This document shows positions 1-64,000 of a stretch of DNA of 64,000 nucleotides, piece after piece. Source of the DNA: Candidatus Microgenomates bacterium (GTDB lineage Bacteria; Patescibacteriota; Microgenomatia; UBA8517); contig JBEKNE010000001.1 in the NCBI GenBank assembly GCA_049523135.1, positions 455,009 through 519,008 of the forward strand. Reading direction: 5' to 3'. Position numbers and translations under genes: made by a program. Every line of letters starts with the position of its first letter. Positions within the stretch are counted from its first letter, which is position 1. A model generated the notes under the pieces. The model worked only from the letters and a program-made list of their open reading frames with translations, made no database searches and was not told where the DNA came from.

Positions 1-2
1 AG

Positions 3-3000
3 TACTCGCTTCTCGACGGCCTTAGCAATATTTCAAAGCTCTTAGCTCATATTAAAGAAAACGGAATGGATTCGGTGGCCATTACCGACCATGGGGTGAT
101 GTACGGGGAAATTGAATTTTATAAAGAAGCTTTAAAGCAGGGAGTTAAACCAATACTTGGCATGGAGGGCTACATTACTACCGGAAAATTAACCGATAGA
201 CCTGCTCGTGGAGAACTTCAAAATTATCATTTGATACTTTTGGCAAAAAATCATGAGGGCTATCAGAATTTAATGAAAATTTCTTCAATTGCACATCTTG
301 AAGGTTATTATTATCGACCCAGGTTTGATAGAGAAGTTTTGGAAAAGTATTCGAAAGGTTTAATTTGTACTTCGGCTTGTTCATCCGGTGAAATCGGCAG
401 GGCTCTTATTAATGACGAACCGAAAAAAGCTAAAGAGGCTGCGGAGTGGTATCAGAATTTATTCGGTGAAGATTATTATTTGGAGGTTCAGCGGCACGAA
501 TTTGATAAATGGGTAGAAAAATCTAACGATCAGGAAATTAAAACTTCTCTTCGTGACTTAGCGGAGAACGAAAGAAAGTGGGTGGAGGGTATTAAAAAGT
601 TGAGTAGGGAGTTGGGAATTCCCCTGGTTGCCACTAACGACGCACATTATATTAAGCCGGGTGATGCTCTGGCTCAGGATGTTTTGGTATGTATCTCTAC
701 GGGTAAAGTTATTAATGATACTAAAAGAATGCGTTATATTGATGCGCAAACTTTTTATGTCAGAAATCCTGATGAAATGATAGGACTTTTTCGTGATATT
801 CCGGATGCGATTGAGAATACGGTTAAAATTGCTGATAAATGTAATGTTGAGGTTAAGTTGGGAAGCTGGAGTTTTCCGAAGTTTCCCCTTCCAGCAGGTG
901 TTACGGCAGATGAACAACTTAGAAGACTAGCAAAAGAAGGCTTAATAATAAAAATTCCTAAACCCGATAAGGAAACTAACGACAGGCTAGAGTATGAACT
1001 TGGGATTATTTGCAAAAAAGGATATTCTCCCTACTTTCTTATTGTAAGGGATTTGGCCAATTGGACAAAATCACAAGGAATTATTACTAATACAAGAGGT
1101 TCTGCGGCAGGTAGTTTGGTTTCTTATGTCTTGGGGATTACAACGGTTAATCCTCTTAAATATTACTTGCCTTTTGAGAGGTTTCTGAACCCATATAGGC
1201 CGAGCCCTCCCGATATCGATTTTGACGTTGCAGATAACAGAAGAGACGAAATAATCGGTTATATAACCAAAACTTATGGAAAAGAAAGAGTGGCCCAGGT
1301 TTGTACTTTTGGAAGAATGCTAAGCCGGGCTGCCGTTAGGGATGTTGCCAGAGTTTTGGGATACCCTTATTCAACCGGTGACAGAATCGCAAAAATAATT
1401 CCGCCCCCGAAACAGGGTTTTCCGATAACTATTCCGAGAGCGCTTGATGAAGTTATGGAACTTCGGAATTTATATAATGCAGATGCCGATACTAAAAAAG
1501 TGTTGGATTTGGCAATTCAAATTGAAGGAAATGCGAGACACGTTTCTGTCCATGCGGCCGGTGTTGTCGTAGCTCCGACAGAAATAACCGATTTTTCTCC
1601 TGTCCAAAAAGAACCATCCGGAGAAAAAGTAATAACGCAATACGAAATGCATGCCAGCGAGGATGTTGGTTTAATAAAATTTGATATTCTTGGAATTAGG
1701 AATTTATCCATACTTGGGGCAGCGGTTGATATTGTTCAACGTCTTCATAATGTGCAAATAGATTTGCATAAAATTCCGCTTGATGACAAAAAAACTTTTG
1801 AAATGCTGGCAAAAGGAGAGACAATGGGTGTTTTTCAGTTTGCAAGCGGTGGAATGACTAAATATTTAGTGGAGCTTAAACCTACTCAAATCGAAGATCT
1901 TATGGCTATGGTTGCTCTTTACAGACCGGGACCTATATCGCAAATCCCCGAGTATATAAAAAGAAAACATAATCCTAAATTGGTTAAATATTTGGATCCG
2001 AGAATGGAAAAATTCTTAGGTAAATCCTATGGCCTGATTGTTTATCAGGATGATCTTCTTTTCTGTGCTTTGGACTTGGCGGGATATACATGGGAAGAGG
2101 CGGATAAATTTAGAAAAGCCGTTGGTAAAAAGATTCCTGAAGAAATGGCCGCACAAAAAGAAAAATTCATAAAAGGTATTGTTGCTCACGGGCAAACGGA
2201 AAAATTTGCGGAAGACCTTTGGAAACTGTTTGAGCCTTTCCAATCATATGGTTTTAATAAAGCTCATGCAGCTTCTTACGGCATGATTGCTTATCAAACA
2301 GCCTATATGAAAGCTAATTATCCGGTTGAATATATGGCTGCACTTCTTACGGCGGAGTCCGACGATAAAGATAAAATTTCAGCCGCTGTAAGTGAATGCA
2401 AAAGAATGAAAGTAAAAGTATTACCGCCCGATATTAATGAGTCGCAAATAGGTTTTAGTATTGTTAACGATAAAGATTCACTTGAGGGCAAGGCGATTAG
2501 ATTTGGTCTTTCGGCTATTAAAAATGTTGGAGAGGCTGCAATTTCCGCGATTCTTTTATCCCGTAAAGACGGTAAATTTGAATCATTTGCGGATTTTCTG
2601 GGCAGGGTTGATGCCAGAAAAACAAACAAAAAGGTATTGGAAAGTCTGATAAAAGTCGGCGCAATGTCTTCTTTTGGCGGAAGAGCGGCTCTTTTATCTC
2701 TTATGGACTCGATTCGGGATAAGGTTGTTAAAAAAAAGTCGGACGATAATCAACAAGGGCTGTTTGCCACAGGAGAGCTTAAGAAAACGGAATCAGCATC
2801 ATTTGTGAATATTTCCAATGTTCAGGAATTTTCTGATGAGGAAATGGAATCACTTGAGAGGCAACTTTTGGGGCTTTCGCTTTCGGCAAAGCCGGTTAGC
2901 GAGTTAATCGGTTCTCTTAGCTTCCAGTCAACTCATAAGATTGACGAAATTTTAACTGCGGTTGTTATCCCGGATCATGTGCGGGTTGCGGGTGTTGTAA

Positions 3001-3443
3001 GTACCGTCAGGGTAATTGTGACTAAAAAATCAGGTGCTGAAATGGCTTTTGCCAAGATAGATGACGGGACAGGAACCATTGAAGTCGTTGTATTTCCGAG
3101 CATTTTTAAAGAAACCCGTGATTTTTGGGCTGAAGGTCAGCCCTTACTCCTTGTCGGTAAGGTCGATGTCCGTGACGAGACCCCAGGAATTATAGTTGAA
3201 TCAATCGAAACTCTCTCCAGTTTGAGTGAGAAAAAAGAAAGGGAAGTTTTTATTAAAGTCCCCAAAAGTACAGACGTAAACTCTCTAAAAAGACTTAAAA
3301 CTCTTTTAACCGAGAATTTAGGCGAGCACACGGCGTTTTTGATTTTTGATGAAGGTAAAAAAGTTGCACTGCCTTTTAAGATAGCTTGGGATGAATCTTT
3401 GGCTAAACAAATATCCGAAATTCTGGAAAATACATCTTCTTGA
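3..3443 (+). CDS. dnaE: DNA polymerase III alpha subunit (5' end truncated by window edge)
   Basis: Frame continues upstream of ORF 66..3443 (YSLLDGLSNI...HIKENGMDSVAITDHG is the PHP domain start). Polymerase core motifs run throughout; C-terminal OB fold. Stop is TGA at 3441-3443. Confidence 0.93.
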   Translation, partial: YSLLDGLSNISKLLAHIKENGMDSVAITDHGVMYGEIEFYKEALKQGVKPILGMEGYITTGKLTDRPARGELQNYHLILLAKNHEGYQNLMKISSIAHLEGYYYRPRFDREVLEKYSKGLICTSACSSGEIGRALINDEPKKAKEAAEWYQNLFGEDYYLEVQRHEFDKWVEKSNDQEIKTSLRDLAENERKWVEGIKKLSRELGIPLVATNDAHYIKPGDALAQDVLVCISTGKVINDTKRMRYIDAQTFYVRNPDEMIGLFRDIPDAIENTVKIADKCNVEVKLGSWSFPKFPLPAGVTADEQLRRLAKEGLIIKIPKPDKETNDRLEYELGIICKKGYSPYFLIVRDLANWTKSQGIITNTRGSAAGSLVSYVLGITTVNPLKYYLPFERFLNPYRPSPPDIDFDVADNRRDEIIGYITKTYGKERVAQVCTFGRMLSRAAVRDVARVLGYPYSTGDRIAKIIPPPKQGFPITIPRALDEVMELRNLYNADADTKKVLDLAIQIEGNARHVSVHAAGVVVAPTEITDFSPVQKEPSGEKVITQYEMHASEDVGLIKFDILGIRNLSILGAAVDIVQRLHNVQIDLHKIPLDDKKTFEMLAKGETMGVFQFASGGMTKYLVELKPTQIEDLMAMVALYRPGPISQIPEYIKRKHNPKLVKYLDPRMEKFLGKSYGLIVYQDDLLFCALDLAGYTWEEADKFRKAVGKKIPEEMAAQKEKFIKGIVAHGQTEKFAEDLWKLFEPFQSYGFNKAHAASYGMIAYQTAYMKANYPVEYMAALLTAESDDKDKISAAVSECKRMKVKVLPPDINESQIGFSIVNDKDSLEGKAIRFGLSAIKNVGEAAISAILLSRKDGKFESFADFLGRVDARKTNKKVLESLIKVGAMSSFGGRAALLSLMDSIRDKVVKKKSDDNQQGLFATGELKKTESASFVNISNVQEFSDEEMESLERQLLGLSLSAKPVSELIGSLSFQSTHKIDEILTAVVIPDHVRVAGVVSTVRVIVTKKSGAEMAFAKIDDGTGTIEVVVFPSIFKETRDFWAEGQPLLLVGKVDVRDETPGIIVESIETLSSLSEKKEREVFIKVPKSTDVNSLKRLKTLLTENLGEHTAFLIFDEGKKVALPFKIAWDESLAKQISEILENTSS

Positions 3444-3476
3444 AGCTAAAGCTACTTTCCTGTACAATATCAATCT

Positions 3477-3848
3477 ATGGCACTAACAATTACAATTAAA
3501 GACACGGAATTTGGAATTGGCGATAGGGTGCGTGTTGTCCAGAAAATTAAAGAAGGAGATAAATCCCGTGAGGCCATTTTTGAAGGAATGGTAATTGGTA
3601 TTAAAGGCAGGGAGCCCGGAAAAACATTTCTTGTTAGAAGGACGGGTGAAGCAGGCATCGGTATCGAAAGAATCTTTCCTGTCAACTTACCCACTATCAG
3701 CAAAATTACCATTGTTAAAAGTGGAGTAAAAGGTGTCAAAAGAGCCAAACTCTACTATATAAGAAATAAAGCACTTACAGAAATAGAAACGATCTTCAAG
3801 AGAGCGGCTTTAAGAACAAAAAGTCGTGGCGATAAGAGCAACAAGTAA
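3477..3848 (+). CDS. rplS: 50S ribosomal protein L19 (bL19)
   Basis: GDRVRVVQKIKEGDK..FEGMVIGIKG...FLVRRTGEAGIGIERIFPVN..KRAKLYYIR matches the bL19 signature. Confidence 0.85.
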   Translation: MALTITIKDTEFGIGDRVRVVQKIKEGDKSREAIFEGMVIGIKGREPGKTFLVRRTGEAGIGIERIFPVNLPTISKITIVKSGVKGVKRAKLYYIRNKALTEIETIFKRAALRTKSRGDKSNK

Positions 3849-4032
3849 ATTTGGAAAATTTTCGGAAGACTTCGCGGTAAGATTTCTTGGTGAAAAAAGG
3901 ATGTAAAATTATTGACAGGAACTTTAGCGGAAGGGTTAATTCCCCCAGAATTATAATTGTGGATTAAAATCCTTGTTGCGGACTATTTTCATATAGTCTA
4001 AATTGAATATATAAGGAAGGTGGTGATAAAAA

Positions 4033-4293
4033 ATGAATAGTTATTTTTATGGAAATCCTACAGCGTTAATGTTTCCTGGGATTATGGCAGGATGGTTAAG
4101 TGCTTTTTTGATTCCGGTTACACTTTGGAGTCTTTTTTGGATGGGTTGGGCTCTTTGGAGAGCGGCTAAAAATGGCAGTAAAATCTGGTTTATAGTTTTA
4201 TTGCTTGTCCATACAATGGGAATTCTAGACATTTTGTATATTTTTATATTTTCCCAAAAAAGTTGGACAAAATCTGGTAAGAAATCCAAGTAA
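4033..4293 (+). CDS. small integral membrane protein (hypothetical)
   Basis: Two hydrophobic helices. Strong SD (aaggaaggtggtga) before the ATG. A TTGACA-like -35 lies upstream. Confidence 0.4.
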   Translation: MNSYFYGNPTALMFPGIMAGWLSAFLIPVTLWSLFWMGWALWRAAKNGSKIWFIVLLLVHTMGILDILYIFIFSQKSWTKSGKKSK

Positions 4294-4488
4294 CTTCTTG
4301 ACAACAATATAAGGGCTGATAAAATCCTATTCATCGGTAGCAGTTGTGGTATCGAGATAATGAGACTAACGCTCGGTGGTTGCAATGCCCACATCCTCCG
4401 AAGGGTTGCTCGTGTCATGTGAGAGAAAGATGAGTCTCGATCTTTCTCTGTAATAATTGCACATTTATTTTTTATTGTGCGAGTGTAG

Positions 4489-4578
4489 CTCAGAGGTGAA
4501 GAGCGGGAGATATAACTACTCAAAAACTTTTGAGGAGGGTAATCTCTAAATCGGTGGGTTCGAATCCCCCCACTTGCG
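4489..4578 (+). ncRNA. tRNA-like gene with ~30-nt insertion in the anticodon arm (isotype not assignable)
   Basis: Acceptor GCGAGTG/CACTTGC (one G-U). D-arm GCTC-AGAGGTGAA-GAGC. T-arm GTGGG-TTCGAAT-CCCCC. A GGAGAT/ATCTCT helix encloses 32 nt that contain a perfect CTCAAAA/TTTTGAG hairpin and no canonical 7-nt anticodon loop. Confidence 0.45.
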
Positions 4579-4965
4579 ATTGGTAAGCGCTATGGAATAC
4601 TGCTGGAAGTGAAAGATCTTTTATGATCAGCTGGGTTGCGCGCGCTTACAAAAATCTCGGTACCCGATACCGAGTCCTTTAGACAGATATAGGTTAGATG
4701 TTTGCGTCTAAAGGCGGCGGCAAGAAGAGGTCAAGGAAGCGAATCGGGCGTGGAGGCCTCTTCTTACGTGTATGATGTTTTACATAAACTTGCCAAAATA
4801 TGCGGCAGAATAAGTGTAGAACACCTAAAGATTTTTGCGGGCAGGCTACTGTCACGAGATTTTTCTTGATGTCTTTTCGACATTTTGAGATTTTTTGTGA
4901 TAGTAATACCTGCCCGTGTTCGTTTTAATGGTATATAATTGCGTTGAGGTGCTTTCAATCAAAAA

Positions 4966-5478
4966 ATGTTAATACTTGGAATCGATCCCGGTACTGCTAC
5001 AACCGGTTTTGGATTGGTAAATTTTACCAAAAAAGGTAACGAAGTTATCGAGTGGGGACTTATTGAGACAGACAAAAAACTTCTTAAAGAAAAACGTCTT
5101 GACTTCATTTTTGAAGAAACATTGAAACTTATTAAAAAACATAATCCTGATGTGTTTGTTTTTGAAAAGGTTTTTTTCTCCAATAATGCCAAAACAGTAA
5201 TAGCGGTTGGACAGGCTCAAGGTGTAATGCTTTTAGCGGCAGGTAAAATGGGAGTACATATTGAAGAATATGCACCAGGAACTATTAAAAAGATGATTAC
5301 TGGAAATGGTCGTGCCAAGAAAAAGGAAGTTCAGGAGCATTTGAGAAAAATTTTAGGTTCCCGTGTAAAAAGCGAGGCGCATAAAAAAACTCATTTTGAC
5401 GATGCCGCCGATGCTTTGGCGATTGCACTTACTCACGCATTTAAATTAGGAGAAAAAGGGGGTGATAAAGTTGTTTAA
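4966..5478 (+). CDS. ruvC: Holliday junction resolvase RuvC
   Basis: MLILGIDPGTATTGFGLV...DALAIALTHAF gives the RuvC catalytic D/E layout. Confidence 0.9.
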   Translation: MLILGIDPGTATTGFGLVNFTKKGNEVIEWGLIETDKKLLKEKRLDFIFEETLKLIKKHNPDVFVFEKVFFSNNAKTVIAVGQAQGVMLLAAGKMGVHIEEYAPGTIKKMITGNGRAKKKEVQEHLRKILGSRVKSEAHKKTHFDDAADALAIALTHAFKLGEKGGDKVV

Positions 5479-5716
5479 AGTCGGTCGTGTTACTCATTAT
5501 TATGACAAAATCGGAGTTGCTATAGTTGAGGTTGATGCTCCTCTGGCTGTGGGGGATGAAATTAAATTTGTTCGTGGAGGAGAAGATGTAGGAAAAGAAA
5601 AGGTTGAGTCCATTCAAATAGAACACGAAAAAAAGGATTCCGCAGGGAAAGGGGATGTGGTAGGATTGAAAGTCAATGAAGCGGTCAAGGAAGGCACGGA
5701 AGTATTCAAAATTTGA
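5462..5716 (+). CDS. small EF-Tu domain-2-like beta-barrel protein
   Basis: GRVTHYYDKIGVAIVEV...GDEIKF...GDVVGLKV resembles translation-factor domain 2 stand-alone proteins. Confidence 0.45.
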   Translation: MIKLFKVGRVTHYYDKIGVAIVEVDAPLAVGDEIKFVRGGEDVGKEKVESIQIEHEKKDSAGKGDVVGLKVNEAVKEGTEVFKI

Positions 5717-6098
5717 GTGGGCTGAAGCACCCGATATAAGAAAACGGGTTCTTCGTTTGATGGAAGATCTTCAGTTGGATTATCTTTTGGGTGAAAGATT
5801 GTTCTTTTACCGTTCACAAGGTTCTAAAGCACGGGCTTATGCCAGAACATGGGGGTTGCCAAAGCTTTGGCAGAATGCACTCAAAGTAGAGCCCGCGTAC
5901 ATTATCGAAGTAATTTCCAAGTATTTTGATAAGCTTCCGCAGCGTGAACAGGATAAAGTTCTTCTTCATGAAATAAGTCATATCCCAAAAAACTTTTCGG
6001 GTGCGTTAGTGGCACATACCCATAGACGCAAAGGAAGTTTTAAGGACAAGCTTGACGATTTAGTAGCAAGATATTTGGAAGATTCTCGAAAGATATGA
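5676..6098 (+). CDS. predicted zinc metallopeptidase (HExxH; DUF45/SprT-like)
   Basis: LLHEISHI HExxH motif near the C-terminus. Overlaps the previous ORF; the true start is possibly the internal Met at ~5760. Confidence 0.4.
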   Translation: MKRSRKARKYSKFEWAEAPDIRKRVLRLMEDLQLDYLLGERLFFYRSQGSKARAYARTWGLPKLWQNALKVEPAYIIEVISKYFDKLPQREQDKVLLHEISHIPKNFSGALVAHTHRRKGSFKDKLDDLVARYLEDSRKI

Positions 6099-6769
6099 AG
6101 ATCATTATTTTACACGGTGACGACGAGAAAAAAATTTATGAACGTATACAGAAATTCATACATGTAACGAAAGAGCGCGGTTGGGAAGTTGCCTATCTTG
6201 ATGAATCCGTCAGCCCTATTCAGGAGCAACTAAGCGCCACATCACTTTTCAGTAAAAACAGGTTTTTTATCTTAAGCGACACCTCAAAACTAGGAAAAAA
6301 AGAGGTTCAATGGCTGAATAAAAATTATGAAAACCTGGACGGAACTCTGATTATTTATCACGAAGGAGCTCTCAGTATAACCTTCCTTAAATCATTGCCA
6401 AAAGAAAGTAAGATTGAGGAATTTAAATTGCCGGTGATTCTTTGGAACTTTTTGGACAATCTTATTCCAGGAAATTCAGTAAAAAGTATAAAGGATTTTC
6501 ATAAAATTATCGAAAAACAGGCTCCGGAATTTATTATTACTTTGATTGCTAAACTGTTTCGTGATCTTTATTGGATTAAAATGGACCCAAAAAGTGTCCA
6601 GTTGCCTCCGTGGCGTGTTCAAAAACTAAAAAATCAAGCATCGCATTTTACGGCTCAACAGCTGAATCAGTTTATCAGTTGTCTCTCAGACATTGATATT
6701 AAAGTTAAATCATCAAAGGCAAATTTAACTGATGAGCTTGACCTACTCATTATTAAACAATTAGAATAA
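6095..6769 (+). CDS. holA: DNA polymerase III delta subunit-like (HolA)
   Basis: Size and the N-terminal MKIIILHGDD...LFSKNRFFIL pattern fit HolA. The ATGA overlap with the upstream gene indicates translational coupling. Confidence 0.45.
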   Translation: MKIIILHGDDEKKIYERIQKFIHVTKERGWEVAYLDESVSPIQEQLSATSLFSKNRFFILSDTSKLGKKEVQWLNKNYENLDGTLIIYHEGALSITFLKSLPKESKIEEFKLPVILWNFLDNLIPGNSVKSIKDFHKIIEKQAPEFIITLIAKLFRDLYWIKMDPKSVQLPPWRVQKLKNQASHFTAQQLNQFISCLSDIDIKVKSSKANLTDELDLLIIKQLE

Positions 6770-6782
6770 TATAAGCTAAAAA

Positions 6783-8147
6783 ATGATAATAGACCCTACA
6801 ATTTTTAAAGACTACGATATCAGAGCCATTGCCGGGAAACAGGTCGATGAAGAAGGAATGGTTCGTATCGCCCAGGCGATTATCAAAGTATTTTCTCCTA
6901 AACAAGTTCAAATTGGTCACGATATGCGAATAACTTCTCCCTTATACCACAGATTGTTCATTGAAACATTTATTAATGCTGGTATTAATGTTTTTGACTT
7001 GGGTTTTGTTTCTACGGACATGCTTTACTATGCGGCCGGTGTTTATGATGAAGATTTATCGATAACAATTAGTGCGTCGCATAACCCCCCTGAATATAAC
7101 GGAATAAAAATGGCCAAGAAAGGCTCTCTTCCTGTTAGCGAGACTTATCAAATTAGAGATCTTGCTATTTCGAACGAAGATCTGACTTCGAAATCTGATA
7201 AAAAGGGAGTTTTGAAAAAAAGAGACATTAAAGAAGAATGGGTAAATCATCTCTTGAAATTTATTGACGTATCTAAAATGAAACCATTTAAGGTTGTTTG
7301 TGATACGGGAAACGGAATGGCTGGGTATTATTTGCCTCGATTAGAAGAAAAGCTTCCATGGAAAGTAACACGTCTTTTTTATAAATTGGACGGAACATTT
7401 CCCAATCATCCTGCGAGTCCAATTGAAGAAAAAAATCGGTTGGATTGTGTTAATAAGGTTAAGAGTGAGAGCGCGGACTTTGGTTTAGTGTTTGACGGAG
7501 ATGGTGATCGTGTATTTATGATTGATGAAAAAGGCAGAGCTCTTTCAGGAACGATAATGACTGCGATAGTTGCAGAGAACGTTCTTAAGAATAAACCAGG
7601 ATCAATAATTATGTACAATGCCATAGTGGGTCGTGTAGTGCCTGAAGTTATAATCCGAAATGGAGGCAAGCCGGTTCGCGTACGTGTTGGTTATACGTTA
7701 ATCAAAAAGGCAATGAGAGAACAAGATGCTGAATTTTGCGGAGAACACTCCGGACATTATTTCTTTAAGGATAATTTCTTTGCGGATTCGGCTATTATTG
7801 CGGCGCTTCTTGTTGCAGAGATGATGTCAGTGAAGAATAAAAAATTGTCCGAACTTTATGATGAATATGATAAATATAAGAGCTCTCAGGAAATAAATTT
7901 CACTGTCGATGATAAAGAAAAAGTTATGAAGTCCATTGAAGCTGAGTTCAAAGATTCCGCCGATTCTATAGACTGGCTTGATGGGGTCTCTGTATGGTTT
8001 AAGGACTATTGGTTTAATGTCAGACCTTCCAATACGGAGCCGCTATTAAGATTAAATGTCGAGGCGGACAATTCAATCCTTTTGGAGGAAAAGATTAAAG
8101 AACTGGTAGCAAAGATTAAATCACTGGGAGGAAAAGAAAAAATATGA
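6783..8147 (+). CDS. phosphomannomutase/phosphoglucomutase (alpha-D-phosphohexomutase)
   Basis: Active-site SASHNPPEYNG, metal-binding FDGDGDR, and sugar-binding loop GEHSGH. Confidence 0.85.
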   Translation: MIIDPTIFKDYDIRAIAGKQVDEEGMVRIAQAIIKVFSPKQVQIGHDMRITSPLYHRLFIETFINAGINVFDLGFVSTDMLYYAAGVYDEDLSITISASHNPPEYNGIKMAKKGSLPVSETYQIRDLAISNEDLTSKSDKKGVLKKRDIKEEWVNHLLKFIDVSKMKPFKVVCDTGNGMAGYYLPRLEEKLPWKVTRLFYKLDGTFPNHPASPIEEKNRLDCVNKVKSESADFGLVFDGDGDRVFMIDEKGRALSGTIMTAIVAENVLKNKPGSIIMYNAIVGRVVPEVIIRNGGKPVRVRVGYTLIKKAMREQDAEFCGEHSGHYFFKDNFFADSAIIAALLVAEMMSVKNKKLSELYDEYDKYKSSQEINFTVDDKEKVMKSIEAEFKDSADSIDWLDGVSVWFKDYWFNVRPSNTEPLLRLNVEADNSILLEEKIKELVAKIKSLGGKEKI

Positions 8148-9145
8148 CTGATACCCTCGGAATAGAAGAAGCTTTAAATTTATTTCCGGACCAACTGAGA
8201 GAGGCTTGGAGTCAGGCGGCGTCTTTCGAACTGCCAAAAATTACTTCCAAAAAAATAATAATAAGCGGAATGGGTGGTTCTTCTCTTGCCGGAAGAATTA
8301 TTTCTTCACTCTATGAAAGAGAAGGTGATATTGAAATCTCTGTTTTTAACGATTATGGAATGCCTTCCTATATCGATTCTTCCTGGACTTTAATTGCCAA
8401 TAGTTATTCTGGCAGTACCGAGGAAACTCTCTCGGCAATAAATGTTGCGAAAGAAAAAGGAATTAAAATTTACGGAGTTAGCACCGGAGGAAAAATTGGA
8501 GAAATGATAAAATCCGGTGAAATTTACGGTGTAGTTCTGATACCTACAACCAATCCTTCTAATTATCCGAAATCTGCACTTGGAGTTTCTTTGGGAGGAC
8601 TTCTCGGATTAATGTCAAAGTTGGGAGTAATAAATTTGTCTGCCGAAAAATTTGAAAAATCCGTCAATGAACTAATCGAAATCAGAAAAAATTGGGATGT
8701 TAAGTCAGAGGCTTCAAAAATGAGTCAAAAAATTCCGGCTCTTATAGCCGCACGGCCGCTTTTGGGATCTCTTCATGCAGGCAGAAATGTTATTAATGAA
8801 ATTGGTCGTACTTTCGCCACATTTTTTGATCTACCTGAACTGGATCACCATCTTGTTGAAGCAACGATGTTTCCTAGGAATTTATATAAAGATATCTATT
8901 ATTTATTCTTTATAAGTGATCTATATCCGGAGAGAATTAAAACCAGAATTAAAATTTCGGAAGATTTGTTTACCGAACAAAAGTTAAATTTTGGTGAAAT
9001 GAAACTCTCAGGATCTAATTTTTTAACACAGGCCTTGGAAATTCCCCACTTTTGTGCATGGCTAGCTTTTCGCCTATCCGAATTAAATGGGTTAGATCCC
9101 GGTCCTGAACCTTGGATTATTAAGCTCAAAGAATCTCTTTCGTAG
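8144..9145 (+). CDS. bifunctional phosphoglucose/phosphomannose isomerase (archaeal-type PGI/PMI, SIS domain)
   Basis: IIISGMGGSSLAGRI SIS motif and ~330 aa size typical of the PGI/PMI family. Overlaps the previous stop. Confidence 0.7.
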   Translation: MTDTLGIEEALNLFPDQLREAWSQAASFELPKITSKKIIISGMGGSSLAGRIISSLYEREGDIEISVFNDYGMPSYIDSSWTLIANSYSGSTEETLSAINVAKEKGIKIYGVSTGGKIGEMIKSGEIYGVVLIPTTNPSNYPKSALGVSLGGLLGLMSKLGVINLSAEKFEKSVNELIEIRKNWDVKSEASKMSQKIPALIAARPLLGSLHAGRNVINEIGRTFATFFDLPELDHHLVEATMFPRNLYKDIYYLFFISDLYPERIKTRIKISEDLFTEQKLNFGEMKLSGSNFLTQALEIPHFCAWLAFRLSELNGLDPGPEPWIIKLKESLS

Positions 9146-9172
9146 CCTGTTCATTAATGGTATAGTTAGTTT

Positions 9173-11443
9173 ATGCCCATTCTGCCAAATATTGCTTTCT
9201 TCAAGGATATAGATAAAAACGACACCCCTCTTGTTGGTGGTAAGGGGGCAAATTTGGGTGAAATGACCCGTGCAGGATTTCCTGTTCCTCCAGGTTTTGC
9301 AATTACTGTTCAAGCTTATGATACTTTCCTAAAGGGGAACGGAATAGCTGATAAAATTTATGGTCTTTTGGCCGCTACTGATGTTAATAACCCCGACCAA
9401 TTAGCCGATACGGAGAAAAAAGTTCAAAAGATGATCCTCACAGGCAAATTTCCGGATGAAATAACTCAAGAAATAATTAATTCTTATAAAAAACTCTCGG
9501 GGAGATTTAAAAGTGCTCTTGTGGCAGTTAGAACCTCAGCTACTGCTGAAGATATGCCGGATAATTCCTTTGCCGGAATGGGATGGACTTCTCTTAACAT
9601 TAAAGGCGAAGCGAATGTACTTAATGCTGTTCGTGAATGTTGGGCATCGCTTTTTACAGGCCGTTCAATATATTACCGTGTTATTAATAAAATTCCTCAT
9701 GAAAAAGTCAAAATTTGTGTGATTGTTATGAAGATGGTTGAATCGGATGTTTCCGGAGTGATGTTTTCGATAGATCCTGTAAAAAATGACAAAGATAGAA
9801 TTATTATCGAATCCGTCTGGGGACTTGGGGAAATGATAGTCCAGGGTGAGGTTGTACCAGATACGTATGTCGTACAGAAAGATACTTTTGCGATTCTTTC
9901 AAAAGAAATTTCCGATCAATCTGTTCAGCTTGTCAGAATGAAAAATGGGGAAAATAAACATATCGAAGTCCCAAAAAACATCAGACAAAAACAAAAGATT
10001 ACAGATAAAGAAATAGTTGAACTTGCCCACCTTGCGGATAAACTGCAGAAACATTATTACTTTCCGCAGGATGCCGAATGGGCAAAGGAAAAGGGGAAGA
10101 TATATCTTGTTCAGACCAGGCCGGTTACTACAATAGCTGAGACTACAAAAATTGAAAAAGGCGATAAAGGTGAATTTAAAATTGCTACATCACCAATTTT
10201 GACAGGAAGTCCGGCTTCACCCGGAATTGGAACAGGACCCGTCAAAATTCTTAAAAACCCTAAAGAGATTGATAAAATTCAAAAGGGTGATGTACTTGTT
10301 GCTCCGATGACCTCGCCTGACTATGTTCCTGCAATGAAAAAATCGGCTGCGATAATTACCGATGAAGGCGGACAAACCTCACACGCCGCAATAGTTTCCA
10401 GAGAACTCGGAATTCCTTGTGTAGTAGGAACCCAATATGCAACCAAGAAATTAACTGATGGTCAAATTGTAACAGTCAACGGTGAAGCCGGAGAAATATT
10501 CTTGGGTGCCAATATTAAAACTCAGGATTCAAATCTGAAGTCTACCGAAAAACCGAAATTCAGTAAAGTTAAAACTGCTACAAAGGTTTACGTAAATTTA
10601 GCTGAACCGGAGAGGGCTAAAGAAATCGCCAAGTTGAATGTAGACGGTGTTGGACTTCTTAGAGCCGAATTTATGATTGCCAATATCGGGATTCACCCCA
10701 AAGAAGCTATAAGAAGAAAAGAACAGGCTAAATTTATTAAAAAATTGGCAAGTGACCTGGAAATCTTTTGTAAAGCATTTTATCCCAGACCGGTTACTTA
10801 TAGGGCTACGGATTTTAAAACAAATGAATATAGGAGCCTTCCCGGAGGAAAATATTGGGAACCCATTGAACCCAATCCGCTACTTGGTTTTCGGGGTGCC
10901 TTCCGTTATGTCGGAAGTCCAGAAGCTTTTAATCTTGAACTTGAGGCAATTAAAGCTGTTAGGGAAAAATATGATAATTTGCATTTAATGATTCCGTTTG
11001 TCAGGTCTCCTGAGGAACTTGGCAAGGTAAGAAGACTTGTAGCCAGTTCGGGACTTTTTGAAAAACCTACGTTTAAGTTTTTGATGATGTGTGAAATTCC
11101 TGTGAACGTCATTCAAATAGAAGACTTTATTAAAGTCGGAATAGACGGGGTTTCCATCGGAAGTAATGATTTGACTATGTTAATTGAAGGAACCGACCGT
11201 GACAATTCCGAAGTTGCACAGGAATTTAATGAACGGACACCTGCTGTTTTATGGGCACTTAAACGAGTAATAACAAAGTGCGCTGAAGTCGGTGTTACAA
11301 GTTCTATTTGCGGACAGGCTCCCAGCGAGTATGAAGATTTAGTTAAAAAATTGGTAAGATGGGGTATAACCAGTGTTTCAATAAACTCCGATTCTATTGA
11401 TAGAGTCAGAGGTGTTATTGCTGAAGCTGAGAAGGAAATATAA
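9173..11443 (+). CDS. ppsA: phosphoenolpyruvate synthase (pyruvate, water dikinase)
   Basis: N-terminal ATP-grasp GGKGANLGEM; phospho-His domain TDEGGQTSHAAIVSRELGIPCVVG; C-terminal PEP-utilizing TIM barrel. Confidence 0.9.
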   Translation: MPILPNIAFFKDIDKNDTPLVGGKGANLGEMTRAGFPVPPGFAITVQAYDTFLKGNGIADKIYGLLAATDVNNPDQLADTEKKVQKMILTGKFPDEITQEIINSYKKLSGRFKSALVAVRTSATAEDMPDNSFAGMGWTSLNIKGEANVLNAVRECWASLFTGRSIYYRVINKIPHEKVKICVIVMKMVESDVSGVMFSIDPVKNDKDRIIIESVWGLGEMIVQGEVVPDTYVVQKDTFAILSKEISDQSVQLVRMKNGENKHIEVPKNIRQKQKITDKEIVELAHLADKLQKHYYFPQDAEWAKEKGKIYLVQTRPVTTIAETTKIEKGDKGEFKIATSPILTGSPASPGIGTGPVKILKNPKEIDKIQKGDVLVAPMTSPDYVPAMKKSAAIITDEGGQTSHAAIVSRELGIPCVVGTQYATKKLTDGQIVTVNGEAGEIFLGANIKTQDSNLKSTEKPKFSKVKTATKVYVNLAEPERAKEIAKLNVDGVGLLRAEFMIANIGIHPKEAIRRKEQAKFIKKLASDLEIFCKAFYPRPVTYRATDFKTNEYRSLPGGKYWEPIEPNPLLGFRGAFRYVGSPEAFNLELEAIKAVREKYDNLHLMIPFVRSPEELGKVRRLVASSGLFEKPTFKFLMMCEIPVNVIQIEDFIKVGIDGVSIGSNDLTMLIEGTDRDNSEVAQEFNERTPAVLWALKRVITKCAEVGVTSSICGQAPSEYEDLVKKLVRWGITSVSINSDSIDRVRGVIAEAEKEI

Positions 11444-11448
11444 AACAT

Positions 11449-12720
11449 ATGAGTAAGATTAAAAAAATTTGGGCTCGTGAAATACTTGATTCAAGGGCTA
11501 TTCCAACCGTTGAAACTGCCTGCATGCTTGATAACGGACAAGTCGCAGTTTCATCTGTTCCCGCGGGCACGTCAACAGGAACACATGAAGCGCTGGAGCT
11601 TAGGGATGAAAATAATCCCAGATATCTCGGGTTTGGGGTTTTGCAAGCCGTGAACAATGTTAATTCTTTTCTTGGACCTGCCGTTACCGGAATGGATCCG
11701 GCCAATCAATCTGAAATTGACAAAAAATTGATTGAAATGGACGGAACGGAAAATAAATCAAAGTATGGAGCCAATGCTATTCTTTCAATTTCCGAAGTTG
11801 TCGTAAAAGCCGGTGCAATAGCCGCAAAACAATCACTTTACGGTTGGATTTTTTCAATGGCTTCAAGAGCCGGAATTACTCAGACAGTCAAAGTTCCAAC
11901 TCCTCTTTTTAATATGATTAACGGAGGCAAACATGGTGCGGGGAATCTTGATTTTCAGGAATTTTGGGTAATACCCGGGTCTTCAAAGAAATATTCCGAA
12001 AGTTTGCAGATGGGTGTTGAAATTTATCTGACTATCGGTAGAAATTTGGCACACCGCGGGGCTATTCATTCCGTAGGAGACGAAGGCGGATATGCACCGA
12101 ATTTATTTACCAATGCGGATGCACTGGAGGTCTTTGTTGAATCCATCCGCCAGACCAAATATTCCCTAGGACGGGATGTATTTTTGGGATTGGATGTTGC
12201 GGCAAACAGTTTTTATAAAAACGGAGAGTATTTAATAAAAGACCGTTCCTCAACTTTAAGTGATTCCCAGCTTTTGGATTTTTACAAAGCTCTTTGTGAT
12301 CAATATAAACTTGCAATTTTGGAAGATCCCTTTCAGGAAGATGCGTGGAGCAGCTGGGCCAGTCTTACCAGTGAACTTTCTCAAAGTGTGGTTATTGTCG
12401 GAGATGATCTTTTGGCAACAAATCCGAACCGTGTAGAAAAAGCAATTAAAGAAAAATCCTGCAACGCAATCCTTATTAAGCCAAACCAAATAGGAACAAT
12501 ATCGGAAACCCTTAATGTAATAAAAATGGCAAGAGACGCAAAATGGACTGTTATTGTTTCCCACAGATCCGGTGAAACAAACGACAGCTTCATTGCGGAT
12601 TTCGGCGTGGGAGTTGCGGCTGATTATGTAAAATTCGGTGCTCCGGCCCGCGGTGAACGTGTTGCCAAATACAACAGGCTTTCTACAATAGAAACGGAAT
12701 TATCTAGGATTAACAAATGA
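11449..12720 (+). CDS. eno: enolase
   Basis: IWAREILDSRAIPTVE...SVPAGTSTGTHEALELRD; full-length enolase signature. Ends with an ATGA overlap into gpmI. Confidence 0.95.
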   Translation: MSKIKKIWAREILDSRAIPTVETACMLDNGQVAVSSVPAGTSTGTHEALELRDENNPRYLGFGVLQAVNNVNSFLGPAVTGMDPANQSEIDKKLIEMDGTENKSKYGANAILSISEVVVKAGAIAAKQSLYGWIFSMASRAGITQTVKVPTPLFNMINGGKHGAGNLDFQEFWVIPGSSKKYSESLQMGVEIYLTIGRNLAHRGAIHSVGDEGGYAPNLFTNADALEVFVESIRQTKYSLGRDVFLGLDVAANSFYKNGEYLIKDRSSTLSDSQLLDFYKALCDQYKLAILEDPFQEDAWSSWASLTSELSQSVVIVGDDLLATNPNRVEKAIKEKSCNAILIKPNQIGTISETLNVIKMARDAKWTVIVSHRSGETNDSFIADFGVGVAADYVKFGAPARGERVAKYNRLSTIETELSRINK

Positions 12721-14384
12721 ACGAAGAACCTTCAAAACTCGTGATACTGGTTGTAATGGACGGTTGGGGAATAGCGGCTCCGGGGCCGGGAAATCCAATA
12801 TCGCAAGCAAATATACCGAATATGAATAAATTCATGGCCTCATATCCCCACACTCAATTGCAGGCTTCTGGAGAAGCTGTGGGTCTGCCCAGAGGTGAGG
12901 TTGGAAATACCGAAACGGGGCATCTTAATATCGGTGCTGGCAGAATTGTCTATCAGGATTTGCAAAGAATAAATATGAGTATTGCTGAAGGCAGTTTTTA
13001 TGAAAACCCGGTACTTATCGGAGCAATAGATCATGCCCGCTCATTTAACAGTAATCTTCACTTAATTGGGCTTATCGGTGCCGGAGGAGTTCACAGCAAT
13101 ATTGAGCATCTTTTTGCTCTTATCGAACTTGTTAAAAGACATGAATTTAACAGAGTTTATTTGCATCTTTTTACGGACGGGCGCGATTCGCCTCCTACTG
13201 CCGCAAAAATTTATATTTCAGAACTTCGTAAGGTTATGGCAAGAGAAGGTGTTGGTCAAATTGCTTCAATAATGGGCAGATATTGGGCGATGGATAGGGA
13301 TAGACGTTGGGACAGAACCGCAAAAGCATATTTTGCATTGACTAAAGGCGAAGGTCGGCTGGTTAAAACACCCGAGGAAGGAATTGATGCGTCTTATGCT
13401 GAAGCGAAAACTGACGAGTTTATAGAGCCTTGCATAATCACGGCTCCTGACGGAAAACCGCTCGCACTGATTAAAGAAAATGATTCCGTAATCTTTTTTA
13501 ATTTTAGAATAGACAGACCAAGACAACTGACAAGTGCTTTTGTTTTTGAAGATTTTAGCAAGGCAAATCAAACTGTTGGTTTTGATCCATATCTGGTTAA
13601 ATATCAAAAATCCCATTTGGCTACTCAGCCAACTCAAGTTACGGAACCCTTCGCAAGGGGTCCAAGAATTAATAATCTGTATTTTGCCACAATGACTGAA
13701 TATGGAAAAGCTATTGTTGAATCCGGTGCAAAAGTCGCTTACCCTCCTGAAATTGTTAAATTACCCTTAGGTCTGGTAATTTCAGAAGCCGGATATAAGC
13801 AGTTGAGAGCGGCAGAAAGTGAAAAGGAAAGATTTGTAACTTTCTATTTTAACGGTCAGCAGGAAGCTGCGTTTGAAGGGGAAGACCGACTGATAGTTCC
13901 TTCTCCGAAAGTTGCAACTTATGATTTGAAACCCGAGATGAGTGCAAGAGAACTAACCGAGGGAGTCTTGCAGAAGCTTAAAGAATCTCCGGATTACAAA
14001 TTTGTTTTAATTAATTTTGCAAACCCTGACATGGTCGGCCACACCGGAAATATCGGAGCGGCCGTTAAAGCATGTCAAGTCGTTGACGAGTGTTTAGGCA
14101 AACTTAGCGATTGGGTTCTTGCTTATGGCGGCTATATGATTGTAACTGCAGATCACGGAAATGTTGAGGAAATGATTGACCAAAAGACGGGAGCAATCGA
14201 AACGGAACACAGCAGTAACCCCGTACCTTTTATCGTGGTTTCTCAAAAACTTATGGGAAACCCCGTTACCCTGATGACAGGAATTTTGGCGGATATCGCA
14301 CCAACTGTTTTAAAACTGATGGATTTGGAGGTTCCTTCCACAATGACCGGCCATAATTTATTGGATTCACAATTTAAGCTTTAA
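12717..14384 (+). CDS. gpmI: 2,3-bisphosphoglycerate-independent phosphoglycerate mutase
   Basis: VVMDGWGIA...NTETGHLNIGAGR...TADHGN matches iPGM motifs. Confidence 0.93.
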   Translation: MNEEPSKLVILVVMDGWGIAAPGPGNPISQANIPNMNKFMASYPHTQLQASGEAVGLPRGEVGNTETGHLNIGAGRIVYQDLQRINMSIAEGSFYENPVLIGAIDHARSFNSNLHLIGLIGAGGVHSNIEHLFALIELVKRHEFNRVYLHLFTDGRDSPPTAAKIYISELRKVMAREGVGQIASIMGRYWAMDRDRRWDRTAKAYFALTKGEGRLVKTPEEGIDASYAEAKTDEFIEPCIITAPDGKPLALIKENDSVIFFNFRIDRPRQLTSAFVFEDFSKANQTVGFDPYLVKYQKSHLATQPTQVTEPFARGPRINNLYFATMTEYGKAIVESGAKVAYPPEIVKLPLGLVISEAGYKQLRAAESEKERFVTFYFNGQQEAAFEGEDRLIVPSPKVATYDLKPEMSARELTEGVLQKLKESPDYKFVLINFANPDMVGHTGNIGAAVKACQVVDECLGKLSDWVLAYGGYMIVTADHGNVEEMIDQKTGAIETEHSSNPVPFIVVSQKLMGNPVTLMTGILADIAPTVLKLMDLEVPSTMTGHNLLDSQFKL

Positions 14385-14402
14385 TCGGTATACTTTAAAA
14401 AT

Positions 14403-15029
14403 ATGTCTCATCTTTCTCAAAGTATTGCTATATTTCTAACTACATTTATTTCATCCTACGGCTATTTGGCTATTTTTGTTTTTATGACGGCAGAAAGTGC
14501 CTTGATTCCAATTCCCTCGGAAGTGACAATGACTTTTGCCGGTTTTCTTTGCGGAATAGGCATAATAAATATTTGGATTGCAATTCTTATCGGAACATTG
14601 GGAAATTTAACCGGCTCGCTTTTGTCCTTTTGGTTGGGGAGAGCCATGGGGGAGGAGTGGATAAGAATTGCGATTAAAAAATGGGGAAAGTTTCTACTGA
14701 TGCATGAAAAGGATTTTGACAGAGCGATACAATGGTTTGATAAGTACGATCAAGGAATTACTTTCGCCAGCCGACTTCTGCCGATTGTTCGCACATTTAT
14801 TTCGCTTCCTGCCGGGATTTCAGATATGAGTGTTAAAAAATTTGCAATATTTACCTTTTTAGGCTCGTTTTTATGGACGACCGCATTGGCATTTATTGGA
14901 CTTAAGCTCGGTCAAAACTGGAATGCGGTGGAACCCTTCTTTAGAAAATTCCAGTTTGTAATAATCGGTTTTGTAATTCTGGCTGTATTTATCTACATTT
15001 ACAAACACGTTAAAAGAGGAAAAGATTAA
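14403..15029 (+). CDS. DedA/VTT-domain membrane protein
   Basis: TAESALIPIPSEV...LLPIVRTFISLPAG is the DedA signature. Confidence 0.8.
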   Translation: MSHLSQSIAIFLTTFISSYGYLAIFVFMTAESALIPIPSEVTMTFAGFLCGIGIINIWIAILIGTLGNLTGSLLSFWLGRAMGEEWIRIAIKKWGKFLLMHEKDFDRAIQWFDKYDQGITFASRLLPIVRTFISLPAGISDMSVKKFAIFTFLGSFLWTTALAFIGLKLGQNWNAVEPFFRKFQFVIIGFVILAVFIYIYKHVKRGKD

Positions 15030-15656
15030 CTAGTTTTTTCCGTATCTTCGGATGAGGCCGACAACTCTTCCCTGAATTTTTACATTTTTAACAAAAATCG
15101 GCTGCATTGCTGCATTTGCGGGCTGAAGACGGATTCGTGTGGCTTCTTTAAAAAATCTTTTAAGAGTGGCCATGCCGTTATCAAGAAGCGCCACAACAAC
15201 TTCCCCGTTATTTGCATTTTCTGTTTGTTCAACAATTACATTATCTCCGTCCATTATTCCGTCTTCGATCATACTTTCACCACGGACCTGGAGAATATAA
15301 GTTCTTTTACTGCCGCTGGCAAACGTCGCGGGAATATTCATTGAGGCATTTGGATCTGTGTAGGGTTCAATTGGTGCCCCTGCCGCAATGAAACCCAAAA
15401 TCGGAGCGTCAAAACCCTCTGGCTGTCCTAGATTAACGTCCGATTCGACCAGTTCTATTGACCTGACTTTGCCTGATTTTTTCTTAATAAGCCCTTTCGC
15501 TTCAAGAGATTGAAGGTGTTCATGAACAGTGGCCAAAGAGGATACTCCAATTGCGTCAGCTATTTGCTTAAGAGTCGGAGCTGTGCCGTTTGACTGGATA
15601 AATTGTTTAATAAATCCAAGTATTTGTTTTTGCCTTTTGTAGACGATCAGAGCCAT
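15030..15656 (-). CDS. lexA: LexA repressor
   Basis: N-terminal wHTH. Cleavage and catalytic region AAGAP...RGESMIEDGIMDGD...ATLKRF (S24 peptidase Ser/Lys). Confidence 0.9.
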   Translation of the reverse strand: MALIVYKRQKQILGFIKQFIQSNGTAPTLKQIADAIGVSSLATVHEHLQSLEAKGLIKKKSGKVRSIELVESDVNLGQPEGFDAPILGFIAAGAPIEPYTDPNASMNIPATFASGSKRTYILQVRGESMIEDGIMDGDNVIVEQTENANNGEVVVALLDNGMATLKRFFKEATRIRLQPANAAMQPIFVKNVKIQGRVVGLIRRYGKN

Positions 15657-15729
15657 ATCTTTTTATACAAATAATACCCGAAGTCGTCAACTGGAACTTT
15701 TCATATCAAACCCAAACATATAGCGAACT

Positions 15730-16050
15730 TTAGGAGTGGACTTTATCAGTGGTAAGCAATTTATTAACCTGCCTTGCGTATTCTGTAAGAGCTTCCTGAT
15801 CATGAACGGTTGTTGTGCCTATGTATCCACCGTCTTCTTCCGGATCGGTATAATAAGAGAAGACTACACCTTCTACTTTGCGTGCAACGTTTTCACGGAC
15901 TAATGCCTCTTTTCTGGTCATACGGCAAGTAAAGATATTCCCCTCCTCATCTCTTTCTTGTTTTGTAAGAAACGCCCTACCTACCGGTCTTTCTCTATAC
16001 ATAGGGGACATTATATAACAAAATGCAAATAATGATAAAATTGTCAACAA
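15730..16050 (-). CDS. hypothetical protein (divergent from uvrB, next to lexA)
   Basis: ORF only. Start is probably an internal Met (~16011). Confidence 0.3.
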   Translation of the reverse strand: MLTILSLFAFCYIMSPMYRERPVGRAFLTKQERDEEGNIFTCRMTRKEALVRENVARKVEGVVFSYYTDPEEDGGYIGTTTVHDQEALTEYARQVNKLLTTDKVHS

Positions 16051-19000
16051 TGGGGCAATTTAAGCTACACTCAAACTTTAAACCAATTCCCGATCAGGCT
16101 CGTGCAATTGAAGAATTGTCTGAGGGAATTACGAGTAGTAAAAAATACCAAACATTATTGGGGGTGACAGGGAGTGGTAAAAGTATAGATTACAATGATT
16201 ATGTTTTAATAAAAACTATTGGCAATGGATTTAAATTCAATTTGGTTGAAATTGGCGACTTCATAGATAAAATATTTGAAAACAATGTACATCTAAGTAC
16301 CCATGATTCCGAAATGGTTTATACAAATTCATTAAAAGATAACTATGAAACCTATACAATAAATCCAATAAGTGGAGAGTTTGAATATAAAAAAATTACT
16401 GCGCTTATTAGACATCAAGCGCCTAAACGACTCTATAAAATAACTACTTCTTGCGGTAGGCAAGTTACTATTACTAAAGATCATAATCTCTGGGTATTAA
16501 GAGATGGCCACCTTACTTTAATTAGAACCCAAGATGTACATAGAGGCGATTTTTTACCGATTCCTAGAAATTTAGGATTTATAGCAAATGGTATGGATGG
16601 TATATGGGTAAATGATTATTTGATTAAAAGAAAAATTTATTTTAGCTTAGATGAGCTAACAAAAAGGATATTTATACCTAAAGATAGATTAGTCAGTATT
16701 TTGGGAAATAAATATAATGGTGCAATTACAAGGCATGAAAGGGTTAATATATCTTTTCTGAAAGATCTTATTGGATATGAAAATTTGCATTTAATTAAAG
16801 ATTTGGTAATAAGTCCAAGAATCGGAAATAAAACAACCTTGTATATACCTTTAACTAACAGTTACTTAAATCTTTTAGGAATCTATCTGGCTGAAGGATG
16901 TGTTGCAAATAATTATCTTTTATTAAGTATCCACGAGTCTGAAGCAAAAAGAATACTATTTAGAACATTTAAGAATTTAAATTTACGTTATCACGAGAGA
17001 AAAAATCGTAAAGGTGATTTTCAAATAGATAATTTAATTCTTGCAAAAATATTCAAAGTTTTATGTGGAAATGGTTCAGTAAATAAGCATCTTCCTCCTT
17101 GGTTTTTTAACTTAAGTAAAGATCAAATGGTAAGAATCATTTCTGCCTATTTTGATGGAGATGGATATGTGAGTCGGAATGAAGTAAGTACAACTACTAA
17201 AAGCAAGAAATTAGCATCAGAGCTTATGTATACTTTAAGTATTTTTGATATTGTTGCCAGGTGTAGAAAGGTATTCAAAAGGGCCACAAACAGCAATATG
17301 AAGAAACAATTATATTATGAAGTGGTTATATCGGGTCAAGGGAATATAGATAAATTTAGAGAACATATAGGATTTAATTTAAAGAGAAAAAAGCATTTGC
17401 TTTTAGGTACTTTTAGGGTCAATGAAAATACAAATGTCGATTTGATACCAATAAAGCCATCCGAGTTTATAAATCTTCGCAAAAACGCAAATATTTCTCA
17501 GGAAAAATTAGCTAATCTATCTAGTTGTTCGAGAAGCTTTGTGTCAATGATAGAAAGTGGAAAAAGATTACCTTCGCAAGAAGTCTGCAAATCTATATTA
17601 GATGTTTTTAAAAATATTTTAGAAAATGAAACCGACTTTAAAATATTAGATAAATATTATTCACTTTTAAAAGCCTTTTGGACACCCATAAAGAACATAA
17701 GTTATGTAAGACCATCTACTCCTTTCATTTACGATTTTTCAGTTGATAAAAATGAAACTTTCTTAGCAGGTTTTGGTGGAATTTTTGTGCATAATACTTT
17801 TACAATGGCTGGAGTTATTGAAAAAGTCCAGCGTCCGACATTAATTATTTCCCACAATAAAACTCTGGCCGCCCAGCTTTATCAGGAGCTTAGGGATTTT
17901 TTCCCAAATAATGCGGTTTCTTACTTTGTTTCCTATTATGATTACTACCAGCCGGAGGCTTACATTCCTTCAACCGATACATATATCGAAAAAGACGCGG
18001 ATATTAATGAAACCATTGATAAACTCCGTCTTGCGGCAACCACAAATCTCTTAACGCGATGCGATACAATTGTCGTTGCTTCGGTTTCCTGCATATATAA
18101 CATAGGTTCTCCCCGAGAATACGGACATTTTGTCTTGGAGTTTACGGAAGGAATGAAGATAAATCGTGAACAAATAATTGATCGAATAGTGGACTTGCAA
18201 TATGAGCGAAGCGATTTCGGATTTAATAGGGGTACTTTCAGGGTTCGGGGTAATGCTATTGATATTTATCCTGCCTATCTTGATCAGGGAGTCCATGTAG
18301 AATTCGGTGAGGATAAAATTGAAAAAATTGAGTTAATAAATCCCGTTACGGGAAATAGCGTTCCGAAAAAAGAAGGTTTTGACCCGACGAACTTCATACT
18401 TTATCCCGCCAAACATTTTATGACTAATCCGACAACCTACGATGACGCTTTCGATGCAATCAAAAAGGATTTGGAAAGCCGTGTTTCTCAACTTAAAAAA
18501 GAAGGAAAAGATTTGGAAGCTCATAGGATTGCCCAAAAAGTTACTTACGACATGGAAATGATCAAAGAAGTGGGGTATGTCAAAGGAATTGAAAATTATT
18601 CCAGATATTTTGACGGTCGTTCCCCCGGGGACGCACCCTTTTCGCTTCTGGATTATTTTAACGAGCCCTACAAAGACAAATGGCTTCTCCTTGTCGATGA
18701 ATCTCACATGACTTTTCCGCAAATAAGGGGAATGTTTAATGGCGACTTGTCCAGAAAACAAACGTTAATCGATTACGGTTTCAGACTTCCTTCGGCACTT
18801 GATAACAGGCCTTTGAGATTTGAGGAATTTATGAGAAGAGTTCCTAATTTTATTGCGTCTTCCGCAACACCCAATGAATGGGAAATAAGCATGAGCGGAG
18901 GCAAAGTTGCGGAGCTTTTGGTCAGGCCCACGGGGATTCCCGATCCGGAAGTTGAAATTAGACCTATTAAAAATCAGGTAGCCGATGTTATAGAGGAGAT

Positions 19001-19688
19001 CAAAAAAACCACGGCCAAACACCAGAGGACTCTGGTCACAACCATGACCAAACGTACTGCCGAAGACCTTTCCGCCTATTTGAATGAGCAGGGTCTGAAA
19101 GTTCAATATTTACACTCAGATATAGCCACGCTCGATAGAACCGATATTCTGGATGATCTCAGGAACGGCAAATACGATGTTTTGGTTGGAATTAATCTTC
19201 TTAGGGAAGGCTTGGACCTTCCCGAGGTTAGCCTCGTAGCCATACTAGATGCCGATAAAGAGGGTTTCCTCCGAAGTGACGTAACCCTTGTCCAGACGAT
19301 GGGTAGGGCCGCCAGACACGTTGAGGGGCGTGTAATTATGTATGCCGATAAGATAACCGGCTCGATGGAGAGAGCTCTTTCCGAGGTCAAGAGACGTCGT
19401 GCCTATCAGTTAGAATATAACAAAAATCACAACATTACGCCCGTTAGCATAAGTAAGCCTATCCGCGAGAAACTTATTGAGCATGAAACGGACAAACGTG
19501 CCCCTTGGGTTTTTGGCAGTAAAGAGCCTGTTTACGAAAGCCTTCCGCATCTTGAAATTGATTCAATGACTCCGATGGAGAAAAAGAGGTTGGTTAAAAA
19601 TTTGACCACCGAAATGCGCCTTGCCGCACAGGATCTCAATTTCGAGCTTGCGGCGGAGATAAGGGACAAAATTAAGGAGATTATTTAA
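16023..19688 (+). CDS. uvrB: excinuclease ABC subunit B, interrupted by an in-frame intein (precursor 1221 aa; mature ~683 aa)
   Basis: GVTGSGK | S...intein...VHN | TFTMAGVIE reconstitutes the UvrB Walker A GVTGSGKTFTMA. Downstream helicase motifs, the beta-hairpin and a C-terminal UVR domain follow. The true start may be Met10 (16050). Confidence 0.93.
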   Translation: MQIMIKLSTMGQFKLHSNFKPIPDQARAIEELSEGITSSKKYQTLLGVTGSGKSIDYNDYVLIKTIGNGFKFNLVEIGDFIDKIFENNVHLSTHDSEMVYTNSLKDNYETYTINPISGEFEYKKITALIRHQAPKRLYKITTSCGRQVTITKDHNLWVLRDGHLTLIRTQDVHRGDFLPIPRNLGFIANGMDGIWVNDYLIKRKIYFSLDELTKRIFIPKDRLVSILGNKYNGAITRHERVNISFLKDLIGYENLHLIKDLVISPRIGNKTTLYIPLTNSYLNLLGIYLAEGCVANNYLLLSIHESEAKRILFRTFKNLNLRYHERKNRKGDFQIDNLILAKIFKVLCGNGSVNKHLPPWFFNLSKDQMVRIISAYFDGDGYVSRNEVSTTTKSKKLASELMYTLSIFDIVARCRKVFKRATNSNMKKQLYYEVVISGQGNIDKFREHIGFNLKRKKHLLLGTFRVNENTNVDLIPIKPSEFINLRKNANISQEKLANLSSCSRSFVSMIESGKRLPSQEVCKSILDVFKNILENETDFKILDKYYSLLKAFWTPIKNISYVRPSTPFIYDFSVDKNETFLAGFGGIFVHNTFTMAGVIEKVQRPTLIISHNKTLAAQLYQELRDFFPNNAVSYFVSYYDYYQPEAYIPSTDTYIEKDADINETIDKLRLAATTNLLTRCDTIVVASVSCIYNIGSPREYGHFVLEFTEGMKINREQIIDRIVDLQYERSDFGFNRGTFRVRGNAIDIYPAYLDQGVHVEFGEDKIEKIELINPVTGNSVPKKEGFDPTNFILYPAKHFMTNPTTYDDAFDAIKKDLESRVSQLKKEGKDLEAHRIAQKVTYDMEMIKEVGYVKGIENYSRYFDGRSPGDAPFSLLDYFNEPYKDKWLLLVDESHMTFPQIRGMFNGDLSRKQTLIDYGFRLPSALDNRPLRFEEFMRRVPNFIASSATPNEWEISMSGGKVAELLVRPTGIPDPEVEIRPIKNQVADVIEEIKKTTAKHQRTLVTTMTKRTAEDLSAYLNEQGLKVQYLHSDIATLDRTDILDDLRNGKYDVLVGINLLREGLDLPEVSLVAILDADKEGFLRSDVTLVQTMGRAARHVEGRVIMYADKITGSMERALSEVKRRRAYQLEYNKNHNITPVSISKPIREKLIEHETDKRAPWVFGSKEPVYESLPHLEIDSMTPMEKKRLVKNLTTEMRLAAQDLNFELAAEIRDKIKEII
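16182..17795 (+). mobile_element. intein (538 aa) with LAGLIDADG homing endonuclease domain and XRE-type HTH
   Basis: Begins with Ser after GSGK; block B TITKDHNLW; LAGLIDADG-like LLGIYLAEGCV and ISAYFDGDGYV; HTH ISQEKLANLSSCSRSFVSMIESGKRLPS; ends FIYDFSV...GGIFVHN followed by +1 Thr. Confidence 0.8.
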
Positions 19689-20111
19689 CCTGTTTTTGCT
19701 GTTGCTTTGCCATCAACCTGCGCCCATCCACACCATCCTCTGGCTGCATATCTTGCTTGGTCATTAGAATCAACTTTTTTACAAGGACGCCTTCTTTAAA
19801 AGAATCGCATCCTTGGAAAAATTTGTAATTTGTGATTCTTCAATAGCCATGTCACCTCCATGTTTGAGACCAAGTTTAGCTGCTTTTATTAATCCATCAT
19901 TTGGAAACATGATGTCTTGTAGTTCGGGTTGAAAATATTTTAATTTTTATGACATAAAATTGATCTCAAATTTACTATATGCGGATATTACATTTTAATT
20001 ATCAGAAAAGCAAATATTATTCTGGCCTGGGTAACAAAATTATAAAGATTCCTCAATAGTAATTTTTAATCCTTTTCTGTTGAGAACATCTGTAAGTGTA
20101 TTCATAAACTC

Positions 20112-20498
20112 TTACTGTGTTGCAAAGTGTCCTTCCGGGTATATATGCACAGCCACAATGGTTTCATTGCCTATTGCGCTTCCGTCACTGAAAAAGCCAT
20201 CAGTTAAACCATTGAATGGCAAACCTATTAAATGGCAGGCCTTTTGTGAAACGTTTTCACCGTGATTTAGTTCCAATTCGAGTAGGTTTGTTTGGACAAG
20301 TGTTTTAAGGGAATCTTCACTTTCACTATTGACGGAAAGGGGGATCGCAATTGATTTATCTACCAAAATTCCCAAAAGTGATTTACCTTCTTCATTTTCA
20401 ATTTTCACCAACTTAGCGTGAGTAGAAAAGGTAACTTCCTTGTTTTTCTTGTCGAGTAATTCATTTATTACACCAACATATTTAGGATTAAGTTCCAT
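20112..20498 (-). CDS. hypothetical protein
   Basis: ORF only. The C-terminal ETIVAVHIYPEGH motif is reminiscent of, but does not fit, pyruvoyl-enzyme motifs. Confidence 0.3.
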   Translation of the reverse strand: MELNPKYVGVINELLDKKNKEVTFSTHAKLVKIENEEGKSLLGILVDKSIAIPLSVNSESEDSLKTLVQTNLLELELNHGENVSQKACHLIGLPFNGLTDGFFSDGSAIGNETIVAVHIYPEGHFATQ

Positions 20499-20559
20499 AG
20501 GAGCACATATTGTAGCACCCTTTATGTATTTTGTAAATACTACAGGATAAAAGTGGGGT

Positions 20560-21045
20560 TTATAAATTATTAAGTGTCCAAAATGCTGTTGCAGGAATTG
20601 GACAGAAAAAAGAAAGGGTAACGGGTTTTATTTGATATTTGATATTCGATTCACCGGAAACCCTTCTGTTAATTATTACCAACAGGTTGGCCGTATTAAT
20701 TACCGGACACGGATCGGAAAGACTAAGGCATACGGGGACTGTCCTGTCAAATCTGTTTAAAATATTAGTGTAATAATTTTGTATCATCTTGCCGTTTGCA
20801 TATTCTGTATCGGCATTTTCGTTATAAGGCATATTTGTGTGGATATATATTCCGGGTTTGTAATGGTAATAATTGGGTGTGCTTAAGACACTTACAAAGG
20901 AAAAGGATAGATCCTTTGTTAGGCGAACATTGTCCGAGATATAGGTATATGAATCGATTCTGTTTCCGTCAATAGTTTGTCGGATAGCATCGTGCCACCA
21001 TTTAGGCGCATAATACTCGTTTTTATCATCATACCTTTCCAACAT
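20560..21045 (-). CDS. hypothetical protein
   Basis: ORF only. Lies upstream of 20112..20498 on the same strand. Confidence 0.3.
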   Translation of the reverse strand: MLERYDDKNEYYAPKWWHDAIRQTIDGNRIDSYTYISDNVRLTKDLSFSFVSVLSTPNYYHYKPGIYIHTNMPYNENADTEYANGKMIQNYYTNILNRFDRTVPVCLSLSDPCPVINTANLLVIINRRVSGESNIKYQIKPVTLSFFCPIPATAFWTLNNL

Positions 21046-21128
21046 GGTTGCATCTTACACTTATTTTCGACCATTTTCAGAATGTTGTATAATTGTGAAC
21101 CACCGAATGAAACCGGCGGGAACATTGC

Positions 21129-24041
21129 ATGGAGAACTATATCAAAATACGCGGGGCCAGACAGCACAATCTTAAAAATATTGATTTGGATATTCCAAAA
21201 AATAAGCTCGTTATTTTAACGGGCGTATCCGGGAGTGGAAAAAGCTCTTTGGCTTTCGATACATTGTATGCGGAAGGTCAGAGACGTTATGTTGAATCTC
21301 TTTCTTCATATGCCCGTCAATTTTTGGGGATAATGGAAAAGCCCGATGCGGATTCAATTGAGGGGCTTTCTCCGGCAATTTCAATAGACCAAAAGACGAC
21401 TTCCCACAATCCACGTTCAACTGTCGGAACGGTTACCGAAATTTACGATTATTTAAGGCTTCTTTTTGCCAGAATCGGGCATCCCCATTGTCCTATCTGT
21501 GGAAGAGAAATTTCTCATCAAACACTTGATCAGATTGTTGATCAAGCACTCGGTTTAATAGAAAAAACTGCCAAAGAAGATAAAAAAGCCTGGTTTTTGG
21601 TTCTTTCCCCAATGGTTGAAGCCCGAAAAGGAGAATTCTCACAGCTTTTTGAAAATTTAAAAAGCAAAGGCTACAGACAAGTCAGAATTGACGGCTATAT
21701 TCACGATTTATCGGAAGACCTTATTTTAATCAAAACAAATAAACATACAATTGAAGCTGTAACCGACAGGATTGTTCTCTCCTTAGACAGTTTTAAGAAG
21801 CCGGATTCAAAATCGGAAATTAAGAATAGATTAGCGGATTCAATCCAGCAAGCACTTAATTTATCAGAAGGTGTGGCCAAACTTACTCATGTTCTTGATA
21901 AGGAGTTTACAATGCCGGTTTCTCCAAAGAAATTTGAAGATCATCTTTTCTCAGAGCGCTTTGCCTGTCCAGTGGACAATATCAGTCTTCCAGAAATAGA
22001 ACCAAGATCTTTTTCCTTTAACTCACCACAAGGCGCATGCCCAACATGTACGGGACTTGGGAAAATCTTAAAGGCAGAGCCCGATCTTATTTTTTCACCC
22101 GAACTTTCAATAATGGAGGGGGGAATTTTACCTTTTTCCAATATGTATGAGCATGAAACCTGGTACGGAAGAATAATTAAACAAATGTGTGAGGATAACG
22201 GAATTAATATGCATAAAGCCATCAAGGATTTGCCGGAAAAAGAAATGAATATTTTATTGTATGGTACCGGGGACCGGAAATACCATGTTTACGGAACGAA
22301 CAGGTTTGGCCGTGAGACCTATATTTGGCAGGATTTCCACGGATTTGTTGCTGAGCTAGAAAGAAGGTATTCGGAATCCGAAAGCGATTGGGTTAAAGAA
22401 GAAATCAGAAAGTATATGAGAGAAAAACTTTGCCCCGAATGTAACGGATTAAGACTTAAAAAGGAAGCCCTTTCCATAACGATAGGAGGGTTTTCCATCG
22501 CAGATGTTACGGCGTTTTCCATACTTACGGCTATTGACTGGGTAAAATCCCTTGAGCAAACAAACATAACCAATACAAGAGAAAAAGAAATAGCAAGACT
22601 AATCATTAAAGAAACGGTGGGAAGACTTAAGTTTTTGGTATCGGTCGGACTGGAGTATTTAACCCTTAATAGAGTTGCAGGTTCTCTTTCCGGGGGAGAA
22701 GCGCAAAGAATCAGACTGGCAAGTCAGATCGGTTCTGGGTTAACCGGTGTTCTTTATGTTTTGGACGAACCTACAATAGGTCTTCACCCCAGAGATGATC
22801 AGAAACTAATCGATACGCTTAAAAACCTTCGGGATTTGGGAAATTCCGTAATCGTGGTCGAGCATGATGCGACAATGATGAAGCAAAGCGATTGGATTGC
22901 CGATTTTGGACCTGGTGCAGGCAAACGTGGCGGTGAAGTCGTTGCGGTCGGAACCCCCAGGGAGATTATGAATAACCCTAAATCGTTAACCGGCAAATAT
23001 TTATCGGGTAAGAAAAAAATCGAATTGCCTTCAAATCAGCTTAAAATTGAGAATACACAAAAATTAAAGCTCATTGGCGCAAATTTATATAATTTAAAAA
23101 ATATCGATGTCGGATTTCCTCTTGGTAAACTTGTGGCTATAACGGGAGTCTCAGGATCGGGTAAATCAACACTGCTTGTTGAAACGCTTTTCCCCGCATT
23201 GCAAAAAGAGCTTAATCCAAACTATCGCGGTGAAACGGGCGGTTATAAAAAGATTGAAGGTCTGGAAAACATCGATAAAGCCATACTAATCGACCAAAGT
23301 CCGATAGGAAGAACCCCAAGAAGCAACCCCGCAACGTACACGGGGCTTTTTGATCCGATCCGGGATGTTTTTACAGCAACTCATGACGCCAAGGCTGCAG
23401 GATTCAAAAAAGGGAGATTTTCTTTTAATGTCAGAGGCGGAAGATGTGAGGCTTGCGAGGGCCAAGGACAAATAAAAATTGAAATGCAGTTCATGAGCGA
23501 TATCTGGGTTACATGCGATGTCTGTCACGGAAAGCGCTACAACGAGCAAACCTTGGAAATTACATATAGAGGTAAGAATATTGCGGAAGTACTTGGAATG
23601 ACTGTTGATGAAGCCTTGGAGTTTTTCCATGCGCACCTGCAAATTGAAAGCAAACTTGAGACATTATCTCTTGTCGGACTTGGATATATAGAATTGGGAC
23701 AACCGGCAACAACACTTTCCGGTGGGGAAGCACAAAGAGTTAAACTGGCAACGGAACTTTCTAGGAGGGAAACCGGCCGAACAGTTTATATACTCGATGA
23801 ACCGACAACCGGCCTTCACTTTGCCGATGTTGAAAGGCTAATGCGAGTATTAAAATTACTCGTATCTAAGGGTAACTCGGTTTTTGTAATTGAGCACAAC
23901 TTAGACGTAATTAGAAACAGTGATTATATTATTGATTTGGGACCTGAAGGGGGAGACGCAGGGGGAAAAGTTGTAGCAACTGGAAAACCTTCCGATGTTG
24001 CAAAGGTTAAAACTTCATATACAGGAGAATATTTAAAGTAA
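21129..24041 (+). CDS. uvrA: excinuclease ABC subunit A
   Basis: Two ABC modules (GVSGSGKSSL and GVSGSGKSTL), LSGGEAQR signatures, and zinc-finger cysteines. Confidence 0.95.
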   Translation: MENYIKIRGARQHNLKNIDLDIPKNKLVILTGVSGSGKSSLAFDTLYAEGQRRYVESLSSYARQFLGIMEKPDADSIEGLSPAISIDQKTTSHNPRSTVGTVTEIYDYLRLLFARIGHPHCPICGREISHQTLDQIVDQALGLIEKTAKEDKKAWFLVLSPMVEARKGEFSQLFENLKSKGYRQVRIDGYIHDLSEDLILIKTNKHTIEAVTDRIVLSLDSFKKPDSKSEIKNRLADSIQQALNLSEGVAKLTHVLDKEFTMPVSPKKFEDHLFSERFACPVDNISLPEIEPRSFSFNSPQGACPTCTGLGKILKAEPDLIFSPELSIMEGGILPFSNMYEHETWYGRIIKQMCEDNGINMHKAIKDLPEKEMNILLYGTGDRKYHVYGTNRFGRETYIWQDFHGFVAELERRYSESESDWVKEEIRKYMREKLCPECNGLRLKKEALSITIGGFSIADVTAFSILTAIDWVKSLEQTNITNTREKEIARLIIKETVGRLKFLVSVGLEYLTLNRVAGSLSGGEAQRIRLASQIGSGLTGVLYVLDEPTIGLHPRDDQKLIDTLKNLRDLGNSVIVVEHDATMMKQSDWIADFGPGAGKRGGEVVAVGTPREIMNNPKSLTGKYLSGKKKIELPSNQLKIENTQKLKLIGANLYNLKNIDVGFPLGKLVAITGVSGSGKSTLLVETLFPALQKELNPNYRGETGGYKKIEGLENIDKAILIDQSPIGRTPRSNPATYTGLFDPIRDVFTATHDAKAAGFKKGRFSFNVRGGRCEACEGQGQIKIEMQFMSDIWVTCDVCHGKRYNEQTLEITYRGKNIAEVLGMTVDEALEFFHAHLQIESKLETLSLVGLGYIELGQPATTLSGGEAQRVKLATELSRRETGRTVYILDEPTTGLHFADVERLMRVLKLLVSKGNSVFVIEHNLDVIRNSDYIIDLGPEGGDAGGKVVATGKPSDVAKVKTSYTGEYLK

Positions 24042-24123
24042 AAATTACTTGCCTGGATGAACATATTGATTTCGATTTCTCGATTTCTTTATATCCATCC
24101 AGGACTTTAGTCGCTTGCAAATG

Positions 24124-24810
24124 TTACTTTACTTTTTTGGGCAATTCGCACAACTTTATATAAAAATCATCAAGAGGATATTTTGATTTTGCTAGATAAA
24201 AAAGTCTTATCCTTGGTTCATTTGGAAAGGTTTCATCTACACAGCAAAATAGGGAATTATCAACATACTTGATTATAGAGTTAATTGACTCAGTCGTATA
24301 ATCCATGCGTATTGCTATGTAAATTTTCTTGATTAATTCACTTGCCTGATCATACCCCGGATTGCCTCTTTTTATTCGGCGCATAAAATTATTTGCTGCC
24401 TGACATAATGAAGCTTCTACCAATGTTTGATCGGTAAGTTTAAGACGTTTCCATGTTGGTATATATTTAATGAACTTCTTTGCTGCAGAGAACGTATAGT
24501 AGACATAGAAACAAAATACAATTGTCACAATCAAAAACCAAATAGTTTCTATAGACAGCAAGGGTAGATACGCCACATGCTCTAAAAAAACAGATACCAT
24601 CATGTTTCCTAACATGAACAAAGTAAAGATTGTCCAATAAACTAAATCAGTTATCAGATATCGGAAATAACTTCTTTCAAACATTTTTACCTCCCGGCAT
24701 TTCGCCAAATAGTTGTAGTCTGTATTCAGGCTATATCCGCCAAACAGACTTTTTAATGTAAACGTGCAAGCGACTGTGGGGATATTACCACAAACTATAG
24801 GTTTTGTCAA
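24124..24810 (-). CDS. hypothetical membrane protein
   Basis: Two TM helices. The likely start is an internal Met (~24684). Confidence 0.35.
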   Translation of the reverse strand: MTKPIVCGNIPTVACTFTLKSLFGGYSLNTDYNYLAKCREVKMFERSYFRYLITDLVYWTIFTLFMLGNMMVSVFLEHVAYLPLLSIETIWFLIVTIVFCFYVYYTFSAAKKFIKYIPTWKRLKLTDQTLVEASLCQAANNFMRRIKRGNPGYDQASELIKKIYIAIRMDYTTESINSIIKYVDNSLFCCVDETFPNEPRIRLFYLAKSKYPLDDFYIKLCELPKKVK

Positions 24811-24851
24811 GGCTAATGGGAACGCAAAAGGTTTTAGGTTATACTTAGATT

Positions 24852-26756
24852 ATGAAATTTTGGAGAATTTTAATTGTTTTAATAATTACCATCTTTTTAT
24901 TTCTATTTAATGCAGGTTTTGTCCACGCTGATGATAATTTTTCTGTTGATTCAAACGTTACCTATGATGTTCAGTCTTCAGGAACAACTTTTGTAAGTCA
25001 CAACGTAACTTTGGAGAATAATTTTTCGACTCTTTACGCCACGACTTATACGCTTGATTTGGAAAATATCGACGCACAAAATATACAAGCTAAAGATTCC
25101 GCAGGAAATATTCTGACAACGGATGTTCAAAAAAACGGCAACCAGACAAATATAAATGTCACTTTTTCGGATGCCGTTGTTGGTAAGGGTGCCCAAAGGC
25201 ATTTTACAATCACCTACCAAAACAACAGTTTTGCAGTAAAAACCGGTGAGATATGGGAAATTTCTATACCAAAACTTGATCAGAATAGTGACTTTAGAAA
25301 TTATCAGGTTGTATTAGAGGTACCCACGGCATTTGGTATGGAAGCTTATATTTCGCCAAAAGCCGAAAATACTCAAAATACAGGTCAGGAGTATATCTAT
25401 ACATTTAGCAAAAATGACATTACTCAAACCGGAGTTACTGCCGGTTTCGGACAATTCCAGGTTTTTTCGTTTAATCTAACCTACCACCTAGAAAATGCTT
25501 TATCAAAGAGCGCACAAACACAAATTGCACTTCCACCCGATACTGCTTTCCAAAAAGTATATTTGCAAAAAATAGACCCCAAACCAGTAAATGTTACTGT
25601 TGATCCGGACGGAAACTGGATTGCTATATACAATCTTTCCGCAAGACAGAGGGTGGATGTTAACGCTTTAGGTTCCGTACAAATTTTTGCAAGTTACAGA
25701 TCATTTCCAAAACCTACAGCCCAAGAACTGGCAGATGATCTAAAACCTACTGAATATTGGCAAGTAAATGATCCTCAAATAAAAGCCTTGGCTGCGCAAC
25801 TTAAAACTCCGAAAGCAATTTATGATTATGTTTCTACAACTCTTAAATATGATGTTGCCAGAGTTCAGCCTGATGTTCAGAGAATGGGGGCGGTTAAAGC
25901 GCTTCAGAATCCCGATCAGGCAATTTGTATGGAATATACGGATCTTTTTATAGCTATTGCCAGAGCTGCCGGAATCCCTGCGCGCGAGATCAATGGTTAT
26001 GCCTATACGGAAAATCCCGATTTACAACCTCTTAGCCTTGTTGCTGATGTTCTTCATTCATGGCCGGAATACTATGATAAAGAAAACCAAGTTTGGGTTC
26101 CGATTGACCCGACCTGGGCATCAACCAGCGGAGGAGTTGATTATTTTGATAAACTTGATTTAAGGCATTTTGTATTCGTGGTTCATGGTGAAAGCGATAC
26201 AACTCCTTACCCGCCCGGTTCATATAAACTTGGACCGAATCCTCAAAAAGATGTTTATGTTTCTTTTGGTACGCTTCCGAACGATAGAACAAGTACTCCC
26301 GGTGTCTCAATTACTGCCGTAAGAACCCTCCCTTTCTTTAGCTCCATTTATTCGGCTGCTATTCAAAACCCGGGCCCTGAAGCTTTATATTCAATTTACC
26401 CGACCGTATACTTCGACGGAAAAGAAACAAGCCGCGATTATGTTCAAGTATTGCCACCTTTTTCCAATTATCAAATGTCGATTAATGTTCCGTTTTCGCT
26501 GCTCGGTAAGAATTCTCCAAGTGTGATTGCTGTAGAAGTGGGCGTAACTACTGCAAAAGTTCCGACCAATAAAAATCAAATAATAATAAATAGTCTTTTA
26601 GTTATATCGATTCTCCTGATACTAATAATATTTGTTGTTTTGATTAGACTTAAAAAAATAACATTTAGCCGGTTTTTTGCTACAATAGCCTCTGTAAAGC
26701 AAAAAATACATGACAAATTTATTAAAAGACCTCCCCAAGATCGGGTTAACACCTAA
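24852..26756 (+). CDS. secreted/membrane-anchored transglutaminase-like cysteine protease domain protein
   Basis: Signal peptide and a C-terminal TM helix. Cys-His-Asp core: QAICMEYTDLF ... HSWPEYY ... IDPTW. Confidence 0.65.
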   Translation: MKFWRILIVLIITIFLFLFNAGFVHADDNFSVDSNVTYDVQSSGTTFVSHNVTLENNFSTLYATTYTLDLENIDAQNIQAKDSAGNILTTDVQKNGNQTNINVTFSDAVVGKGAQRHFTITYQNNSFAVKTGEIWEISIPKLDQNSDFRNYQVVLEVPTAFGMEAYISPKAENTQNTGQEYIYTFSKNDITQTGVTAGFGQFQVFSFNLTYHLENALSKSAQTQIALPPDTAFQKVYLQKIDPKPVNVTVDPDGNWIAIYNLSARQRVDVNALGSVQIFASYRSFPKPTAQELADDLKPTEYWQVNDPQIKALAAQLKTPKAIYDYVSTTLKYDVARVQPDVQRMGAVKALQNPDQAICMEYTDLFIAIARAAGIPAREINGYAYTENPDLQPLSLVADVLHSWPEYYDKENQVWVPIDPTWASTSGGVDYFDKLDLRHFVFVVHGESDTTPYPPGSYKLGPNPQKDVYVSFGTLPNDRTSTPGVSITAVRTLPFFSSIYSAAIQNPGPEALYSIYPTVYFDGKETSRDYVQVLPPFSNYQMSINVPFSLLGKNSPSVIAVEVGVTTAKVPTNKNQIIINSLLVISILLILIIFVVLIRLKKITFSRFFATIASVKQKIHDKFIKRPPQDRVNT

Positions 26757-28053
26757 AATTTACCTTTCTTTGCCGGAAACAGCAGGAATTTATGTCTTTT
26801 TCAAAGATTCCAAACCTATTTATATAGGCAAGGCAATAAATCTTAAAAGAAGGGTTTCTTCATATTTTGATATTAATTTAGAGATCAAAACAGGCAGGAT
26901 GATCAGTGAGGCCGACGAACTATCCTTTATTCAAGTTGAGTCTGAACTGGAAGCGCTTTTACTTGAAGCAAAATTAATTCATACATACATGCCAAAATAT
27001 AATATTGTTGCAAAAGACGATAAACACCCACTTTATATTCAAATAACAAGGGAAAAATACCCCAGAATTGTAACCGCCAGAAAAATCTCCGAGAAACAAA
27101 AAAATATAGCTTTTTACGGACCCTTTCCCTCAACAAGAAACATCACATCGGTTTTAAGGATGCTTAGACATATTTTTCCCTTTTCTGATCATAAAATCGG
27201 TAAGCGCGCCTGTCTTTATTCACACATTGGTCTTTGTAACCCATGTCCGAATGAGATAGAAATTTTGACTGATGTTAGCCTTAAGGAAAGCAAAAGAAAA
27301 ATCTATCTTAAAAATATTAGCAATTTAAAGTCGGTTTTGGACGGAAATATTTTTACCGTTAAAACACATTTAACACACGATATGGAAGGATATTCAAATA
27401 AAAAAGACTTTGAAAATGCGGCGACGGTCCGTGATCAAATTCAGAAGCTCATATATATAACACAGTCACAAATGCCGACGGAATATTATATGGAAAACCC
27501 CAATTTATTGGAAGATGTTCGAAAAAAGGAATTGAGGGAATTAGCCAATATTCTAAATAAATATAAACTGGGAATCAAAAGGCTTAAACGGGTGGAATGC
27601 TTCGATGTTGCACACCTTGCCGGTGCAAACGCTACGGCCTCAATGGTTACTTTTACTAATGGCGAACCCGATAAAACCTATTACCGGCATTTCAGAATCA
27701 GGCAAGGCGCGTCACAGGATGACTATGCTTCCATGAAAGAAGTCATCGCAAGACGCAAAAAACATTTCACCGATTGGGGAAGACCGGATCTTGTTATCGT
27801 AGACGGCGGGAAAGGGCAAGTTTCTGTATTTCTTAGAGAATTGCAGGGAGAAGAAATTCTTGTTATCGGTCTTGCCAAGAAATTTGAGACTTTGGTAATT
27901 CCAACAAAAGTCAGAAATACTATTAATCTTTCCGAGTTCAGACTAAAAAAGGGATGTGCGCTTAACTTTGTACAAAGGATCCGTGACGAAGCACACAGGT
28001 TTGCGCGCGAATATCATCACAAACTTTTTACCAGATCCTTAATTGGAAGCTAA
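26710..28053 (+). CDS. uvrC: excinuclease ABC subunit C (short form lacking HhH)
   Basis: GIY-YIG N-terminus (GIYVFF...IYIGKAINLKRRVSSY), UVR motif ATVRDQIQKL, and C-terminal RNase H-like endonuclease VIVDGGKGQ. Confidence 0.85.
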   Translation: MTNLLKDLPKIGLTPKIYLSLPETAGIYVFFKDSKPIYIGKAINLKRRVSSYFDINLEIKTGRMISEADELSFIQVESELEALLLEAKLIHTYMPKYNIVAKDDKHPLYIQITREKYPRIVTARKISEKQKNIAFYGPFPSTRNITSVLRMLRHIFPFSDHKIGKRACLYSHIGLCNPCPNEIEILTDVSLKESKRKIYLKNISNLKSVLDGNIFTVKTHLTHDMEGYSNKKDFENAATVRDQIQKLIYITQSQMPTEYYMENPNLLEDVRKKELRELANILNKYKLGIKRLKRVECFDVAHLAGANATASMVTFTNGEPDKTYYRHFRIRQGASQDDYASMKEVIARRKKHFTDWGRPDLVIVDGGKGQVSVFLRELQGEEILVIGLAKKFETLVIPTKVRNTINLSEFRLKKGCALNFVQRIRDEAHRFAREYHHKLFTRSLIGS

Positions 28054-28483
28054 ATTTCCTCCATGTTATACTGATTTAATGATAAGAGGATCCTTGAAAC
28101 ACTTTCTAATAAATTCTGCTGCACTTTATCTTGTATCCCTTACAGTCTCCGGAATGAGTTTTGAGAACGGCATAATCACACTGTTTTTAACAGGAATTGC
28201 TTTAACTTTAACCACTTTAATTGTCCGCCCTCTAATAAATATTTTATTATTACCAATAAATCTTGTTACTTTCGGATTTTTTAGATGGGTAGGTTTTGCA
28301 ATAGCTTTGTATGTCGTAACTTTGATTATCCCCGATTTTAAGATTGTGGAATTTGCTTTTAAAGGTCTTACCACTTATTGGGCTATAATTCCACCCGTCT
28401 ATTTAAGCGGAATACTTGCATTTATTGCCTTTTCTTTCGTGATTTCGTTTATATCTTCAATTGTTGCCTGGGTTCTCAAATAG
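28043..28483 (+). CDS. phage holin family 4-like (DUF360) membrane protein
   Basis: 4-TM pattern LINSAALYLVS...IVRPLINILLLPINLVTFGFF..VGF typical of this family. Confidence 0.5.
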   Translation: MEAKFPPCYTDLMIRGSLKHFLINSAALYLVSLTVSGMSFENGIITLFLTGIALTLTTLIVRPLINILLLPINLVTFGFFRWVGFAIALYVVTLIIPDFKIVEFAFKGLTTYWAIIPPVYLSGILAFIAFSFVISFISSIVAWVLK

Positions 28484-28513
28484 AGTCTTTTTAGAGTATA
28501 ATGAGCTTAGAAT

Positions 28514-28729
28514 ATGAAGGAGATTCTGACGATTGCACAAATCATTATTTCGCTTATTTTAGTGGGACTGATATTGATTCAGGCCCGAGGAACGGGATTT
28601 GGTAGATCTTCCGGATTTGGAGGAAGCACTTCTTTTAGCCGTAGGGGATTGGAAAAACTTGTTTTTCGACTCACTTTCATAACGGCTTTCTTATTCCTAG
28701 CTGTCGCAATCTTGCAGCTACTTTTCTAA
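28514..28729 (+). CDS. secG: preprotein translocase subunit SecG
   Basis: 71 aa, two TM helices flanking the Gly-rich loop GTGFGRSSGFGGSTSF. Confidence 0.75.
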   Translation: MKEILTIAQIIISLILVGLILIQARGTGFGRSSGFGGSTSFSRRGLEKLVFRLTFITAFLFLAVAILQLLF

Positions 28730-28735
28730 TTTTAA

Positions 28736-30055
28736 ATGCCAAATTTCCGATACATTGTAAGACTTATTGGAGCCTTTTTCTCAAGGTTCAAAATTTTAAT
28801 ATTGGCCGGGTTTTTTGTCGGGATTCTGTCTTTCTTTCTTTTGAAATTTATAACCCCACTAATAAATAACTCGCGAACGGAACGTATTGGTTTTACCGGT
28901 AGGTATACGGTAGACAGCTTGCCTCAATCTATTTTAGATATGGTTGGGAACGGATTAACCAAACTTGATGAAAATGGAAATGTAATTCCCGACCTTGCGT
29001 CTTCTTGGGAAACAACAGACGGGGGCAAAACCTGGATATTCACACTTAAAAATGAGCTTACATGGCAGGACGGTAAAAAAGTTATAAGTAAGGACATCAA
29101 TTACCAATTTTCGGATGTAACCGTCAGCAGGCCTGATGACAAAACAATTGTTTTTAAACTGCAAAGTGCATATTCGGCTTTTCCGTCTGTTGTTTCAAAA
29201 CCTACTTTTAAATCCGGACTTTTGGGAACGGGAAAGTGGAAAGTTACGGGCCTTTCACTAAACGGATCTATTGTTGAACAAATAGACATGACCTCCAGCG
29301 ATGAAGGTAATATTTCGTATAAATTTTATCCCACGGAGGACCTAACCAAACTGGCTTTTGAACTTGGAGAGGTGAACAAGTTAACCGATATTTTGGATCC
29401 TTCCCCTTTTGATTCGTGGTCTAAAGTTAAAATAGATAAAACTACAAATACAGGAGAATTTGTGGCTGTATTTTTCAATACACAATCTCTTTCCGATAAG
29501 AATTTACGCCAAGCACTATCTTATGCCATTAATAAAGATTCTTTGGGCGGCGAGAGGGCAATTAGTCCCATTTCGATAAGCTCATGGGCTTATAACTCCC
29601 AAGTAAAGCCTTACGATTACGATCCGGTCAAGGCCAAACAAATGATCGGTGATTACGAGAAAACCAATAAAGTCGATAGCGTTTCTCTAACGCTAACTAC
29701 TCCTCCGCTACTTCTTTCTCAGGCAGAAAGCATAACCAATGACTGGCAGGCTGTAGGTATTAATGTTAATTTGCAGGTTATTTCGGCAATTCCGACCGAT
29801 TATCAGGCTTTGCTTGCTATTTACGACATTCCTGATGACCCTGACCAATATTCAATTTGGCATTCAACTCAAGTTGCAACCAATATTACCCACTATTCAA
29901 ATGCCAGAATCGATAAACTCCTTGAAGACGGCAGAAGTGAAATTAATATTGAGGATAGAAAGCAAACCTACTTGGATTTTCAAAGATATTTGGTAGAAGA
30001 TTCTCCTGCAGCTTTTCTGTATTATCCTTTTAATTATACGATATCCAGAAGGTAA
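28736..30055 (+). CDS. membrane-anchored solute-binding protein family 5-like (oligopeptide-binding fold)
   Basis: N-terminal TM helix. LASSWETTDGGKTWIFTLKNELTWQDGK resembles the SBP_bac_5 N-lobe. Confidence 0.55.
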   Translation: MPNFRYIVRLIGAFFSRFKILILAGFFVGILSFFLLKFITPLINNSRTERIGFTGRYTVDSLPQSILDMVGNGLTKLDENGNVIPDLASSWETTDGGKTWIFTLKNELTWQDGKKVISKDINYQFSDVTVSRPDDKTIVFKLQSAYSAFPSVVSKPTFKSGLLGTGKWKVTGLSLNGSIVEQIDMTSSDEGNISYKFYPTEDLTKLAFELGEVNKLTDILDPSPFDSWSKVKIDKTTNTGEFVAVFFNTQSLSDKNLRQALSYAINKDSLGGERAISPISISSWAYNSQVKPYDYDPVKAKQMIGDYEKTNKVDSVSLTLTTPPLLLSQAESITNDWQAVGINVNLQVISAIPTDYQALLAIYDIPDDPDQYSIWHSTQVATNITHYSNARIDKLLEDGRSEINIEDRKQTYLDFQRYLVEDSPAAFLYYPFNYTISRR

Positions 30056-30058
30056 AAA

Positions 30059-30754
30059 TTACTTTGCGATTAGAGCCGATTGTACGGCATTCAATAGTTG
30101 ATCGGAGGCACCGGAAAGATTTATCTTTTGACCGTTAAGATAAAAGGTCGGAGTTTCCGTAAGTCCCACAGTGTTTCCGTCATCAACCCCCTTTTGAACA
30201 ATATCTTTAACCGTGCTTCCGTTCATGTCCGAATCAAATTTGCCTACATCTAATCCTAATTCTTTAGCATATCCGTCAAATACGGCTTGTGTATCGGATG
30301 CATTAACCCAATCATTTTGATTGGCATAAAGCTTGTCATGCATTTGCCAAAATTTTCCTTGAAGTCCGGCGGCGTCCGCGGCATACGAGGAAATGTCTGC
30401 TTTTGAATGCTGGGAAAGCGGGTAATCTCTAAAAGTAAAATTAACTTTGTCGGCAAAGGTCGTTAAAACATTTGTAACAATCGGATTGTATGTACCGCAG
30501 GCAGGGCATTCATAATCTCCAAACTCAACAATTGAAATTGTTGCTGAAGGAGTCGCCGGAAGATACTGACCATTTATAATCCCTGAGGTAGTATTTGCGC
30601 CTTGGGGAACAAGAATGGATCTGTCGATTTTAATTACAGGTGTTACTGGGTTATTTCCCGAATTGGAAAAAAGAACTATTCCGCCAAAACACAGAATACA
30701 GGTTACTAAAACTATAAATATAAAGATTTTATTTCTTTGTAAAAAGGCAATCAT
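30059..30754 (-). CDS. DsbA-family thiol:disulfide oxidoreductase
   Basis: N-terminal TM helix and a thioredoxin fold with the FGDYECPAC active site. Confidence 0.75.
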   Translation of the reverse strand: MIAFLQRNKIFIFIVLVTCILCFGGIVLFSNSGNNPVTPVIKIDRSILVPQGANTTSGIINGQYLPATPSATISIVEFGDYECPACGTYNPIVTNVLTTFADKVNFTFRDYPLSQHSKADISSYAADAAGLQGKFWQMHDKLYANQNDWVNASDTQAVFDGYAKELGLDVGKFDSDMNGSTVKDIVQKGVDDGNTVGLTETPTFYLNGQKINLSGASDQLLNAVQSALIAK

Positions 30755-30959
30755 AATAAAGATGACTAATGACCAATGTTCGAACTAATTTTAATCCTAA
30801 TTTGTCTGATTACCAAATGTTAAAAAAGTCTTTTGATAGCCAAGGAAACAACAAACAATTTTATATTGAGTGTACGATTTTCCCAAAAAAACATCCTCCG
30901 GATGGAAAATTGATTCCGATTCCCAGAGGGCTTGTTACTATATTTCTGTTGAACGTTTG

Positions 30960-31286
30960 TTACAGGAGAGCATCTGCTATTTTACCAACCACAGCTGTAG
31001 TCACATTTTGTTTTGCAGCTTTTATGGCAGTCTTCAGCAAAGATATTACCGTTTTTACTTCTTCCTCATCAAACCAGATCCTACGGTCAGCCAATTTTAG
31101 ACATACATATTGGTTGTTCCAATTTTCTTCCTTGATTTGATCAATATCTGCGGGGGTTATCTCCAACACATCGAGTTGACCCTCTGCGGTTACAACAGAC
31201 AGGTGATCTATTGCACCACCTAAAATCCTTTCTTCGTGAGTTTCATCATTTTTTTCGATAAGACTACGAAATTGCCAAGCTTCCAT
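30960..31286 (-). CDS. hypothetical acidic protein
   Basis: ORF only. Overlapping + strand ORF 30769..31140 judged less protein-like. Confidence 0.3.
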   Translation of the reverse strand: MEAWQFRSLIEKNDETHEERILGGAIDHLSVVTAEGQLDVLEITPADIDQIKEENWNNQYVCLKLADRRIWFDEEEVKTVISLLKTAIKAAKQNVTTAVVGKIADALL

Positions 31287-31408
31287 TTCGGCCTCCTTTT
31301 GGCTATAAAGTAAGATTTTAATATTTCAAACCTACGCAGTGTAAGTTGGGAGGATATTATCACAAATGAAGCATTACTGACAGCATATATGACAAATTCT
31401 GTACAAGC

Positions 31409-31675
31409 TTGAAGGAAGAAGATGTGGAAGTTGATAGCCGACTAACCGCTCTTCAAAACGCACAAGATAACTACTACATCACGGCTAATTACATCTTAGA
31501 ATTGTCAAAACGAGCTTATAAATTATTCCTAAGTTCGGAAATGGAAGAAAGAAGGCAACTTTTGAAATTAGTATTCTCGAACCTTACCATAGACGGCAAA
31601 AGTGTCCGTATTCAAGCCCAAAAACCCTTTGATACTATCTTCAAATGCGCTAACAGTCTCTCTTGGGGTGGCTGA
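31409..31675 (+). pseudogene. C-terminal remnant of a large serine recombinase
   Basis: RRQLLKLVFSNLTIDGKSVRIQAQKPFDTIF parallels the C-terminal region of the intact recombinase at 45666..47267. No catalytic domain. The 3' end overlaps tRNA-His. Confidence 0.5.
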
Positions 31676-31740
31676 CGCGATTCGAACGCGCAACCCCTAG
31701 GTCCACAACCTAGTGCTCTAACCATTGAGCTACAGCCACC
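31664..31740 (-). tRNA. tRNA-His(GUG), CCA encoded, G-1 present
   Basis: Manual fold: G-1 + GTGGCTG acceptor; anticodon stem CTAGG/CCTAG with loop TTGTGGA; T-arm GTTCGAATC. Confidence 0.88.
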
Positions 31741-31800
31741 AAGTCACAACGATATTTTACCATTTAGGCAGATATATAACCAATTATAGAAATGTTCCCT

Positions 31801-34800
31801 TTAGAAACACCACCAGAGGAGGCAGAATTTTTGGAGTGTGGAAGTTGAACTTGGAGCTTCTGTTGTTTCCGTCTGTGTTTGATCGTATGTGTTTGTGGTT
31901 ACGGGTTGGAATGTCGGTGACGCTGTCGAGGTGGGTTGGATTATTTCTGTGGGTTTAATTATTGAAGATAGATAATTTAATATTTGATTAACCACAACGC
32001 CCGTGTTTTCATAATAGAACATACTTTTACTGCTTGATTTTGAAACGGTTGTAACAGCCGCCGTGTTGCTCCAATTTCCTGTAGCACATCCATTCCCGGA
32101 TCTAACGGTAAAATAATATTTTGTTACCGGCTGAAGCATGTAAATTGTGTATTTTATTGCACCATTGGAATAACCTTGAGGAAATTCAACACCATATTGC
32201 CAAATACCAGGTTTGGAAGAATAACTTATATAAAAAGAGGAGTATGGGGGATATGGTGGAGCAAAATACAGAGTGGCGCTATTTTTGGTAGCCATTATTT
32301 CATAAAGATCGGGGGTTCCCGGCCCGATGGTATTCCCGCAACTTGGTGCACCGACGTTTGAATTGAAAGGTGAGTTATTATCAGTTGTTAAACTTGACTC
32401 TTCGGGAGTCGGTGTTGGAGATTCTGTCGGCACAGGAGTTGCAGTAGGTGTCTCTGTCGGAGACTCGGTTGGTGTTGGTATTCCAGCCAATGGATCTTTA
32501 TATATCATTATTTTCCATCTATTAATATCGGCTACAAACATGTTATTAGATGAGTCAAAAGTAATTGAATAAGGCATAGCATAAAAATCATTAAATTCTC
32601 CGGAATATGTTATATGAGCCGGAACGCCGGTAAAGTAATCGAGTGAATGATTACTGTTTTGATATTCGCCCATCGAGTTGTAACCGACAACCATATTGTT
32701 ATTAGAATCAAACGCCGGCTGGAATACGTGTCGATCGTTTATGACAATGTTGTCTGCTGGTACATCAAAAACGGTAGTATCGCTATCGGCAGGAAAATCC
32801 GAAGCGTTGTATTCCAAAAGTCTGGCATTACCTTCTAATTCAAGCGAATTATCCGAAACATATATATTTCCATAATTATCAATGGTAACCGCTCCGGGCG
32901 CACATAAAGTTGAGTTGGTTGCTTCAGATGATGATGGGGTATCACTGGATTGGTTGCATAAAACCCCTGAAATACTGGTTTGGCCAAGTACGACATCAAC
33001 CTGAGGATCGGTAATGGGATTCCTTATTCTTACAACCCTATTACTGAAGTTATAAGCAACCCAAAGGTAATTTCCGTCGGAAGACGGATAAAGGCCGTCT
33101 GGCGATATATTGTCTAAAGATATAGGATTAACATCCTCTCCGTCGATATCCTTAAGCGATCTTCCGGAAATTGTAGCAATCGGGGATTGGTTATTGCCAA
33201 CAAGAGGAAGGTCGTAAATTTCAATATCATAGTTATGTGCAACATAAAGATGTCCTGATTTATCAATCGCTATACGGCCATAAAGAGGGTTACTTGAGTT
33301 AAAATCGTTTACACCAACAACACCAGAAGCTAGAGATCCATTAGCGGCATCCAATGGATTGTTCCAATAAAGAATCCTATCGGTATCACCGACAATAAGC
33401 TGATGGGTATCCCCATTATCATACACAGCAACTCCATCCGGACCTAAAAGTCCTTTTCCCGACAGATAATTATATCCACCTGCTTGAATACCATAAAGAT
33501 TATAATCGGCACGTACAAGTTCTCCATATGTAGGTGTAGGAATTGGCGCATGGTATCGAATGACGTTCTGATTTCCACCGTCAGAAATAGTGAAAAGGTC
33601 ATCACTGCTGCTTATTCCAATTGAAGCACCGGTATCCTGATAGCAAATACCAATGGAAGATAAACAACTTGGAGAATCTGGACTTCTATCACTGGGGTTA
33701 TATTCATCTTCATTAATAACCTTTTTTACTGTAGTTCCTGCAGTATCCCAAAGTTCTATCATGTGATTGCCTTCATCGTTAATCCAAATTCCTCCGCTAT
33801 TTGCATCTCCCGGAATTTGTACATCAAATTCAATACCTGTCGGATTATTAAATCCAATTCCACCGGATCCCCAAATCGTCCCAGCAGCATCATCTACAAG
33901 ATTATCCTTAGAAAAAAATAAAATTCTATTATTCCCGGTGTCAGCTACGTATACATTACCGCTCGTGTCAACCCTGACGGCTGTAGGATGTGACATTTCG
34001 TCAATATTACATACGGGTGGGTTTAAAGAACATGTACCGTCATCGCAATCACCGTCCGATATACAAAATCTGCCAATATCAGTTGTACCACCGACACAAG
34101 AGCCGTACGGTGTACAATCGGAACCCGTCGAACAACTATTATTGAAATGGTCACAGGATCCCTGACCGCCATTCCCCGTATCCATTGATTGTTGGCCTAG
34201 AACAAGATCTGCAGTGCTTGAAGCGTGTCCTAACCCTGAATCATAAGGAAAACGTAAAACACGGTTATTGAGCGAGTCCGCTACCCAAAGATTTCCAGCC
34301 GAGTCTACATCGACACCCATACCAAAAGAATCGTGGTATGAGTCATTAACACCCAAACAGAGAGTATTATCAGAGGGTGCGTCCTGACCGCGGTTACATT
34401 GATAATCGCTAAAAAGTGCTTGTCCCCAAACCACGGTTGCGGATTGACCCGAGCTTCCATCGGCAGGATTACTGTACATTAAGACTCTGTTATTTAACCA
34501 ATCTGGAAAATAAAGATTATGATTGGAATCCACAGCAAAACTTTGAAAAGAACCTCCTTCAAGAGGACTTGTTTGAATTGGGGGCATTCCACAAAGAGTG
34601 GAGGCTGAAGGAACGGGAAATGCGGGATAAGTTTGATATCCTGAATCCCCGTTACAAGCACTTCTGGTAAAATCGGGTTGACCCAGAACATGGTCGGCAC
34701 CTTTATTGGTGTTCAAATCACAAGTTGAACCGGGGCAATCATCATCTGATGTGCAGGCAGTTGAACCATCGTTATGACAGACCCCTAACGATTTGTAGAC

Positions 34801-35091
34801 TAATATTCGACTATTAGCGCTATCGGAAACATATAAAGTATTGGGGTGAGTACCCCTGTCCATTAGGGCGCCACCGGGATTATTTACTTTAAATGCAGTT
34901 TTTTCATTTCTTGTCCCTTCAGTAAAATCTAATTGACCCAAAACTTTATCTGCCCAAAAATCACCGGAGGTACCTCTAACTGCGTCGGCATTTGTTACGT
35001 TAATAAAATTGAAAATAAAAACAAGACCAAGAAGAACTGCAACAACAGGAAAAATAAAAATTAAATTCAGCCTTTTAGGCAGTATTTTCAC
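31801..35091 (-). CDS. large secreted NHL-repeat surface protein (1096 aa) with Cys-rich inserts, Pro/Thr linker and FN3-like C-terminal region
   Basis: Signal/TM N-terminus. Repeated NHL motifs (YVSDSANSRILVY, WVADSLNNRVLRF, YVADTGNNRILFF). PTPTESPTETPTATPVPTESPTPTPEE linker. Hydrophobic C-terminus. Confidence 0.7.
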   Translation of the reverse strand: MKILPKRLNLIFIFPVVAVLLGLVFIFNFINVTNADAVRGTSGDFWADKVLGQLDFTEGTRNEKTAFKVNNPGGALMDRGTHPNTLYVSDSANSRILVYKSLGVCHNDGSTACTSDDDCPGSTCDLNTNKGADHVLGQPDFTRSACNGDSGYQTYPAFPVPSASTLCGMPPIQTSPLEGGSFQSFAVDSNHNLYFPDWLNNRVLMYSNPADGSSGQSATVVWGQALFSDYQCNRGQDAPSDNTLCLGVNDSYHDSFGMGVDVDSAGNLWVADSLNNRVLRFPYDSGLGHASSTADLVLGQQSMDTGNGGQGSCDHFNNSCSTGSDCTPYGSCVGGTTDIGRFCISDGDCDDGTCSLNPPVCNIDEMSHPTAVRVDTSGNVYVADTGNNRILFFSKDNLVDDAAGTIWGSGGIGFNNPTGIEFDVQIPGDANSGGIWINDEGNHMIELWDTAGTTVKKVINEDEYNPSDRSPDSPSCLSSIGICYQDTGASIGISSSDDLFTISDGGNQNVIRYHAPIPTPTYGELVRADYNLYGIQAGGYNYLSGKGLLGPDGVAVYDNGDTHQLIVGDTDRILYWNNPLDAANGSLASGVVGVNDFNSSNPLYGRIAIDKSGHLYVAHNYDIEIYDLPLVGNNQSPIATISGRSLKDIDGEDVNPISLDNISPDGLYPSSDGNYLWVAYNFSNRVVRIRNPITDPQVDVVLGQTSISGVLCNQSSDTPSSSEATNSTLCAPGAVTIDNYGNIYVSDNSLELEGNARLLEYNASDFPADSDTTVFDVPADNIVINDRHVFQPAFDSNNNMVVGYNSMGEYQNSNHSLDYFTGVPAHITYSGEFNDFYAMPYSITFDSSNNMFVADINRWKIMIYKDPLAGIPTPTESPTETPTATPVPTESPTPTPEESSLTTDNNSPFNSNVGAPSCGNTIGPGTPDLYEIMATKNSATLYFAPPYPPYSSFYISYSSKPGIWQYGVEFPQGYSNGAIKYTIYMLQPVTKYYFTVRSGNGCATGNWSNTAAVTTVSKSSSKSMFYYENTGVVVNQILNYLSSIIKPTEIIQPTSTASPTFQPVTTNTYDQTQTETTEAPSSTSTLQKFCLLWWCF

Positions 35092-35155
35092 AGATTCATC
35101 TTATCATTATATTTATGGCCAAAACAAGCTTCTTATAACCGACTTCACGAAGAAA

Positions 35156-35668
35156 TTATATTTTAGAGGAAGGGTCGATCCAAAGCATCCAACCTTCAAC
35201 CCATGTCCGGTCATGAACATCGAGTGTGTCGTACCATTTTTTACGAAATTCATTATCTGAAATTGTCCAAATTCCGGGCCGGGAATTGGAAGGATCAACA
35301 AGAGTAAGAGCCCTCAATTTATGATCGTAATCTCCTGCAATAGAGTAGTGACCATCTGCCTTATCTTCTTTATCTACGTCATCCCACCAGTCAAGAATTA
35401 CGATATGACCATTTTTTAAATGAGATGAAATGTCTTTAAATGTGGCATTGTGTTTGTAATTGACAATCTTAAAAAATTTACTTAAATAGGCAAGGATTAT
35501 TTGCTGAGTTGTACCCCACCAATCTTTATATACATCGCGGGCAATTTCAACCTGAGTTTTATTTATTCCACAGGCAAGAAGCACCATTTGAATAACTGCA
35601 GGACCGCAAAATCCGGGTTTTTCCTGAAATCTATGATATTTTTTCCAAGCCTCAATACTTATTTGCAC
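35156..35668 (-). CDS. peptidase C39-like (papain-fold cysteine protease) domain protein
   Basis: PGFCGPAVIQMVL (Cys) ... GHYSIAGDYD (His) pattern of the Peptidase_C39_2 family. Confidence 0.55.
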   Translation of the reverse strand: MQISIEAWKKYHRFQEKPGFCGPAVIQMVLLACGINKTQVEIARDVYKDWWGTTQQIILAYLSKFFKIVNYKHNATFKDISSHLKNGHIVILDWWDDVDKEDKADGHYSIAGDYDHKLRALTLVDPSNSRPGIWTISDNEFRKKWYDTLDVHDRTWVEGWMLWIDPSSKI

Positions 35669-35725
35669 ATTAAAATTATATCATTCTTCTTGCTATTAAA
35701 GTGAAATTATCTATATAATTACTTA

Positions 35726-36391
35726 ATGGCAGATAAAGAGGAAATAAAAGAAAGAAAGAGAATGATTGTGGAAGAAGTTAAGGAACCCACAACCACAACT
35801 CCCCAAATATTACCCGAGGCTGCTAAAGTATCATCAACGGTTCTTGAAGAGGAAGATAAAAGCGGAGAAAAAAGTATTATTGATGAAAATGTAGCGCCTG
35901 TTCCCACTCAACCTAAAAAATCTTCTTCACTCGCTCTTTGGATAATTATCCCCCTTATTTTTATATTGGGAGCGATTCTTGGAGGTGTTGTTTTTTATTT
36001 AAAGGGTGTAAATAAAGGACAGGAAGAATCCAATACTCCTACACCGGAAGCCTCTATCGCCACACCGGCTCCTTTAGCCAGTCCTTCCGCTACTATTGAT
36101 CTGACAAAATACTCAATTACCGTTTTTAATGGTTCCGGAATAGCAGGTGAAGCCGGTAAAGTTAAAGATTTGCTGACATCTGCGGGGTTTACGGTAGGAT
36201 CAACCGGAAATGCGGCTACATATGACTACACAAAAACAATTATTAAAGCCAAAACTACCGTTGATGCAGATTTCCTTACACAACTTTCCATGACCTTGAG
36301 TAAAAACTATGTTTTGGATTCAAATCAAACATTGGCAACTTCTTCCGCAGTTGATGTACAGGTTTTTGTAGGATCTTCAAAAGCGCAATAA
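35726..36391 (+). CDS. membrane-anchored LytR_C (LCP C-terminal) domain protein
   Basis: TM helix, Pro/Thr/Ala linker, then ITVFNGSGIAGEAGKVKDLLTSAGFTVGSTGNA...YDYTKT, which is the LytR_C signature. Confidence 0.6.
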   Translation: MADKEEIKERKRMIVEEVKEPTTTTPQILPEAAKVSSTVLEEEDKSGEKSIIDENVAPVPTQPKKSSSLALWIIIPLIFILGAILGGVVFYLKGVNKGQEESNTPTPEASIATPAPLASPSATIDLTKYSITVFNGSGIAGEAGKVKDLLTSAGFTVGSTGNAATYDYTKTIIKAKTTVDADFLTQLSMTLSKNYVLDSNQTLATSSAVDVQVFVGSSKAQ

Positions 36392-36405
36392 TAAAATTTT
36401 TCTTG

Positions 36406-36476
36406 AGCGGGTAGGGGGAATCGAACCCCCGTCAAAAGCTTGGAAAGCTCCTATTCTACCATTGAACCATACCCGC
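36406..36476 (-). tRNA. tRNA-Gly(UCC)
   Basis: Manual fold: acceptor GCGGGTA/TACCCGC; anticodon loop TTTCCAA; T-arm GGGGGTTCGATTCCCCC. Confidence 0.88.
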
Positions 36477-36501
36477 GAGTTGTAATATTATATCAAATTT
36501 G

Positions 36502-36574
36502 TCGGAGTGCCCGGGCTCGAACCGGGGACCTCCACGTCCCAAACGTGGCGCGCTACCAACTGCGCTACACTCCG
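36502..36574 (-). tRNA. tRNA-Pro(UGG)
   Basis: Manual fold: acceptor CGGAGTG/CACTCCG; anticodon stem CACGT../..ACGTG with loop TTTGGGA; T-arm CCCGGTTCGAGCCCGGG. Confidence 0.88.
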
Positions 36575-36764
36575 TGGTGCCGAACTCGGTGTTATACTCG
36601 GACCTGTTCAGCTACTTCAATGATACCACACCTGAGGCTGGGATTCTGGCCGGACAGTTGGAACTTTTGAAGGCTCACCTGGGTGAAAGTTTTGCGATTG
36701 TTCATTAGTATTGTTTTCTTAGAGCCCTTGTGCTACATTCGACTCATCTTCTGCCTGGGTATAT

Positions 36765-38003
36765 ATGTTTCGCGAACTTAATTTTGTTTTAACATTTATT
36801 CGGGATTTTATTGTCAAAAATGATTTGATTGCAAAATATTCCGTTCTGTCTGGGCACTACAGTAAAGCACAAGAAACAGGAACTGCGGGATCTGGGGAAG
36901 GTCTAAAGGACGAAATAGATACAGTTAAGAAACAAATTTTTGAAATACACGCTTCCGTAAATTTTGAGGTTTGGAGTTCTCCCAAAATAAGCATTCTGGA
37001 GCGGATGGTGGCTAAAGACTATATAGGGCCAGGTGCCATGACTGCGTTAAATAAGATTTTGAATGATAGCATCGGAAATCCCCTTAAAATCTCACAGGCA
37101 ATAACGGTTTTTCAAAATTCCACAAACGAACTCTTGACCCGGACGAACCAGGCGATTGCTACTTTAGGCTTAACAAATTTTACCGAGGACGTCCCAGCGG
37201 ACCGGCAACTATTGGAAATCAGTTTCTCCGATAACTCTCTAACCAAAAATTTCTGGTATCTAAAGGATACGGCTGCCGGATGGAGCACAATAATACGTGC
37301 CGTAACTAGACTAACTGGTGACAACTTTGAGACTGTTGAGATTCTCTCTCAAACCAGCGGCTCTCCCGATTGGGGTATTTTAATTTCTTCAACCAAAGCC
37401 GCTAGTGGGGTTTTAATTCAGCTCGTAGATTTTGCAATGAAACTTAAAACTATAAAAGATACCTTTTTCAAAAAGAAGGCCAAAGTTGAGGATGTTGGAC
37501 TTCCCAATAAAAAGACGCTTGAACTTGCAATAAAAGATTTGGAAGTAGAAAGGGATGACGGCTTCAAAGCAAAGCTTGGAGAATTTTCCATAAAAATGGT
37601 TAATGAAAGTAAGGGTGAAATTAAAGGTGAAAACAAGAACGAACTGAATACACTCACCCAAACAGCACTGAAAATTTTAGAGAATTTTGCAAGTTCGGGA
37701 GTAAAAGTTGTAGACCCGAGAGAAATAGTTCCTGTCCCGGAAGCGGACACGCCAACAACTCTTGGTCCAATCTATTCGGAAGATAAGGTCCTTAGTGATG
37801 AAGTTCGTGTTTTGTCAGAAGCTGAAAAACAAAAGTTTCTTGAAGCAAAACATGAAGAAATGGTGGACGAAATGGAAGTTTCAAAAGTACAGAAGCCAAC
37901 AGAAGAAATCGTTGAAGTTAAAAAAGGCCCGGGAAGACCACCCAAAACAAAACCAGCTACAGTAGTAGAGAAAAAGGTCAAAATTGTAGAAAAGAAAATT
38001 TAA
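36765..38003 (+). CDS. hypothetical protein with C-terminal Lys-rich AT-hook-like (GRPPK) tail
   Basis: No recognisable catalytic motif. C-terminal KKGPGRPPKTKP. Confidence 0.4.
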   Translation: MFRELNFVLTFIRDFIVKNDLIAKYSVLSGHYSKAQETGTAGSGEGLKDEIDTVKKQIFEIHASVNFEVWSSPKISILERMVAKDYIGPGAMTALNKILNDSIGNPLKISQAITVFQNSTNELLTRTNQAIATLGLTNFTEDVPADRQLLEISFSDNSLTKNFWYLKDTAAGWSTIIRAVTRLTGDNFETVEILSQTSGSPDWGILISSTKAASGVLIQLVDFAMKLKTIKDTFFKKKAKVEDVGLPNKKTLELAIKDLEVERDDGFKAKLGEFSIKMVNESKGEIKGENKNELNTLTQTALKILENFASSGVKVVDPREIVPVPEADTPTTLGPIYSEDKVLSDEVRVLSEAEKQKFLEAKHEEMVDEMEVSKVQKPTEEIVEVKKGPGRPPKTKPATVVEKKVKIVEKKI

Positions 38004-38551
38004 GCCTGCATCAGTCGTTGTTGGAATCTTTTTTCAATTTCTTCCATTTTCCATTGATTATCTTTTATCTTTGAAAGTTTTTCTTTAGCCTCCCTCTTTT
38101 TTATGGAATAGGTACCTGGGTCTTTAAGCTGGACCTTATAGGTAGTGTTATCAAGTTCATTAATACATTGCACAAGAGACGAGTAATCGCAAGCATAATT
38201 TATAAAATAGCGTGCATAATCTGCCCAATCTTGATAAACAAAACTCTTTTCATCTGCTGTACTATATTTATATTTTTCTTCAAGTCTTATAAATTTCTCT
38301 CTCAACGCAAGAGAAGTCTTTAATTGTTTAACTGTATTTTCTATTCGTTCCTTTTTACTTGCCTTAGACCCATCAAAAAGAAGATTTTCTGGTATATCAC
38401 TTACGTCTATCGGTTGTATAGTTTCCCAATTTTTTCCTGATAGAGTTGTATAAATCTCACTATTTATACTATTCTCAAGAGTAAGTTTTGCCACATGATA
38501 GTATTTATCTCCATATTCAGTAAGTTGTTTTATGTTTTTTCTAGCTTTCAT
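38000..38551 (-). CDS. hypothetical protein (last gene of the ftsK-like/Mrr-cat operon)
   Basis: ORF only. 35-nt gap to the upstream Mrr-cat gene on the same strand. Confidence 0.35.
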   Translation of the reverse strand: MKARKNIKQLTEYGDKYYHVAKLTLENSINSEIYTTLSGKNWETIQPIDVSDIPENLLFDGSKASKKERIENTVKQLKTSLALREKFIRLEEKYKYSTADEKSFVYQDWADYARYFINYACDYSSLVQCINELDNTTYKVQLKDPGTYSIKKREAKEKLSKIKDNQWKMEEIEKRFQQRLMQA

Positions 38552-38586
38552 TAATCACGATTATACACTTGTTTTAAATATCGTAT

Positions 38587-39345
38587 TTAGGACAGACTTT
38601 CTAGTATACTTCCAATTTCGGGCAACTGATCACCCTCAATTAACAAAACATTATTTTTTTGAGCAAGGGCTTTTGCAGACCTGGTAAATGTAGAATTTGT
38701 GACAACGATAGCAAAGTCACCTTGATAATAATTTTTAGCTGCTACAATTTCCTGTACAGCTTTATTGCCAACCGGTTTTGTATAACGCTTCGCTTGTATA
38801 ATATATTTTCTGTTATTTTTTGAGGCTATCACATCTGCTCCCTGATCACCGGTTTTTGGAGTTCCCCTAACATCGTAGCCCAAATCTTTTAAATTGTGTT
38901 CAATGAATCCTTCAAAATCTACTCCACTCATATCATTAAGTGATGTCTCTTTAGGCAAATTTTTACCCTTTGTCTTGTAAAAATCTTTAAATATTTTATC
39001 AAGATCTTCAAAATATAGTTTGATAAAAAACTGGGATAAATCTATATATTCATCATTTGTTTTAGAAAGTGCAAATCTAAGATATTGACCCATCTGTGAA
39101 ATCAAGATATCTCTAGGTGCTCCCGAGACTTCCATTCGTTCATTTTCTAAAAAAAGATTGTCCATAAATCTTTGGGAAATGCCAAGCGTCGAAGAAATTT
39201 TTTCAATACATCTTTGCTTTTCGGCCGCAACAGATTCCCAGTCCTCTTGCCCGTATTCATCAATGATTCCGACTTTCCTGGACGTTATTTCACAAAACTT
39301 GTTTATAACATCTCTGTTTTTATCCAAAAAACTTTTATATTCCAT
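38587..39345 (-). CDS. Mrr-cat (restriction endonuclease-like) domain protein with unknown N-terminal domain
   Basis: C-terminal FEGFIEHNLKDLGYDV...GDQGADVIASKNNRKYIIQAKRY...NKAVQEIVAA matches the PD-(D/E)xK Mrr catalytic core. Confidence 0.65.
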   Translation of the reverse strand: MEYKSFLDKNRDVINKFCEITSRKVGIIDEYGQEDWESVAAEKQRCIEKISSTLGISQRFMDNLFLENERMEVSGAPRDILISQMGQYLRFALSKTNDEYIDLSQFFIKLYFEDLDKIFKDFYKTKGKNLPKETSLNDMSGVDFEGFIEHNLKDLGYDVRGTPKTGDQGADVIASKNNRKYIIQAKRYTKPVGNKAVQEIVAAKNYYQGDFAIVVTNSTFTRSAKALAQKNNVLLIEGDQLPEIGSILESLS

Positions 39346-39349
39346 ATTT

Positions 39350-40789
39350 TTATTTGTTTTTATTACGCCACTTACCCCTTGTAAATTCCAAACCCCTGTT
39401 TCTCATGTCCCTTAAGTGCGATATCTCACTTTCAAAAGCTACATCCTTATCTACAATATCTTTTGGATATTTGGCCGCAGTCCCTTCGTGTTCATTTTTT
39501 CCATAAGTATCAAAAAATTCTTGAGCATTTTGTATCAAAACCTCCTGGGGTTTACTAGATCCATCAGCCGCTGCAATTACCCCCGCTGCTACAAGTTGGT
39601 CCATCATTCTTGCCGCACGAGCGTAGCCTATCGATAGCCTTCTCTGTAAAAGCGAGGCTGTAGCTCTATCATATTGGCAAACAGTTTTAACGGCTTCAGG
39701 AAAAAGATCGTCAACTCCGCTGGATGTTGAACTTACTGCCTTTTCTGAATACTGGCTAGGAATACCCTGATCTTTTATAAATGTAATTAACCTTATAAGG
39801 TCTTTATCAATTAACTTTGGGCTTTGTAAACAAGTGGGGAAGATCTCTTTGTTTTTAACGAACACGAAATCATGGGGAGCAAGGAATGATACCGATCGTG
39901 CTATTGTAGATTGATTTTCATTTCTTGCCTCGGATGAAAACGCAATTCTAGATTGAATCATGTTTACAAACTCCCTATCTGGCTTTGTACTTGATAAAAC
40001 AGCATAAATTCCAGTTTTTTGTCCAGTTTCAAAAATTCTACCTAGTCCGTCTCTGTACTCCATTGGTGAGAAGGCGTCAATTTCTAAACAATCGTCAATA
40101 AATGTAACTATGTAGGGTAGTGCTTGGAAGCCAGACATTTCATTATATACATCAATATTTTTAGCTCCTGCTTCTACAAAAAGTTTATACCGCCTACTCA
40201 TTTCTGCCATTAACCACCTAAGGGCGGAGATTACTTTTTCCGGTTCAACAATTACAGGCGATAGAAGATGGGGAATACCGTTAAAACAGGTTAAACCAAG
40301 TTTAGATGGATCAACAATTATGAGTTTTACCTCACTTGGTGAAGCCCTGAATAGTAAAGATGCTAAAAATATTTTTATTAAAGAAGTCTTACCTGAATTG
40401 TCATTTCCAGTAATCAATAAGTTTGAAGTAATTGCGAGATCACTTGATATGGGATTTCCTAGAGCGTCAAAGCCCAAGGCCACTCCCAACTTTGAAGTAA
40501 TTTTTCGCATAGGTTCACTTAACAGAATTGAATAGAATGAACTTTGCTCACCGTCAAGTAAGGACACCGGCGGATACTTCCAAATTCTCTCTTTCCCCGG
40601 AACATTACTGACTAGTTTTTGCTCGAGTGGCTCCTTAGGGACGTAGTTGATTCGAGGCGAAACCTGTTTGTAGGCCGTAAAAAGAGGCTTTGTCTCTAAT
40701 GCTGATATACCCTTATTCTTTCGTTTGGAACTGACCGCTAGAACAAGAATAACTAAAATAGCAAGTACTACCCAACCCATTTGAAACAA
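39350..40789 (-). CDS. ftsK: FtsK/SpoIIIE-family DNA translocase (short, single TM, gamma winged-helix present)
   Basis: Walker A ITGNDNSGKTSLI; motor-domain motifs; C-terminal gamma-domain LLQRRLSIGYARAARMMDQLVAAGVI. Confidence 0.78.
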   Translation of the reverse strand: MFQMGWVVLAILVILVLAVSSKRKNKGISALETKPLFTAYKQVSPRINYVPKEPLEQKLVSNVPGKERIWKYPPVSLLDGEQSSFYSILLSEPMRKITSKLGVALGFDALGNPISSDLAITSNLLITGNDNSGKTSLIKIFLASLLFRASPSEVKLIIVDPSKLGLTCFNGIPHLLSPVIVEPEKVISALRWLMAEMSRRYKLFVEAGAKNIDVYNEMSGFQALPYIVTFIDDCLEIDAFSPMEYRDGLGRIFETGQKTGIYAVLSSTKPDREFVNMIQSRIAFSSEARNENQSTIARSVSFLAPHDFVFVKNKEIFPTCLQSPKLIDKDLIRLITFIKDQGIPSQYSEKAVSSTSSGVDDLFPEAVKTVCQYDRATASLLQRRLSIGYARAARMMDQLVAAGVIAAADGSSKPQEVLIQNAQEFFDTYGKNEHEGTAAKYPKDIVDKDVAFESEISHLRDMRNRGLEFTRGKWRNKNK

Positions 40790-40982
40790 TTATAACTCTA
40801 TTATTAAATTTGCGTAGATGTTTTTGTGTTTCGGTCGGATTAGCCGTACAACCGCCATTTTGCGACGCAAATTCGAGGCTAACAACTTAATTTTCAATCG
40901 CCTCAGGCATAAACCCAATTAATTTACAGCCTATAATTAGAGCTTTTTGATTATGTACCTATGTTAAAATAGATGTGGATAA

Positions 40983-41822
40983 ATGTTAAACGGAACGCTA
41001 CAAAAAATTAAAGACACAGGATCTGAGGACCCATTCAATGCTCGACTTATGTTCGAAATTTTTAGTTTGCGTGACAAGATGGTAAAGAGTGATCAAGAAC
41101 GCCTACTTTTCGATAATTTCTACAATCCGATCCTGGAAACCATGGAGGAGACAGAGGATGCTTTTAAAAATGTAGTTAATATTATTAATAACCACAAGGC
41201 AAAAGTTGAAAACGGCTCAATTATAAAATTTCAGCATGATGTAATCGAGGTGAGTGAATCGATTGATAAGGAACTGAAGAAAAATTTTAAAGACTTTTTT
41301 GTAAAAGGCAATCGTGCAATGGATTTACTTGTCCCCTTCTTCAAGAATTACGGGTATTCAATTGGATTTGTTTTTAAGAATGACAAGGATTTTCTCGCAG
41401 GAGCAAGAAAATTTTCGGAAAAACATAATGAAGAAAAACACTCCAACTTTTTGAAGATGATTGAAGCTGACAGAAAACTATGGTTGCCACTTTTTGTTTC
41501 ACAAAGACAAGAGATAGAACACGAGGGTACGTCGCTTCCCGGTACGAAATATATGAAGACAAGGCCGGGTGAAGTTGCAGCTGTTTTTCCGAAAATTGAC
41601 GGCATCGAAATAACTGAACTTTTAAAAGGTAAATGGTGGACGCTTTTCGAGTTTGTCGAAGACTGCGTGGTAGCTTTAATAGACTTTAAACTTGAAGACC
41701 CCTGGATTATTGTACAAATTCCAGAAGGAAAACGGGATATAACTATGCCGTTGAAATATACCACCTCCGTTAAAGGATTTGCAGAATTTTTAGAAGCTGA
41801 AAGATTGAAAAAATCGCAATAA
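40983..41822 (+). CDS. hypothetical protein (first gene of putative integrative element)
   Basis: ORF only. Confidence 0.35.
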   Translation: MLNGTLQKIKDTGSEDPFNARLMFEIFSLRDKMVKSDQERLLFDNFYNPILETMEETEDAFKNVVNIINNHKAKVENGSIIKFQHDVIEVSESIDKELKKNFKDFFVKGNRAMDLLVPFFKNYGYSIGFVFKNDKDFLAGARKFSEKHNEEKHSNFLKMIEADRKLWLPLFVSQRQEIEHEGTSLPGTKYMKTRPGEVAAVFPKIDGIEITELLKGKWWTLFEFVEDCVVALIDFKLEDPWIIVQIPEGKRDITMPLKYTTSVKGFAEFLEAERLKKSQ

Positions 41823-42038
41823 AATGAGCTATAATGCGGTAGTTAGGACCTAACCCTATTCAAATAGGTATGGTTAAAGAAAACCAGTAACGAGCAGAAA
41901 GCTCTCGTTGGAGCATCGTTACTGGTCACGGTTCCGAAAGGAATTGTGGGTGCCGCAAGGCATCGCCGACGGGAGCTTTTTATTTTGTATATATAAAAGT
42001 CTTCCTTCGGCCACCTTGTAACGAAAGAGGGTGAGGGT

Positions 42039-42674
42039 ATGGAAACACAAACAACCAAGAAAGACGAATGGTACAAGAAACCCTTTGGGGTGGTTTTAAT
42101 GCTACTTCTCTTTTTCCCAATAGGTCTTTACTTGATGTGGAAGTATACAAATTGGAATTCAAGGGTTAAATGGGGAATAACCGGTTTCTTTGGATTAATG
42201 ATTGTTATTGAAGGTGTGGTTAGCAATTTCCAAACAAGTAGTCAGACAAACCCAGTAGCAACAGGCCAATCTCCTAGTTCCGAGGCTACAACGACGCCCA
42301 GTCCAACTCCTGTAAAACAATTGGATTTGAAAGTAACCAACCTGGTAGTTAAAAAAATTAATATGGACCAGTGTCGATATTTTTTTAACATTAAAAATGG
42401 AGAACCGAATAACTTTTCAGGAAAAGTTGGTGTAGCTTTACATAAACTTGATAGTGTCTGGCCTGAAGATGGAAGTGAAGTACAGATTGATCAACTTGAA
42501 CCAAATTTATACAAAGTCTTTTATTTAGACAGTTCGCTTTGTCCGAATACTGTCGAGAAAGGTGGAGCTGCAACTTTTAGCTATACTGTAGAGGATGTAA
42601 ACGGGAATAAAGTTTTTGGAGAAGATCAGATACCGGTCACTAATCAATTTGAGGATGACACTATTAGTTATTAA
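42039..42674 (+). CDS. hypothetical membrane-anchored protein with Ser/Thr/Pro linker
   Basis: Two N-terminal TM helices, an S/T/P-rich linker, and a beta-rich C-terminal domain. RBS AGGGTGAGGG. Confidence 0.35.
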   Translation: METQTTKKDEWYKKPFGVVLMLLLFFPIGLYLMWKYTNWNSRVKWGITGFFGLMIVIEGVVSNFQTSSQTNPVATGQSPSSEATTTPSPTPVKQLDLKVTNLVVKKINMDQCRYFFNIKNGEPNNFSGKVGVALHKLDSVWPEDGSEVQIDQLEPNLYKVFYLDSSLCPNTVEKGGAATFSYTVEDVNGNKVFGEDQIPVTNQFEDDTISY

Positions 42675-42739
42675 AAATCTGAAAAATATAGGGTTATTAC
42701 AAACTATTCAGGTTTGCTTACCTAGACTATAATTTCCCT

Positions 42740-43258
42740 ATGAGAAAATATGACTGGCCCAACCTGAAGCAGGAATTCCTCACAGGGAAGTGGCTAAGTG
42801 TGGCCACTTTCTTTCGGGAAAAGGGTATCAGAAACAACTCACGCAGTAGGCTCAACGCTTCAGGATGGATTAAAGAAAGAAAAAACGATTTAGAACAGAT
42901 CGTCTCAAAATCCAAGGAAAGGATTATTGAAAGTGAGGTGGAGATCAGAATAAGGCAAGCTGAGGCTGCTAAGACGATGCAGCGGGTTGGATTAGAGAGA
43001 TTGGATAAACTATCCCCTGAGACGGCTGAAGACGCCAGAAAGCTCGTTACATCAGGCCTGGAACAGGAGCGTAGAGCTCTTGGACTTGAAGGCACGACTC
43101 ACCCTCAAAGACTGACACAAATCAATTTCAATGAACTTCCAAAGACTAAATTTGATGCAATGTTAGACGGCAAAAGTGCAGAGGAACTTTTGGAATTGCT
43201 AGCTGAAATAAGAAAGGAAAGAGAGCGAAGAAGAAATCTCGCAGTGACAGTGAAGTGA
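42740..43258 (+). CDS. phage terminase small subunit-like HTH protein
   Basis: N-terminus KYDWPNLKQEFLTGKWLSVATFFREKGI...ASGWIKERK follows the KxDWxxIKxEYxxG...GW pattern of XtmA/YqaS-type small terminases. Coiled-coil C-terminus. Confidence 0.4.
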   Translation: MRKYDWPNLKQEFLTGKWLSVATFFREKGIRNNSRSRLNASGWIKERKNDLEQIVSKSKERIIESEVEIRIRQAEAAKTMQRVGLERLDKLSPETAEDARKLVTSGLEQERRALGLEGTTHPQRLTQINFNELPKTKFDAMLDGKSAEELLELLAEIRKERERRRNLAVTVK

Positions 43259-43517
43259 CAGAACAGTGACAATTTCATCTCCATCCCCCTACCCCCGGTA
43301 TTCTCGAAGGCTGTCTGTGCGTGCATACGTATGGCACTTCAAAAACATGAGCAATTTTTTGAAAAGTTATGCTTTTTGTAAAATTTAGGCACGGTATTTT
43401 TGTAACTTCAACCTTTTTAGCTTCGTTTTGTTGTGAGAGTCACAAATCTTGACACGAAAACTGCTATCGGTCTAAAGTTGGGGTAATAGGTGTAGATCTG
43501 TAGAAATGCAGCGATCA

Positions 43518-43547
43518 GCACAGGCCTTGAACGGTCTGTGCTTTTTT
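43518..43547 (+). terminator. rho-independent terminator-like hairpin
   Basis: GCACAG-(12 nt)-CTGTGC followed by TTTTTT. Confidence 0.4.
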
Positions 43548-43734
43548 GATGCCTAAACAAATGAAAGATAGAGTAACACAGACAGAACCAAACGTTATCG
43601 CCCAAAAGTGCCCGGTGTGCAACGGCTTCGGCACGGTTTCATTCCAGAAAATTAAATGTCATGCCTGTGACGGTAAAGGTTTTATTTTAATCCCCGCAGA
43701 GATAGATAGAAAGAAATATGAAACAACCTTCTAA
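43546..43734 (+). CDS. small zinc-finger protein (two CxxCxGxG repeats, DnaJ-CR-like)
   Basis: CPVCNGFG and CHACDGKG. Likely ATG start at 43549. Confidence 0.4.
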   Translation: MMPKQMKDRVTQTEPNVIAQKCPVCNGFGTVSFQKIKCHACDGKGFILIPAEIDRKKYETTF

Positions 43735-44023
43735 AACATTTACACCTGAAATATCAAGAGTCCTCGAGCTTTATGAAGAAGCTGACAACCTGGCTAAAGA
43801 TTTGTTGATAAAAAGTTGGAAATTAAAGAATGAGGACAAGCAAATCGCAAGACTCTATTACCAAAAAGCCTGTAGAGAGCGACAGAAGCTAGCTGAGCGT
43901 TTGGTTGATATAACAAAAGGATGGGAGCTGCGAGAGACCAGGGGCTTTGAAAGAGTCGGAGAGACTTTGATCCGCATGATTAAGGACGGATATTTAGATT
44001 TGGAGGTTAAAAATGAGAGTTAG
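43718..44023 (+). CDS. hypothetical protein
   Basis: ORF only. Confidence 0.3.
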   Translation: MKQPSKTFTPEISRVLELYEEADNLAKDLLIKSWKLKNEDKQIARLYYQKACRERQKLAERLVDITKGWELRETRGFERVGETLIRMIKDGYLDLEVKNES

Positions 44024-44507
44024 AGAATGGTTTGTAATTCTACAGCAGAGTGAAGTTGAAAAATGTAAAACACCATCTCAATTACTCGTCTACGCTTCAA
44101 TTAAAAGCTTTTGCGGTAACGGAAAAATTCATGCAGCATTATCCTACCGCGATATCTCTAATAGATCAAAGTTTTCTGTCGGATGGACAAAACCGGTAAT
44201 TGAACAATTAAAAAAATTAGGACTTGTGTTTACTCACGGAACAGAAATAAGGAGAGGCGGAACTGTGGAAGTGTTTAGTGTTGGAACAGTAGATAGCGAC
44301 CAAGGTGTTCCGTCCGTCTCAATTAGTGTTCCGCAAGCAGGCACCAAAAACCAGCAAAGTAAAAAAGTAAATAAAAACAAACAACATCCTTATAAGAATC
44401 AGAAAGAATCCCTGACTGCCGCCCCGCAAGCATTGCCCAGCGACTTAAAAGAAAAATTATGGAGCTGGGCTGAAATAATTTCCGAGAAGGGAGGCGGTCA
44501 TGTCTGA
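44013..44507 (+). CDS. hypothetical DNA-binding (possible winged-helix replication) protein
   Basis: ORF immediately upstream of, and overlapping, the ATPase gene. Basic, Lys-rich C-terminal half. Confidence 0.3.
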   Translation: MRVREWFVILQQSEVEKCKTPSQLLVYASIKSFCGNGKIHAALSYRDISNRSKFSVGWTKPVIEQLKKLGLVFTHGTEIRRGGTVEVFSVGTVDSDQGVPSVSISVPQAGTKNQQSKKVNKNKQHPYKNQKESLTAAPQALPSDLKEKLWSWAEIISEKGGGHV

Positions 44508-45432
44508 CTTTTTCGATATTGTTTCAAAAAAAGATCTCTCCGAAAAGATAACTTGCGGGATCTCTTCAATTGATAATTCTATTAAAGGTTTTACTGTCGG
44601 GGGCAATTACCTATTATCCGGGCCTAGAAAGTCAGGGAAAAGTAGTTTGTTGGTTGGCTTCGTAAATCATTGGTTGTCAAAATCGCTCGTTGTCGGCTAC
44701 ATAAATTCCGAGATGGATGAAAAACATCTCAACGACATGCTCCAGTCTAATTTCTTTGACAAGCGAAAAGATGAATTAACTGCAAACAACGATATGGAAT
44801 ATAAAAACAGATTTCGTTCAAGTTTTTTATATTCCGGACCGACGGATATTCGTGGTAGTCAGGGTATAAGTTTGGATGGCTTGGAATCAGAAATTAGAAG
44901 ACTGATTAAAGCAGGTGCAAAAATCATAGTGATCGACAATCTTACAAAACTACAGGAATCAGCTCCAAGCGGGACACCGGGATATCAGAATTTGGCAAAA
45001 GGTGTTTCCATAGTTACCACTTTATGCAGAGATAATAACGTTCTGGGTTTTACTGTAATTCATACAAAGGATGAGCTCACTTTTACTGAAACTCCTGAAG
45101 GAATAGCCAAGGCAGTTGAAGACCATCTTCCTGAAAAGATATTTGAAAAATCTGTAACGATTTTAAGAAAACCAAGTTCTTCTTCAATTTACGGAGGGGG
45201 TAGTACAAAAACAGATTTACTCGGAACAATGCTCTTATGGAGGCCGTATCAATTCTTTTCCGATCCAAGTTATTCTTCGCTCGCAGCATTAATATTTGAA
45301 GATTTTAGAGGAGAAGCTCCGTTGGAAATGGTACGACTGATGTTTGACGGTTCTAAAAGTGTTTTTAAGGAAGATCTTTTGGAAAAGAATATCCGGAAAA
45401 TATTTGGAACGGAGGAAGCAGATGGAAAATAA
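44500..45432 (+). CDS. RecA-superfamily ATPase (DnaB C-terminal/KaiC/AAA_25-like), putative element replication helicase/loader
   Basis: GISSIDNSIKGFTVGGNYLLSGPRKSGKSSLLVGF is the Walker A layout typical of the DnaB-C/RepA family. Walker B IIVIDNLT. Confidence 0.55.
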   Translation: MSDFFDIVSKKDLSEKITCGISSIDNSIKGFTVGGNYLLSGPRKSGKSSLLVGFVNHWLSKSLVVGYINSEMDEKHLNDMLQSNFFDKRKDELTANNDMEYKNRFRSSFLYSGPTDIRGSQGISLDGLESEIRRLIKAGAKIIVIDNLTKLQESAPSGTPGYQNLAKGVSIVTTLCRDNNVLGFTVIHTKDELTFTETPEGIAKAVEDHLPEKIFEKSVTILRKPSSSSIYGGGSTKTDLLGTMLLWRPYQFFSDPSYSSLAALIFEDFRGEAPLEMVRLMFDGSKSVFKEDLLEKNIRKIFGTEEADGK

Positions 45433-45628
45433 AAAATCTGCTCCCCAATCACCTGACAGCTTCTTAACAAAGATTGAGGTAGAAGAGTTTAAAAAAATCG
45501 TAAAGGAATTATACGGGTTTGATCTTAATAATTCAGAGGCTGAAGATCAAGGTAGAAGATTAATCCAAATATTCGAGCTCATACAAAGGTTCGAACTGAA
45601 TCCCGATGTCGGGAAAAGATATAGTTGA
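45422..45628 (+). CDS. small hypothetical protein upstream of integrase (candidate directionality factor)
   Basis: ATG overlaps the stop of the ATPase gene. 68 aa, acidic. Confidence 0.25.
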   Translation: MENKKSAPQSPDSFLTKIEVEEFKKIVKELYGFDLNNSEAEDQGRRLIQIFELIQRFELNPDVGKRYS

Positions 45629-45665
45629 AAGGTGTTAAGAAAGGATTAAAGATTGGTTAAGAACT

Positions 45666-47267
45666 ATGAAAGCGACAATTATTGCTAGAGTTAGCAAAGA
45701 CGAACAAAAAGAAAATTCACCAGAAGCCCAAAGAGCAAGACTTTTAGCATATATAAAACGGTCAAATAAACTGATTTTGGATAGGGAATTTAATTTTGAA
45801 GAATCGGCCCATAGAGCAAAAGACCGAAAAAAATTTAATAATGAAGTTATTCCGTATCTTAAAAGCCAAAAAGAAACTATCGCTGTATGTTGTGACAAGG
45901 TAGACAGATTGTCTCGAGATTTTTTAGTGGGTCTACCCGCTCTTGAGGAACTTAGAAGAGAAGGAAAAATTGAAATTCATTGCCCATCGGACAATTTGAT
46001 TATACATAAAAATTCCCCTGCGACAGACCTTTTTCATTACAATATAGCATTAGCTCTCGCTCAGTATTATTCGGATAGTACTAGCGACAATGTCAAACGA
46101 GCTTTTGAGAGAAAAATTGCCCGGGGTGTTTATCCAAACCATGTGCCATTGGGATACTTAAATACGCCAGAGTTAGAAAAGGGTCACAGAGAAGTCCACG
46201 ATGATAAGGAAAGATGGCATCTTTGTCGAAAATGGTGGGATTTGATGCTGACCGGAATTTACACAGTAGAGGGCTCCCTTGAAGAAATTACTCGATTAGG
46301 ATTACGAAATTTGAGAGGCAACCCAATCTCAAGAACAACAGCTTACCGGTATTTTAGGGATATTTTTTACACCGGTAACTTCAAATTTAACAATATTGTT
46401 TATCCGGGTAGCCATGTTCCGATGATTACAATGACTGAGTGGATTAAAGTACAACATATTCTCGATAGTAAAGGTAAAAGAGGTAACGGAACAATTGACG
46501 ATTCATTCCAAAAAGCGTTTGAAGGAATGCTTAGGTGCGGTGAATGCAAGGCGAGTATCACGATGGAAAGGAAAATTAAGCATTACAAAAATGGTACAAC
46601 TCAGGTTATTTGGTATTATAGGTGTACGAAAAAGAAAGGACATTGTTCTCAACCATACTTAAATGCTAAAGATTTTGACCCTCAAATCCATAAATATATA
46701 TCAAGTTTAGAGATCAACCCAAAATTTGGAGATTGGATTAAGAAAGTACTTAAAAGGCGTAATGCATATGAATATGAATTTTCTCGTAAAAATAGGGAAA
46801 TAATTACTAAAAGACTAAATGAACTAGATACAAAGAAAGAGATACTTACGAAAATGAAGATGGATGGAATGGTTGACGAGGAGAAGTATCAAACTAAAAA
46901 GAATGCGTACTTAATAGAAGAGAAAGAGTTATTGGAGGAACAATTAGTGAAAACCACTGAAAAATGGGAATCTGTAGTAGACAATTTAATCAATTTCGCC
47001 TCTAATGTTAATAAATTATTCGAGTTTGGAGATATTTACACAAGGCAGTATGTATTAAAAATACTTGGCTCGGACCTGATTTTACTAGACAGAAAAGTTA
47101 AAATTGAGGCTAAAAAAGCGTTTATTTTCCTCCGGGACTATCAAGACAACTCACACACGGAAGATCTATGGCTCGAACCCAAGAATATGCCGTATTCTAG
47201 GACAAAAGAGGACTCTGCCTCTAAAAAATCCCTTACTGTGCCGAGGGCGGGACTCGGACCCGCATGA
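45666..47267 (+). CDS. large serine recombinase (integrase)
   Basis: Resolvase catalytic domain IIARVSKDEQ (Ser nucleophile) and Arg residues. Recombinase domain. Zinc ribbon CGECK...YYRCTKKKGHC. Coiled-coil. C-terminal codons PRAGLGPA lie inside tRNA-Leu. Confidence 0.9.
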   Translation: MKATIIARVSKDEQKENSPEAQRARLLAYIKRSNKLILDREFNFEESAHRAKDRKKFNNEVIPYLKSQKETIAVCCDKVDRLSRDFLVGLPALEELRREGKIEIHCPSDNLIIHKNSPATDLFHYNIALALAQYYSDSTSDNVKRAFERKIARGVYPNHVPLGYLNTPELEKGHREVHDDKERWHLCRKWWDLMLTGIYTVEGSLEEITRLGLRNLRGNPISRTTAYRYFRDIFYTGNFKFNNIVYPGSHVPMITMTEWIKVQHILDSKGKRGNGTIDDSFQKAFEGMLRCGECKASITMERKIKHYKNGTTQVIWYYRCTKKKGHCSQPYLNAKDFDPQIHKYISSLEINPKFGDWIKKVLKRRNAYEYEFSRKNREIITKRLNELDTKKEILTKMKMDGMVDEEKYQTKKNAYLIEEKELLEEQLVKTTEKWESVVDNLINFASNVNKLFEFGDIYTRQYVLKILGSDLILLDRKVKIEAKKAFIFLRDYQDNSHTEDLWLEPKNMPYSRTKEDSASKKSLTVPRAGLGPA

Positions 47268-47322
47268 GTTATGCACTCGAGGGCTCTTAAGGCCCTTGCG
47301 TATACCATTTCGCCACCTCGGC
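47239..47322 (-). tRNA. tRNA-Leu(UAA), class II
   Basis: Manual fold: acceptor GCCGAGG/CCTCGGC; anticodon stem AGGGC/GCCCT with loop CTTAAGA; long variable arm. The T-loop is TCCGAGT with an unusual C at position 55. The 3' 29 nt overlap the integrase CDS. Confidence 0.8.
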
Positions 47323-47349
47323 TCGATTGAATTCTATCACAAATCAAGG

Positions 47350-48954
47350 CTATTTTTTAGCTGCAGCTTTCAAAAACTCAACAAAAATTGGGTGGGGAGA
47401 AAGAGGACGACTGATATACTCCGGGTGAAACTGTGTTCCTACAAAAAACGGGTGATCTTTTAGTTCAATTGCCTCAACCAATTTTCCATCAGGGGAAGTG
47501 CCGCTAATTATAAATCCGGCTTTCTCAAAACTCTCCCTGTATTTATTATTGAATTCATATCTGTGTCTATGTCTTTCATTTAAAACATTATCTTTTCCGT
47601 AGATTTTATGAAGTAAAGTTCCTTTTTTAATTTTAAGTTGCCAGGCTCCAAGTCTGATCGTTCCCCCGAACTGCTTATTTTTTATAAGTTCTTTTTGATA
47701 ATCCATTGTATGGATAACCGGATGTTTTGTTCCGTCTTCTGCCTCTTCCGTATTGGCATCTTTCAAACCCAAAACATCACGAGCAAACTCAATTGTTGCC
47801 ATCTGCATTCCAAAACAAAGTCCAAGATAGGGAATATTATTCTCGCGGGCATATTTTATTGCGGAAACTTTGCCTTCAATCCCACGTTTTCCCCATCCTT
47901 GAGGAACCAAAATTGCATCCATTTGGGAAAGATCCATTTTTTCATCTTCCGAATCAACCCAATTTATATTTATTCCTATTCCCGTTTTGGCCGAAGCATG
48001 TCTCAAAGCTTCAACTACGCTCACATACGCATCTTGCAGAATATAGTCCCCGCTTCTTTGGTATTTTCCGACAATTCCGATTTTTACAGTTTTTTGTTTC
48101 TTGGCTTGAACTTTCTTTACCATCTCGATCCATTTTTCCAAATCCGATTTTCCCGCTTTAAATCCAAGTTTTTTCAACACTTTCAAATCCAATTTTTCTT
48201 TTTTGAGAAATAAAGGAACTTTATACACAGAGTCCAAATCGGGGTTACTGATAATGTTCTCAATAGGAAGACCAGATGCAAGGGCAATTTTTTCTTTTCT
48301 TTTATCGTCAACAACTCTTTCGGCTCTGCCAACCACGAAATCCGGCATAATTCCCAATGAATTAAGAGTAGATATCGATTGTTGGAGAGGCTTGCTTTTA
48401 AGTTCCCCAATATTTCCTGGGGCAGGCAGATAACCTACATGAACCAAGACAACATCTTTAGGATATTGAAGTTTTAGTCTTCTGTAGGACTCAAAAAATA
48501 AAAGTCCTTCATATTCGCCAACTGTGCCCCCAAGCTCTATTATGATTATATCCGCTTTGTTTATTTCCCCCGCTTTCTGCCACCTTTTTATAATCTCCGG
48601 AGGGATATGGTGATAAGGCTCAACACACTTGCCTTCATAGTCGAGCGCCCGCTCTTTATCTAAAACAAATTTGTAAATTAACCCGTTTGTTAGGTAATTA
48701 TCGCGGGATAAATTAACTCCCAGAAATCTTTCATAATGCCCGAGATCCTGATCGGTTTCGATTCCGTCATTGGTAACAAAAACTTCCCCGTGTTCAATTG
48801 GATTCATTGTACCCGCGTCAATATTAAGGTACATATCACATTTCATTATGGTAACTTTGTAGCCCCTGCTTTGAAGAAGGAGTCCGAGGGAGGCGGCGGT
48901 TATGCCTTTACCGAGGCCGGAGAGAACACCACCAGAAACAATAATATACTTCAC
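47350..48954 (-). CDS. pyrG: CTP synthase
   Basis: KYIIVSGGVLSGLGKG synthase N-terminus and a C-terminal GATase (GLCFGMQ, HPE). The ORF track start at 49014 is also GTG and would overlap tRNA-Arg, so the GTG at 48954 is preferred. Confidence 0.9.
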   Translation of the reverse strand: MKYIIVSGGVLSGLGKGITAASLGLLLQSRGYKVTIMKCDMYLNIDAGTMNPIEHGEVFVTNDGIETDQDLGHYERFLGVNLSRDNYLTNGLIYKFVLDKERALDYEGKCVEPYHHIPPEIIKRWQKAGEINKADIIIIELGGTVGEYEGLLFFESYRRLKLQYPKDVVLVHVGYLPAPGNIGELKSKPLQQSISTLNSLGIMPDFVVGRAERVVDDKRKEKIALASGLPIENIISNPDLDSVYKVPLFLKKEKLDLKVLKKLGFKAGKSDLEKWIEMVKKVQAKKQKTVKIGIVGKYQRSGDYILQDAYVSVVEALRHASAKTGIGININWVDSEDEKMDLSQMDAILVPQGWGKRGIEGKVSAIKYARENNIPYLGLCFGMQMATIEFARDVLGLKDANTEEAEDGTKHPVIHTMDYQKELIKNKQFGGTIRLGAWQLKIKKGTLLHKIYGKDNVLNERHRHRYEFNNKYRESFEKAGFIISGTSPDGKLVEAIELKDHPFFVGTQFHPEYISRPLSPHPIFVEFLKAAAKK

Positions 48955-49009
48955 TCTGGAACTACTTATATCACATTCGCTTGAGAAGATGTCAAGAGGA
49001 AAATTTTTG

Positions 49010-49081
49010 TGCACCTGGGGGGAATTGAACCCTCATCAATAGTTCCGAAGACTATTGCTTTATCCGTTAAGCTACAGGTGC
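49010..49081 (-). tRNA. tRNA-Arg(UCG)
   Basis: Manual fold: acceptor GCACCTG/CAGGTGC; anticodon stem ATAGT/ACTAT with loop CTTCGGA; T-loop TTCAATT. Confidence 0.8.
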
Positions 49082-49107
49082 TAGTTTCAGCTATAATTGT
49101 ATCAAAT

Positions 49108-50184
49108 ATGCTAACAATTGACGAACAAATCGCCCAAATCGAGGAAACACTCAGTAAAACTCCGCACCATAAAGCCACAAACGGATTTATCGGGGCAATG
49201 AGAGCAAAGATAGCGCGTCTAAGAGATGAAGAGGTAGAAAAGGCAAGTAAAGGAAAAGGCGGCGGCGGCGGATACCAGGTTAAAAAACAAGGAGATGCAA
49301 CTGTTGTTTTGGTCGGACCACCTTCTTCGGGAAAATCCACTCTTATCAACCAACTGACCAATGCGGAGAGTAAAGTTGCTCCTTATGAATTTACCACGGT
49401 TACCGTTGTTCCGGGAATGCTTAAATATAGGCAGGCCTACATTCAAATCCTGGATATTCCAGGACTCATTGAAGGAGCAAAGGAAGGAAAAGGAAGGGGC
49501 AAAGAAGTTTTGTCTGTCGCCAGAGCCGCTGATTTATTAATCATCATGACCGATGCTAAAAGAATAAATCTATTTGCGGGCATGTATAAAGAATTGACCG
49601 ACTTTGGAATAAGAATTAATGAAATTCCTCCAAAGGTGTTAATCGATAGAAAATCCGAAGGAGGACTTGATGTATTCTCAAATATTAAACAAATAATCGA
49701 TAAAGAAACAATTAAGAATATTGCCCGTGAATACGGAATTAAAAATGGCACAATAACTCTTCTTGAAAAAGTTAGTTTAAACCGTCTTTTTGATGCTTTT
49801 TCAGTAAATAGGGTTTATATTCCTGCAATTTTCATTATTAATAAAATTGATGAAGAACCAAATTACAAAGAATTGATTGACGGAGAATATGTAGCAATAA
49901 GCGCGGATAGGGGAGACAATATTGACGAATTAATAAATGAAATGTGGAAAGCCTTAAAATTTGTTACTGTATATTTAGTAAAACCTAATGAAGAAATCGG
50001 ACTCGGAAGTCCTATTGTTATGAAACAGTCGGAAACCATAAGAGATGTTGCACTAAAAATCGGACCGGACTTTGCGGAAAGAAACAAACTTGTTAAAATC
50101 TGGGGAGTGGGCGCAAAATTTGACGGTCAGGAAGTTTCTTTCGATACAAAAGTTGAGGAGGGAATGCAAATCCGATTTTTTTAA
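49108..50184 (+). CDS. DRG-family (developmentally regulated GTP-binding protein-like) GTPase with C-terminal TGS domain
   Basis: N-terminal helix KTPHHKATNGFIGAMRAKIARLR as in Drg/Rbg1. G1 motif VGPPSSGKSTL. C-terminal TGS. The start is an internal Met because the track ORF begins inside tRNA-Arg. Confidence 0.78.
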   Translation: MLTIDEQIAQIEETLSKTPHHKATNGFIGAMRAKIARLRDEEVEKASKGKGGGGGYQVKKQGDATVVLVGPPSSGKSTLINQLTNAESKVAPYEFTTVTVVPGMLKYRQAYIQILDIPGLIEGAKEGKGRGKEVLSVARAADLLIIMTDAKRINLFAGMYKELTDFGIRINEIPPKVLIDRKSEGGLDVFSNIKQIIDKETIKNIAREYGIKNGTITLLEKVSLNRLFDAFSVNRVYIPAIFIINKIDEEPNYKELIDGEYVAISADRGDNIDELINEMWKALKFVTVYLVKPNEEIGLGSPIVMKQSETIRDVALKIGPDFAERNKLVKIWGVGAKFDGQEVSFDTKVEEGMQIRFF

Positions 50185-50185
50185 T

Positions 50186-51028
50186 ATGGAACTATTTTAT
50201 GAACTAGTTGACAGCGGAAACGGAAAACGTTTGGAAAGATACGGAAAGTATCTTCTTGATCGGCCTGATCCTCAAATAATCTGGAAAAAGACTTTGTCTG
50301 AAGACGATTGGCAAAAAGCTGATGCTATCTTTCAAAAACTAACCGAGAATAAAGGTAGGTGGATTGTTAAAACAAATATCCCGGAAAAATGGGAACTGGA
50401 ATATAACGATATTAAATTCTGGTCAAAACTTTCTCCTTTTAAACACACCGGAGTTTTCCCTGAGCAAACCGAACAATGGGATTATATTTATGAAAAGATA
50501 AAAGGTGAGAGTCATGAGGTAAAAGTTCTGAATCTTTTTGCGTACACGGGCATAGCCAGCCTCTTTGCGGCAAAAGCGGGTGCAAAAGTAACACATGTTG
50601 ATGCAAGTAAACCTGCAATTACATGGGCGAATGAAAATAGAGAACTTAACGACAAAAATTTACCGATCAGATGGATTATTGATGATGCAATTAAATTTAC
50701 CTCGAGGGAAATCAAAAGGGGAATTAAATATGATGCCATCATCATGGATCCTCCCATTTACGGACACGGACCAGCAGGTGAAATTTGGGATTTTAACAAA
50801 GATTTTCCGATACTTCTTTTCAATTGCAAACAAATTTTATCTGATAATCCGTTATTCGTATTGGTAAATGCTTATGCAATTTCATCTTCATCTATTACTT
50901 TGGCTAATACCTTAAATGACTATTTCGGATCACTTGGCGGGAATATTGAAAATGGAGAACTTACATTAAAAGAGAAAAGTGCCGGTCGCCTTCTTTCCAC
51001 AGGCATTTGGGCAAGATGGTCTAAATAG
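50186..51028 (+). CDS. class I SAM-dependent methyltransferase (RlmI/YcbY-like, DPPxY motif)
   Basis: LFAYTGIASL and DAIIMDPPIYGHG motifs. The ATG follows immediately after the GTPase stop. Confidence 0.65.
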   Translation: MELFYELVDSGNGKRLERYGKYLLDRPDPQIIWKKTLSEDDWQKADAIFQKLTENKGRWIVKTNIPEKWELEYNDIKFWSKLSPFKHTGVFPEQTEQWDYIYEKIKGESHEVKVLNLFAYTGIASLFAAKAGAKVTHVDASKPAITWANENRELNDKNLPIRWIIDDAIKFTSREIKRGIKYDAIIMDPPIYGHGPAGEIWDFNKDFPILLFNCKQILSDNPLFVLVNAYAISSSSITLANTLNDYFGSLGGNIENGELTLKEKSAGRLLSTGIWARWSK

Positions 51029-51222
51029 CAGAGAGTCTCCAAATTTTGACTTCTGACATACCTGAGACTACACTTTTAAAGATTTTCAATTAACCATATT
51101 TTGCTTGGTTAAACATGAAATAATTCGCTCATTTATATTAAGAAAGGTAGGTGCAAACGAAAAGAAGTTAACAGATTTAACTATAACCAATTTTTATTAT
51201 GTTCCCGAAAAGGAGGGGAACT

Positions 51223-51777
51223 ATGAAAAACAATCGTTTTACGCTGCTTTCTCTATCGCTAATCTTATTTGTATGCATGACTGGATGTGGAACTTTACAG
51301 ACGCCACCTACGGCAACACCCGTACCGACTACGGTACCTGTTCCGACAGAAACGCCCGTTCCTACATTAACGCCAATGCCTACAAATACACCCACCAATA
51401 CGCCTGTTCCCATAATGCTCTATATTGGGACAAACCCGGATGTTAGTTTTGACGTAACGTCATCAAATGTAGAAAATTTGAAGATCACCGTTCCGTTCGG
51501 CAAGAACGAGACCTGTACGATCGGACCTCTCGAAGACCTGTTTGTCGCCTCGGACGGTTCCTTCTTCTACACATTTAAGATCCAGAGTGATACTTCAAAA
51601 CCTGACATCTATATTACCGGTAAGATTAGTGGAGATAGTGCCGAAGGAAACTACTCGCTGGATATTTGCGAAATCAGCGGAGTTGTTCCAACGCCCTTAC
51701 CTGCTCCCAGCGGTATTTATACATGGTCATTTACACCTGTTTACTCAGGTAGCTGGAGTGCAGTTTACAGCAATTAG
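51223..51777 (+). CDS. lipoprotein with Pro/Thr-rich linker and C-terminal beta domain (paralog family member 1)
   Basis: Signal peptide + lipobox (LFVCMTGCG). PT-rich linker. Domain conserved with 54869..55420. Confidence 0.6.
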   Translation: MKNNRFTLLSLSLILFVCMTGCGTLQTPPTATPVPTTVPVPTETPVPTLTPMPTNTPTNTPVPIMLYIGTNPDVSFDVTSSNVENLKITVPFGKNETCTIGPLEDLFVASDGSFFYTFKIQSDTSKPDIYITGKISGDSAEGNYSLDICEISGVVPTPLPAPSGIYTWSFTPVYSGSWSAVYSN

Positions 51778-51992
51778 TTGTTTGTAAGATTTTCTGCTAT
51801 CAACCCCGCATTTTTACGTCGAATGTCGACAAAAAGTACGGGGTTCATTTTTAAGGAAAAACCTCGATCCGAAAGTAAAAGCAATATATAGAAAGTGGAA
51901 TAACTTAAAACAATAGGTAAGACCAGCTAATTTACCAAAAATTTGAATAAAAACATATTCTCAAATACAATATACTAGCTGATTAGCCAAAA

Positions 51993-52065
51993 GGGCCGCT
52001 AGCTCAACTGGTAGAGCACCACTCTCTTAAAGTGATGGTTCTGGGTTCGAGTCCCAGGCGGCTCA
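51993..52065 (+). tRNA. tRNA-Lys(CUU)
   Basis: Manual fold: acceptor GGGCCGC/GCGGCTC; D-arm GCTCAACTGGTAGAGC; anticodon loop CTCTTAA; T-arm CTGGGTTCGAGTCCCAG. Confidence 0.88.
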
Positions 52066-52066
52066 C

Positions 52067-53455
52067 TTAAAACTTCAAATTGAGTGAAGTTTGTAAATAT
52101 GATCCAATTTTCTCAAAAAAGGTATTAAGTTGCATTTTATCTACAATTACACTTTCAATAGGAAAGCTATTTGTAATTCTTTTACCCAACTTGTCCTTTA
52201 AATATATAGATTTTATAAAAATCCCGGTTTCATCGGGAGCGGGCGACTTAAAGACGATTAAACCAACCCTCATTGGATCTATTTCAGTAAACACTAAATT
52301 TTCAAAATTAGTATTACCGGAATCACTTGTAATCGAAACCTCATTAGAATTCCAAATAGATTGACCCGTGTTCTTGGCCAATATCGCACCAAAATAATTA
52401 CTTCCGGGGTAAACTACCGGTTGAGCAAAAGCACCAAGAATTTGACCGCTTTCAATTTGTACAGGAGCCCCCGCAACTTTAGGAATTTCCTGAAGTCCTT
52501 GATAATAAGGATAAAATGTTCCGTCCCTTTTTTCCCACGAAAATTGCGAAAACGGAGATTCCGGATAATTCAAAATAAAGGGAGTTACCGCAACAACTCT
52601 TGGATCGTTCCAAACATTACTAAATGCATAGGAGTACATGGAAGAAATTTCATTTGGGTCAACACTTTGATTAGACCAACCCGTCTCCGTAATAAAAACG
52701 GGTAAATCCTTTTCAATACCAAGAGATTTAAGGTAGGTAAGCTCCCAGTCAAAAGTGTCTATCGATCCACGGCCTGTATCCGTTGCCTTTCCGGCAAAAC
52801 CGGGATTTGGATAGGAATGCGAAGTCCAGCCGTTCAGATTATCAAAAAGATTAGGCTCCGCGGCAAGCATTTTTTTAATAAATTGCCCTTCATCCATTGT
52901 TGTTGATGTATTTTTTGCAGAAGCGTCAAGCCCTGCAGGCAAAACAAAAAAATCAGGAGAAGCCGCGTGAAGTTTTGCCGCAAATTCATTCAGATAAGTT
53001 GCATAATCTGCCGGATCAATTTTTCCTCCCCACTCGGTTGCATGATTCGGCTCATTGTATATAACAATATACCTATTCTCGGTAACCCAATTTAAAGAAT
53101 TTAAAAACGCTATCCAATTATTTATTTCCGCTTCCTGAGGAGCATCCCAAGTATCACCACTTGCGCGCGTTGCTATTCTTACAATCGGAATTAAATGAAG
53201 TTTTCTCATTTGATCAAAAATTTGTTGCCAGCGGTCATGATCACGGTCAGCTTCGGTAATTACAAACGTTACGTAACCCCAATCTCCTCCGTTGGAATTT
53301 ACCAAGTTGACGGCATTCGTTAAATCCCTTTCATCGGTAATATGGATTCCTACTTTATTATTATTAACAGAAAGGGGATTATTTTCAGCAAAAACACAGG
53401 AATTTATAGTAAAAAATATAAAGATAAAAAGAGTTACTGAAAGAAACTTTTTCAT
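52067..53455 (-). CDS. secreted clan GH-A glycoside hydrolase (GH5-like)
   Basis: Signal peptide. Acid/base IVIYNEPNHA and nucleophile VFITETGWS motifs. Confidence 0.55.
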   Translation of the reverse strand: MKKFLSVTLFIFIFFTINSCVFAENNPLSVNNNKVGIHITDERDLTNAVNLVNSNGGDWGYVTFVITEADRDHDRWQQIFDQMRKLHLIPIVRIATRASGDTWDAPQEAEINNWIAFLNSLNWVTENRYIVIYNEPNHATEWGGKIDPADYATYLNEFAAKLHAASPDFFVLPAGLDASAKNTSTTMDEGQFIKKMLAAEPNLFDNLNGWTSHSYPNPGFAGKATDTGRGSIDTFDWELTYLKSLGIEKDLPVFITETGWSNQSVDPNEISSMYSYAFSNVWNDPRVVAVTPFILNYPESPFSQFSWEKRDGTFYPYYQGLQEIPKVAGAPVQIESGQILGAFAQPVVYPGSNYFGAILAKNTGQSIWNSNEVSITSDSGNTNFENLVFTEIDPMRVGLIVFKSPAPDETGIFIKSIYLKDKLGKRITNSFPIESVIVDKMQLNTFFEKIGSYLQTSLNLKF

Positions 53456-53510
53456 ACTGAATATACATTTTAGCAACAAATTGGCAAAGTTGTAATGAAG
53501 CAAAGAACAA

Positions 53511-53813
53511 ATGCAAATGAAGAAAATCCAAAATGAATCCGCATATACCAAAGAATTCTACGAAAAAAGCGCCGATCTTTTTAAAATTCTGTCCAACGCT
53601 AAAAGACTTGAAGTACTTAATTTAATCAAAGATAAAGAAGTTACCGTTAATGACCTTTCCAAAATACTCGGAACTAGAAAATCAAATACTTCACAACACC
53701 TTGCATACTTAAGATATACAGGACTTGTCAAAACCAGAAGACAGGGTAAAAATGTTTTCTATAAACTTGCAGATCCCAAAATTGTCAAACTCTGCAAAAT
53801 TTTAACTGAGTAA
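53511..53813 (+). CDS. ArsR/SmtB-family transcriptional regulator
   Basis: LFKILSNAKRLEVLNLIKDKEVTVNDLSKILGTRKSNTSQHLAYLRYTGLV is an HTH_5 signature. Confidence 0.75.
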   Translation: MQMKKIQNESAYTKEFYEKSADLFKILSNAKRLEVLNLIKDKEVTVNDLSKILGTRKSNTSQHLAYLRYTGLVKTRRQGKNVFYKLADPKIVKLCKILTE

Positions 53814-53826
53814 AATCTTCTTTTTG

Positions 53827-53898
53827 TGACCCTGGGAAGAATCGAACTTCCATCTCGTTCTTAGAAGGAACTTGCTCTATCCGTTGAGCTACAGGGCC
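53827..53898 (-). tRNA. tRNA-Arg(UCU)
   Basis: Manual fold: acceptor GGCCCTG/CAGGGTC; anticodon loop CTTCTAA; T-arm GGAAGTTCGATTCTTCC. Confidence 0.82.
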
Positions 53899-53965
53899 TC
53901 GTGAGCGGGCGATGGGAGTCAGACCCACCCTCTTCTTCTTGGCAAGAAGACGTTTATTCGATAAA

Positions 53966-54646
53966 CTACGCCCGCATTTCAGTTGCTAACAAATCTATCC
54001 ACTGCTTCATTTTAATATTATCCTCGACACTCGAATAGTATATATCACACATTCCATTTATTACTTTATGTTTCGTAATTCCACTCTTACTTGGTAAGAC
54101 TTGGGTTTTAATAAATTGTCGTTTATCCAAATTCAAACTTTTTGCCCAAAAATCTAACGCCTTTTTTTCATTTATGTCATTATAAATAAAAATCTCCGCT
54201 CTCAATTTATCTTCCGGTATATTCAGTACTTCACGATAAAACCTAATCATCACTTTTAGCATTCTTACATCAGAATTAACAAAAGCAATTCTACCGCATT
54301 CAGTTTTATTACCTTCTCCCCAATAAATTGCCAAGCCTAGTACGAAAAGTCTATCTTCTTTTAATTTTAAATATTCATCTTTTGCACTATACCTATAATT
54401 TTCATATTTTATTAAAGTCTGAAGATGTTTTATTCTGTTGATTTTTCTCAAATAGTTAGAACTTCTTCTTTCATTTTCGGCAATTAATTGAATTTTAATT
54501 GTCTCGGACCAACTTTTATCAGATAATCAATTACTTATTGTACTCTTAGCTAAGTTTAAATTATTGCTGATTTCAGAGTAACTCTTTCCACTTTTTCTAA
54601 ACTCAATAACCTTTTTGTATAAACGTTTATTACGCACAATTGACAT
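53966..54646 (-). pseudogene. HTH + LAGLIDADG-like homing endonuclease-like gene interrupted by an in-frame TGA
   Basis: ATG at 54646 gives 39 codons (HTH-like KVIEFRKSGKSYSEISNNLNLAKSTIS), then TGA at 54527-54529, then the same frame continues into ORF 53966..54451 (LGLAIYWGEGNK is a LAGLIDADG-like motif). Confidence 0.4.
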
Positions 54647-54868
54647 ACATATAATATGTTAATACGAAAGTTCGAAATTTCAATGTACAAATAACTATGT
54701 CGAGAACGATGCTGTACTAGAACATTCTCGACAGGCTTAATTTTACAACAAAAGACCGGGAAACTCTATATTTGAACAGTTTGACTATATTCATATTATA
54801 AGGTACACTCGGCCGGTAAGTACTTTTGCTCATTAAAATCTATTTTATTCACATCAAGGAGGTGTGAA

Positions 54869-55420
54869 ATGAAAATAAAAGTTTTGCTTTTTGTATTTGT
54901 ATTAACATCAGTTATCAGTTTGTATTCGTGTGGACAAGCTCCCGCAACAGAATTACATGAAGCGGCAGACACACCACTACCGATAAATACACCCGTACCC
55001 ACGGGGACATCCGTTGCGACCGTAATACCGTCCGCAACAAAAACATTCGGTCCGACCGAAACTCCAACAAGAATTCCGGTAATAAACGGTCATTTTATAG
55101 GGACTAACCCAATAGTTTCGTTTGATGAAATTTTATGGGAAATAACAAACTTTAAAATTACCGTTCCTTTTAAAAACAATACAACCTGTACTCTTAGTCA
55201 CCCGTATTTTATGGACATAGATTCGAAGGGTACTTTTTCATACTCTGTCTATGTATGGGGGAATTCTAAAGAACCGGACATTATTGTTACGGGTAAATTA
55301 AACGATAATTCCATAAGCGGAACATATTCTATAGATATCTGTTATGGAAATGAATACTCAGATAAGACAATTTCTCCATATACAGGTACTTGGAATGCAA
55401 TTTTGAATGGCTCCGACTAA
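54869..55420 (+). CDS. lipoprotein, paralog family member 2
   Basis: Signal + lipobox (ISLYSCG), PT-rich linker, and a domain homologous to 51223..51777 (IGTNP.VSFD...KITVPF...C..IDIC). Confidence 0.6.
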   Translation: MKIKVLLFVFVLTSVISLYSCGQAPATELHEAADTPLPINTPVPTGTSVATVIPSATKTFGPTETPTRIPVINGHFIGTNPIVSFDEILWEITNFKITVPFKNNTTCTLSHPYFMDIDSKGTFSYSVYVWGNSKEPDIIVTGKLNDNSISGTYSIDICYGNEYSDKTISPYTGTWNAILNGSD

Positions 55421-55443
55421 AGGCTACGAAAGGGGTATTAATA

Positions 55444-56136
55444 ATGATAATAAGAAAGTTAATACAAATTATCTTTATGGCTGTGTTACTTGTACCGATA
55501 TACAGTTGTGGAATTGCAAAAACACAAGTCACAAGTACACCGGCGCCAACGATAACTCCCACCACAATGGAGGATTTTAGTTCTATATTTCCTACAGCGC
55601 TTCCTCCTGGTAAACCGGTAATAGACGTTACTTTGCAAATAAAGAATATGCCTGATAATGGTGTAGGACTCGGTGGTTACTGGGCTAATTTAACGTTTAA
55701 TACTTATGCGAAATTCTGGGCACTGGGTAACGGGAAATATGAATGTTACGAATATGACAATGGTAACTTCATAACATTCGGGGGACTAAGTCCTGGCCTT
55801 ACGGGTACCGTAGCAGCTGGAATACAAGGGCGTTATATCGTCAAATCCATAGGAATAATAACCGGAATGTTACTGTCTTCTCCCATGAAACCTACAAGTG
55901 GTTTTATCGGCTCATTTGATGCCAAGGGAGATGAGAAGGGTAATACCCCCGGATTTATGGACAATCCAATGGATTGGTATTTTAAGCCCGGATGGTCCGA
56001 AACAGATTTTCCGCTTTATGAGGTTGATTATTCAACTTGCGGAAACGGCAGTTTTGGGTGGATTCTTGGCAAAGAAGGAATGCCTGTAGTCAACGGGGAT
56101 ATTGTTGGTGAGCAAACTGAGTGTCTCAATGGATAG
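55444..56136 (+). CDS. lipoprotein with PT linker (distinct C-terminal domain)
   Basis: Signal + lipobox (VPIYSCG) and a TPAPTITPTT linker. Start taken at an internal Met. Confidence 0.5.
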   Translation: MIIRKLIQIIFMAVLLVPIYSCGIAKTQVTSTPAPTITPTTMEDFSSIFPTALPPGKPVIDVTLQIKNMPDNGVGLGGYWANLTFNTYAKFWALGNGKYECYEYDNGNFITFGGLSPGLTGTVAAGIQGRYIVKSIGIITGMLLSSPMKPTSGFIGSFDAKGDEKGNTPGFMDNPMDWYFKPGWSETDFPLYEVDYSTCGNGSFGWILGKEGMPVVNGDIVGEQTECLNG

Positions 56137-56227
56137 TAAGAGATCGATCGTTTTACCCCGCATTTTTGCGTTTTACCAGAATTTCTGGATGCAAAGGTGC
56201 GGGATTTTTTTGGGTAAAATTTACTAG

Positions 56228-56300
56228 TGCTGGGAGTGTGAGTCGAACACACATCTGGGCTTCTTCAGAGCTCCGCCGTGACCACCTTGGCTATCCCAGC
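56228..56300 (-). tRNA. tRNA-Phe(GAA), atypical D-arm
   Basis: Manual fold: acceptor GCTGGGA/TCCCAGC; anticodon loop CTGAAGA; T-arm GTGTGTTCGACTCACAC; 3-bp D-stem with an 11-nt loop. One A-C mismatch in the anticodon stem. Confidence 0.55.
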
Positions 56301-56725
56301 ATTCTTTTATACGTTCGTATCCTATGACAGTTAGCGCAAACTAAATCACATTTTTTTATTTCTTTTAGGATTTTACTTTTTGCCCACCCTCCTGCTGCCA
56401 TTCCGGCAATTTCTTTTTCCTTGATTTGGCCCTCCCTATGGTCAAAGTCCATAGCACAGGGGGGATAAACTCCCCCACAATCTTTGCAAGGTTTACTCTT
56501 GACCAAATCTAAAAATTGTCTTATTTCTTTTCTGTATTTAGCTCTTCTCTTAAGAGCTAAACTCAATTGTCGTTTATGATTTAAGTAATAGTATTTTCTT
56601 CCTCTTTCCTTCATACACTCGCTACATTTTTCATAGTATTCACCTTTCCGCGGTCCTTTTTTACGAAAATAGAACATAAAAACAGATTTTTTAATACCAC
56701 ATTTAGAACATATTTTAAAGTTCAT
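56291..56725 (-). CDS. HNH homing endonuclease-like protein with N-terminal zinc ribbon
   Basis: CSKCG...CSEC ribbon. HNH core DFDHREG...CANCHRIRT. The last codons overlap the tRNA-Phe 5' end. Confidence 0.78.
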   Translation of the reverse strand: MNFKICSKCGIKKSVFMFYFRKKGPRKGEYYEKCSECMKERGRKYYYLNHKRQLSLALKRRAKYRKEIRQFLDLVKSKPCKDCGGVYPPCAMDFDHREGQIKEKEIAGMAAGGWAKSKILKEIKKCDLVCANCHRIRTYKRMLG

Positions 56726-56777
56726 AACTAACCATAACTTATTGTATATCGAAATACAATACCGTTTTTCAGACGGG

Positions 56778-56851
56778 TGGACACTGGGGGGCTCGAACCC
56801 TCGACCTCATCGATGTAAACGATGCGCTCTGGCCAACTGAGCTAAGTGTCC
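56778..56851 (-). tRNA. tRNA-Val(UAC)
   Basis: Manual fold: acceptor GGACACT/AGTGTCC; D-arm GCTCAGTTGGCCAGAGC; anticodon stem CATCG/CGATG with loop TTTACAT. Confidence 0.82.
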
Positions 56852-56856
56852 TCAAG

Positions 56857-56937
56857 TGCACCCGGAGAGACTCGAACTCTCACGCCTTTCGGCATAGCTC
56901 CTTGGGCTACCGCGTATACCAATTCCGCCACGGGTGC
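56857..56937 (-). tRNA. class II tRNA, Leu-like D-arm, anticodon unresolved (loop CCAAGGA)
   Basis: Manual fold: acceptor GCACCCG/CGGGTGC; D-arm GCGGAATTGGTATACGC; long variable arm GCCGAAAGGCGT; T-arm GAGAGTTCGAGTCTCTC. The anticodon loop lacks U33 in the best register. Confidence 0.5.
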
Positions 56938-56945
56938 TTGTAAAG

Positions 56946-57027
56946 TGCAGGTGAGAGGACTCGAACCTCTATGGGTTGCCCCACACGCCCCTGAAGCGTG
57001 CGCGTCTGCCAATTCCGCCACATCTGC
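56946..57027 (-). tRNA. tRNA-Leu(CAG), class II
   Basis: Manual fold: anticodon stem CACGC/GCGTG with loop TTCAGGG; long variable arm; T-arm AGAGGTTCGAGTCCTCT. One A-C mismatch in the acceptor stem. Confidence 0.75.
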
Positions 57028-57097
57028 GTGTCTGTTCCGCAACTTTGCTTGTTGATTATATCAAAATACTCATAAACTTGACAGATTATCTCCTCTT

Positions 57098-57751
57098 ATG
57101 GCATTCTGGAAAATAATGGAAAGTGAAGATTTCAGTCGAGAAGAAAATATTAGCTTCTGGAAAAATCTAATACTTATAGTTATCTTCTTTGTGGTTACCC
57201 CGTTAGCTTTAGGGGTAAGTCTGTTTTCGCTTTTTTCTCTAAAATCCAATAACATTGCCCAGGAAACTCTTGCCAAGACGAACTTAATAATTTCCCCCCA
57301 ATCCGGAGTTAAAGTTTTTGCCTCTCTTCCTGCCAATCTTCCTTCGGTCTCGGGGTCGGTAGAATCTGCCGATGCCAGACCCGAAATCATCAAGCAATAT
57401 TTGGCTTCATATTCTTCTCCTCTTACTCCTTATGCGGATTTCATTGTTCAGGAAGCTGATAAATATTCGCTTGATTACCGTCTTATTACGGCTATTGCAC
57501 AGCAGGAAAGTAATCTTTGCAAGATTATTCCCCCCAATTCTTACAATTGCTGGGGATGGGGGATTACAAGTGTGGGAAGTCTTGGTTTTGATTCATATTC
57601 CGATGGAATCGATACGGTTTCTCAAGGACTAAGAGAAAACTATTTAAACAAAGGTTATACAACTATCGAAGAAATTATGTCCAAATATACCCCTCAAAGT
57701 AACGGCTCCTGGGCCAGCGGAGTTAATGAATTCATGACCGAAATGGAATAA
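57098..57751 (+). CDS. membrane-anchored GH73/glucosaminidase-like peptidoglycan hydrolase domain protein
   Basis: TM helix, then LDYRLITAIAQQESNLC...NSYNCWGWGI...FDSYSDGIDTV, which resembles the glucosaminidase catalytic-Glu region. Confidence 0.5.
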   Translation: MAFWKIMESEDFSREENISFWKNLILIVIFFVVTPLALGVSLFSLFSLKSNNIAQETLAKTNLIISPQSGVKVFASLPANLPSVSGSVESADARPEIIKQYLASYSSPLTPYADFIVQEADKYSLDYRLITAIAQQESNLCKIIPPNSYNCWGWGITSVGSLGFDSYSDGIDTVSQGLRENYLNKGYTTIEEIMSKYTPQSNGSWASGVNEFMTEME

Positions 57752-57929
57752 TTCCTTAAATAAGGATATCTTCTCCAAAGACTTGACAACCCCATAATAC
57801 TATGCTATAGTACAAGCACATTCCGAGGCTTAGCCATGGAAACATGAGCACGGCGTTGGAATTTATATTTGGGGGATACCTAACGGTATCCCCCTTCTTT
57901 TTAACCTAAAGGTAAACACTATAACAAGT

Positions 57930-58451
57930 ATGAGAAAAATTATTACATATATTCTTATAAATATCGCGTTTCTTTCTTTGACCGCGAGGACTTGCTATGC
58001 GGAAAGTATTTCCGAACAATCCGCAACGATTAAAACAGATACGCAAAACAGTTCTTATGATTACCGTGTGGAAAACCTCAGGGAATTCTTGGAAAAATAT
58101 AATTCACCTCTTGCTCCTTATGCGGAAGATTTTGTAGCCTATGCAGACGCAAACGGATTGGATTATAGACTTGTGCCTGCAATTTCCGGAGTTGAATCCA
58201 CATTCGGAAAAAACATTCCTTTTAATTCCTACAACGCCTACGGATGGGTGAATGGAAACTATGATTTTAGATCATGGCAGGATTCAATAGCGACTGTTTC
58301 CAGCACGCTTAAATATTCCTACATCGATAAGGGTGCCGTGTCCATCCCGCAAATTGCCAAAAGATACGCTCCTCCTTCCAGTACCTGGGGAAGCAAGGTT
58401 AAATATTTTGTATCCAAAATAGACACGCTACCTGTCGGCTTTGATATATAA
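57930..58451 (+). CDS. secreted GH73/glucosaminidase-like protein (paralog of 57098..57751)
   Basis: Signal peptide. LDYRLVPAISGVESTFG...NSYNAYGW...FRSWQDSIATV is collinear with the upstream paralog. Confidence 0.5.
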   Translation: MRKIITYILINIAFLSLTARTCYAESISEQSATIKTDTQNSSYDYRVENLREFLEKYNSPLAPYAEDFVAYADANGLDYRLVPAISGVESTFGKNIPFNSYNAYGWVNGNYDFRSWQDSIATVSSTLKYSYIDKGAVSIPQIAKRYAPPSSTWGSKVKYFVSKIDTLPVGFDI

Positions 58452-58460
58452 TATCGATAT

Positions 58461-58544
58461 GCCGGGGTGGTGAAATGGCATACACGCTAGGTTTAGGACC
58501 TAGTGCCCTTTAAAGGCGTGCAGGTTCAACTCCTGTCCCCGGCA
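58461..58544 (+). tRNA. tRNA-Leu(UAG), class II
   Basis: Manual fold: acceptor GCCGGGG/CCCCGGC; anticodon stem CTAGG/CCTAG with loop TTTAGGA; long variable arm. Confidence 0.88.
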
Positions 58545-58719
58545 CTTAGTTTTTTCAAGTCAACAATTAGCCCCATAGTTTGACTTTTATACGTTTCTGT
58601 GATACTATAAGCTCCTAAAACTATCAGGCTAATGCAGCTTGTTTTTTGTTTTAAAATCGGTCAGTTTGTACATTAAAATTGCGGAAAGTCGTCAATTCTA
58701 CATTTCCAAGGAGGATAAA

Positions 58720-59031
58720 ATGTCTAACATGTATTTCTTACTTACGCAAGTTTTGATTCTTCTTATAGGTTTTCTCATAAAACTAATTTATGAAGCAAAT
58801 ACTGGAAGAAAAGTAACCTATAGAATGTGGCAGCATTACTTATTAGGTATGGTGATTTCTCTGTTGCTTATTTGGCTAGTTTTTAATCAATCTTTTACAC
58901 AATTTAAAGGTTGGTGCATATTAATTATGCTACTGGCCTCAATTGTCTTAGAAGTATTTGAAGTAATTAGACCTAATAACAATGTAGCGTTACTTCCAGA
59001 CAAGAATTCTCACATACCCAAGGAGGAGTAG
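58720..59031 (+). CDS. hypothetical membrane protein
   Basis: Three predicted TM helices. SD aaggagga before the ATG at 58720. Confidence 0.35.
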   Translation: MSNMYFLLTQVLILLIGFLIKLIYEANTGRKVTYRMWQHYLLGMVISLLLIWLVFNQSFTQFKGWCILIMLLASIVLEVFEVIRPNNNVALLPDKNSHIPKEE

Positions 59032-59034
59032 AAA

Positions 59035-59322
59035 ATGCCCAGAATTGTATATGTAATTTTAATTTGTGCCTTAATGTTTAATGTTGTGTTCGCATCGTAT
59101 TTTATGATCTATAACTGGATAGCACGCATATCAAATAAGATACCACCAAAGACTTTGAAAATAAACAAAGCATGGGGAACCTTATTTTATTTTTTGTTTG
59201 TTTGCACAGCTATACCAGTGGCAATGCAGGGAACAGAAGTGTCACCGTATCTGTGGTTTACAATTGTCTTTTCCGGCATCCTCGGAGTCACAAACTTATA
59301 TGAACTGGCAAAAAGTGCCTAG
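59035..59322 (+). CDS. hypothetical membrane protein
   Basis: Three TM helices. SD aaggagg upstream. Confidence 0.35.
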   Translation: MPRIVYVILICALMFNVVFASYFMIYNWIARISNKIPPKTLKINKAWGTLFYFLFVCTAIPVAMQGTEVSPYLWFTIVFSGILGVTNLYELAKSA

Positions 59323-59532
59323 GTTCTTTCCGCAAGATCAAAAACCCTCTGAGTAATCAGAAAAGATGAAAGGAGGGTGTTTTTTTGGCTTAATATGCTA
59401 ATATAAAATCATGGAACCGAGTATTATTCACCTCAATAAATCCCAGAGATCAACACTTGAGCACATGCTTTTTATGTCTATTCCCATCCTTGCTTTTATA
59501 GCAACACTTTTAATCTCTTTAAAATTTCTTAA

Positions 59533-60030
59533 ATGGTAAAACAAATACTTCTTCCGATTTTGGCCGTAGTCGCATTTATCATAATAGTCGGAGTTTTTAC
59601 CCAAAAGTCGGGATTTTTGAACCTGAAAAGTCTTTCCGTCACTCAGCCGACACCCACACCGATGAAAACCCTAACAATAGGATCTAAGACCATTACTGTT
59701 CAAGTTGCCGATACCGAGGCAAAGCGTCAGCAGGGGCTTTCAGGGATAAGCTCCCTCGATGCCAGTTCCGGTATGCTTTTTATCTTCGATACCAAAGGCG
59801 TCGTTACAACTTTCTGGATGAAGGGAATGCTAATCCCACTCGATATGATTTGGATTGCAAACGGCAAAATTATACGGATTGATAAAAATATCCCGGTTCC
59901 CTCTCCAAACACGCCCGATAACAATTTGAAAAGATATTCCGCAGGGAAGCCCATCGATTATGTTCTGGAAGTTAATGCCGGCTTTTCCGATAAAAACAAT
60001 ATTAAAGTAGGCGACAGCGTCGGTATTTAA
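59533..60030 (+). CDS. DUF192 (COG1430) domain protein with signal anchor
   Basis: ITVQVADTEAKRQQGL...GMLFIF...FWMKGMLIPLDMIWI...YVLEVNAGF follows the DUF192 consensus. Confidence 0.7.
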   Translation: MVKQILLPILAVVAFIIIVGVFTQKSGFLNLKSLSVTQPTPTPMKTLTIGSKTITVQVADTEAKRQQGLSGISSLDASSGMLFIFDTKGVVTTFWMKGMLIPLDMIWIANGKIIRIDKNIPVPSPNTPDNNLKRYSAGKPIDYVLEVNAGFSDKNNIKVGDSVGI

Positions 60031-61268
60031 CTTAGGGTAAACTCTTCCAGTTCTTTAATTCCTCCGAATGCAATTCTATCCTGTACCATTTTGGCTCCGC
60101 CGAAGCTTCTGGCGCTCCCGATCGTAAATCCTCCCCATTTTTCATTAACCCTATCCAGAGACCGGACAAGATTCTCTTTCCGCAGGGTATCTTCAAACAT
60201 ATCAAGCTGAAGTGAATTTTCTGCCGTCAAACCAAAACAGGAAACGGCAATATTAAGAACAGGATTTTGAGGATTGGCTTCGGTTAGAAGCCTGAATGCC
60301 GCTTTATAAAAATCCCTTGAATCAAAACACAAGCGCGGCAGAAGTCTACCTTTGTGCCACCACGAGCCGTTTTTATAAACAAGCATAAGTGAAATGCCAC
60401 CTGCCTGGTATCCTGCGCCTCTCAATCTGCTACACATCTTCTCCGTGAGTCTGGCGAGGATTGGGGACAATCCCTCAATTTTGGACAGGTTTGCCCCTAC
60501 AGCTACGGAATTGCCGTAACTATGCCTGCCAAACTCAATTCCGTCAACTTCATAACCTCTAAGGCGTTCGTGCCAGTAGAGGCTATTAATCGAATGGAAA
60601 GCGGCTTTCAATTTCCAAATAGGAGCATTATAAAAATCCTGTACAGAATAAATTCCTACGCTTCCCAGCCTTGCGGCATTTCTTTCTTTTATACCGGTCA
60701 GGTCCGTCAGTTCCATGTGTGAATAAATATCCAAAAAGTTGTTTCTATTAATTTCGGTTAATCCATCCGGTTTATAAAGTCCGGCTGCAACTTTGGCCAA
60801 ATATCTATTGGGTGCAACACCAATTGAAACCGTCAACCAGTCTCCGATTTCTGTTTTTATCCTACTTTTAATTTCTTTAGCCACCTCAATCATGTTTTCC
60901 GATTTTAGTTTTGGGTAATTTTCCATATTTAGAGTAAATTCATCAATACTTTTGGGGACAAAATCATTTGTATAATCCGAGATTAATTTCCGGAGCCCAA
61001 GATGCACATTTCTGTATTTGGAAGGGTCAGGAGGAAGCACCACAAGTTTAGGGTAAATCTTTTTTCCGTCTATTACCCTCATTCCGGTTTTTATTCCCAG
61101 TCTTTTGGCTTCGACAGAAGCCGCCAGAATACAACCTTTATCGGTTACAAAAGCCGCAACCGCTACAGGCTTGCCTCTCAAGAAAGGATTTGCCTGCTGT
61201 TCAATAGAAGCAAAACAGGAATTGATATCGATATGCATTTTATAAGAAGGAGCAGTATTAAATTCCAT
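60027..61268 (-). CDS. dinB: DNA polymerase IV (Y-family)
   Basis: N-terminal IDINSCFASIEQ (Mg-binding Asp) and Y-family palm/fingers motifs. Confidence 0.9.
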   Translation of the reverse strand: MEFNTAPSYKMHIDINSCFASIEQQANPFLRGKPVAVAAFVTDKGCILAASVEAKRLGIKTGMRVIDGKKIYPKLVVLPPDPSKYRNVHLGLRKLISDYTNDFVPKSIDEFTLNMENYPKLKSENMIEVAKEIKSRIKTEIGDWLTVSIGVAPNRYLAKVAAGLYKPDGLTEINRNNFLDIYSHMELTDLTGIKERNAARLGSVGIYSVQDFYNAPIWKLKAAFHSINSLYWHERLRGYEVDGIEFGRHSYGNSVAVGANLSKIEGLSPILARLTEKMCSRLRGAGYQAGGISLMLVYKNGSWWHKGRLLPRLCFDSRDFYKAAFRLLTEANPQNPVLNIAVSCFGLTAENSLQLDMFEDTLRKENLVRSLDRVNEKWGGFTIGSARSFGGAKMVQDRIAFGGIKELEEFTLS

Positions 61269-61488
61269 TTTCTATTTCTTCAAGCTTCCAACCCAAAGTA
61301 TCCGTATTTAATTTAAGTTTGAGGAAAAGTGTGTCAGTCACAACCGAAAAAACATGATAAAGAGTTGAACCTTCACGAAAGTGATGATGCAAACCAATTC
61401 CCGTAATTGTGTAGTTTCTGCCTTTCCAGATAACATATTTCGGATTCCCATTAACCGATCCAACCGTGACAGGTTCGCCAATGATCAT
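61258..61488 (-). CDS. small hypothetical protein co-transcribed upstream of dinB
   Basis: 76-aa ORF overlapping the dinB start by ~10 nt. Confidence 0.3.
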   Translation of the reverse strand: MIIGEPVTVGSVNGNPKYVIWKGRNYTITGIGLHHHFREGSTLYHVFSVVTDTLFLKLKLNTDTLGWKLEEIENGI

Positions 61489-61622
61489 AATTAGTTTTAA
61501 CCCGAATAAAATACGAAGTCAATACATCTTTCTATTACAAATAGCATTCGACTCTGAGTGAAACGAGGTTATCAAGTACTATTATTATCATCTCCTTTGC
61601 CCCAATGTGTTAAAGTTAGTTA

Positions 61623-62621
61623 ATGAAGAAAATTTTGATTTATTTTCTAATTCCGGTTGTTTTTATCCTAATCGGCTGGTTTGCCAATACCGCTTATCAT
61701 TTGCCTAAAAATTCCAATCCGATCTCGCAAATCAAACCCACTCCACTTCTTAAATACACTATTGAAAATCTTTCCCAAAAAACTTTTACGCCATCAGAAA
61801 TAACAATCGTAAAAACGCTTAAAACTTATCCCAAATTCACTTCTTACGAATTTTCCATGAAGTTTTCACCTGATTTTTCGGACAGTTTTAAAACCACATC
61901 CGGAGTTGTTAATATTCCGGTTGGTTCAGGACCTTTTCCCGTAATTGTTATGTACCGCGGGTTTGTCGATCAGACGCAGTATTCAATCGGAGAGGGAACC
62001 CAGCCTGCCGCAACCGTTTTTGCCCAAAATGGTTTCATAACCGTTGCACCCGACTTTTTGGGTTACGGCGATAGCGATAAGGAATCGTCTGATGTTTTTG
62101 AATCACGCTTTCAGACTTATGTCACGGCCGCAACAGTTCTTAAATCGGTCAATTCAATAAAGGGGTGGGACAGAAAAAATATTTTCATTTGGGCACATTC
62201 AAATGGAGGGCAAATTGCCCTGACAACACTCGAAATCACGGGGGTAAACTATCCTACGGCTCTCTGGGCACCCGTAAGCATGCCTTTTCCGGGATCAATT
62301 CTTTATTATGCCTATGAGGCTGATGATCAGGGCAAATACCTTGTAAGTCAGCTTGCCGGTTTTGAAGACACTTATGACACAAATTTGTTTTCTCTAACAA
62401 ATTATTTGGATAAAATCAAAGCTCCAATTCAACTTAATCAAGGCACAGCAGATTCCGAAGTTCCATACTGGATTAGCGATACGCTCAATCAAAATTTAAA
62501 AACAGCAACAGTTTCGGCAGCTTATATTAAATATCCGAGTAACGATCACAATATGAGGCCAAACTGGAATGATGCCATCGAAAACAACCTCTCCTTTTAC
62601 AATTCGCACGTTACGAAGTAA
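61623..62621 (+). CDS. secreted alpha/beta hydrolase (S9/dienelactone hydrolase-like)
   Basis: Signal anchor. Nucleophile elbow IWAHSNGG. Asp/His toward the C-terminus (SNDHN). Confidence 0.6.
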   Translation: MKKILIYFLIPVVFILIGWFANTAYHLPKNSNPISQIKPTPLLKYTIENLSQKTFTPSEITIVKTLKTYPKFTSYEFSMKFSPDFSDSFKTTSGVVNIPVGSGPFPVIVMYRGFVDQTQYSIGEGTQPAATVFAQNGFITVAPDFLGYGDSDKESSDVFESRFQTYVTAATVLKSVNSIKGWDRKNIFIWAHSNGGQIALTTLEITGVNYPTALWAPVSMPFPGSILYYAYEADDQGKYLVSQLAGFEDTYDTNLFSLTNYLDKIKAPIQLNQGTADSEVPYWISDTLNQNLKTATVSAAYIKYPSNDHNMRPNWNDAIENNLSFYNSHVTK

Positions 62622-62641
62622 AATCCTCTTAAGCTAATTTT

Positions 62642-63109
62642 TTGCATAAGGAAAGACATAATGCTTTCAGTAATGCACGCATGAACGCCGTCTTTGACTC
62701 TATACGGCAAGGGAATTCCAGTCCTGATGAATTAATCAAAGCCGCGAGAGAAGCAGAGCTAGACAAAATTGTCGAGATTCGCATGAAATCGGAAAAAAGA
62801 TTTAAATACTACGCAAAGCGGCTAAAAGCCATTAAATCTTTCAGAGAAGCTGATCCTTTAGATGATGTTTACGAGGGAATAGACTTCTGGGTAAGTTTAG
62901 ACGAAAAATTTAACCTGCCGGAATTACCCGTACAAATAAAAAGCTCCTTCAAGGATGTTACTGCTTTCAAACAAGGCGTACCGTTTGAACGGCCTAAAGG
63001 AATAGAAATTGTTACAAATACCGGGCCTTCAACAAAATTTAAGGGCTTTAATCGCCAAATATTTGAAGAAATATCAAGAATTAAAGAAATACTGGAAAAT
63101 CGTAATTAA
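62642..63109 (+). CDS. hypothetical protein
   Basis: ORF only. Confidence 0.3.
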   Translation: MHKERHNAFSNARMNAVFDSIRQGNSSPDELIKAAREAELDKIVEIRMKSEKRFKYYAKRLKAIKSFREADPLDDVYEGIDFWVSLDEKFNLPELPVQIKSSFKDVTAFKQGVPFERPKGIEIVTNTGPSTKFKGFNRQIFEEISRIKEILENRN

Positions 63110-63179
63110 AGATAGTAACTCTTTCAAAATCCGCTAAAACTAGCTTTTTATTCCTATCTTTTGAAACTTTAGACAAATA

Positions 63180-63440
63180 TTACTGTCTTGGTTCCATCGG
63201 GCGAGCTATGTTGACGTTCAATTTGCGGCCTTTAAGGTCATATTGATTGAACATTTCGGTAGCTTTTTTAGCCTCTTCGTCACTGGACATGGTCACAAAA
63301 CCAAATCCACGGGACCTTCCGGTCATTTTGTCGCTTATAACGGCGGCGTCAACGACTGTTCCGGCACCTGCGAAAAGAGCTTTAAGGTCATCGGCTGTTA
63401 CTTCCCACGCCAAATTTCCTACAAAAAGTTTAGATTGCAT
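63180..63440 (-). CDS. RRM-type RNA-binding protein
   Basis: RNP-2 KLFVGNL and RNP-1 RGFGFVTM. Confidence 0.8.
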   Translation of the reverse strand: MQSKLFVGNLAWEVTADDLKALFAGAGTVVDAAVISDKMTGRSRGFGFVTMSSDEEAKKATEMFNQYDLKGRKLNVNIARPMEPRQ

Positions 63441-63558
63441 TTTAGATTAAATTTTCACCTCCCTGCTATTTCGAAGTCGGTCAAAGGCGAAGCTCAATCA
63501 CTTGAAGCTTTACTCTCCCTTGAAAACTCTGTGTATAGTATATAATAATAAACTGTAA

Positions 63559-63759
63559 ATGGCAAATATTGACAGCAAAGCTGATAAAACTATCAAGGTA
63601 ACAGAACCACCCAAAATCCCAACGTTAAATATCGGCGGCGGGAGGACGTCCACATTCTCTTTAGGGAAATCCTTTGCACCTAAAGGTGTCCCCAAAAGCA
63701 GATTTAACCAGGCCACATTCCATACTCAACATAAGGGTGGCACAGCCGGGGGAAAGTAG
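63559..63759 (+). CDS. small hypothetical protein
   Basis: ORF only, Lys/Gly-rich. Confidence 0.2.
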   Translation: MANIDSKADKTIKVTEPPKIPTLNIGGGRTSTFSLGKSFAPKGVPKSRFNQATFHTQHKGGTAGGK

Positions 63760-63773
63760 TATATAATAGCCAC

Positions 63774-64000
63774 ATGCCTGATAAAATCACTTCCGTTATT
63801 GCCCGAGAGTCCGACGGTAATATCCAAATAACTTTTACAATTCCCTTTTCCATGGTTAAGACAGCTGAAGAGGAAACTATAAAAGAATTTGCCAAAGATG
63901 CCGAAATCCCGGGATTCAGAAAAGGAATGGCTCCCCTCAGCAAAGTTGCAGAGAAAATTTCCCAAAGTCAGCTTGTTGAACACTCACTTACTCATATCTT
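63774..64000 (+). CDS. tig: trigger factor (3' end truncated by window edge)
   Basis: MPDKITSVIARESDGNIQITFTIP...IPGFRKGMAPLSKV matches the trigger-factor N-terminal ribosome-binding domain. The frame is open to the window end. Confidence 0.8.
   Translation, partial: MPDKITSVIARESDGNIQITFTIPFSMVKTAEEETIKEFAKDAEIPGFRKGMAPLSKVAEKISQSQLVEHSLTHI

What the first reader, a model, noticed from the sequence alone, without database searches (positions are those of the whole stretch)
4489..4578. tRNA-like gene whose anticodon arm is replaced by an extended rod carrying a 30-nt insertion
The acceptor, D-arm and a textbook T-arm (GTGGG-TTCGAAT-CCCCC) are present. The anticodon stem (GGAGAT/ATCTCT) encloses 32 nt that form a perfect 7-bp hairpin (CTCAAAA..TTTTGAG) flanked by 7-nt internal loops, and there is no 7-nt anticodon loop in any register I tried. 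Small introns of this kind are not a bacterial feature. Possibilities are a tRNA with a novel short intervening sequence, a tRNA-derived regulatory or structural RNA, or an integration-scarred tRNA.
Basis: seen in the sequence. Interest (0 to 1): 0.65.

Follow-up and report, generated by a model that had tools for sequence, protein, structure and literature searches.

The report
Non-decoding tRNA-shaped RNA with rod arm
A small-genome (CPR, Woesebacteria) bacterium carries a gene that folds like a threonine tRNA but has a 32-base hairpin where the anticodon loop should be. It belongs to a fast-changing, dispensable cassette of tRNA-shaped genes whose bodies are kept by selection although most cannot read codons.

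Summary
The gene spans 4479-4578, not 4489-4578. The T stem has a bulged U. The inner hairpin is effectively 6 bp plus a tetraloop. Rfam's tRNA model matches it (39.9 bits, threshold 29) with a 31-nt insert in the anticodon loop; default ARAGORN does not call it.

The host is a Woesebacteria (CPR) chromosome. The gene lies in a cassette bounded by a promoter and a terminator, between a DUF5652 gene and ruvC. In relatives this cassette holds 1-4 tRNA-shaped genes or is absent altogether.

Across 39 distinct cassette genes, 96.7% of stem positions pair, but the "anticodon loops" are 4 to 70 nt long and only about one in five is canonical. True homologues of the window's rod (L043, L117) kept every top-half stem through compensatory changes, while neighbouring synonymous sites are near saturation.

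No single excision restores a loop with U33. No bulge-helix-bulge motif is present. The window copy also has G3:U70 and G73.

My verdict: a tRNA-Thr-derived, non-decoding tRNA mimic. It is neither an intron-bearing tRNA nor a plain decaying pseudogene. Its function is unknown. The closest precedent is the oversized tRNAs with "enigmatic introns" reported in Lak megaphages.

The parts
4298..4325 (+). Sigma-70-type promoter of the cassette: TTGACA, 16-nt spacer, TG-n-TAAAAT (extended -10). It begins 5 nt after the DUF5652 stop codon.
   Evidence: Matches 11 of 12 consensus positions plus the TG. The same TTGACAA...TGnTAAAAT promoter is found at the equivalent place in L043, L042, L044, L039, L054, L033, L036, L004 and L006. 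That it is active is inferred.
4332..4478 (+). Leader of about 147 nt between the promoter and the tRNA-like gene. It ends in the hairpin AGAGAAAGAU..AUCUUUCUCU (4421-4450) followed by a U-rich tract.
   Evidence: Fold; cmscan shows the hairpin. A homologous module (GAGAAAGAUG..CUUUCUC followed by AAUUAUUGC..UUUAUUUUUA) is present in L127 but absent from its near-identical strain L125. The 4451-4496 stretch aligns to spacers in L043 and L054.
4479..4578 (+). The tRNA-shaped gene (100 nt). Segments: acceptor 4479-4485 / 4571-4577 (with G3:U70 at 4481:4575); U8 A9 4486-4487; D arm 4488-4504; anticodon-stem base 4506-4511 / 4542-4547; variable region 4548-4552; T arm 4553-4570 (bulged U4555); discriminator G4578. 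No CCA is encoded.
   Evidence: RF00005 at 39.9 bits; own covariance model R1 at 43.8 bits; fold; identical in L001-L003.
4512..4541 (+). The 'rod' insert that replaces the anticodon loop: 5' internal-loop strand AUAACUA (4512-4518), palindromic hairpin CUCAAAA-AC-UUUUGAG (4519-4534), 3' internal-loop strand GAGGGUA (4535-4541). Its 3' edge, GGU-A-A, is the remnant of a Thr(GGU) anticodon loop.
   Evidence: It is homologous to the rods of L043:743-849 (shared CUACUCA... and an identical GAGGAGGGUAAUCUCU) and L117:1087-1216 (GGGAGAU..CUCAUAAGA..GGGUAA). It is not repeated elsewhere in the window.
4532..4547 (+). A 16-nt block, GAGGAGGGUAAUCUCU, identical in L043 even though the acceptor and T arms have diverged.
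   Evidence: Either it is under constraint or it marks a recombination tract; this is unresolved. The only viral contig with this 16-mer (L131) has no tRNA-like gene there, so that match is chance.
4579..4836 (+). Structured 3' part of the cassette transcript. It contains a multi-hairpin module (about 4650-4770) and a conserved 'X element' (4778-4835).
   Evidence: The fold of 4579-4965 has z=-6.0, and none of 100 shuffles folds as well. The 4778-4854 stretch is 78% identical to L033, L052 and L040. The multi-hairpin module is present in L125 and absent in L127. No Rfam family matches.
4837..4929 (+). Long terminator-like hairpin GCGGGCAGG...CCUGCCCG followed by a U-rich tail. It closes the cassette. 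The ruvC -10 box (TATAAT) and the ruvC coding sequence (4966-5478) follow.
   Evidence: GGGCAGG at 4839 and CCTGCCC at 4909. The same stem sequence occurs in nearly all relatives, including L010, which has no cassette, and in a degenerate form in L012. Terminator function is inferred.

Best explanation
WHAT IT IS
A tRNA-Thr-derived gene for a tRNA-shaped RNA that does not decode. The acceptor stem, D arm, base of the anticodon stem and T arm are intact. The 7-nt anticodon loop has been replaced by a 32-nt hairpin extension built from local palindromic sequence, so there is no anticodon to present.

It is one member of an accessory cassette: promoter, leader, 1-4 tRNA-shaped genes, structured spacers. 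The cassette sits between the DUF5652 stop codon and a conserved terminator upstream of ruvC in one clade of Candidatus Woesebacteria.

HOW IT MOST LIKELY WORKS
- Shown: the cloverleaf is present and is kept by selection; a consensus promoter and a terminator-like hairpin are present.
- Inferred: it is transcribed from the sigma-70 promoter at 4298-4325 as part of a transcript of about 600 nt. Because the acceptor/T minihelix and the D/T elbow are intact, RNase P and RNase Z excise it and CCA is added, as for the genome's other tRNAs that lack an encoded CCA.
- Inferred: the mature RNA of about 103 nt is an L-shaped tRNA look-alike with an over-long anticodon limb. It can engage proteins that recognise the tRNA body but cannot pair with codons.

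FUNCTION (my split)
- About 35%: a trans-acting tRNA mimic, that is, a decoy or sponge for a tRNA-binding or tRNA-targeting factor.
- About 20%: a cis-acting processing and stability module ('tRNA punctuation' or a natural tRNA scaffold) for the cassette transcript.
- About 10%: a charged but non-ribosomal aminoacyl carrier. The window copy has the AlaRS determinant G3:U70.

The rod is not an intron.
For: 1. tRNA body. RF00005 matches at 39.9 bits (threshold 29) with the insert confined to the anticodon loop; the fold is a cloverleaf.

2. Thr ancestry. The acceptor GCGAGUG/CACUUGC, with G1-C72 and C2-G71, and the D arm match the tRNA-Thr genes that occupy the same slot in relatives (L006 UGU, L007 UGU, L005 CGU, L130 CGU). 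The rod ends in GGU-A-A.

3. It belongs to a family. The slot holds 40 tRNA-shaped genes (39 distinct) in 19 loci.
- 96.7% of 814 stem cells are paired, against 61.5% in shuffles and 44-51% when partners are slid.
- 291 cells carry changes on both sides of a pair.
- Loop lengths are 4, 6, 7, 8, 9, 11, 14, 19, 21, 32, 39, 44, 53 and 70 nt.
- All 10 ordinary class-I tRNAs of the window have canonical 7-nt loops.

4. Selection acted after the rod was acquired. Compared with its rod homologues, the window shows these changed top-half pairs:
- versus L043: 3 compensated, 2 one-sided, 0 disrupted;
- versus L117#3: 3 compensated, 1 one-sided, 0 disrupted.
Body identity is 0.59-0.74 by two alignments, while ruvC four-fold synonymous sites are only 0.37-0.43 identical. 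Across all families the totals are 62 compensated, 42 one-sided and 12 disrupted.

5. Not decoders.
- L039 and L042 carry a perfect tRNA with anticodon UUA, although UAA is the main stop codon (23 of 32 long ORFs in the window) and ends ruvC itself.
- The window copy has G3:U70 and G73. In a decoding Thr tRNA these should cause Ala mischarging (Hou & Schimmel 1988; McClain & Foss 1988; my own knowledge).

6. It is a transcription unit. The promoter is near-consensus and conserved, and a terminator-like hairpin closes the unit.

7. It is dispensable and mosaic.
- The cassette is absent from close relatives: the DUF5652-ruvC gap is 14-35 nt in L120, L121 and L129.
- In L125 versus L127, which encode the same RuvC protein, the gene is 67% identical while its 3' flank is 95% and the 2.2 kb downstream is 100% identical.
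- The same gene occurs with a 7-nt loop in L039 and with a 39-nt rod in L042.
Against: - There is no expression, processing or aminoacylation data. Every step after 'the gene folds like a tRNA and is conserved' is inferred.
- I saw only 64 kb of a genome of at least 641 kb, so I cannot show that a normal tRNA-Thr(GGU) exists elsewhere.
- About one slot gene in five still has a canonical loop (Thr CGU/UGU, Glu UUC, and a GAA loop on a non-Phe-type body), so the cassette may be or have been an ordinary tRNA operon in some lineages.
- Recombination among paralogues could inflate apparent conservation (the window gene is itself mosaic).
- Pairwise counts are not independent, and the alignment was fitted to the structure.
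- No partner protein was found among the 30 window proteins I annotated.
- Nothing here separates decoy, processing module and carrier.
Confidence: 0.6

Rival explanations
1. It is a precursor of a functional tRNA-Thr(GGU). The roughly 25-30-nt rod is a new kind of short bacterial tRNA intron, removed by an unknown endonuclease and ligase to give a working anticodon loop (for example UGGGUAA).
For: - The rod lies exactly in the anticodon loop and leaves GGU-A-A next to the 3' stem strand.
- L117:758-875 keeps a perfect UUGGUAA at the 5' edge, followed by 46 extra nt, and L054:1229-1314 keeps CUGAAAA at the 3' edge.
- The same gene occurs with and without a rod in close relatives, and rods vary in length as introns do.
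- The body is under selection.
- Oversized phage tRNAs have been interpreted as intron-bearing (bioRxiv 10.1101/356790).
Against: - For the window, L043, L044 and L042, no single excision gives U33. The best result is UGGGUAA, with G33.
- None of the 8 rods has a bulge-helix-bulge motif. ARAGORN's intron solution is forced: the cut lies inside the anticodon, position 37 is U, and the acceptor has 8 bp.
- No ribozyme or intron family matches.
- Cassette-mates have 4-11-nt loops that splicing cannot repair, and anticodons such as UUA that conflict with stop-codon usage.
- G3:U70 with G73 in the window copy argues against Thr decoding fidelity.
- Two Thr(GGU)-type rod genes sit in one operon in L117, which would be redundant.
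- In 46 oversized viral tRNA-likes, canonical loop edges occur only at chance level: 4 at each edge, about 7% expected.
Confidence: 0.08
2. It is a functionless relic: a redundant tRNA-Thr copy in a recombination hot spot. Its anticodon loop was destroyed by a palindromic (template-switch) insertion, and its cloverleaf survives only through youth or gene conversion.
For: - The cassette is dispensable and patchy, present in 21 of 65 loci searched.
- It is mosaic.
- The rods are made of local inverted or direct duplications: CTCAAAA/TTTTGAG here, CCTCCTAGGAGG in L044, UUACCC/GGGUAA and GGAUUGG/CCAAUCC in L117.
- L036 has a visibly degenerate copy at 27 bits.
- G3:U70 could be a neutral hit.
Against: - The rod predates the split of the window, L043 and L117. 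Their ruvC synonymous sites are only 37-43% identical, yet 13 changed top-half pairs are all still paired and none is disrupted.
- Body identity is 0.59-0.74, well above the synonymous-site level.
- The slot families are unlike the housekeeping tRNAs (slot Phe-like versus the window's tRNA-Phe), so conversion from housekeeping copies is unlikely. A conversion tract covering both acceptor strands would also erase the rod.
- A near-consensus promoter is retained.
- Small CPR genomes generally keep few pseudogenes (my own knowledge).
Confidence: 0.2
3. It is a tmRNA-like or otherwise alanine-accepting RNA. The G3:U70 pair makes it an AlaRS substrate, and the rod replaces the anticodon arm as helix P2 does in tmRNA.
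For: - G4481:T4575 form G3:U70. It is the only G-U at that pair among 39 slot genes.
- The anticodon arm is replaced by a long helix, as in the tRNA-like domain of tmRNA.
- G3:U70 alone transfers Ala identity in E. coli (my own knowledge).
Against: - ARAGORN's tmRNA mode and Rfam find no tmRNA here.
- There is no tag reading frame and no pseudoknot; the molecule is only 100 nt.
- G3:U70 is absent from all homologues (L043 and L117 have C3-G70), so it is not a family feature.
- The discriminator is G rather than A, and the 2:71 pair is C-G.
Confidence: 0.07

Closest known systems
Oversized 'pseudo tRNAs' with 'enigmatic introns' in Lak megaphages and other huge phages (Devoto et al., bioRxiv 10.1101/356790; read)
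   Same: These are tRNA-like genes too long for bacterial tRNA finders, with an insert in the anticodon region, including Thr and Phe types. The insert is present or absent between close relatives, and its nature is unresolved. My own scan found at least 120 viral contigs with a comparable body carrying 20-50 extra nt; 46 of 69 unique cases have a rod on the anticodon stem.
   Different: This one is on a bacterial (CPR) chromosome among housekeeping genes, not in a phage. It sits in a cassette whose other members have short aberrant loops. Here I could show that excision does not restore a canonical loop. I did not compare its sequence with the Lak inserts.
Canonical bacterial tRNA-Thr (Rfam RF00005)
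   Same: It has a 7-bp acceptor stem with G1-C72 and C2-G71, a D arm with GG, a T loop UUCGAAU, a 5-nt variable region, and remnants of G35-U36-A37-A38. It occupies the same genomic slot as Thr(UGU/CGU) genes in relatives.
   Different: It has no 7-nt anticodon loop and no U33. It has G3:U70 and G73, where relatives have U73. It is 100 nt long, and default ARAGORN does not call it.
Archaeal and eukaryal pre-tRNAs with protein-spliced (bulge-helix-bulge) introns
   Same: A short insert in the anticodon region; in some relatives the insert pairs with the anticodon-loop sequence; the inserts vary in length.
   Different: There is no bulge-helix-bulge motif, the insert is not at position 37/38, excision does not give a canonical loop, and no bacterial splicing endonuclease is known.
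Pseudo-tRNA 'tRNA-Other' of Bacillus cereus (PMC3399842)
   Same: A chromosomal tRNA-like gene that does not function in translation yet has physiological effects. It is the precedent for a non-decoding tRNA mimic in bacteria.
   Different: It is a different lineage and architecture, with no rod. It is a single gene beside a genomic island, not a multi-gene cassette. No sequence relationship was tested.
tRNA-like domain of tmRNA
   Same: Acceptor and T arms with G3:U70; the anticodon arm is replaced by a long helix.
   Different: No mRNA-like domain or pseudoknots; the ends are those of a plain tRNA; tmRNA finders do not detect it.
tRNA-like processing signals and engineered 'tRNA scaffolds' (mascRNA/MALAT1; Ponchon & Dardel 2007; my own knowledge)
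   Same: The architecture is the same: an intact tRNA top half, recognised by RNase P and RNase Z, carrying an arbitrary hairpin in place of the anticodon loop. This is known to give stable, correctly processed RNA.
   Different: Those cases are eukaryotic or synthetic. No cargo function is known for this rod.
tRNA arrays and cryptic tRNA operons (PMC8421152, PMC4758250, PMC5966550)
   Same: Accessory clusters of extra tRNA genes, patchily distributed and thought to spread horizontally.
   Different: In the Anabaena operon, 23 of 26 tRNAs were detected and aminoacylated. Arrays hold 20 or more genes. Here there are 1-4 genes, and most lack a usable anticodon loop.

Membership tests
Decoding bacterial tRNA (RF00005 sense) | Cloverleaf with a 7-bp acceptor stem, D arm and T arm, and a score above the Rfam gathering threshold | tested here: met
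   39.9 bits against a threshold of 29, with all 71 model positions aligned; cloverleaf minimum-free-energy fold.
Decoding bacterial tRNA (RF00005 sense) | 7-nt anticodon loop with U33 and a purine at position 37 | tested here: not met
   There are 32 nt between the 5-bp stem strands. Default ARAGORN makes no call. None of the 8 single-excision registers has U33.
Decoding bacterial tRNA (RF00005 sense) | Aminoacylated and used on the ribosome | not testable with these tools
   This needs acid-gel or charged-tRNA sequencing. Indirect evidence is against it: G3:U70 with G73 on a Thr-type body, and cassette-mates whose anticodon is UUA although UAA is the main stop codon.
Pre-tRNA with a bulge-helix-bulge intron | Bulge-helix-bulge motif (3-nt bulge, 4-bp helix, 3-nt bulge) at the exon-intron junctions | tested here: not met
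   An explicit search of the window rod and 7 related rods found none.
Pre-tRNA with a bulge-helix-bulge intron | Excision restores a canonical anticodon loop that fits the tRNA's identity | tested here: not met
   The best result is UGGGUAA, with G33. ARAGORN -i gives a forced Pro(AGG) with the cut at 34/35 and U37.
Pre-tRNA with a bulge-helix-bulge intron | Splicing endonuclease and ligase encoded in the genome | tested here: inconclusive
   None among the 30 window proteins scanned against Pfam, but only 64 kb of a genome of at least 641 kb was visible.
Group I intron in a tRNA anticodon loop | Catalytic core of about 200 nt or more that matches the Rfam intron model | tested here: not met
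   The insert is 32 nt. There is no Rfam hit other than tRNA at E<=5 in 4250-5000.
tmRNA | Detected by tmRNA finders; has a tag reading frame and pseudoknots | tested here: not met
   ARAGORN (tRNA and tmRNA) and Rfam report none. ARAGORN -m on the locus finds 0 genes.
tmRNA | G3:U70 alanine identity pair | tested here: met
   G4481:T4575. It is unique among the 39 slot genes, so it is not a family trait.
Oversized phage tRNAs with 'enigmatic introns' (Lak type) | tRNA-like gene with an insert in the anticodon region that bacterial tRNA finders miss | tested here: met
   The paper's description was read.
Oversized phage tRNAs with 'enigmatic introns' (Lak type) | Encoded in a (huge) phage genome | tested here: not met
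   The neighbours are DnaE, L19, RuvC, glycolysis genes and UvrABC, on a contig of at least 641 kb. There is no match in the phage database.
Oversized phage tRNAs with 'enigmatic introns' (Lak type) | Insert present or absent between closely related genomes | tested here: met
   The middle gene has a 7-nt loop in L039 and a 39-nt rod in L042, with homologous ends. L006 has a 72-nt gene in the slot.
Functional structured RNA (general) | Base pairs kept by compensatory substitution, and conservation above the neutral rate | tested here: met
   96.7% of cells are paired, with 291 cells changed on both sides, exceeding every one of 500 shuffles on cells paired, both-side-changed cells and covariation score. 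Window versus L043/L117: 6 compensated, 3 one-sided, 0 disrupted. Body identity is 0.59-0.74 against 0.37-0.43 at synonymous sites. Caveats: the genes are paralogues, the alignment was fitted to the structure, and recombination occurs.

The most novel reading that the evidence does not exclude
Woesebacteria, and by the look of the viral scan many phages, maintain a distinct class of tRNA-shaped RNAs. Selection keeps the whole L-shaped body while the anticodon loop is deliberately abolished or zipped into a rod. These RNAs are carried on a small, promoter-driven, recombining accessory cassette whose alleles are swapped faster than their flanks.

That pattern is what one would expect of a player in a genetic conflict. 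One possibility is a decoy that soaks up or blocks tRNA-targeting nucleases or toxins. Another is a masked 'pro-tRNA' that escapes them.

If this is right, the 'enigmatic introns' of huge-phage tRNAs would not be introns at all, but the signature of the same class.
Probability: 0.25. Interest if true: 0.75.

Novelty: new variant of a known kind. Interest (0 to 1): 0.55.

Why it matters
Oversized tRNA genes with unexplained inserts have been noted in huge phages and provisionally called introns. That would be remarkable for bacteria and phages, which have no known protein-based tRNA splicing.

This locus is a chromosomal, comparatively tractable example with many natural variants. The comparison argues against splicing: the rod is not a removable intron, and the molecule is a selected tRNA mimic that has given up decoding.

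If confirmed, annotation pipelines should stop forcing such genes into 'tRNA with intron' or 'pseudo' bins. The open question would become directly testable: what does a cell, or a phage, gain from an anticodon-less tRNA body? The answer could be a decoy against tRNA-targeting defence or toxin systems, a processing scaffold, or an amino-acid carrier.

The locus also shows how quickly tRNA paralogues can be remodelled by local palindromic insertions in streamlined CPR genomes.

Tried and rejected
- **Phage origin.** blastn of the locus and of 3 kb around it against 50,697 phage records gave no match. The gene context is chromosomal and housekeeping.
- **Intron and pseudogene modes of ARAGORN.** These gave only a forced Pro(AGG) solution, which I rejected.
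- **Bulge-helix-bulge and single-excision searches.** Negative.
- **Other RNA families in the rod, the intergenic region or relatives' operons** (ribozymes, T-box, tmRNA, group I intron). Only chance-level miRNA/sRNA hits, all far below threshold.
- **K-turn, loop-E or T-box sequence in the 7x7 internal loop or the leader.** I checked this by eye against the consensus from memory and saw no match. It was not formally tested.
- **Repeat or MITE nature of the rod or the intergenic modules.** Only self-hits in the window.
- **G3:U70 as a family feature.** Rejected; it is unique to the window copy.
- **Orthologue with the same insert among 28 GTDB species representatives.** None by blastn. Homologues appeared only after structure-based parsing of metagenome loci.
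- **Link between the conserved 16-mer and a virus.** The single viral hit (L131) is a chance match with no tRNA-like gene.
- **Partner proteins** (Fem/MprF-type transferases, EndA, RtcB) among 30 window proteins. None found.
- **Literature on CPR tRNA introns or rod-type tRNA-likes.** Nothing found. The Anabaena cryptic tRNA operon is a different situation: 23 of its 26 tRNAs were detected and charged.
- **Canonical loop edges in oversized viral tRNA-likes.** Present only at chance level.
Full report
**1. The observation**

The sequence at 4479-4578 (+) reads GCGAGUG UA GCUC AGAGGUGAA GAGC G GGAGAU AUAACUA CUCAAAA AC UUUUGAG GAGGGUA AUCUCU AAAUC GG(U)GGG UUCGAAU CCCCC CACUUGC G.

- Rfam's tRNA model matches it end to end at 39.9 bits (gathering score 29), with a 31-nt insert in the anticodon loop.
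- ARAGORN ordinary tRNAs in the window but not this one.
- RNAfold gives a cloverleaf whose anticodon arm is a rod: 6 bp, an internal loop, 6 bp, then an AACU tetraloop. The energy is -32.9 kcal/mol, z=-2.5.

Three details are off.

- The gene starts at 4479, not 4489.
- The T stem has a bulged U, so it is not 'textbook'.
- The '7-bp' hairpin can form only 6 bp.

The sequence is identical in three independent assemblies.

**2. Where it is**

The neighbours are DnaE, ribosomal protein L19, a DUF5652 protein, then the element, then RuvC, a delta-subunit-like protein, PGM, PGI and PPDK. Further along are enolase, iPGM, LexA, UvrA, UvrB, UvrC and FtsK.

The source contig is 640,746 bp. The closest named relatives are Candidatus Woesebacteria (Microgenomates, CPR). 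Nothing matches in the phage database. This is a bacterial chromosome.

**3. The transcription unit**

- A near-consensus extended -10 promoter (TTGACA-16-TG-n-TAAAAT) starts 5 nt after the DUF5652 stop codon.
- The same promoter is conserved in relatives. In several it lies about 30-40 nt upstream of the first tRNA-like gene (L042, L044, L039) and about 24 nt in L043.
- The 387 nt downstream of the element are strongly structured, z=-6.0.
- They end in a long hairpin, GCGGGCAGG...CCUGCCCG, followed by a U-run. This hairpin is conserved in relatives, including L010, which has nothing between DUF5652 and the hairpin, and in a degenerate form in L012.
- The ruvC -10 box follows.

So the element sits in a self-contained cassette inserted between the DUF5652 stop codon and that terminator.

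**4. What relatives have in the slot**

I anchored on RuvC and fetched 28 species-representative loci, 80 metagenome loci and about 25 more through exact-protein look-ups.

I built a covariance model from normal-length slot genes. It finds tRNA-shaped genes in the slot in 21 of 65 loci searched and none in the rest. In L120, L121 and L129, whose RuvC is about 87% identical, DUF5652 and ruvC are only 14-35 nt apart. The cassette is therefore dispensable.

Where the cassette is present, it holds 1-4 genes. They fall into several body families: Thr-like, Cys-like, a U1-A72/G73 family, a Lys-like gene with anticodon UUA, and others. All of them pass Rfam's tRNA threshold.

Their anticodon regions are highly irregular. 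Loop lengths are 4, 6, 7, 8, 9, 11, 14, 19, 21, 32, 39, 44, 53 and 70 nt, and only about one in five fits Y-U-NNN-R-N. By contrast, all ten ordinary class-I tRNAs of the window have canonical 7-nt loops.

**5. True homologues of the window's rod**

| Gene | Length | What it shares with the window element |
|---|---|---|
| L043:743-849 | 107 nt | CUACUCA at the 5' side of the rod, and an identical 16-nt block GAGGAGGGUAAUCUCU at the 3' side |
| L117:1087-1216 | 130 nt | The same start GGGAGAU, then ..CUCAUAAGA.., and the ending GGGUAA |
| L044:940-1025 | 86 nt | Ends ..GGAGGGUGA |

L042:1041-1143 (103 nt) is the positional homologue: 64% identity over 143 nt, flanks included. L117:758-875 (118 nt) has a Thr-type body whose loop begins with a perfect UUGGUAA followed by 46 extra nt.

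The bodies resemble the tRNA-Thr genes that occupy the slot in L005, L006, L007 and L130. I therefore read the element as a tRNA-Thr(GGU) derivative.

The rods are built from local inverted or direct duplications:

- CTCAAAA/TTTTGAG in the window;
- the perfect palindrome CCTCCTAGGAGG in L044;
- UUACCC/GGGUAA and GGAUUGG/CCAAUCC in L117.

This points to template-switch or palindrome-extension mutations as their origin. That step is inference.

**6. Intron test**

- For the window element, none of the eight ways of removing one contiguous segment to leave seven nucleotides gives U33. The best result is UGGGUAA.
- A search for helix / 3-nt bulge / 4-bp helix / 3-nt bulge / helix found nothing in any of eight rods.
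- ARAGORN's intron mode returns a forced tRNA-Pro(AGG), cut inside the anticodon, with U37 and an 8-bp acceptor stem.
- No ribozyme or intron family matches.
- Splicing could not repair the 4-11-nt loops of the cassette-mates.

I put the intron reading at about 8%.

**7. Pseudogene test**

Between the window, L043 and L117, four-fold synonymous sites of the adjacent ruvC are only 37-43% identical, which is close to saturation. The tRNA-like bodies, with the rod excluded, are 59-74% identical.

Changed pairs in the acceptor, D and T stems:

| Comparison | Compensated | One-sided | Disrupted |
|---|---|---|---|
| Window vs L043 | 3 | 2 | 0 |
| Window vs L117#3 | 3 | 1 | 0 |
| All families, within-family pairs | 62 | 42 | 12 (all Cys-like) |

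On the model-based alignment of 39 distinct slot genes:

- 96.7% of 814 cells pair, against 61.5% in shuffles and 44-51% with slid partners;
- 291 cells have changes on both sides.

The base of the anticodon stem is also kept (94%). Only the loop is free.

Caveats: the genes are paralogues, the alignment is fitted to the structure, pairwise counts overlap, and recombination is frequent. Even so, the rod was already present when these three lineages split, and the body has been maintained since. A plain decaying pseudogene is unlikely (about 20%).

**8. Evidence that these genes do not decode**

- L039 and L042 carry a flawless cloverleaf with anticodon UUA. Yet UAA ends 23 of 32 long ORFs in the window and ends ruvC itself just downstream.
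- The window copy has G3:U70, the major AlaRS determinant (my own knowledge), and G73 on a Thr-type body. That would be selected against in a decoder.
- The window has its own normal tRNA-Phe, quite unlike the slot's GAA-bearing family. The slot genes are therefore extra lineages, not copies kept fresh by conversion from housekeeping genes.

**9. Mosaicism**

- The window gene's 5' flank and 5' end match one paralogue of L043 and L054, while its rod and 3' part match another.
- L125 and L127 encode the same RuvC protein.
  - They are 100% identical over 2.2 kb downstream and 89% identical (by global alignment) across the DUF5652 gene.
  - Inside the cassette, whole modules come and go; two of these modules are also in the window, at about 4400-4478 and about 4650-4770.
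  - The tRNA-like gene is only 67% identical, against 95% for its 3' flank.
  - Every changed stem pair is still paired.
- L039 and L042 have the same middle gene, with ends 82-89% identical, but one has a 7-nt loop and the other a 39-nt rod.

The gene is the most variable part of a recombining cassette.

**10. Wider context**

- 94 of the hits have valid acceptor and T stems.
- Of 69 unique cases, 46 carry the extra nucleotides as a rod on the anticodon stem.
- Canonical loop edges occur only at chance level: 4 at each edge, about 7% expected.

Devoto et al. described oversized 'pseudo tRNAs' with 'enigmatic introns' in Lak megaphages and suggested they are common in large phages. That is the closest precedent. 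The only viral contig with the window's 16-mer is a chance match. I found no paper describing this in CPR bacteria.

**11. Mechanism**

Shown:

- a conserved promoter and a terminator-like hairpin;
- an intact and selected tRNA body;
- no anticodon loop;
- a dispensable, mosaic cassette.

Inferred:

- transcription of a precursor of about 600 nt;
- excision by RNase P and RNase Z, then CCA addition (most tRNAs here lack an encoded CCA);
- a mature L-shaped RNA with an over-long anticodon limb that cannot decode.

Function is open. I favour a trans-acting tRNA mimic or decoy (about 35%). Next come a cis-acting processing and stability module, in the manner of tRNA punctuation or a tRNA scaffold (about 20%), and a charged non-ribosomal carrier (about 10%). 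No partner gene was seen nearby.

**12. Verdict**

It is a tRNA-Thr-derived, non-decoding, structurally constrained tRNA mimic in an accessory cassette. It is a new, chromosomal, CPR variant of the poorly understood 'oversized tRNA' phenomenon known from huge phages, and the evidence here argues that the insert is not an intron. Interest is moderate to high (0.55). The function is unknown and there are no expression data. The locus offers many natural variants and makes the question 'intron or anticodon-less mimic?' directly testable.

Noticed in passing
window 41847-41964 (+): A LOOT RNA (Rfam RF03000) matches at 71.5 bits against a threshold of 46.4. It is an orphan structured RNA of unknown function, here in a Woesebacteria genome.
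   Followed up: no
window 16023-19688 (+): UvrB is interrupted by an intein that carries a LAGLIDADG homing-endonuclease domain and an HTH domain (Pfam Intein_splicing, LAGLIDADG_3, HTH_3).
   Followed up: no
window 4837-4929 (+); also L004-L008, L010, L012, L033, L036, L039-L046, L117: The terminator-like hairpin upstream of ruvC keeps its stem sequence (CGGGCAGG / ACUGUCA ... CCUGCCCG) across species, even where there is no cassette. That is more conservation than a plain terminator needs. LexA is encoded in the window (15030-15656), so an SOS or regulatory site for ruvC is conceivable.
   Followed up: partly
window 4778-4835 (+); L033:1312-1393, L052, L040, L006, L008: A conserved 'X element' (..CUUGCCAAAAUAUGCGGCAGAAUAAGUGU..) lies between the last tRNA-like gene and the terminator, 78% identical to relatives. 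Other loci (L039, L041, L042, L044) have a different conserved 'Y element' (GGGUGYCUGAAGUUCCACC..GAGGCGCUUAAGGCACC) in the same place. These may be small RNAs released from the tRNA-like transcript.
   Followed up: partly
window about 4400-4478 and about 4650-4770; L125 vs L127: Two hairpin-rich modules of the cassette are present or absent between strains that are otherwise 100% identical over 2.2 kb downstream. This indicates modular indels inside the cassette.
   Followed up: partly
L039:612-684 and L042:1231-1303; L046:1122-1195: A perfectly formed tRNA with loop CUUUAAA (anticodon UUA, which would read the UAA stop codon) occurs in two related genomes that use UAA as a stop codon. The two copies differ by G-U-type changes in the anticodon stem. 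Another slot gene is called 'SeC(tca)' but has a 9-nt loop.
   Followed up: partly
window 56856-56937 (-): The gene ARAGORN calls tRNA-Leu(AAG) has the anticodon loop CCAAGGA, that is, C33 instead of U33, and A34. This is unusual for a bacterial housekeeping tRNA.
   Followed up: no
L024:2168-2230: A partial duplicate of the 5' half of tRNA-Glu lies just upstream of the intact tRNA-Glu(UUC) next to ruvC in a Shapirobacteria genome. This is the kind of scar that integrative elements leave.
   Followed up: no
L036:1232-1507 (similar sequence in L038): A small GIY-YIG nuclease ORF is inserted between the cassette and ruvC. It is reminiscent of the homing endonucleases found in phage tRNA clusters.
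   Followed up: no
viral loci L135, L148, L150, L154, L156, L160, L177, L184, L191, L195, L200, L227, L237 and others: A recurrent class of oversized viral tRNA-like genes has a hairpin (..GUCAUGUYUGUGACU..) plus a conserved ACAGCAAU motif inserted between the D arm and an apparently normal anticodon stem-loop. Its architecture differs from the rod type.
   Followed up: no

Follow-up and report, generated by a model that had tools for sequence, protein, structure and literature searches.

The uvrB gene of this Candidatus Microgenomates genome raises a simple question: why does its open reading frame (16023..19688, + strand) encode 1221 aa, and what is the surplus? Within the window, as we call the whole 64-kb stretch of DNA analysed here, the gene is interrupted by 538 residues (nt 16182-17795) that lie inside the Walker A motif, between its Lys and Thr (GVTGSGK|S...FVHN|TFTMAG). 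Precursor residues 54 (Ser, from nt 16182) and 591 (Asn, up to nt 17795) mark its two ends. An earlier note on this DNA had described a ~538-aa intein flanked by Ser, His-Asn and Thr, and those residues can be read directly at both junctions: GVTGSGK|SIDYND on the N side and GGIFVHN|TFTMAG on the C side. Its estimate of an excess of about 540 aa also agrees with our count. The spliced protein would measure 683 aa if translation starts at the first ATG and 674 aa if it starts at 16050. Homologues of uvrB begin at the position of this second ATG; the true start may therefore be 16050, which would give a 1212-aa protein with the intein at residues 45-582. The gene thus falls into three parts:

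16023..16181, + strand: uvrB N-extein, 53 aa (44 aa from ATG 16050), ending in GVTGSGK
16182..17795, + strand: whole intein, 538 aa, Ser1 to His537-Asn538, delimited by profiles, PDB match and structural model
17796..19688, + strand: uvrB C-extein, 630 aa plus stop, its first residue being Thr+1 of Walker A GKT

The flanking parts together make up a complete UvrB. On the whole ORF, the NCBIfam UvrB equivalog NF003673 scored 941.8 bits (cut-off 743) and TIGR00631 scored 924.6 bits (cut-off 750.1), each in two stretches flanking the intein. The spliced product aligned end to end with Bacillus caldotenax UvrB (2fdc; E 5.6e-228) and showed no gap at the junction ('qtllgvtgsgktftmagvi' vs 'QTLLGATGTGKTFTISNVI'), so that removal of the insert does restore a canonical P-loop. 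Neither a second uvrB nor a further intein was found within the 64-kb window, and uvrA and uvrC lie nearby, both intact. The only uvrB in the window has its P-loop split between Lys and Thr, from which we soundly infer that nucleotide excision repair (NER) in this host would depend on protein splicing.

The earlier note had also placed uvrB in a lexA-divergent SOS locus. Upstream of uvrB lies the following gene:

15030..15656, - strand: lexA, with Pfam LexA_DNA_bind and Peptidase_S24 domains, divergent from uvrB

The divergent adjacency is real, with lexA 367 nt upstream of uvrB on the opposite strand. SOS control of uvrB is at most putative: a 90-aa ORF (15730-16002) intervenes, and no Cheo-type LexA box (CGAAC-N4-GTTCG-like, up to 2 mismatches) occurs near lexA or uvrB, although that consensus may not be the one used by this lineage. 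A palindrome scan of the lexA-uvrB region likewise revealed nothing in common with a syntenic relative. We therefore reduce the SOS claim to one of adjacency.

By its sequence, profile matches and predicted fold, the insert belongs to the inteins, and chance matches are excluded. Pfam Intein_splicing (54.8 bits, cut-off 35.8), NCBIfam intein_Nterm TIGR01445 (38.3 bits, cut-off 24.5) and intein_Cterm TIGR01443 (25 bits, cut-off 15.6) all scored above their cut-offs, as did Pfam LAGLIDADG_3 (56.4 bits, cut-off 22.5, E 3.6e-15). An AlphaFold2 model of the intein (pLDDT 82.7, pTM 0.84) matched PI-PkoII, the TliVMA intein, PI-PfuI and many other intein structures in Foldseek. The layout is HINT, LAGLIDADG nuclease, HTH accessory domain, HINT, and it can be resolved as follows:

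16182..16586, + strand: N-terminal HINT subdomain, intein aa 1-135 (NCBIfam intein_Nterm; beta-strand pattern of the model)
16587..16856, + strand: linker or small helical region, intein aa 136-225, with putative boundaries
16857..17441, + strand: LAGLIDADG homing endonuclease domain, intein aa 226-420 (Pfam LAGLIDADG_3; Foldseek)
17442..17627, + strand: XRE/Cro-C1-type HTH accessory domain, intein aa 421-482 (Pfam HTH_3; model)
17628..17795, + strand: connecting helix and C-terminal HINT subdomain, intein aa 483-538 (NCBIfam intein_Cterm)

The splicing motifs are likewise in place: block A is Ser1, block B is TKDH (T98 and H101, nt 16473-16484), block F is PFIYDFSVDKNETFLAG (D518) and block G is FGGIFVHN. 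With Thr+1, the intein thus holds the full set of splicing residues (Ser1, T98, H101, D518, H537 and N538), each of the six being invariant in 60/60 UvrB inteins. The insert is accordingly a class 1 intein, predicted from these residues to be self-splicing. The region between the N-terminal HINT subdomain and the nuclease, possibly the counterpart of the extra domain found in PI-TkoII, was modelled with low confidence over intein aa 150-220 (pLDDT 51-64).

The block B TxxH and the two LAGLIDADG-like motifs recorded in the earlier note were all recovered. Motif 1 is LNLLGIYLAEGC (nt 16866-16901), with acidic residue E238 (LLGIYLAE238G), and motif 2 is YFDGDGYV (nt 17148-17171), with acidic residue D327; the corresponding helices span residues 226-238 and 313-327 of the model. 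Across the family the nuclease residues are nearly constant (E in 57/60, D in 58/60 and the Lys at position 302 in 58/60), and the nuclease domain matched PI-PkoII, TliVMA, PI-PfuI, I-DmoI and I-Tsp061I in Foldseek. Behind the nuclease and ahead of block F and the C-terminal HINT subdomain, HTH_3 aligned to intein aa 432-476 (nt 17475-17609; 39.5 bits, cut-off 23, E 5.6e-10), in a domain modelled as four helices at a pLDDT of about 90-96. This domain is kept in 62/62 UvrB inteins and in 5/5 archaeal HerA inteins. In the TliVMA intein and PI-TkoII, HTH-like domains at the same place, between nuclease and C-terminal HINT, modulate DNA cleavage (PMC8966425).

Two known inteins come closest in structure. 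PI-PkoII (PI-TkoII; Thermococcus kodakaraensis DNA polymerase intein 2, PDB 2cw7) was both the top PDB sequence match (9.3e-24) and the top fold match (Foldseek 6e-28, TM 0.67); it is 537 aa long against 538 and shares the HINT fold, the double LAGLIDADG and an HTH-like accessory domain, but interrupts an archaeal family B polymerase at a site outside any P-loop and is only 19% identical in the structural alignment. The TliVMA intein (Thermococcus litoralis V-ATPase A subunit, site VMA-b, PDB 7qss) ranked second by fold (1.7e-24, TM 0.80, target-normalised) and shares with ours both the P-loop insertion and an accessory domain between nuclease and C-terminal HINT, a 434-repressor HTH-like domain that changes DNA cleavage specificity (PMC8966425). 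It differs in its archaeal host, in the ATPase it occupies, in sequence (17% identity) and in starting with Cys1 (crystallised as C1A) rather than Ser1. In their insertion point, the Walker A motif of a DNA-metabolism ATPase, and in their conserved Ser/Thr +1 nucleophile, our intein also resembles the P-loop inteins described in DnaB (site b), MCM (site a) and RFC (site a) (Novikova et al. 2016, PMC4760082).

How did the element come to be in this gene? Its close relatives lack it: all 120 of the 120 closest UvrB clusters, named Woesebacteria, Microgenomates or Patescibacteria, are intein-free (638-695 aa, 83-90% identical), and a syntenic locus, L004, carries an uninterrupted GGAAAA|ACATTC at the intein site, where its empty uvrB reads ...GGTGTAACCGGATCCGGAAAA|ACATTCGCAATGGCCGGG... 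The expectation of an empty insertion site in related uvrB alleles was thus borne out. The intein also stands out in composition, at 28.8% GC against 42.6% for the exteins and 20% GC3 against 42%; no other 1.6-kb stretch of the 64 kb is as low in GC, and its value lies about 4 SD under the mean. GC3 lies below that of the exteins in most UvrB inteins, usually by a far smaller margin, and ours shows one of the three largest GC deficits. Part of this could be due to relaxed selection and AT drift instead of recent transfer. The flank was also inspected for a co-conversion tract: identity to the empty allele is 62% in the first 90 nt vs 76% overall, a difference that is uninformative because the N-terminus is generally less conserved.

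In at least 73 species genomes from many phyla (73/80), exactly the same uvrB site holds an intein of this family. The family as a whole counts roughly 880 strong members (E up to 1e-30). Public examples include Ca. Fervidibacter sacchari PD1 (NZ_CP130454.1) and metagenome-assembled genomes (MAGs) of Anaerolineae, Steroidobacteraceae, Rhodothermales, cyanobacteria, Paceibacterota and Gracilibacteria. These share the site G[VA]T[GA][ST]GK|S...HN|T and the domain order with our copy, and Ser1, HN and Thr+1 are invariant among them. The XRE-type HTH, the compositional anomaly and the occupancy of the uvrB site in many phyla were all absent from the earlier note.

These data are very probably best explained by a class 1 HINT/HEN/HTH/HINT intein in uvrB that splices, homes and arrived fairly recently by horizontal transfer. 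In this scheme translation of uvrB would give a 1221-aa precursor, its ATP-binding loop split between the Lys and Thr of GKT. Ser1 would undergo an N-O acyl shift, and the ester would pass to the Thr+1 hydroxyl (Thr+1 is the threonine of Walker A); cyclisation of Asn538, aided by His537 and residues of blocks B and F, and a final O-N shift would then restore the peptide bond, yielding normal UvrB (~674-683 aa) and free intein. The nuclease of the free intein, presumably aided by its HTH domain, would cleave uvrB alleles that lack the intein, at the sequence that encodes the P-loop, and repair of the cut allele would copy the intein in. Splicing and nuclease activity are here predicted from the residues present; the part given to the HTH domain and the fairly recent arrival in the Woesebacteria/Microgenomates lineage are suggestions of the same conditional kind.

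An assembly or binning artefact, with a chimeric contig fusing foreign intein-like sequence into uvrB, would explain why the sharp drop in GC coincides exactly with the insert. We consider this practically negligible: the insertion is in frame and exact to the codon, at a site canonical for inteins and bounded by Ser1 and HN|T, the same architecture recurs in 73 other genomes, and the exact 1221-aa protein is present on 4 contigs, three of them 0.2-1 Mb long, and hence is no one-off assembly product. CPR bacteria have reduced repair repertoires, and on another reading the insert would remain unspliced, leaving uvrB effectively a pseudogene and the reduced-genome host devoid of NER. This is very improbable given that every splicing residue is in place, that the exteins, free of lesions, share 90% protein identity with intact relatives, and that uvrA and uvrC are intact close by.

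The state of the nuclease deserves more weight. It is possible, though on balance unlikely, that the intein splices while its endonuclease is dead or dying, a fixed and immobile passenger late in the homing cycle. An open reading frame is no proof of nuclease activity, because the C-extein needs an open frame anyway; the absence of any close relative (at most 37% identity over the full length) could mean long isolated residence, and intein aa 136-225 were modelled at low confidence. Some family members carry internal nuclease deletions (P0005; loci with 438-499-aa inteins), and decay therefore does occur in the family. Yet this copy keeps both acidic residues of the LAGLIDADG motifs, and the conserved Lys, in a full-length domain, a 22-point GC3 deficit speaks against long amelioration, and ancient fixation in the lineage is hard to square with the absence of the intein from all 120 closest UvrB relatives. 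Intact catalytic residues, strong GC deficit and empty-site relatives (120/120) together lend indirect support to the earlier note's description of the intein as active or recently active. A conditional switch, by which DNA damage, ssDNA, redox or temperature would regulate NER post-translationally, is compatible with a splicing and homing intein. P-loop positions have been read as functional clustering by Novikova et al. (PMC4760082), a pattern that an intein in the P-loop of a repair ATPase fits, and published accounts describe conditional splicing of the P. horikoshii RadA and mycobacterial DnaB inteins, which offers a precedent. If the switch existed, NER would be post-translationally gated in this organism. 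We nonetheless regard it as improbable, since neither Ser1 nor Thr+1 is a thiol sensitive to redox or zinc, and the sporadic spread with empty sites in all close relatives marks a selfish element rather than a retained regulator.

Where does the intein belong within its family? It is 29-37% identical to other UvrB inteins, whose median pairwise identity is 45%, and falls outside their main clade in distance trees. A single-sequence search of 5.8 billion proteins returned 11 matches, at most 35% identical; no relative was found in JGI metagenome contigs, and none above about 38% identity in any collection searched, so that neither a donor nor dN/dS can be obtained. Viral contigs yielded merely partial nuclease matches of 30% identity or less, leaving a phage vector unsupported. 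The closest profile matches include MCM-like, VirB11/PilT-like and HerA-like P-loop inteins. Among these, the HerA (DUF87) inteins of Nanoarchaeota and Methanosarcinales MAGs (L015, L036, L051, L056 and L063; P0007) are 35-37% identical to ours, as much as the closest UvrB inteins. Both have the HTH domain, their N-termini are alike (SLDENEEVLIK in HerA vs SIDYNDYVLIK), and HerA inteins too are GC-poor (26-32%), below the level of their flanks; they differ in host gene, in domain of life and in having Ser at +1. With few outgroups, distance trees grouped our intein with the archaeal HerA inteins at 79-97% bootstraps, and the grouping persisted after Dayhoff-6 recoding. It dissolved once 14 more P-loop inteins were included, and we do not claim an archaeal origin; shared indels did not polarise the placement. 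It is an improbable idea that the intein does not derive from the widespread bacterial UvrB-intein clade and belongs to a low-GC lineage shared with P-loop ATPases of DPANN and other archaea (HerA, MCM type), having reached uvrB independently. If true, the intein would have jumped across both genes and domains of life, from one group of ultra-small episymbionts to another in the same habitats, a move enabled by the GK|S/T coding sequence common to the two genes and by an HTH accessory domain that confers promiscuity.

Literature on inteins with UvrB or excinuclease gave no description of a UvrB intein, and that on inteins in the candidate phyla radiation or Patescibacteria held nothing relevant; UvrB is likewise missing from the top-15 host tables and the main text of PMC4760082. 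The insert is a genuine selfish element of an ordinary kind, in a host gene for which inteins are rarely reported, and the general understanding of inteins is unchanged by it. With it, UvrB, the central ATPase of bacterial NER, joins the repair and replication ATPases with P-loop inteins, in keeping with the tendency, already known, of inteins to cluster in Walker A loops, and horizontal traffic into reduced CPR genomes gains a further case. For annotation, a 1221-aa UvrB is neither a fusion nor an error. A cysteine-free Ser1/Thr+1 intein with a natural HTH domain may also be of use in protein engineering and meganuclease work.

The uvrB insert, as its sequence and predicted fold indicate, is a genuine homing-type intein with a HINT, LAGLIDADG and HTH-accessory-domain architecture, set in the Walker A loop of UvrB.

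16023-19688, + strand: uvrB with its intein, 1221 aa

In translation, GVTGSGK forms residues 47-53 of the product, the insert runs from Ser54 (nt 16182) to ...GGIFVHN at residue 591 (nt 17795), and TFTMAG follows. Both UvrB equivalog models of NCBIfam recognise the full protein above cut-off, in two stretches flanking the insert (NF003673, 941.8 bits versus a cut-off of 743). With residues 54-591 excised, the product aligns end to end and without gaps with crystallised UvrB proteins, the top match being B. caldotenax 2fdc (E 5.6e-228), where the spliced junction LLGVTGSGKTFTMAGVI faces LLGATGTGKTFTISNVI. Translation and spliced alignment agree exactly with the coordinates and Ser / His-Asn / Thr junction residues proposed in the earlier note; its placement of an intein in the P-loop is correct on profiles, fold matches and junctions alike. 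Close homologues start where the second ATG lies, and therefore the true uvrB start may be 16050. The identical 1221-aa protein is present on four contigs, ruling out an assembly artefact.

Taken alone, the 538 residues exceed the cut-offs of Pfam Intein_splicing (54.8 bits versus 35.8), LAGLIDADG_3 (56.4 versus 22.5) and HTH_3 (39.5 versus 23, intein residues 432-476), and they pass both the N-terminal and C-terminal intein models of NCBIfam. Among solved structures, the closest in sequence is PI-PkoII (2cw7, 9.3e-24); the TFIIB, KlbA, CDC21 and RadA mini-inteins come next. An AlphaFold2 model built from a 7-sequence alignment was confident (pLDDT 82.7, pTM 0.84), and Foldseek matched it to PI-PkoII (6e-28), the TliVMA intein (1.7e-24), PI-PfuI (1.7e-21) and also PI-SceI. 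Its domains, numbered from Ser1, are as follows.

1-135: N-terminal HINT part
136-225: helical linker, modelled poorly
226-420: double-motif LAGLIDADG nuclease
421-482: four-helix XRE-type HTH
483-538: connecting helix and C-terminal HINT part

The HTH, absent from the earlier note, is present in 62/62 UvrB inteins examined. TliVMA and PI-TkoII share this domain layout: after the nuclease and before the C-terminal HINT part comes an "accessory domain" similar to the HTH of the 434 repressor, and it alters the choice of DNA sites cut (Beyer et al. 2022, PMC8966425). The HTH of the uvrB intein occupies the same position, so a feature of this kind has precedent.

In an alignment of 60 complete UvrB inteins from species genomes, no substitution is seen at Ser1, at Thr98 or His101 (block B), at Asp518 (block F) or at His537-Asn538 (block G), and the window copy has every one of these residues. 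The nuclease acidic residues E238 (LLGIYLAEG) and D327 (YFDGDG), together with Lys302, are kept in 57-58 of the 60 and in the window copy, so that the block B TxxH and two LAGLIDADG-like motifs noticed earlier are present and intact. The intein probably splices and its nuclease probably still works. Splicing would follow the standard class 1 pathway, an established intein mechanism, with oxygen nucleophiles alone (Ser1 and Thr+1). Normal ATP binding would not be expected of the precursor before splicing, since the insertion separates Lys from Thr in the Walker A GKT. No second uvrB was found within the 64-kb window, and a six-frame profile scan of it detected no other intein. Given the split P-loop and the sole uvrB within 64 kb, we reasonably infer that excision repair depends on splicing. 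The DNA polymerase III alpha subunit, among the commonest bacterial intein hosts, is encoded at 66-3443 (+) and is intein-free.

When 1.84 billion cluster representatives were searched exhaustively with a profile, 20,871 matched at E ≤ 0.001, of which 880 reached E ≤ 1e-30. The top 150 include at least 23 UvrB fragments that bear the intein at the identical P-loop site; MCM-like (GDPGTGK/S...HN/SQLL), VirB11/PilT-like (GGTASGK/S...HN/TTTLN) and HerA-like ATPases in this set also carry it in the P-loop. Among genomes sampled one per GTDB species, a diagnostic peptide matched in 100 stretches, and of the 80 retained, 73 fall in uvrB and show the junction G[VA]T[GA][ST]GK/S...HN/T. Carriers span Chloroflexota, Gammaproteobacteria, Bacteroidota/Rhodothermales, Cyanobacteria, Omnitrophota, Myxococcota, Paceibacterota and Gracilibacteria, and include the cultured Ca. 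Fervidibacter sacchari PD1. UvrB P-loop inteins are therefore present in public data from many phyla but rare (at least 73 of 185,579 species). Pairwise identity among the inteins tracks that among the exteins only moderately (Spearman 0.56), consistent with a mixture of vertical descent and transfer. We found no description of a UvrB intein in the literature; Novikova et al. 2016 list UvrD and RecG among hosts and stress P-loop insertions, and UvrB is absent from the main text of that paper.

The window copy was probably acquired horizontally by its lineage not long ago, judging from composition and related alleles. Its GC content is 28.8% (GC3 20%) versus 42.6% (GC3 42%) for the exteins, making it the lowest 1.6-kb stretch in the window (mean 38.6 ± 2.4%); the deficit of -13.9 points is the third largest among 60 UvrB inteins. 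A search of 5.8 billion proteins with the spliced UvrB gave 120 best clusters that were 83-90% identical and all 638-695 aa long, so none of the 120 has the intein; those named are Woesebacteria, Microgenomates or Patescibacteria, which marks the host as a Woesebacteria-like member of the CPR. In L004, a related locus with the same gene order (PPDK, enolase, iPGM, DedA, lexA, small ORF, uvrB, uvrA), the site is uninterrupted, GGATCCGGAAAA running directly into ACATTCGCAATG.

Against all other UvrB inteins the window copy shows 29-37% identity (family median 45%), no relative above ~38% was found in any collection searched, and no viral relatives were found. Archaeal HerA (DUF87) P-loop inteins are as near (35-37%) and, like it, are low in GC and contain the HTH (Nanoarchaeota, Methanosarcinales MAGs). 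With few outgroups, neighbour-joining grouped it with HerA inteins (79-97% bootstraps, also after Dayhoff recoding); adding 14 further P-loop inteins removed that support. Bootstraps never nested it within the main UvrB clade, and its grouping depended on the outgroups; on these alignments we therefore treat it as a divergent lineage separate from that clade, and independent or cross-domain colonisation of the uvrB site is a possibility. The intein is ordinary in kind; of note are its little-documented host gene, predicted cysteine-free Ser1/Thr+1 chemistry, strong compositional anomaly and isolated place in the family.

The HerA inteins come from Nanoarchaeota, Methanosarcinales and unclassified archaeal MAGs.

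L015, 916-2502: HerA intein
L036, 2132-3718: HerA intein
L051, 2699-4285: HerA intein
L056, 3001-5097: HerA intein
L063, 3001-4587: HerA intein

Their termini are near-identical (PASTGKGK/SLDENEEV...GLFVHN/SNLMS) and their GC is 26-32% versus 34-48% in the flanks; they look like a low-GC lineage moving among archaeal hosts. Several intein-bearing uvrB genes from long-read MAGs (MFD... assemblies; proteins P0004, P0005 and P0006, loci L043, L070 and L072) carry frameshifts within the intein or downstream of it, with protein tails out of frame and, in L070 and L072, intein N and C ends in different frames, reflecting either sequencing error or real decay.

Upstream of uvrB lie the following.

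15030-15656, - strand: lexA, 367 nt from uvrB and on the opposite strand
15657-15729: block conserved with L004 (5586-5674 there)
15730-16002, - strand: 90-aa ORF, no Pfam match

The earlier note called this a lexA-divergent SOS locus. The adjacency is real and kept in L004, but SOS control of uvrB stays putative; no Cheo-type LexA box, a consensus that may not be this lineage's, was found near lexA or uvrB. The conserved block, TACCCGAA.TC.GTCAACTGGAACTTTTC.TATCAAA.CC.AACAT.TAGCGAA, could hold the lineage's LexA operator; on the lexA strand it has, by eye, a promoter-like pair TTGACG-17-TATAAA. L004 has a 94-aa ORF in the matching place, its protein unlike the 90-aa product.

Downstream of uvrB come uvrA and a short uvrC, the three genes clustering within 12 kb.

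19689-21128: uvrB-uvrA spacer, two minus-strand ORFs (128 and 161 aa)
26710-28053, + strand: uvrC, only 447 aa, with GIY-YIG and UvrC RNase H-like domains
45666-47267, + strand: large serine recombinase (Resolvase and Zn_ribbon_recom)
52067-53551: 494-aa ORF, no Pfam match

The two uvrC domains match at E up to 1e-5, with no further Pfam match, and the ORF overlaps the 3' end of an upstream transglutaminase-like ORF (24852-26756) by 47 nt. Within the spacer, GC drops to 30-32% at 19750-20200; relatives have different small ORFs in the spacer (73 and 116 aa in L004, 153 aa in L003, another related locus), so it varies between strains. The second-lowest-GC patch of the window (~32-33%, about 53100-55000) adjoins the 494-aa ORF and lies ~6 kb downstream of the serine recombinase, and this region may be an integrated element.

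What the first reader, a model, noticed from the sequence alone, without database searches (positions are those of the whole stretch)
17430..17620. XRE-family helix-turn-helix module embedded inside the intein endonuclease region
Residues ~480-530 of the precursor (NLRKNANISQEKLANLSSCSRSFVSMIESGKRLPSQEV) look like a Cro/C1-type HTH. They sit between the second LAGLIDADG motif and the C-terminal splicing blocks. A repressor-type HTH inside an intein is uncommon. It could be a DNA-recognition add-on for the homing endonuclease, or a regulatory moiety released upon splicing.
Basis: seen in the sequence. Interest (0 to 1): 0.6.

Follow-up and report, generated by a model that had tools for sequence, protein, structure and literature searches.

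The report
Helix-turn-helix accessory domain of a UvrB intein
The helix-turn-helix is real, but it is the usual DNA-binding accessory domain found between the nuclease and the C-terminal splicing part in this group of mobile inteins, so it is a new example of a known design and not an oddity.

Summary
Residues 485-529 of the UvrB precursor (nt 17475-17609) match Pfam HTH_3 at 38.4 bits against a cutoff of 23. They model as a confident five-helix Cro/C1-type bundle.

The domain does not lie inside the LAGLIDADG fold. It is a separate module between the endonuclease and the C-terminal splicing strands of a 538-aa intein (nt 16182-17795). The intein splits the UvrB Walker A loop (GSGK|S...HN|T).

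This position is the "accessory domain" (ACD) described for the solved inteins PI-TkoII and TliVMA, whose ACDs are reported as HTH-like. Both are the best structural matches to the whole-intein model.

The claim that it is uncommon fails:
- 79 of 80 related inteins from species genomes carry the same HTH. About 74 sit in UvrB, across 8 bacterial phyla; the rest are in archaeal ATPases.
- 51 of 85 accessory regions in the wider MCM/HerA/UvrB P-loop intein clade hit HTH_3.
- In relatives the domain is under purifying selection (dN/dS about 0.24).

It most likely extends DNA contacts of the homing endonuclease on the intein-free uvrB allele. A post-splicing regulatory role has no support.

Verdict: new member of a known kind, low to moderate interest.

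The parts
16023..19688 (+). uvrB precursor ORF, 1221 aa. The true start is probably the ATG at 16050.
   Evidence: NCBIfam UvrB equivalogs score 941.8 and 924.6 bits. Pfam finds UvrB_inter, Helicase_C, UvrB and UVR. NCBI's copy of the same protein (P0167, 1212 aa) starts at M10.
16182..17795 (+). Intein of 538 aa inserted in the Walker A P-loop (GSGK|SIDYND...GIFVHN|TFTMAG). It has Ser1, block B T98xxH101, and C-terminal His-Asn followed by Thr+1.
   Evidence: Removing it restores a colinear 683-aa UvrB. Pfam Intein_splicing and NCBIfam intein_Nterm match. The best PDB relative is PI-PkoII/PI-TkoII 2cw7, E 9e-24. The whole-intein model has pLDDT 82.8 and pTM 0.84. Foldseek gives 2cw7 at E 6e-28 and 7qss at E 1e-24.
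16182..16586 (+). N-terminal splicing (HINT) part, intein residues 1-135.
   Evidence: It aligns to the mini-inteins 5o9i, 5o9j, 2jmz and 6rpp. The model shows beta strands at high pLDDT.
16848..17432 (+). LAGLIDADG homing endonuclease domain, intein residues 223-417. Motif 1 is LLGIYLAEG (nt 16872-16898) and motif 2 is ISAYFDGDG (nt 17139-17165).
   Evidence: Pfam LAGLIDADG_3 scores 53.4 bits. The acidic residues E238 and D327 are present here, and are conserved in 65/65 and 63/65 relatives.
17442..17666 (+). Accessory domain: a five-helix Cro/C1 (XRE)-type HTH, intein residues 421-495 (precursor aa 474-548). The Pfam HTH_3 match covers nt 17475-17609.
   Evidence: HTH_3 scores 38.4 bits on the whole protein and 44.6 bits on the segment alone. 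The helices are at intein 426-435, 440-446, 451-459, 466-479 and 483-495, with pLDDT about 87-95. The domain-only model has pLDDT 86.3. All 50 best Foldseek PDB matches are XRE-family HTH proteins; C.Kpn2I 4yba superposes at rmsd 0.8 over 55 columns.
17499..17558 (+). The helix-turn-helix proper. Helix 2 is SQEKLAN (nt 17499-17519). The recognition helix 3 begins ...S-R SFVSMIE (nt 17532-17558).
   Evidence: Helix positions come from the model's secondary structure. In 65 related inteins S450 is kept in 53, R451 in 51, E458 in 65, R462 in 61 and P464 in 65.
17667..17795 (+). C-terminal splicing (HINT) strands, intein residues 496-538, ending ...FLAGFGGIFVHN.
   Evidence: It aligns to the C-termini of 2cw7, 5o9i and 5o9j. 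H537 and N538 are conserved in 65/65 relatives.

Best explanation
The segment is the accessory domain (ACD) of a homing-endonuclease-bearing intein in the Walker A loop of UvrB, in a Candidatus Microgenomates (Patescibacteria) genome.

**Architecture.** The intein is modular: HINT-N, a linker, a LAGLIDADG nuclease, a Cro/C1-type HTH, then HINT-C.

**Proposed mechanism.**
1. After translation, the HINT halves excise the intein and ligate UvrB.
2. The free 538-aa protein acts as the homing nuclease.
3. The LAGLIDADG saddle binds and cuts the intein-free uvrB allele at the P-loop codons.
4. The tethered monomeric HTH adds contacts to DNA flanking the core site. The contacts proposed are Ser450/Arg451 at the start of the recognition helix and the basic loop R462-x-P464.
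5. These contacts set affinity and target range.

**Shown here.**
- The domain's identity, fold and position.
- Its near-universal presence in this clade.
- Its sequence conservation in relatives.
- Intact catalytic and splicing residues.

**Inferred.** DNA binding by the HTH and its role in homing-site recognition are inferred from published ACD experiments on other inteins, and from the kind of residues that are conserved.
For: **Identity and fold**
- HTH_3 scores above its cutoff.
- The confident five-helix model matches only XRE-family HTH structures among the best 50 PDB hits.

**Position and structural relatives**
- The domain lies between HEN and HINT-C, exactly where PMC8966425 defines intein ACDs.
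- That paper reports that the ACDs of TliVMA and PI-TkoII resemble HTH DNA-binding proteins.
- It also reports that deleting or swapping ACDs, including grafting in the 434 repressor domain, changes DNA cleavage patterns.
- Those two inteins are the top structural matches to this intein: 2cw7 with TM 0.66, and 7qss with target-normalised TM 0.78.

**Conservation across relatives**
- All 5 closest database homologues are UvrB P-loop inteins with HTH_3 at the same place.
- 79/80 loci recovered with a block-B pattern that lies outside the HTH carry it.
- 51/85 accessory regions of MCM, HerA and UvrB relatives hit HTH_3.

**Selection in relatives**
- Median dN/dS for the ACD is 0.24, against 0.10 for the nuclease domain.
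- The conserved polar positions are R433, S450, R451, R462 and P464.

**Nuclease and splicing residues**
- E238, D327, K302, Ser1, T98, H101, H537 and N538 are all present.

**Mobility**
- Intein GC is 28.8% against 42.5% for the exteins, with sharp edges at the junctions.
- Intein-free uvrB alleles sit in the same 90%-identity protein cluster, within a syntenic lexA-uvrB-uvrA locus.
Against: - No DNA-binding or cleavage data exist for this protein or for any UvrB intein.
- The orientation of the HTH relative to the LAGLIDADG saddle could not be measured, because model coordinates are not exposed.
- The ACD-only model did not retrieve the ACDs of 2cw7 or 7qss among its best 50 Foldseek hits. 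Sequence profiles did not align the ACD of 2cw7 either. Homology to the solved intein ACDs is therefore not shown.
- In PMC8966425, removing the TliVMA ACD made cleavage more specific, not less. The effect of an ACD on specificity is therefore not simple.
- The window's copy lacks two basic residues that are conserved in relatives: position 430 is Ile where 60/65 have Arg or Lys, and position 466 is Gln where 61/65 have Arg. Its own DNA binding may be weakened.
- The dN/dS pairs are not independent, and many have saturated dS.
Confidence: 0.78

Rival explanations
1. Regulatory moiety. After splicing, the free intein (or its HTH) acts as a sequence-specific transcription regulator of host genes, as a domesticated LAGLIDADG+HTH protein in the manner of WhiA.
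For: - WhiA shows that a LAGLIDADG scaffold plus an HTH can become a transcription factor (PMC3240954, listed; 3hyi and 8dy9 appear as weak fold matches).
- The nuclease and the HTH are both under purifying selection in relatives across 8 phyla. The homing-cycle model would not predict this after fixation.
- uvrB lies next to lexA.
Against: - The catalytic acidic residues are intact (E238 in 65/65, D327 in 63/65), and so are the splicing residues. The protein therefore looks like a working homing nuclease and not a domesticated binder.
- No copy of the reconstituted target sequence occurs elsewhere in the 64-kb window or in the uvrB/lexA intergenic region.
- The element is compositionally foreign, and a related lineage with an intein-free uvrB allele has the same lexA-uvrB-uvrA locus arrangement.
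- A single XRE HTH monomer reads only a few base pairs.
Confidence: 0.07
2. Structural spacer. The HTH fold is kept only as a compact linker that holds the nuclease and HINT-C in register for folding and splicing, and it no longer binds DNA.
For: - PMC8966425 notes mutual dependence between nuclease scaffolds and splicing in some inteins.
- The ACD is the least conserved folded module: entropy 2.20 against 1.62 for the nuclease, and dN/dS 0.24 against 0.10.
- Relatives carry unrelated ACDs of about 200 aa, or short ones without an HTH_3 hit.
- The window's copy has lost two conserved basic residues.
Against: - The positions conserved best include polar and basic residues typical of DNA contact in XRE proteins: S450/R451 at the start of helix 3, R462, and R at position 466 in 61/65 relatives. 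Conservation is therefore not limited to the hydrophobic core.
- The sequence still matches the DNA-binding family profile above its cutoff in most relatives.
- Published ACD swaps change cleavage patterns.
Confidence: 0.12
3. Artefact. The match is a chance resemblance, or the segment belongs to the LAGLIDADG fold or is disordered.
For: None was found. The full-length Foldseek E-values are driven by the other domains.
Against: - HTH_3 E-value is 1.2e-9, at 15 bits above the cutoff.
- pLDDT is about 87-95 over five helices.
- The domain-only model superposes on XRE proteins at rmsd 0.8-1.2.
- The domain is conserved in 79/80 relatives.
Confidence: 0.01

Closest known systems
Accessory domains (ACDs) of homing-endonuclease inteins: PI-TkoII/PI-PkoII (PDB 2cw7) and the TliVMA intein (PDB 7qss), described in PMC8966425
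   Same: - The modular order is the same: HINT-N, LAGLIDADG nuclease, an extra domain, HINT-C.
- The extra domain sits at the same junction.
- Both solved ACDs are reported as HTH-like.
- These inteins are the best whole-structure matches.
- TliVMA is also a P-loop insertion (VMA-b site).
   Different: - Here the ACD is a sequence-canonical Pfam HTH_3 domain, clearly related to free-living XRE regulators.
- The solved ACDs were recognised by shape only. They were not linked to this one by sequence profile, nor in the best 50 domain-level fold matches.
- The host is bacterial UvrB, not an archaeal DNA polymerase or V-ATPase.
Archaeal MCM (CDC21) site-a and HerA P-loop inteins
   Same: - They belong to the same intein clade by profile search (E down to 1e-100 and below).
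- The insertion point is the same, after the Walker A lysine, with Ser1.
- Many carry HTH_3 at the same junction.
   Different: - The host proteins and the domain of life differ.
- Some MCM inteins appear to carry two tandem HTH units, or quite different ACDs of about 150-200 aa.
Cro/C1 (XRE) family regulators: R-M controller proteins (C.Kpn2I, C.EcoT38IS, C.AhdI), SinR, HipB, HigA, DdrO and 434 repressor
   Same: - The five-helix fold is the same, and the sequence matches the family profile.
- The pattern E-x-G-x-R-x-P-S after the recognition helix is shared.
   Different: - Those proteins are free-standing dimers that bind palindromic operators.
- This one is a single copy fused inside an enzyme, with no dimerisation module evident.
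- Its presumed target is a non-palindromic coding sequence.
WhiA (LAGLIDADG scaffold plus C-terminal HTH, a transcription factor)
   Same: A LAGLIDADG domain is followed by an HTH in one polypeptide. It is a weak fold match over the LAGLIDADG part (3hyi, TM 0.26-0.46).
   Different: - WhiA has no HINT domain and no nuclease activity.
- Its HTH is of a different type.
- Here the catalytic residues and the splicing residues are all intact.

Membership tests
Pfam HTH_3 / Cro-C1 (XRE) helix-turn-helix domain | Sequence match to the family profile above the curated cutoff | tested here: met
   38.4 bits against a cutoff of 23, E 1.2e-9, on the whole protein; 44.6 bits on the segment alone.
Pfam HTH_3 / Cro-C1 (XRE) helix-turn-helix domain | Compact five-helix bundle with helices 2-3 forming the HTH | tested here: met
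   AlphaFold models have pLDDT about 87-95 in context and 86.3 alone. The best 50 Foldseek PDB matches are all XRE-family proteins, with rmsd 0.8-1.2 over 50-56 columns to 4yba, 8tac and 7t5u.
Pfam HTH_3 / Cro-C1 (XRE) helix-turn-helix domain | Sequence-specific DNA binding | not testable with these tools
   There is only indirect support: S450, R451 and R462 are conserved in 51-61 of 65 relatives.
Homing-endonuclease-bearing intein (HINT + LAGLIDADG) | Splicing residues: N-terminal Ser/Cys, block B TxxH, C-terminal His-Asn, and a Ser/Thr/Cys at +1 | tested here: met
   Ser1, T98-K-D-H101 and H537-N538 followed by Thr are present. Each is conserved in 65/65 relatives.
Homing-endonuclease-bearing intein (HINT + LAGLIDADG) | Removal restores an uninterrupted, conserved host protein | tested here: met
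   Joining the exteins gives GVTGSGK-TFTMAG. This is colinear with intein-free UvrB of the same 90% cluster (P0165, P0166: GVTGSGKTFAMAG).
Homing-endonuclease-bearing intein (HINT + LAGLIDADG) | Two LAGLIDADG motifs with catalytic acidic residues | tested here: met
   The motifs are LLGIYLAEG and ISAYFDGDG. Pfam LAGLIDADG_3 scores 53.4 bits.
Homing-endonuclease-bearing intein (HINT + LAGLIDADG) | Protein splicing and site-specific cleavage activity | not testable with these tools
   This needs expression and in vitro assays.
Intein accessory domain (ACD) in the sense of PMC8966425 | A separate domain between the nuclease domain and the C-terminal HINT part | tested here: met
   LAGLIDADG_3 covers aa 368-450, HTH_3 covers aa 485-529, and the HINT-C strands start at aa 549. 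The paper's definition was read.
Intein accessory domain (ACD) in the sense of PMC8966425 | Structural equivalence of this ACD to the HTH-like ACDs of PI-TkoII and TliVMA | tested here: inconclusive
Intein accessory domain (ACD) in the sense of PMC8966425 | Modulates DNA recognition or cleavage by the nuclease | not testable with these tools
   This has been shown only for the VMA inteins in the paper.
WhiA-like domesticated LAGLIDADG+HTH regulator | Free-standing protein with no HINT domain and without nuclease catalytic residues | tested here: not met
   Both HINT halves and the residues E238 and D327 are present.

The most novel reading that the evidence does not exclude
The UvrB P-loop intein family is more than a passing selfish element. 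Its nuclease plus HTH module may be kept by selection because the excised protein has a host-level DNA-binding role, for example marking or regulating DNA-repair loci. This would explain why 65 of 65 complete copies across 8 phyla retain intact nuclease and HTH features with dN/dS of 0.1-0.24, where the homing cycle would predict decay.
Probability: 0.06. Interest if true: 0.75.

Novelty: new member of a known kind. Interest (0 to 1): 0.27.

Why it matters
For the scan, an apparent oddity is resolved as the normal architecture of one intein clade.

For intein biology there are three modest additions:

1. **Origin of accessory domains.** The accessory domain of this clade is a sequence-recognisable XRE-family HTH. 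This supports the published hypothesis that inteins recruit DNA-binding domains from transcription factors.
2. **A little-described family.** UvrB P-loop inteins appear to be widespread, at about 74 species-level genomes in 8 bacterial phyla. Three full-text searches and a reading of the 2015 intein survey turned up no description of them.
3. **Natural variation for engineering.** The clade offers single, tandem and replaced accessory domains on one nuclease scaffold. This is relevant to engineering meganuclease specificity.

Tried and rejected
- **Word-indexed homologue searches.** They returned only 11 proteins each. That is too few for an unbiased census of HTH-bearing inteins. I relied on the exhaustive representative search and the genome scan instead.
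- **Bias in the 51/85 figure.** It comes from hits ranked with a profile that included the HTH, so it is an upper-leaning estimate. The 79/80 figure comes from a pattern outside the HTH, but it covers only the sub-clade that keeps that block-B motif.
- **Linking to solved ACDs by sequence.** A PDB profile search aligned only the HINT and nuclease parts of 2cw7 and the nuclease part of 7qss, not their ACDs.
- **Operator-like copies of the homing site.** A search of the window found only other Walker A codon stretches.
- **Literature.** Searches for UvrB inteins found nothing relevant. UvrB is absent from the top-15 table in PMC4760082.
- **Considered and rejected.**
  - Recent capture of the HTH from a host XRE gene: the HTH shares the intein's low GC, and it is present in relatives from other phyla.
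  - The HTH as part of the LAGLIDADG fold: the model and Pfam boundaries show it is separate.
Full report
**1. What is at the coordinates**

The interval 17430-17620 lies inside one long ORF, 16023..19688 on the + strand.
- This ORF is UvrB. The NCBIfam equivalogs PRK05298 and TIGR00631 score 941.8 and 924.6 bits.
- Pfam finds UvrB_inter, Helicase_C, UvrB and UVR.
- A 538-aa insertion splits the Walker A loop...LLGVTGSGK | SIDYND ... GGIFVHN | TFTMAGVIEK... Removing precursor residues 54-591 (nt 16182-17795) leaves a colinear UvrB.
- The insertion has the marks of an intein. These are Ser1, block B T-K-D-H, a terminal His-Asn followed by Thr, Pfam Intein_splicing, two LAGLIDADG motifs (LLGIYLAEG and ISAYFDGDG) and Pfam LAGLIDADG_3.

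**2.

- The quoted peptide is precursor residues 484-521.
- Pfam HTH_3 matches residues 485-529 with E 1.2e-9 and 38.4 bits, against a curated cutoff of 23.
- The interval translated on its own gives 44.6 bits. HTH_31 and HTH_19 also match.
- A profile of seven related inteins, run against PDB sequences, picks up free-living XRE proteins over exactly this stretch. They include the designed binder DBP48, HigA, a phage immunity repressor, C.AhdI, C.BclI, SinR, DdrO and HipB.

**3. Fold and position**

- An AlphaFold model of the whole intein has mean pLDDT 82.8 and pTM 0.84. It places five helices at intein residues 426-435, 440-446, 451-459, 466-479 and 483-495, with block pLDDT of about 87-95.
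- A model of the domain alone has pLDDT 86.3 and the same five helices.
- Its best 50 Foldseek matches in the PDB are all Cro/C1-family proteins. C.Kpn2I (4yba) superposes at rmsd 0.8 over 55 columns.
None of them is met.
- The title needs one correction. About 100 residues of nuclease fold follow LAGLIDADG motif 2 before the HTH begins (LAGLIDADG_3 covers residues 368-450). The HTH is therefore a separate module between the nuclease and the C-terminal splicing strands. It runs to about nt 17666.

**4. This module is a known thing**

- Beyer et al. (PMC8966425) solved two archaeal VMA inteins. They define an "accessory domain" (ACD) residing between the nuclease and the C-terminal HINT part.
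- They state that the ACDs of the TliVMA intein and of PI-TkoII resemble HTH DNA-binding proteins.
- They show that deleting or swapping ACDs changes cleavage patterns. One swap grafted in the 434 repressor domain.
- They propose that inteins obtain ACDs from transcription factors.
- Those two inteins are the best structural matches to the present model. 2cw7 gives E 6e-28 and TM 0.66. 7qss gives E 1.4e-24 and TM 0.78 normalised on the target. PI-PfuI is third.
- I could not show that the ACDs themselves superpose:
  - The domain-only query did not list intein chains among its best 50.
  - The sequence profile did not align the 2cw7 ACD.

**5. It is not uncommon**

- The five closest database homologues (31-35% identity) are all UvrB inteins at the same P-loop site. 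All carry PF01381 at the same place.
- An exhaustive profile search of 1.84 billion representatives found 20,857 relatives at E <= 0.001 and 881 at E <= 1e-30.
- From the best 160 proteins I cut 85 complete regions between the end of the nuclease (...NTNVD) and the start of HINT-C. Of these, 51 hit Pfam HTH_3 at E <= 0.01.
- The hosts of these relatives are P-loop ATPases cut after the Walker A lysine. They include archaeal MCM, HerA and VirB11/FlaI-like ATPases as well as UvrB.
- That sample leans towards HTH-bearing inteins, because the ranking profile included the HTH.
- A less biased sample came from scanning 185,579 species genomes with a block-B peptide pattern that lies outside the HTH.
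  - It gave 80 loci. About 74 are UvrB P-loop inteins, found in Chloroflexota, Gammaproteobacteria, Bacteroidota/Rhodothermales, Cyanobacteria, Omnitrophota, Patescibacteria and Myxococcales. One is in the cultured Candidatus Fervidibacter sacchari PD1.
  - Six are in archaeal ATPases.
  - 79 of the 80 carry the HTH. The one exception is cut off by the end of its contig.

**6. Is the domain maintained?**

Across 65 complete inteins:
- The ACD is more variable than the nuclease or HINT-C. Mean column entropy is 2.20, against 1.62 and 1.26.
- Several positions are nearly fixed. R433, E458 and P464 are kept in 65/65, R462 in 61, S450 in 53 and R451 in 51.
- S450-R451 open the recognition helix. 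R462-x-P464 follows it, in the same place as the basic loop of 434 repressor (this comparison is from my own recollection of that protein).
- Nei-Gojobori dN/dS over close pairs has a median of 0.24 for the ACD (range 0.09-0.51). The values are 0.10 for the nuclease, 0.10 for HINT-C and 0.14 for HINT-N.
- The pairs are not independent and many have saturated dS. The least diverged pairs still give 0.09-0.28.
- The nuclease residues E238, D327 and K302 are kept in 65, 63 and 65 copies. The splicing residues are kept in all 65.
- The window's own copy keeps most of these. It has Ile at position 430, where 60 of 65 have Arg or Lys. It has Gln at position 466, where 61 of 65 have Arg. Its DNA affinity may therefore be lower than that of its relatives.

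**7. Signs of mobility**

- The window belongs to a Candidatus Microgenomates genome. Identical proteins carry NCBI accessions MGA3292016-34.
- The intein is 28.8% GC. The exteins are 42.5% and the window is 38.7%. The drop starts and ends at the splice junctions, and the HTH shares the low value.
- The same 90%-identity protein cluster holds intein-free UvrB proteins of 673-675 aa with an uninterrupted GVTGSGKTFAMAG.
- One of them sits in a syntenic lexA-uvrB-uvrA locus. Its uvrB is 42.7% GC and 76% identical in DNA to the window's exteins.
- The element therefore looks acquired as a unit, and empty target sites exist in related lineages.

**8. Most likely function, and the rivals**

Best explanation (about 0.78): the HTH is the DNA-contact accessory domain of the homing nuclease. 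It adds contacts flanking the LAGLIDADG core site on the intein-free uvrB allele.
- The domain's identity, position and conservation are shown here.
- DNA binding and its effect on targeting are inferred from published work and from which residues are conserved.

Rivals:
- **Post-splicing regulator (0.07).** WhiA is a precedent. Against it, the catalytic residues are intact, no second copy of the target was found in the window, and a related lineage with an intein-free uvrB allele has the same locus arrangement.
- **Structural spacer that no longer binds DNA (0.12).** The ACD is the least constrained module, and relatives tolerate unrelated ACDs. Against it, conserved polar and basic surface positions argue for DNA contact.
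- **Chance or artefact (0.01).**

**9. Novelty and verdict**

- The kind is known: a homing-endonuclease intein with an HTH-like accessory domain.
- This instance is a new member. I found no paper describing UvrB inteins.
- Here the accessory domain is recognisable as XRE-family by sequence alone.
- Interest is low to moderate.

Noticed in passing
window 16182-17795 against 16050-16181 and 17796-19688: The intein is 28.8% GC, while the flanking uvrB exteins are 42.5% and the window is 38.7%. The drop begins and ends at the splice junctions. This suggests acquisition from a lower-GC donor.
   Followed up: partly
L082 1501-3522 (JGI 3300014502); proteins P0165, P0166, P0171: Intein-free UvrB proteins of 673-675 aa fall in the same 90%-identity cluster as the window's precursor. 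One lies in a syntenic lexA-uvrB-uvrA locus. Empty homing sites therefore exist in related Patescibacteria.
   Followed up: partly
window 15030-15656 (-), 16023-19688 (+), 21129-24041 (+): lexA is transcribed divergently from uvrB, and uvrA lies about 1.4 kb downstream, forming a compact SOS/excision-repair cluster. I did not look for a LexA box in the 15657-16022 spacer. The small ORF 15730-16050 (-) overlaps that spacer.
   Followed up: no
window 16023 against 16050: The JGI gene call starts at ATG 16023 (MQIMIKLST...). NCBI's copy of the same protein starts at the ATG at 16050 (MGQFKLHSNF...), which fits UvrB N-termini better.
   Followed up: partly
window 41847-41964 (+): Rfam LOOT RNA (RF03000) matches at 71.5 bits against a gathering score of 46.4, over the full model length.
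   Followed up: no
window 4479-4578 (+); 53827-53975 (-); 56228-57027 (-): A 100-nt tRNA-model match has a low score of 39.9 bits, possibly an intron or a long arm. Two clusters of tRNA genes also occur.
   Followed up: no
P0044 682-810, P0070 684-809, P0106 706-845, P0065 380-498, P0034, P0110, P0123 (archaeal MCM inteins): Accessory regions of about 143-148 aa appear to hold two HTH units in tandem. My six-sequence ACD profile finds two hits in each, while Pfam reports one HTH_3 stretch per protein.
   Followed up: partly
P0041, P0046, P0055, P0064, P0068, P0073, P0074, P0079 (accessory regions of about 177-202 aa): A second class of accessory region in related P-loop inteins starts IPE[IL]GS[IV]F..., with a K/R-P-S motif. 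None of them matched Pfam HTH_3 clearly. It may be a diverged or replaced accessory domain.
   Followed up: no
P0083 (532 aa), P0092 (538 aa), P0127 (537 aa): These are intein-sized free-standing proteins related to a UvrB intein (P0047). They have no exteins and have lost the splicing residues: no Ser1, block B His replaced, and ends such as ...FIGTNF. They keep both LAGLIDADG motifs and the HTH. They may be intein-derived stand-alone nucleases or binders.
   Followed up: no
65 complete inteins from L002-L081 plus the window: The nuclease catalytic residues are kept in 63-65 of 65 copies, and nuclease dN/dS is about 0.10 across 8 phyla. This is more conserved than the homing-cycle model of decay after fixation would lead one to expect.
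   Followed up: partly
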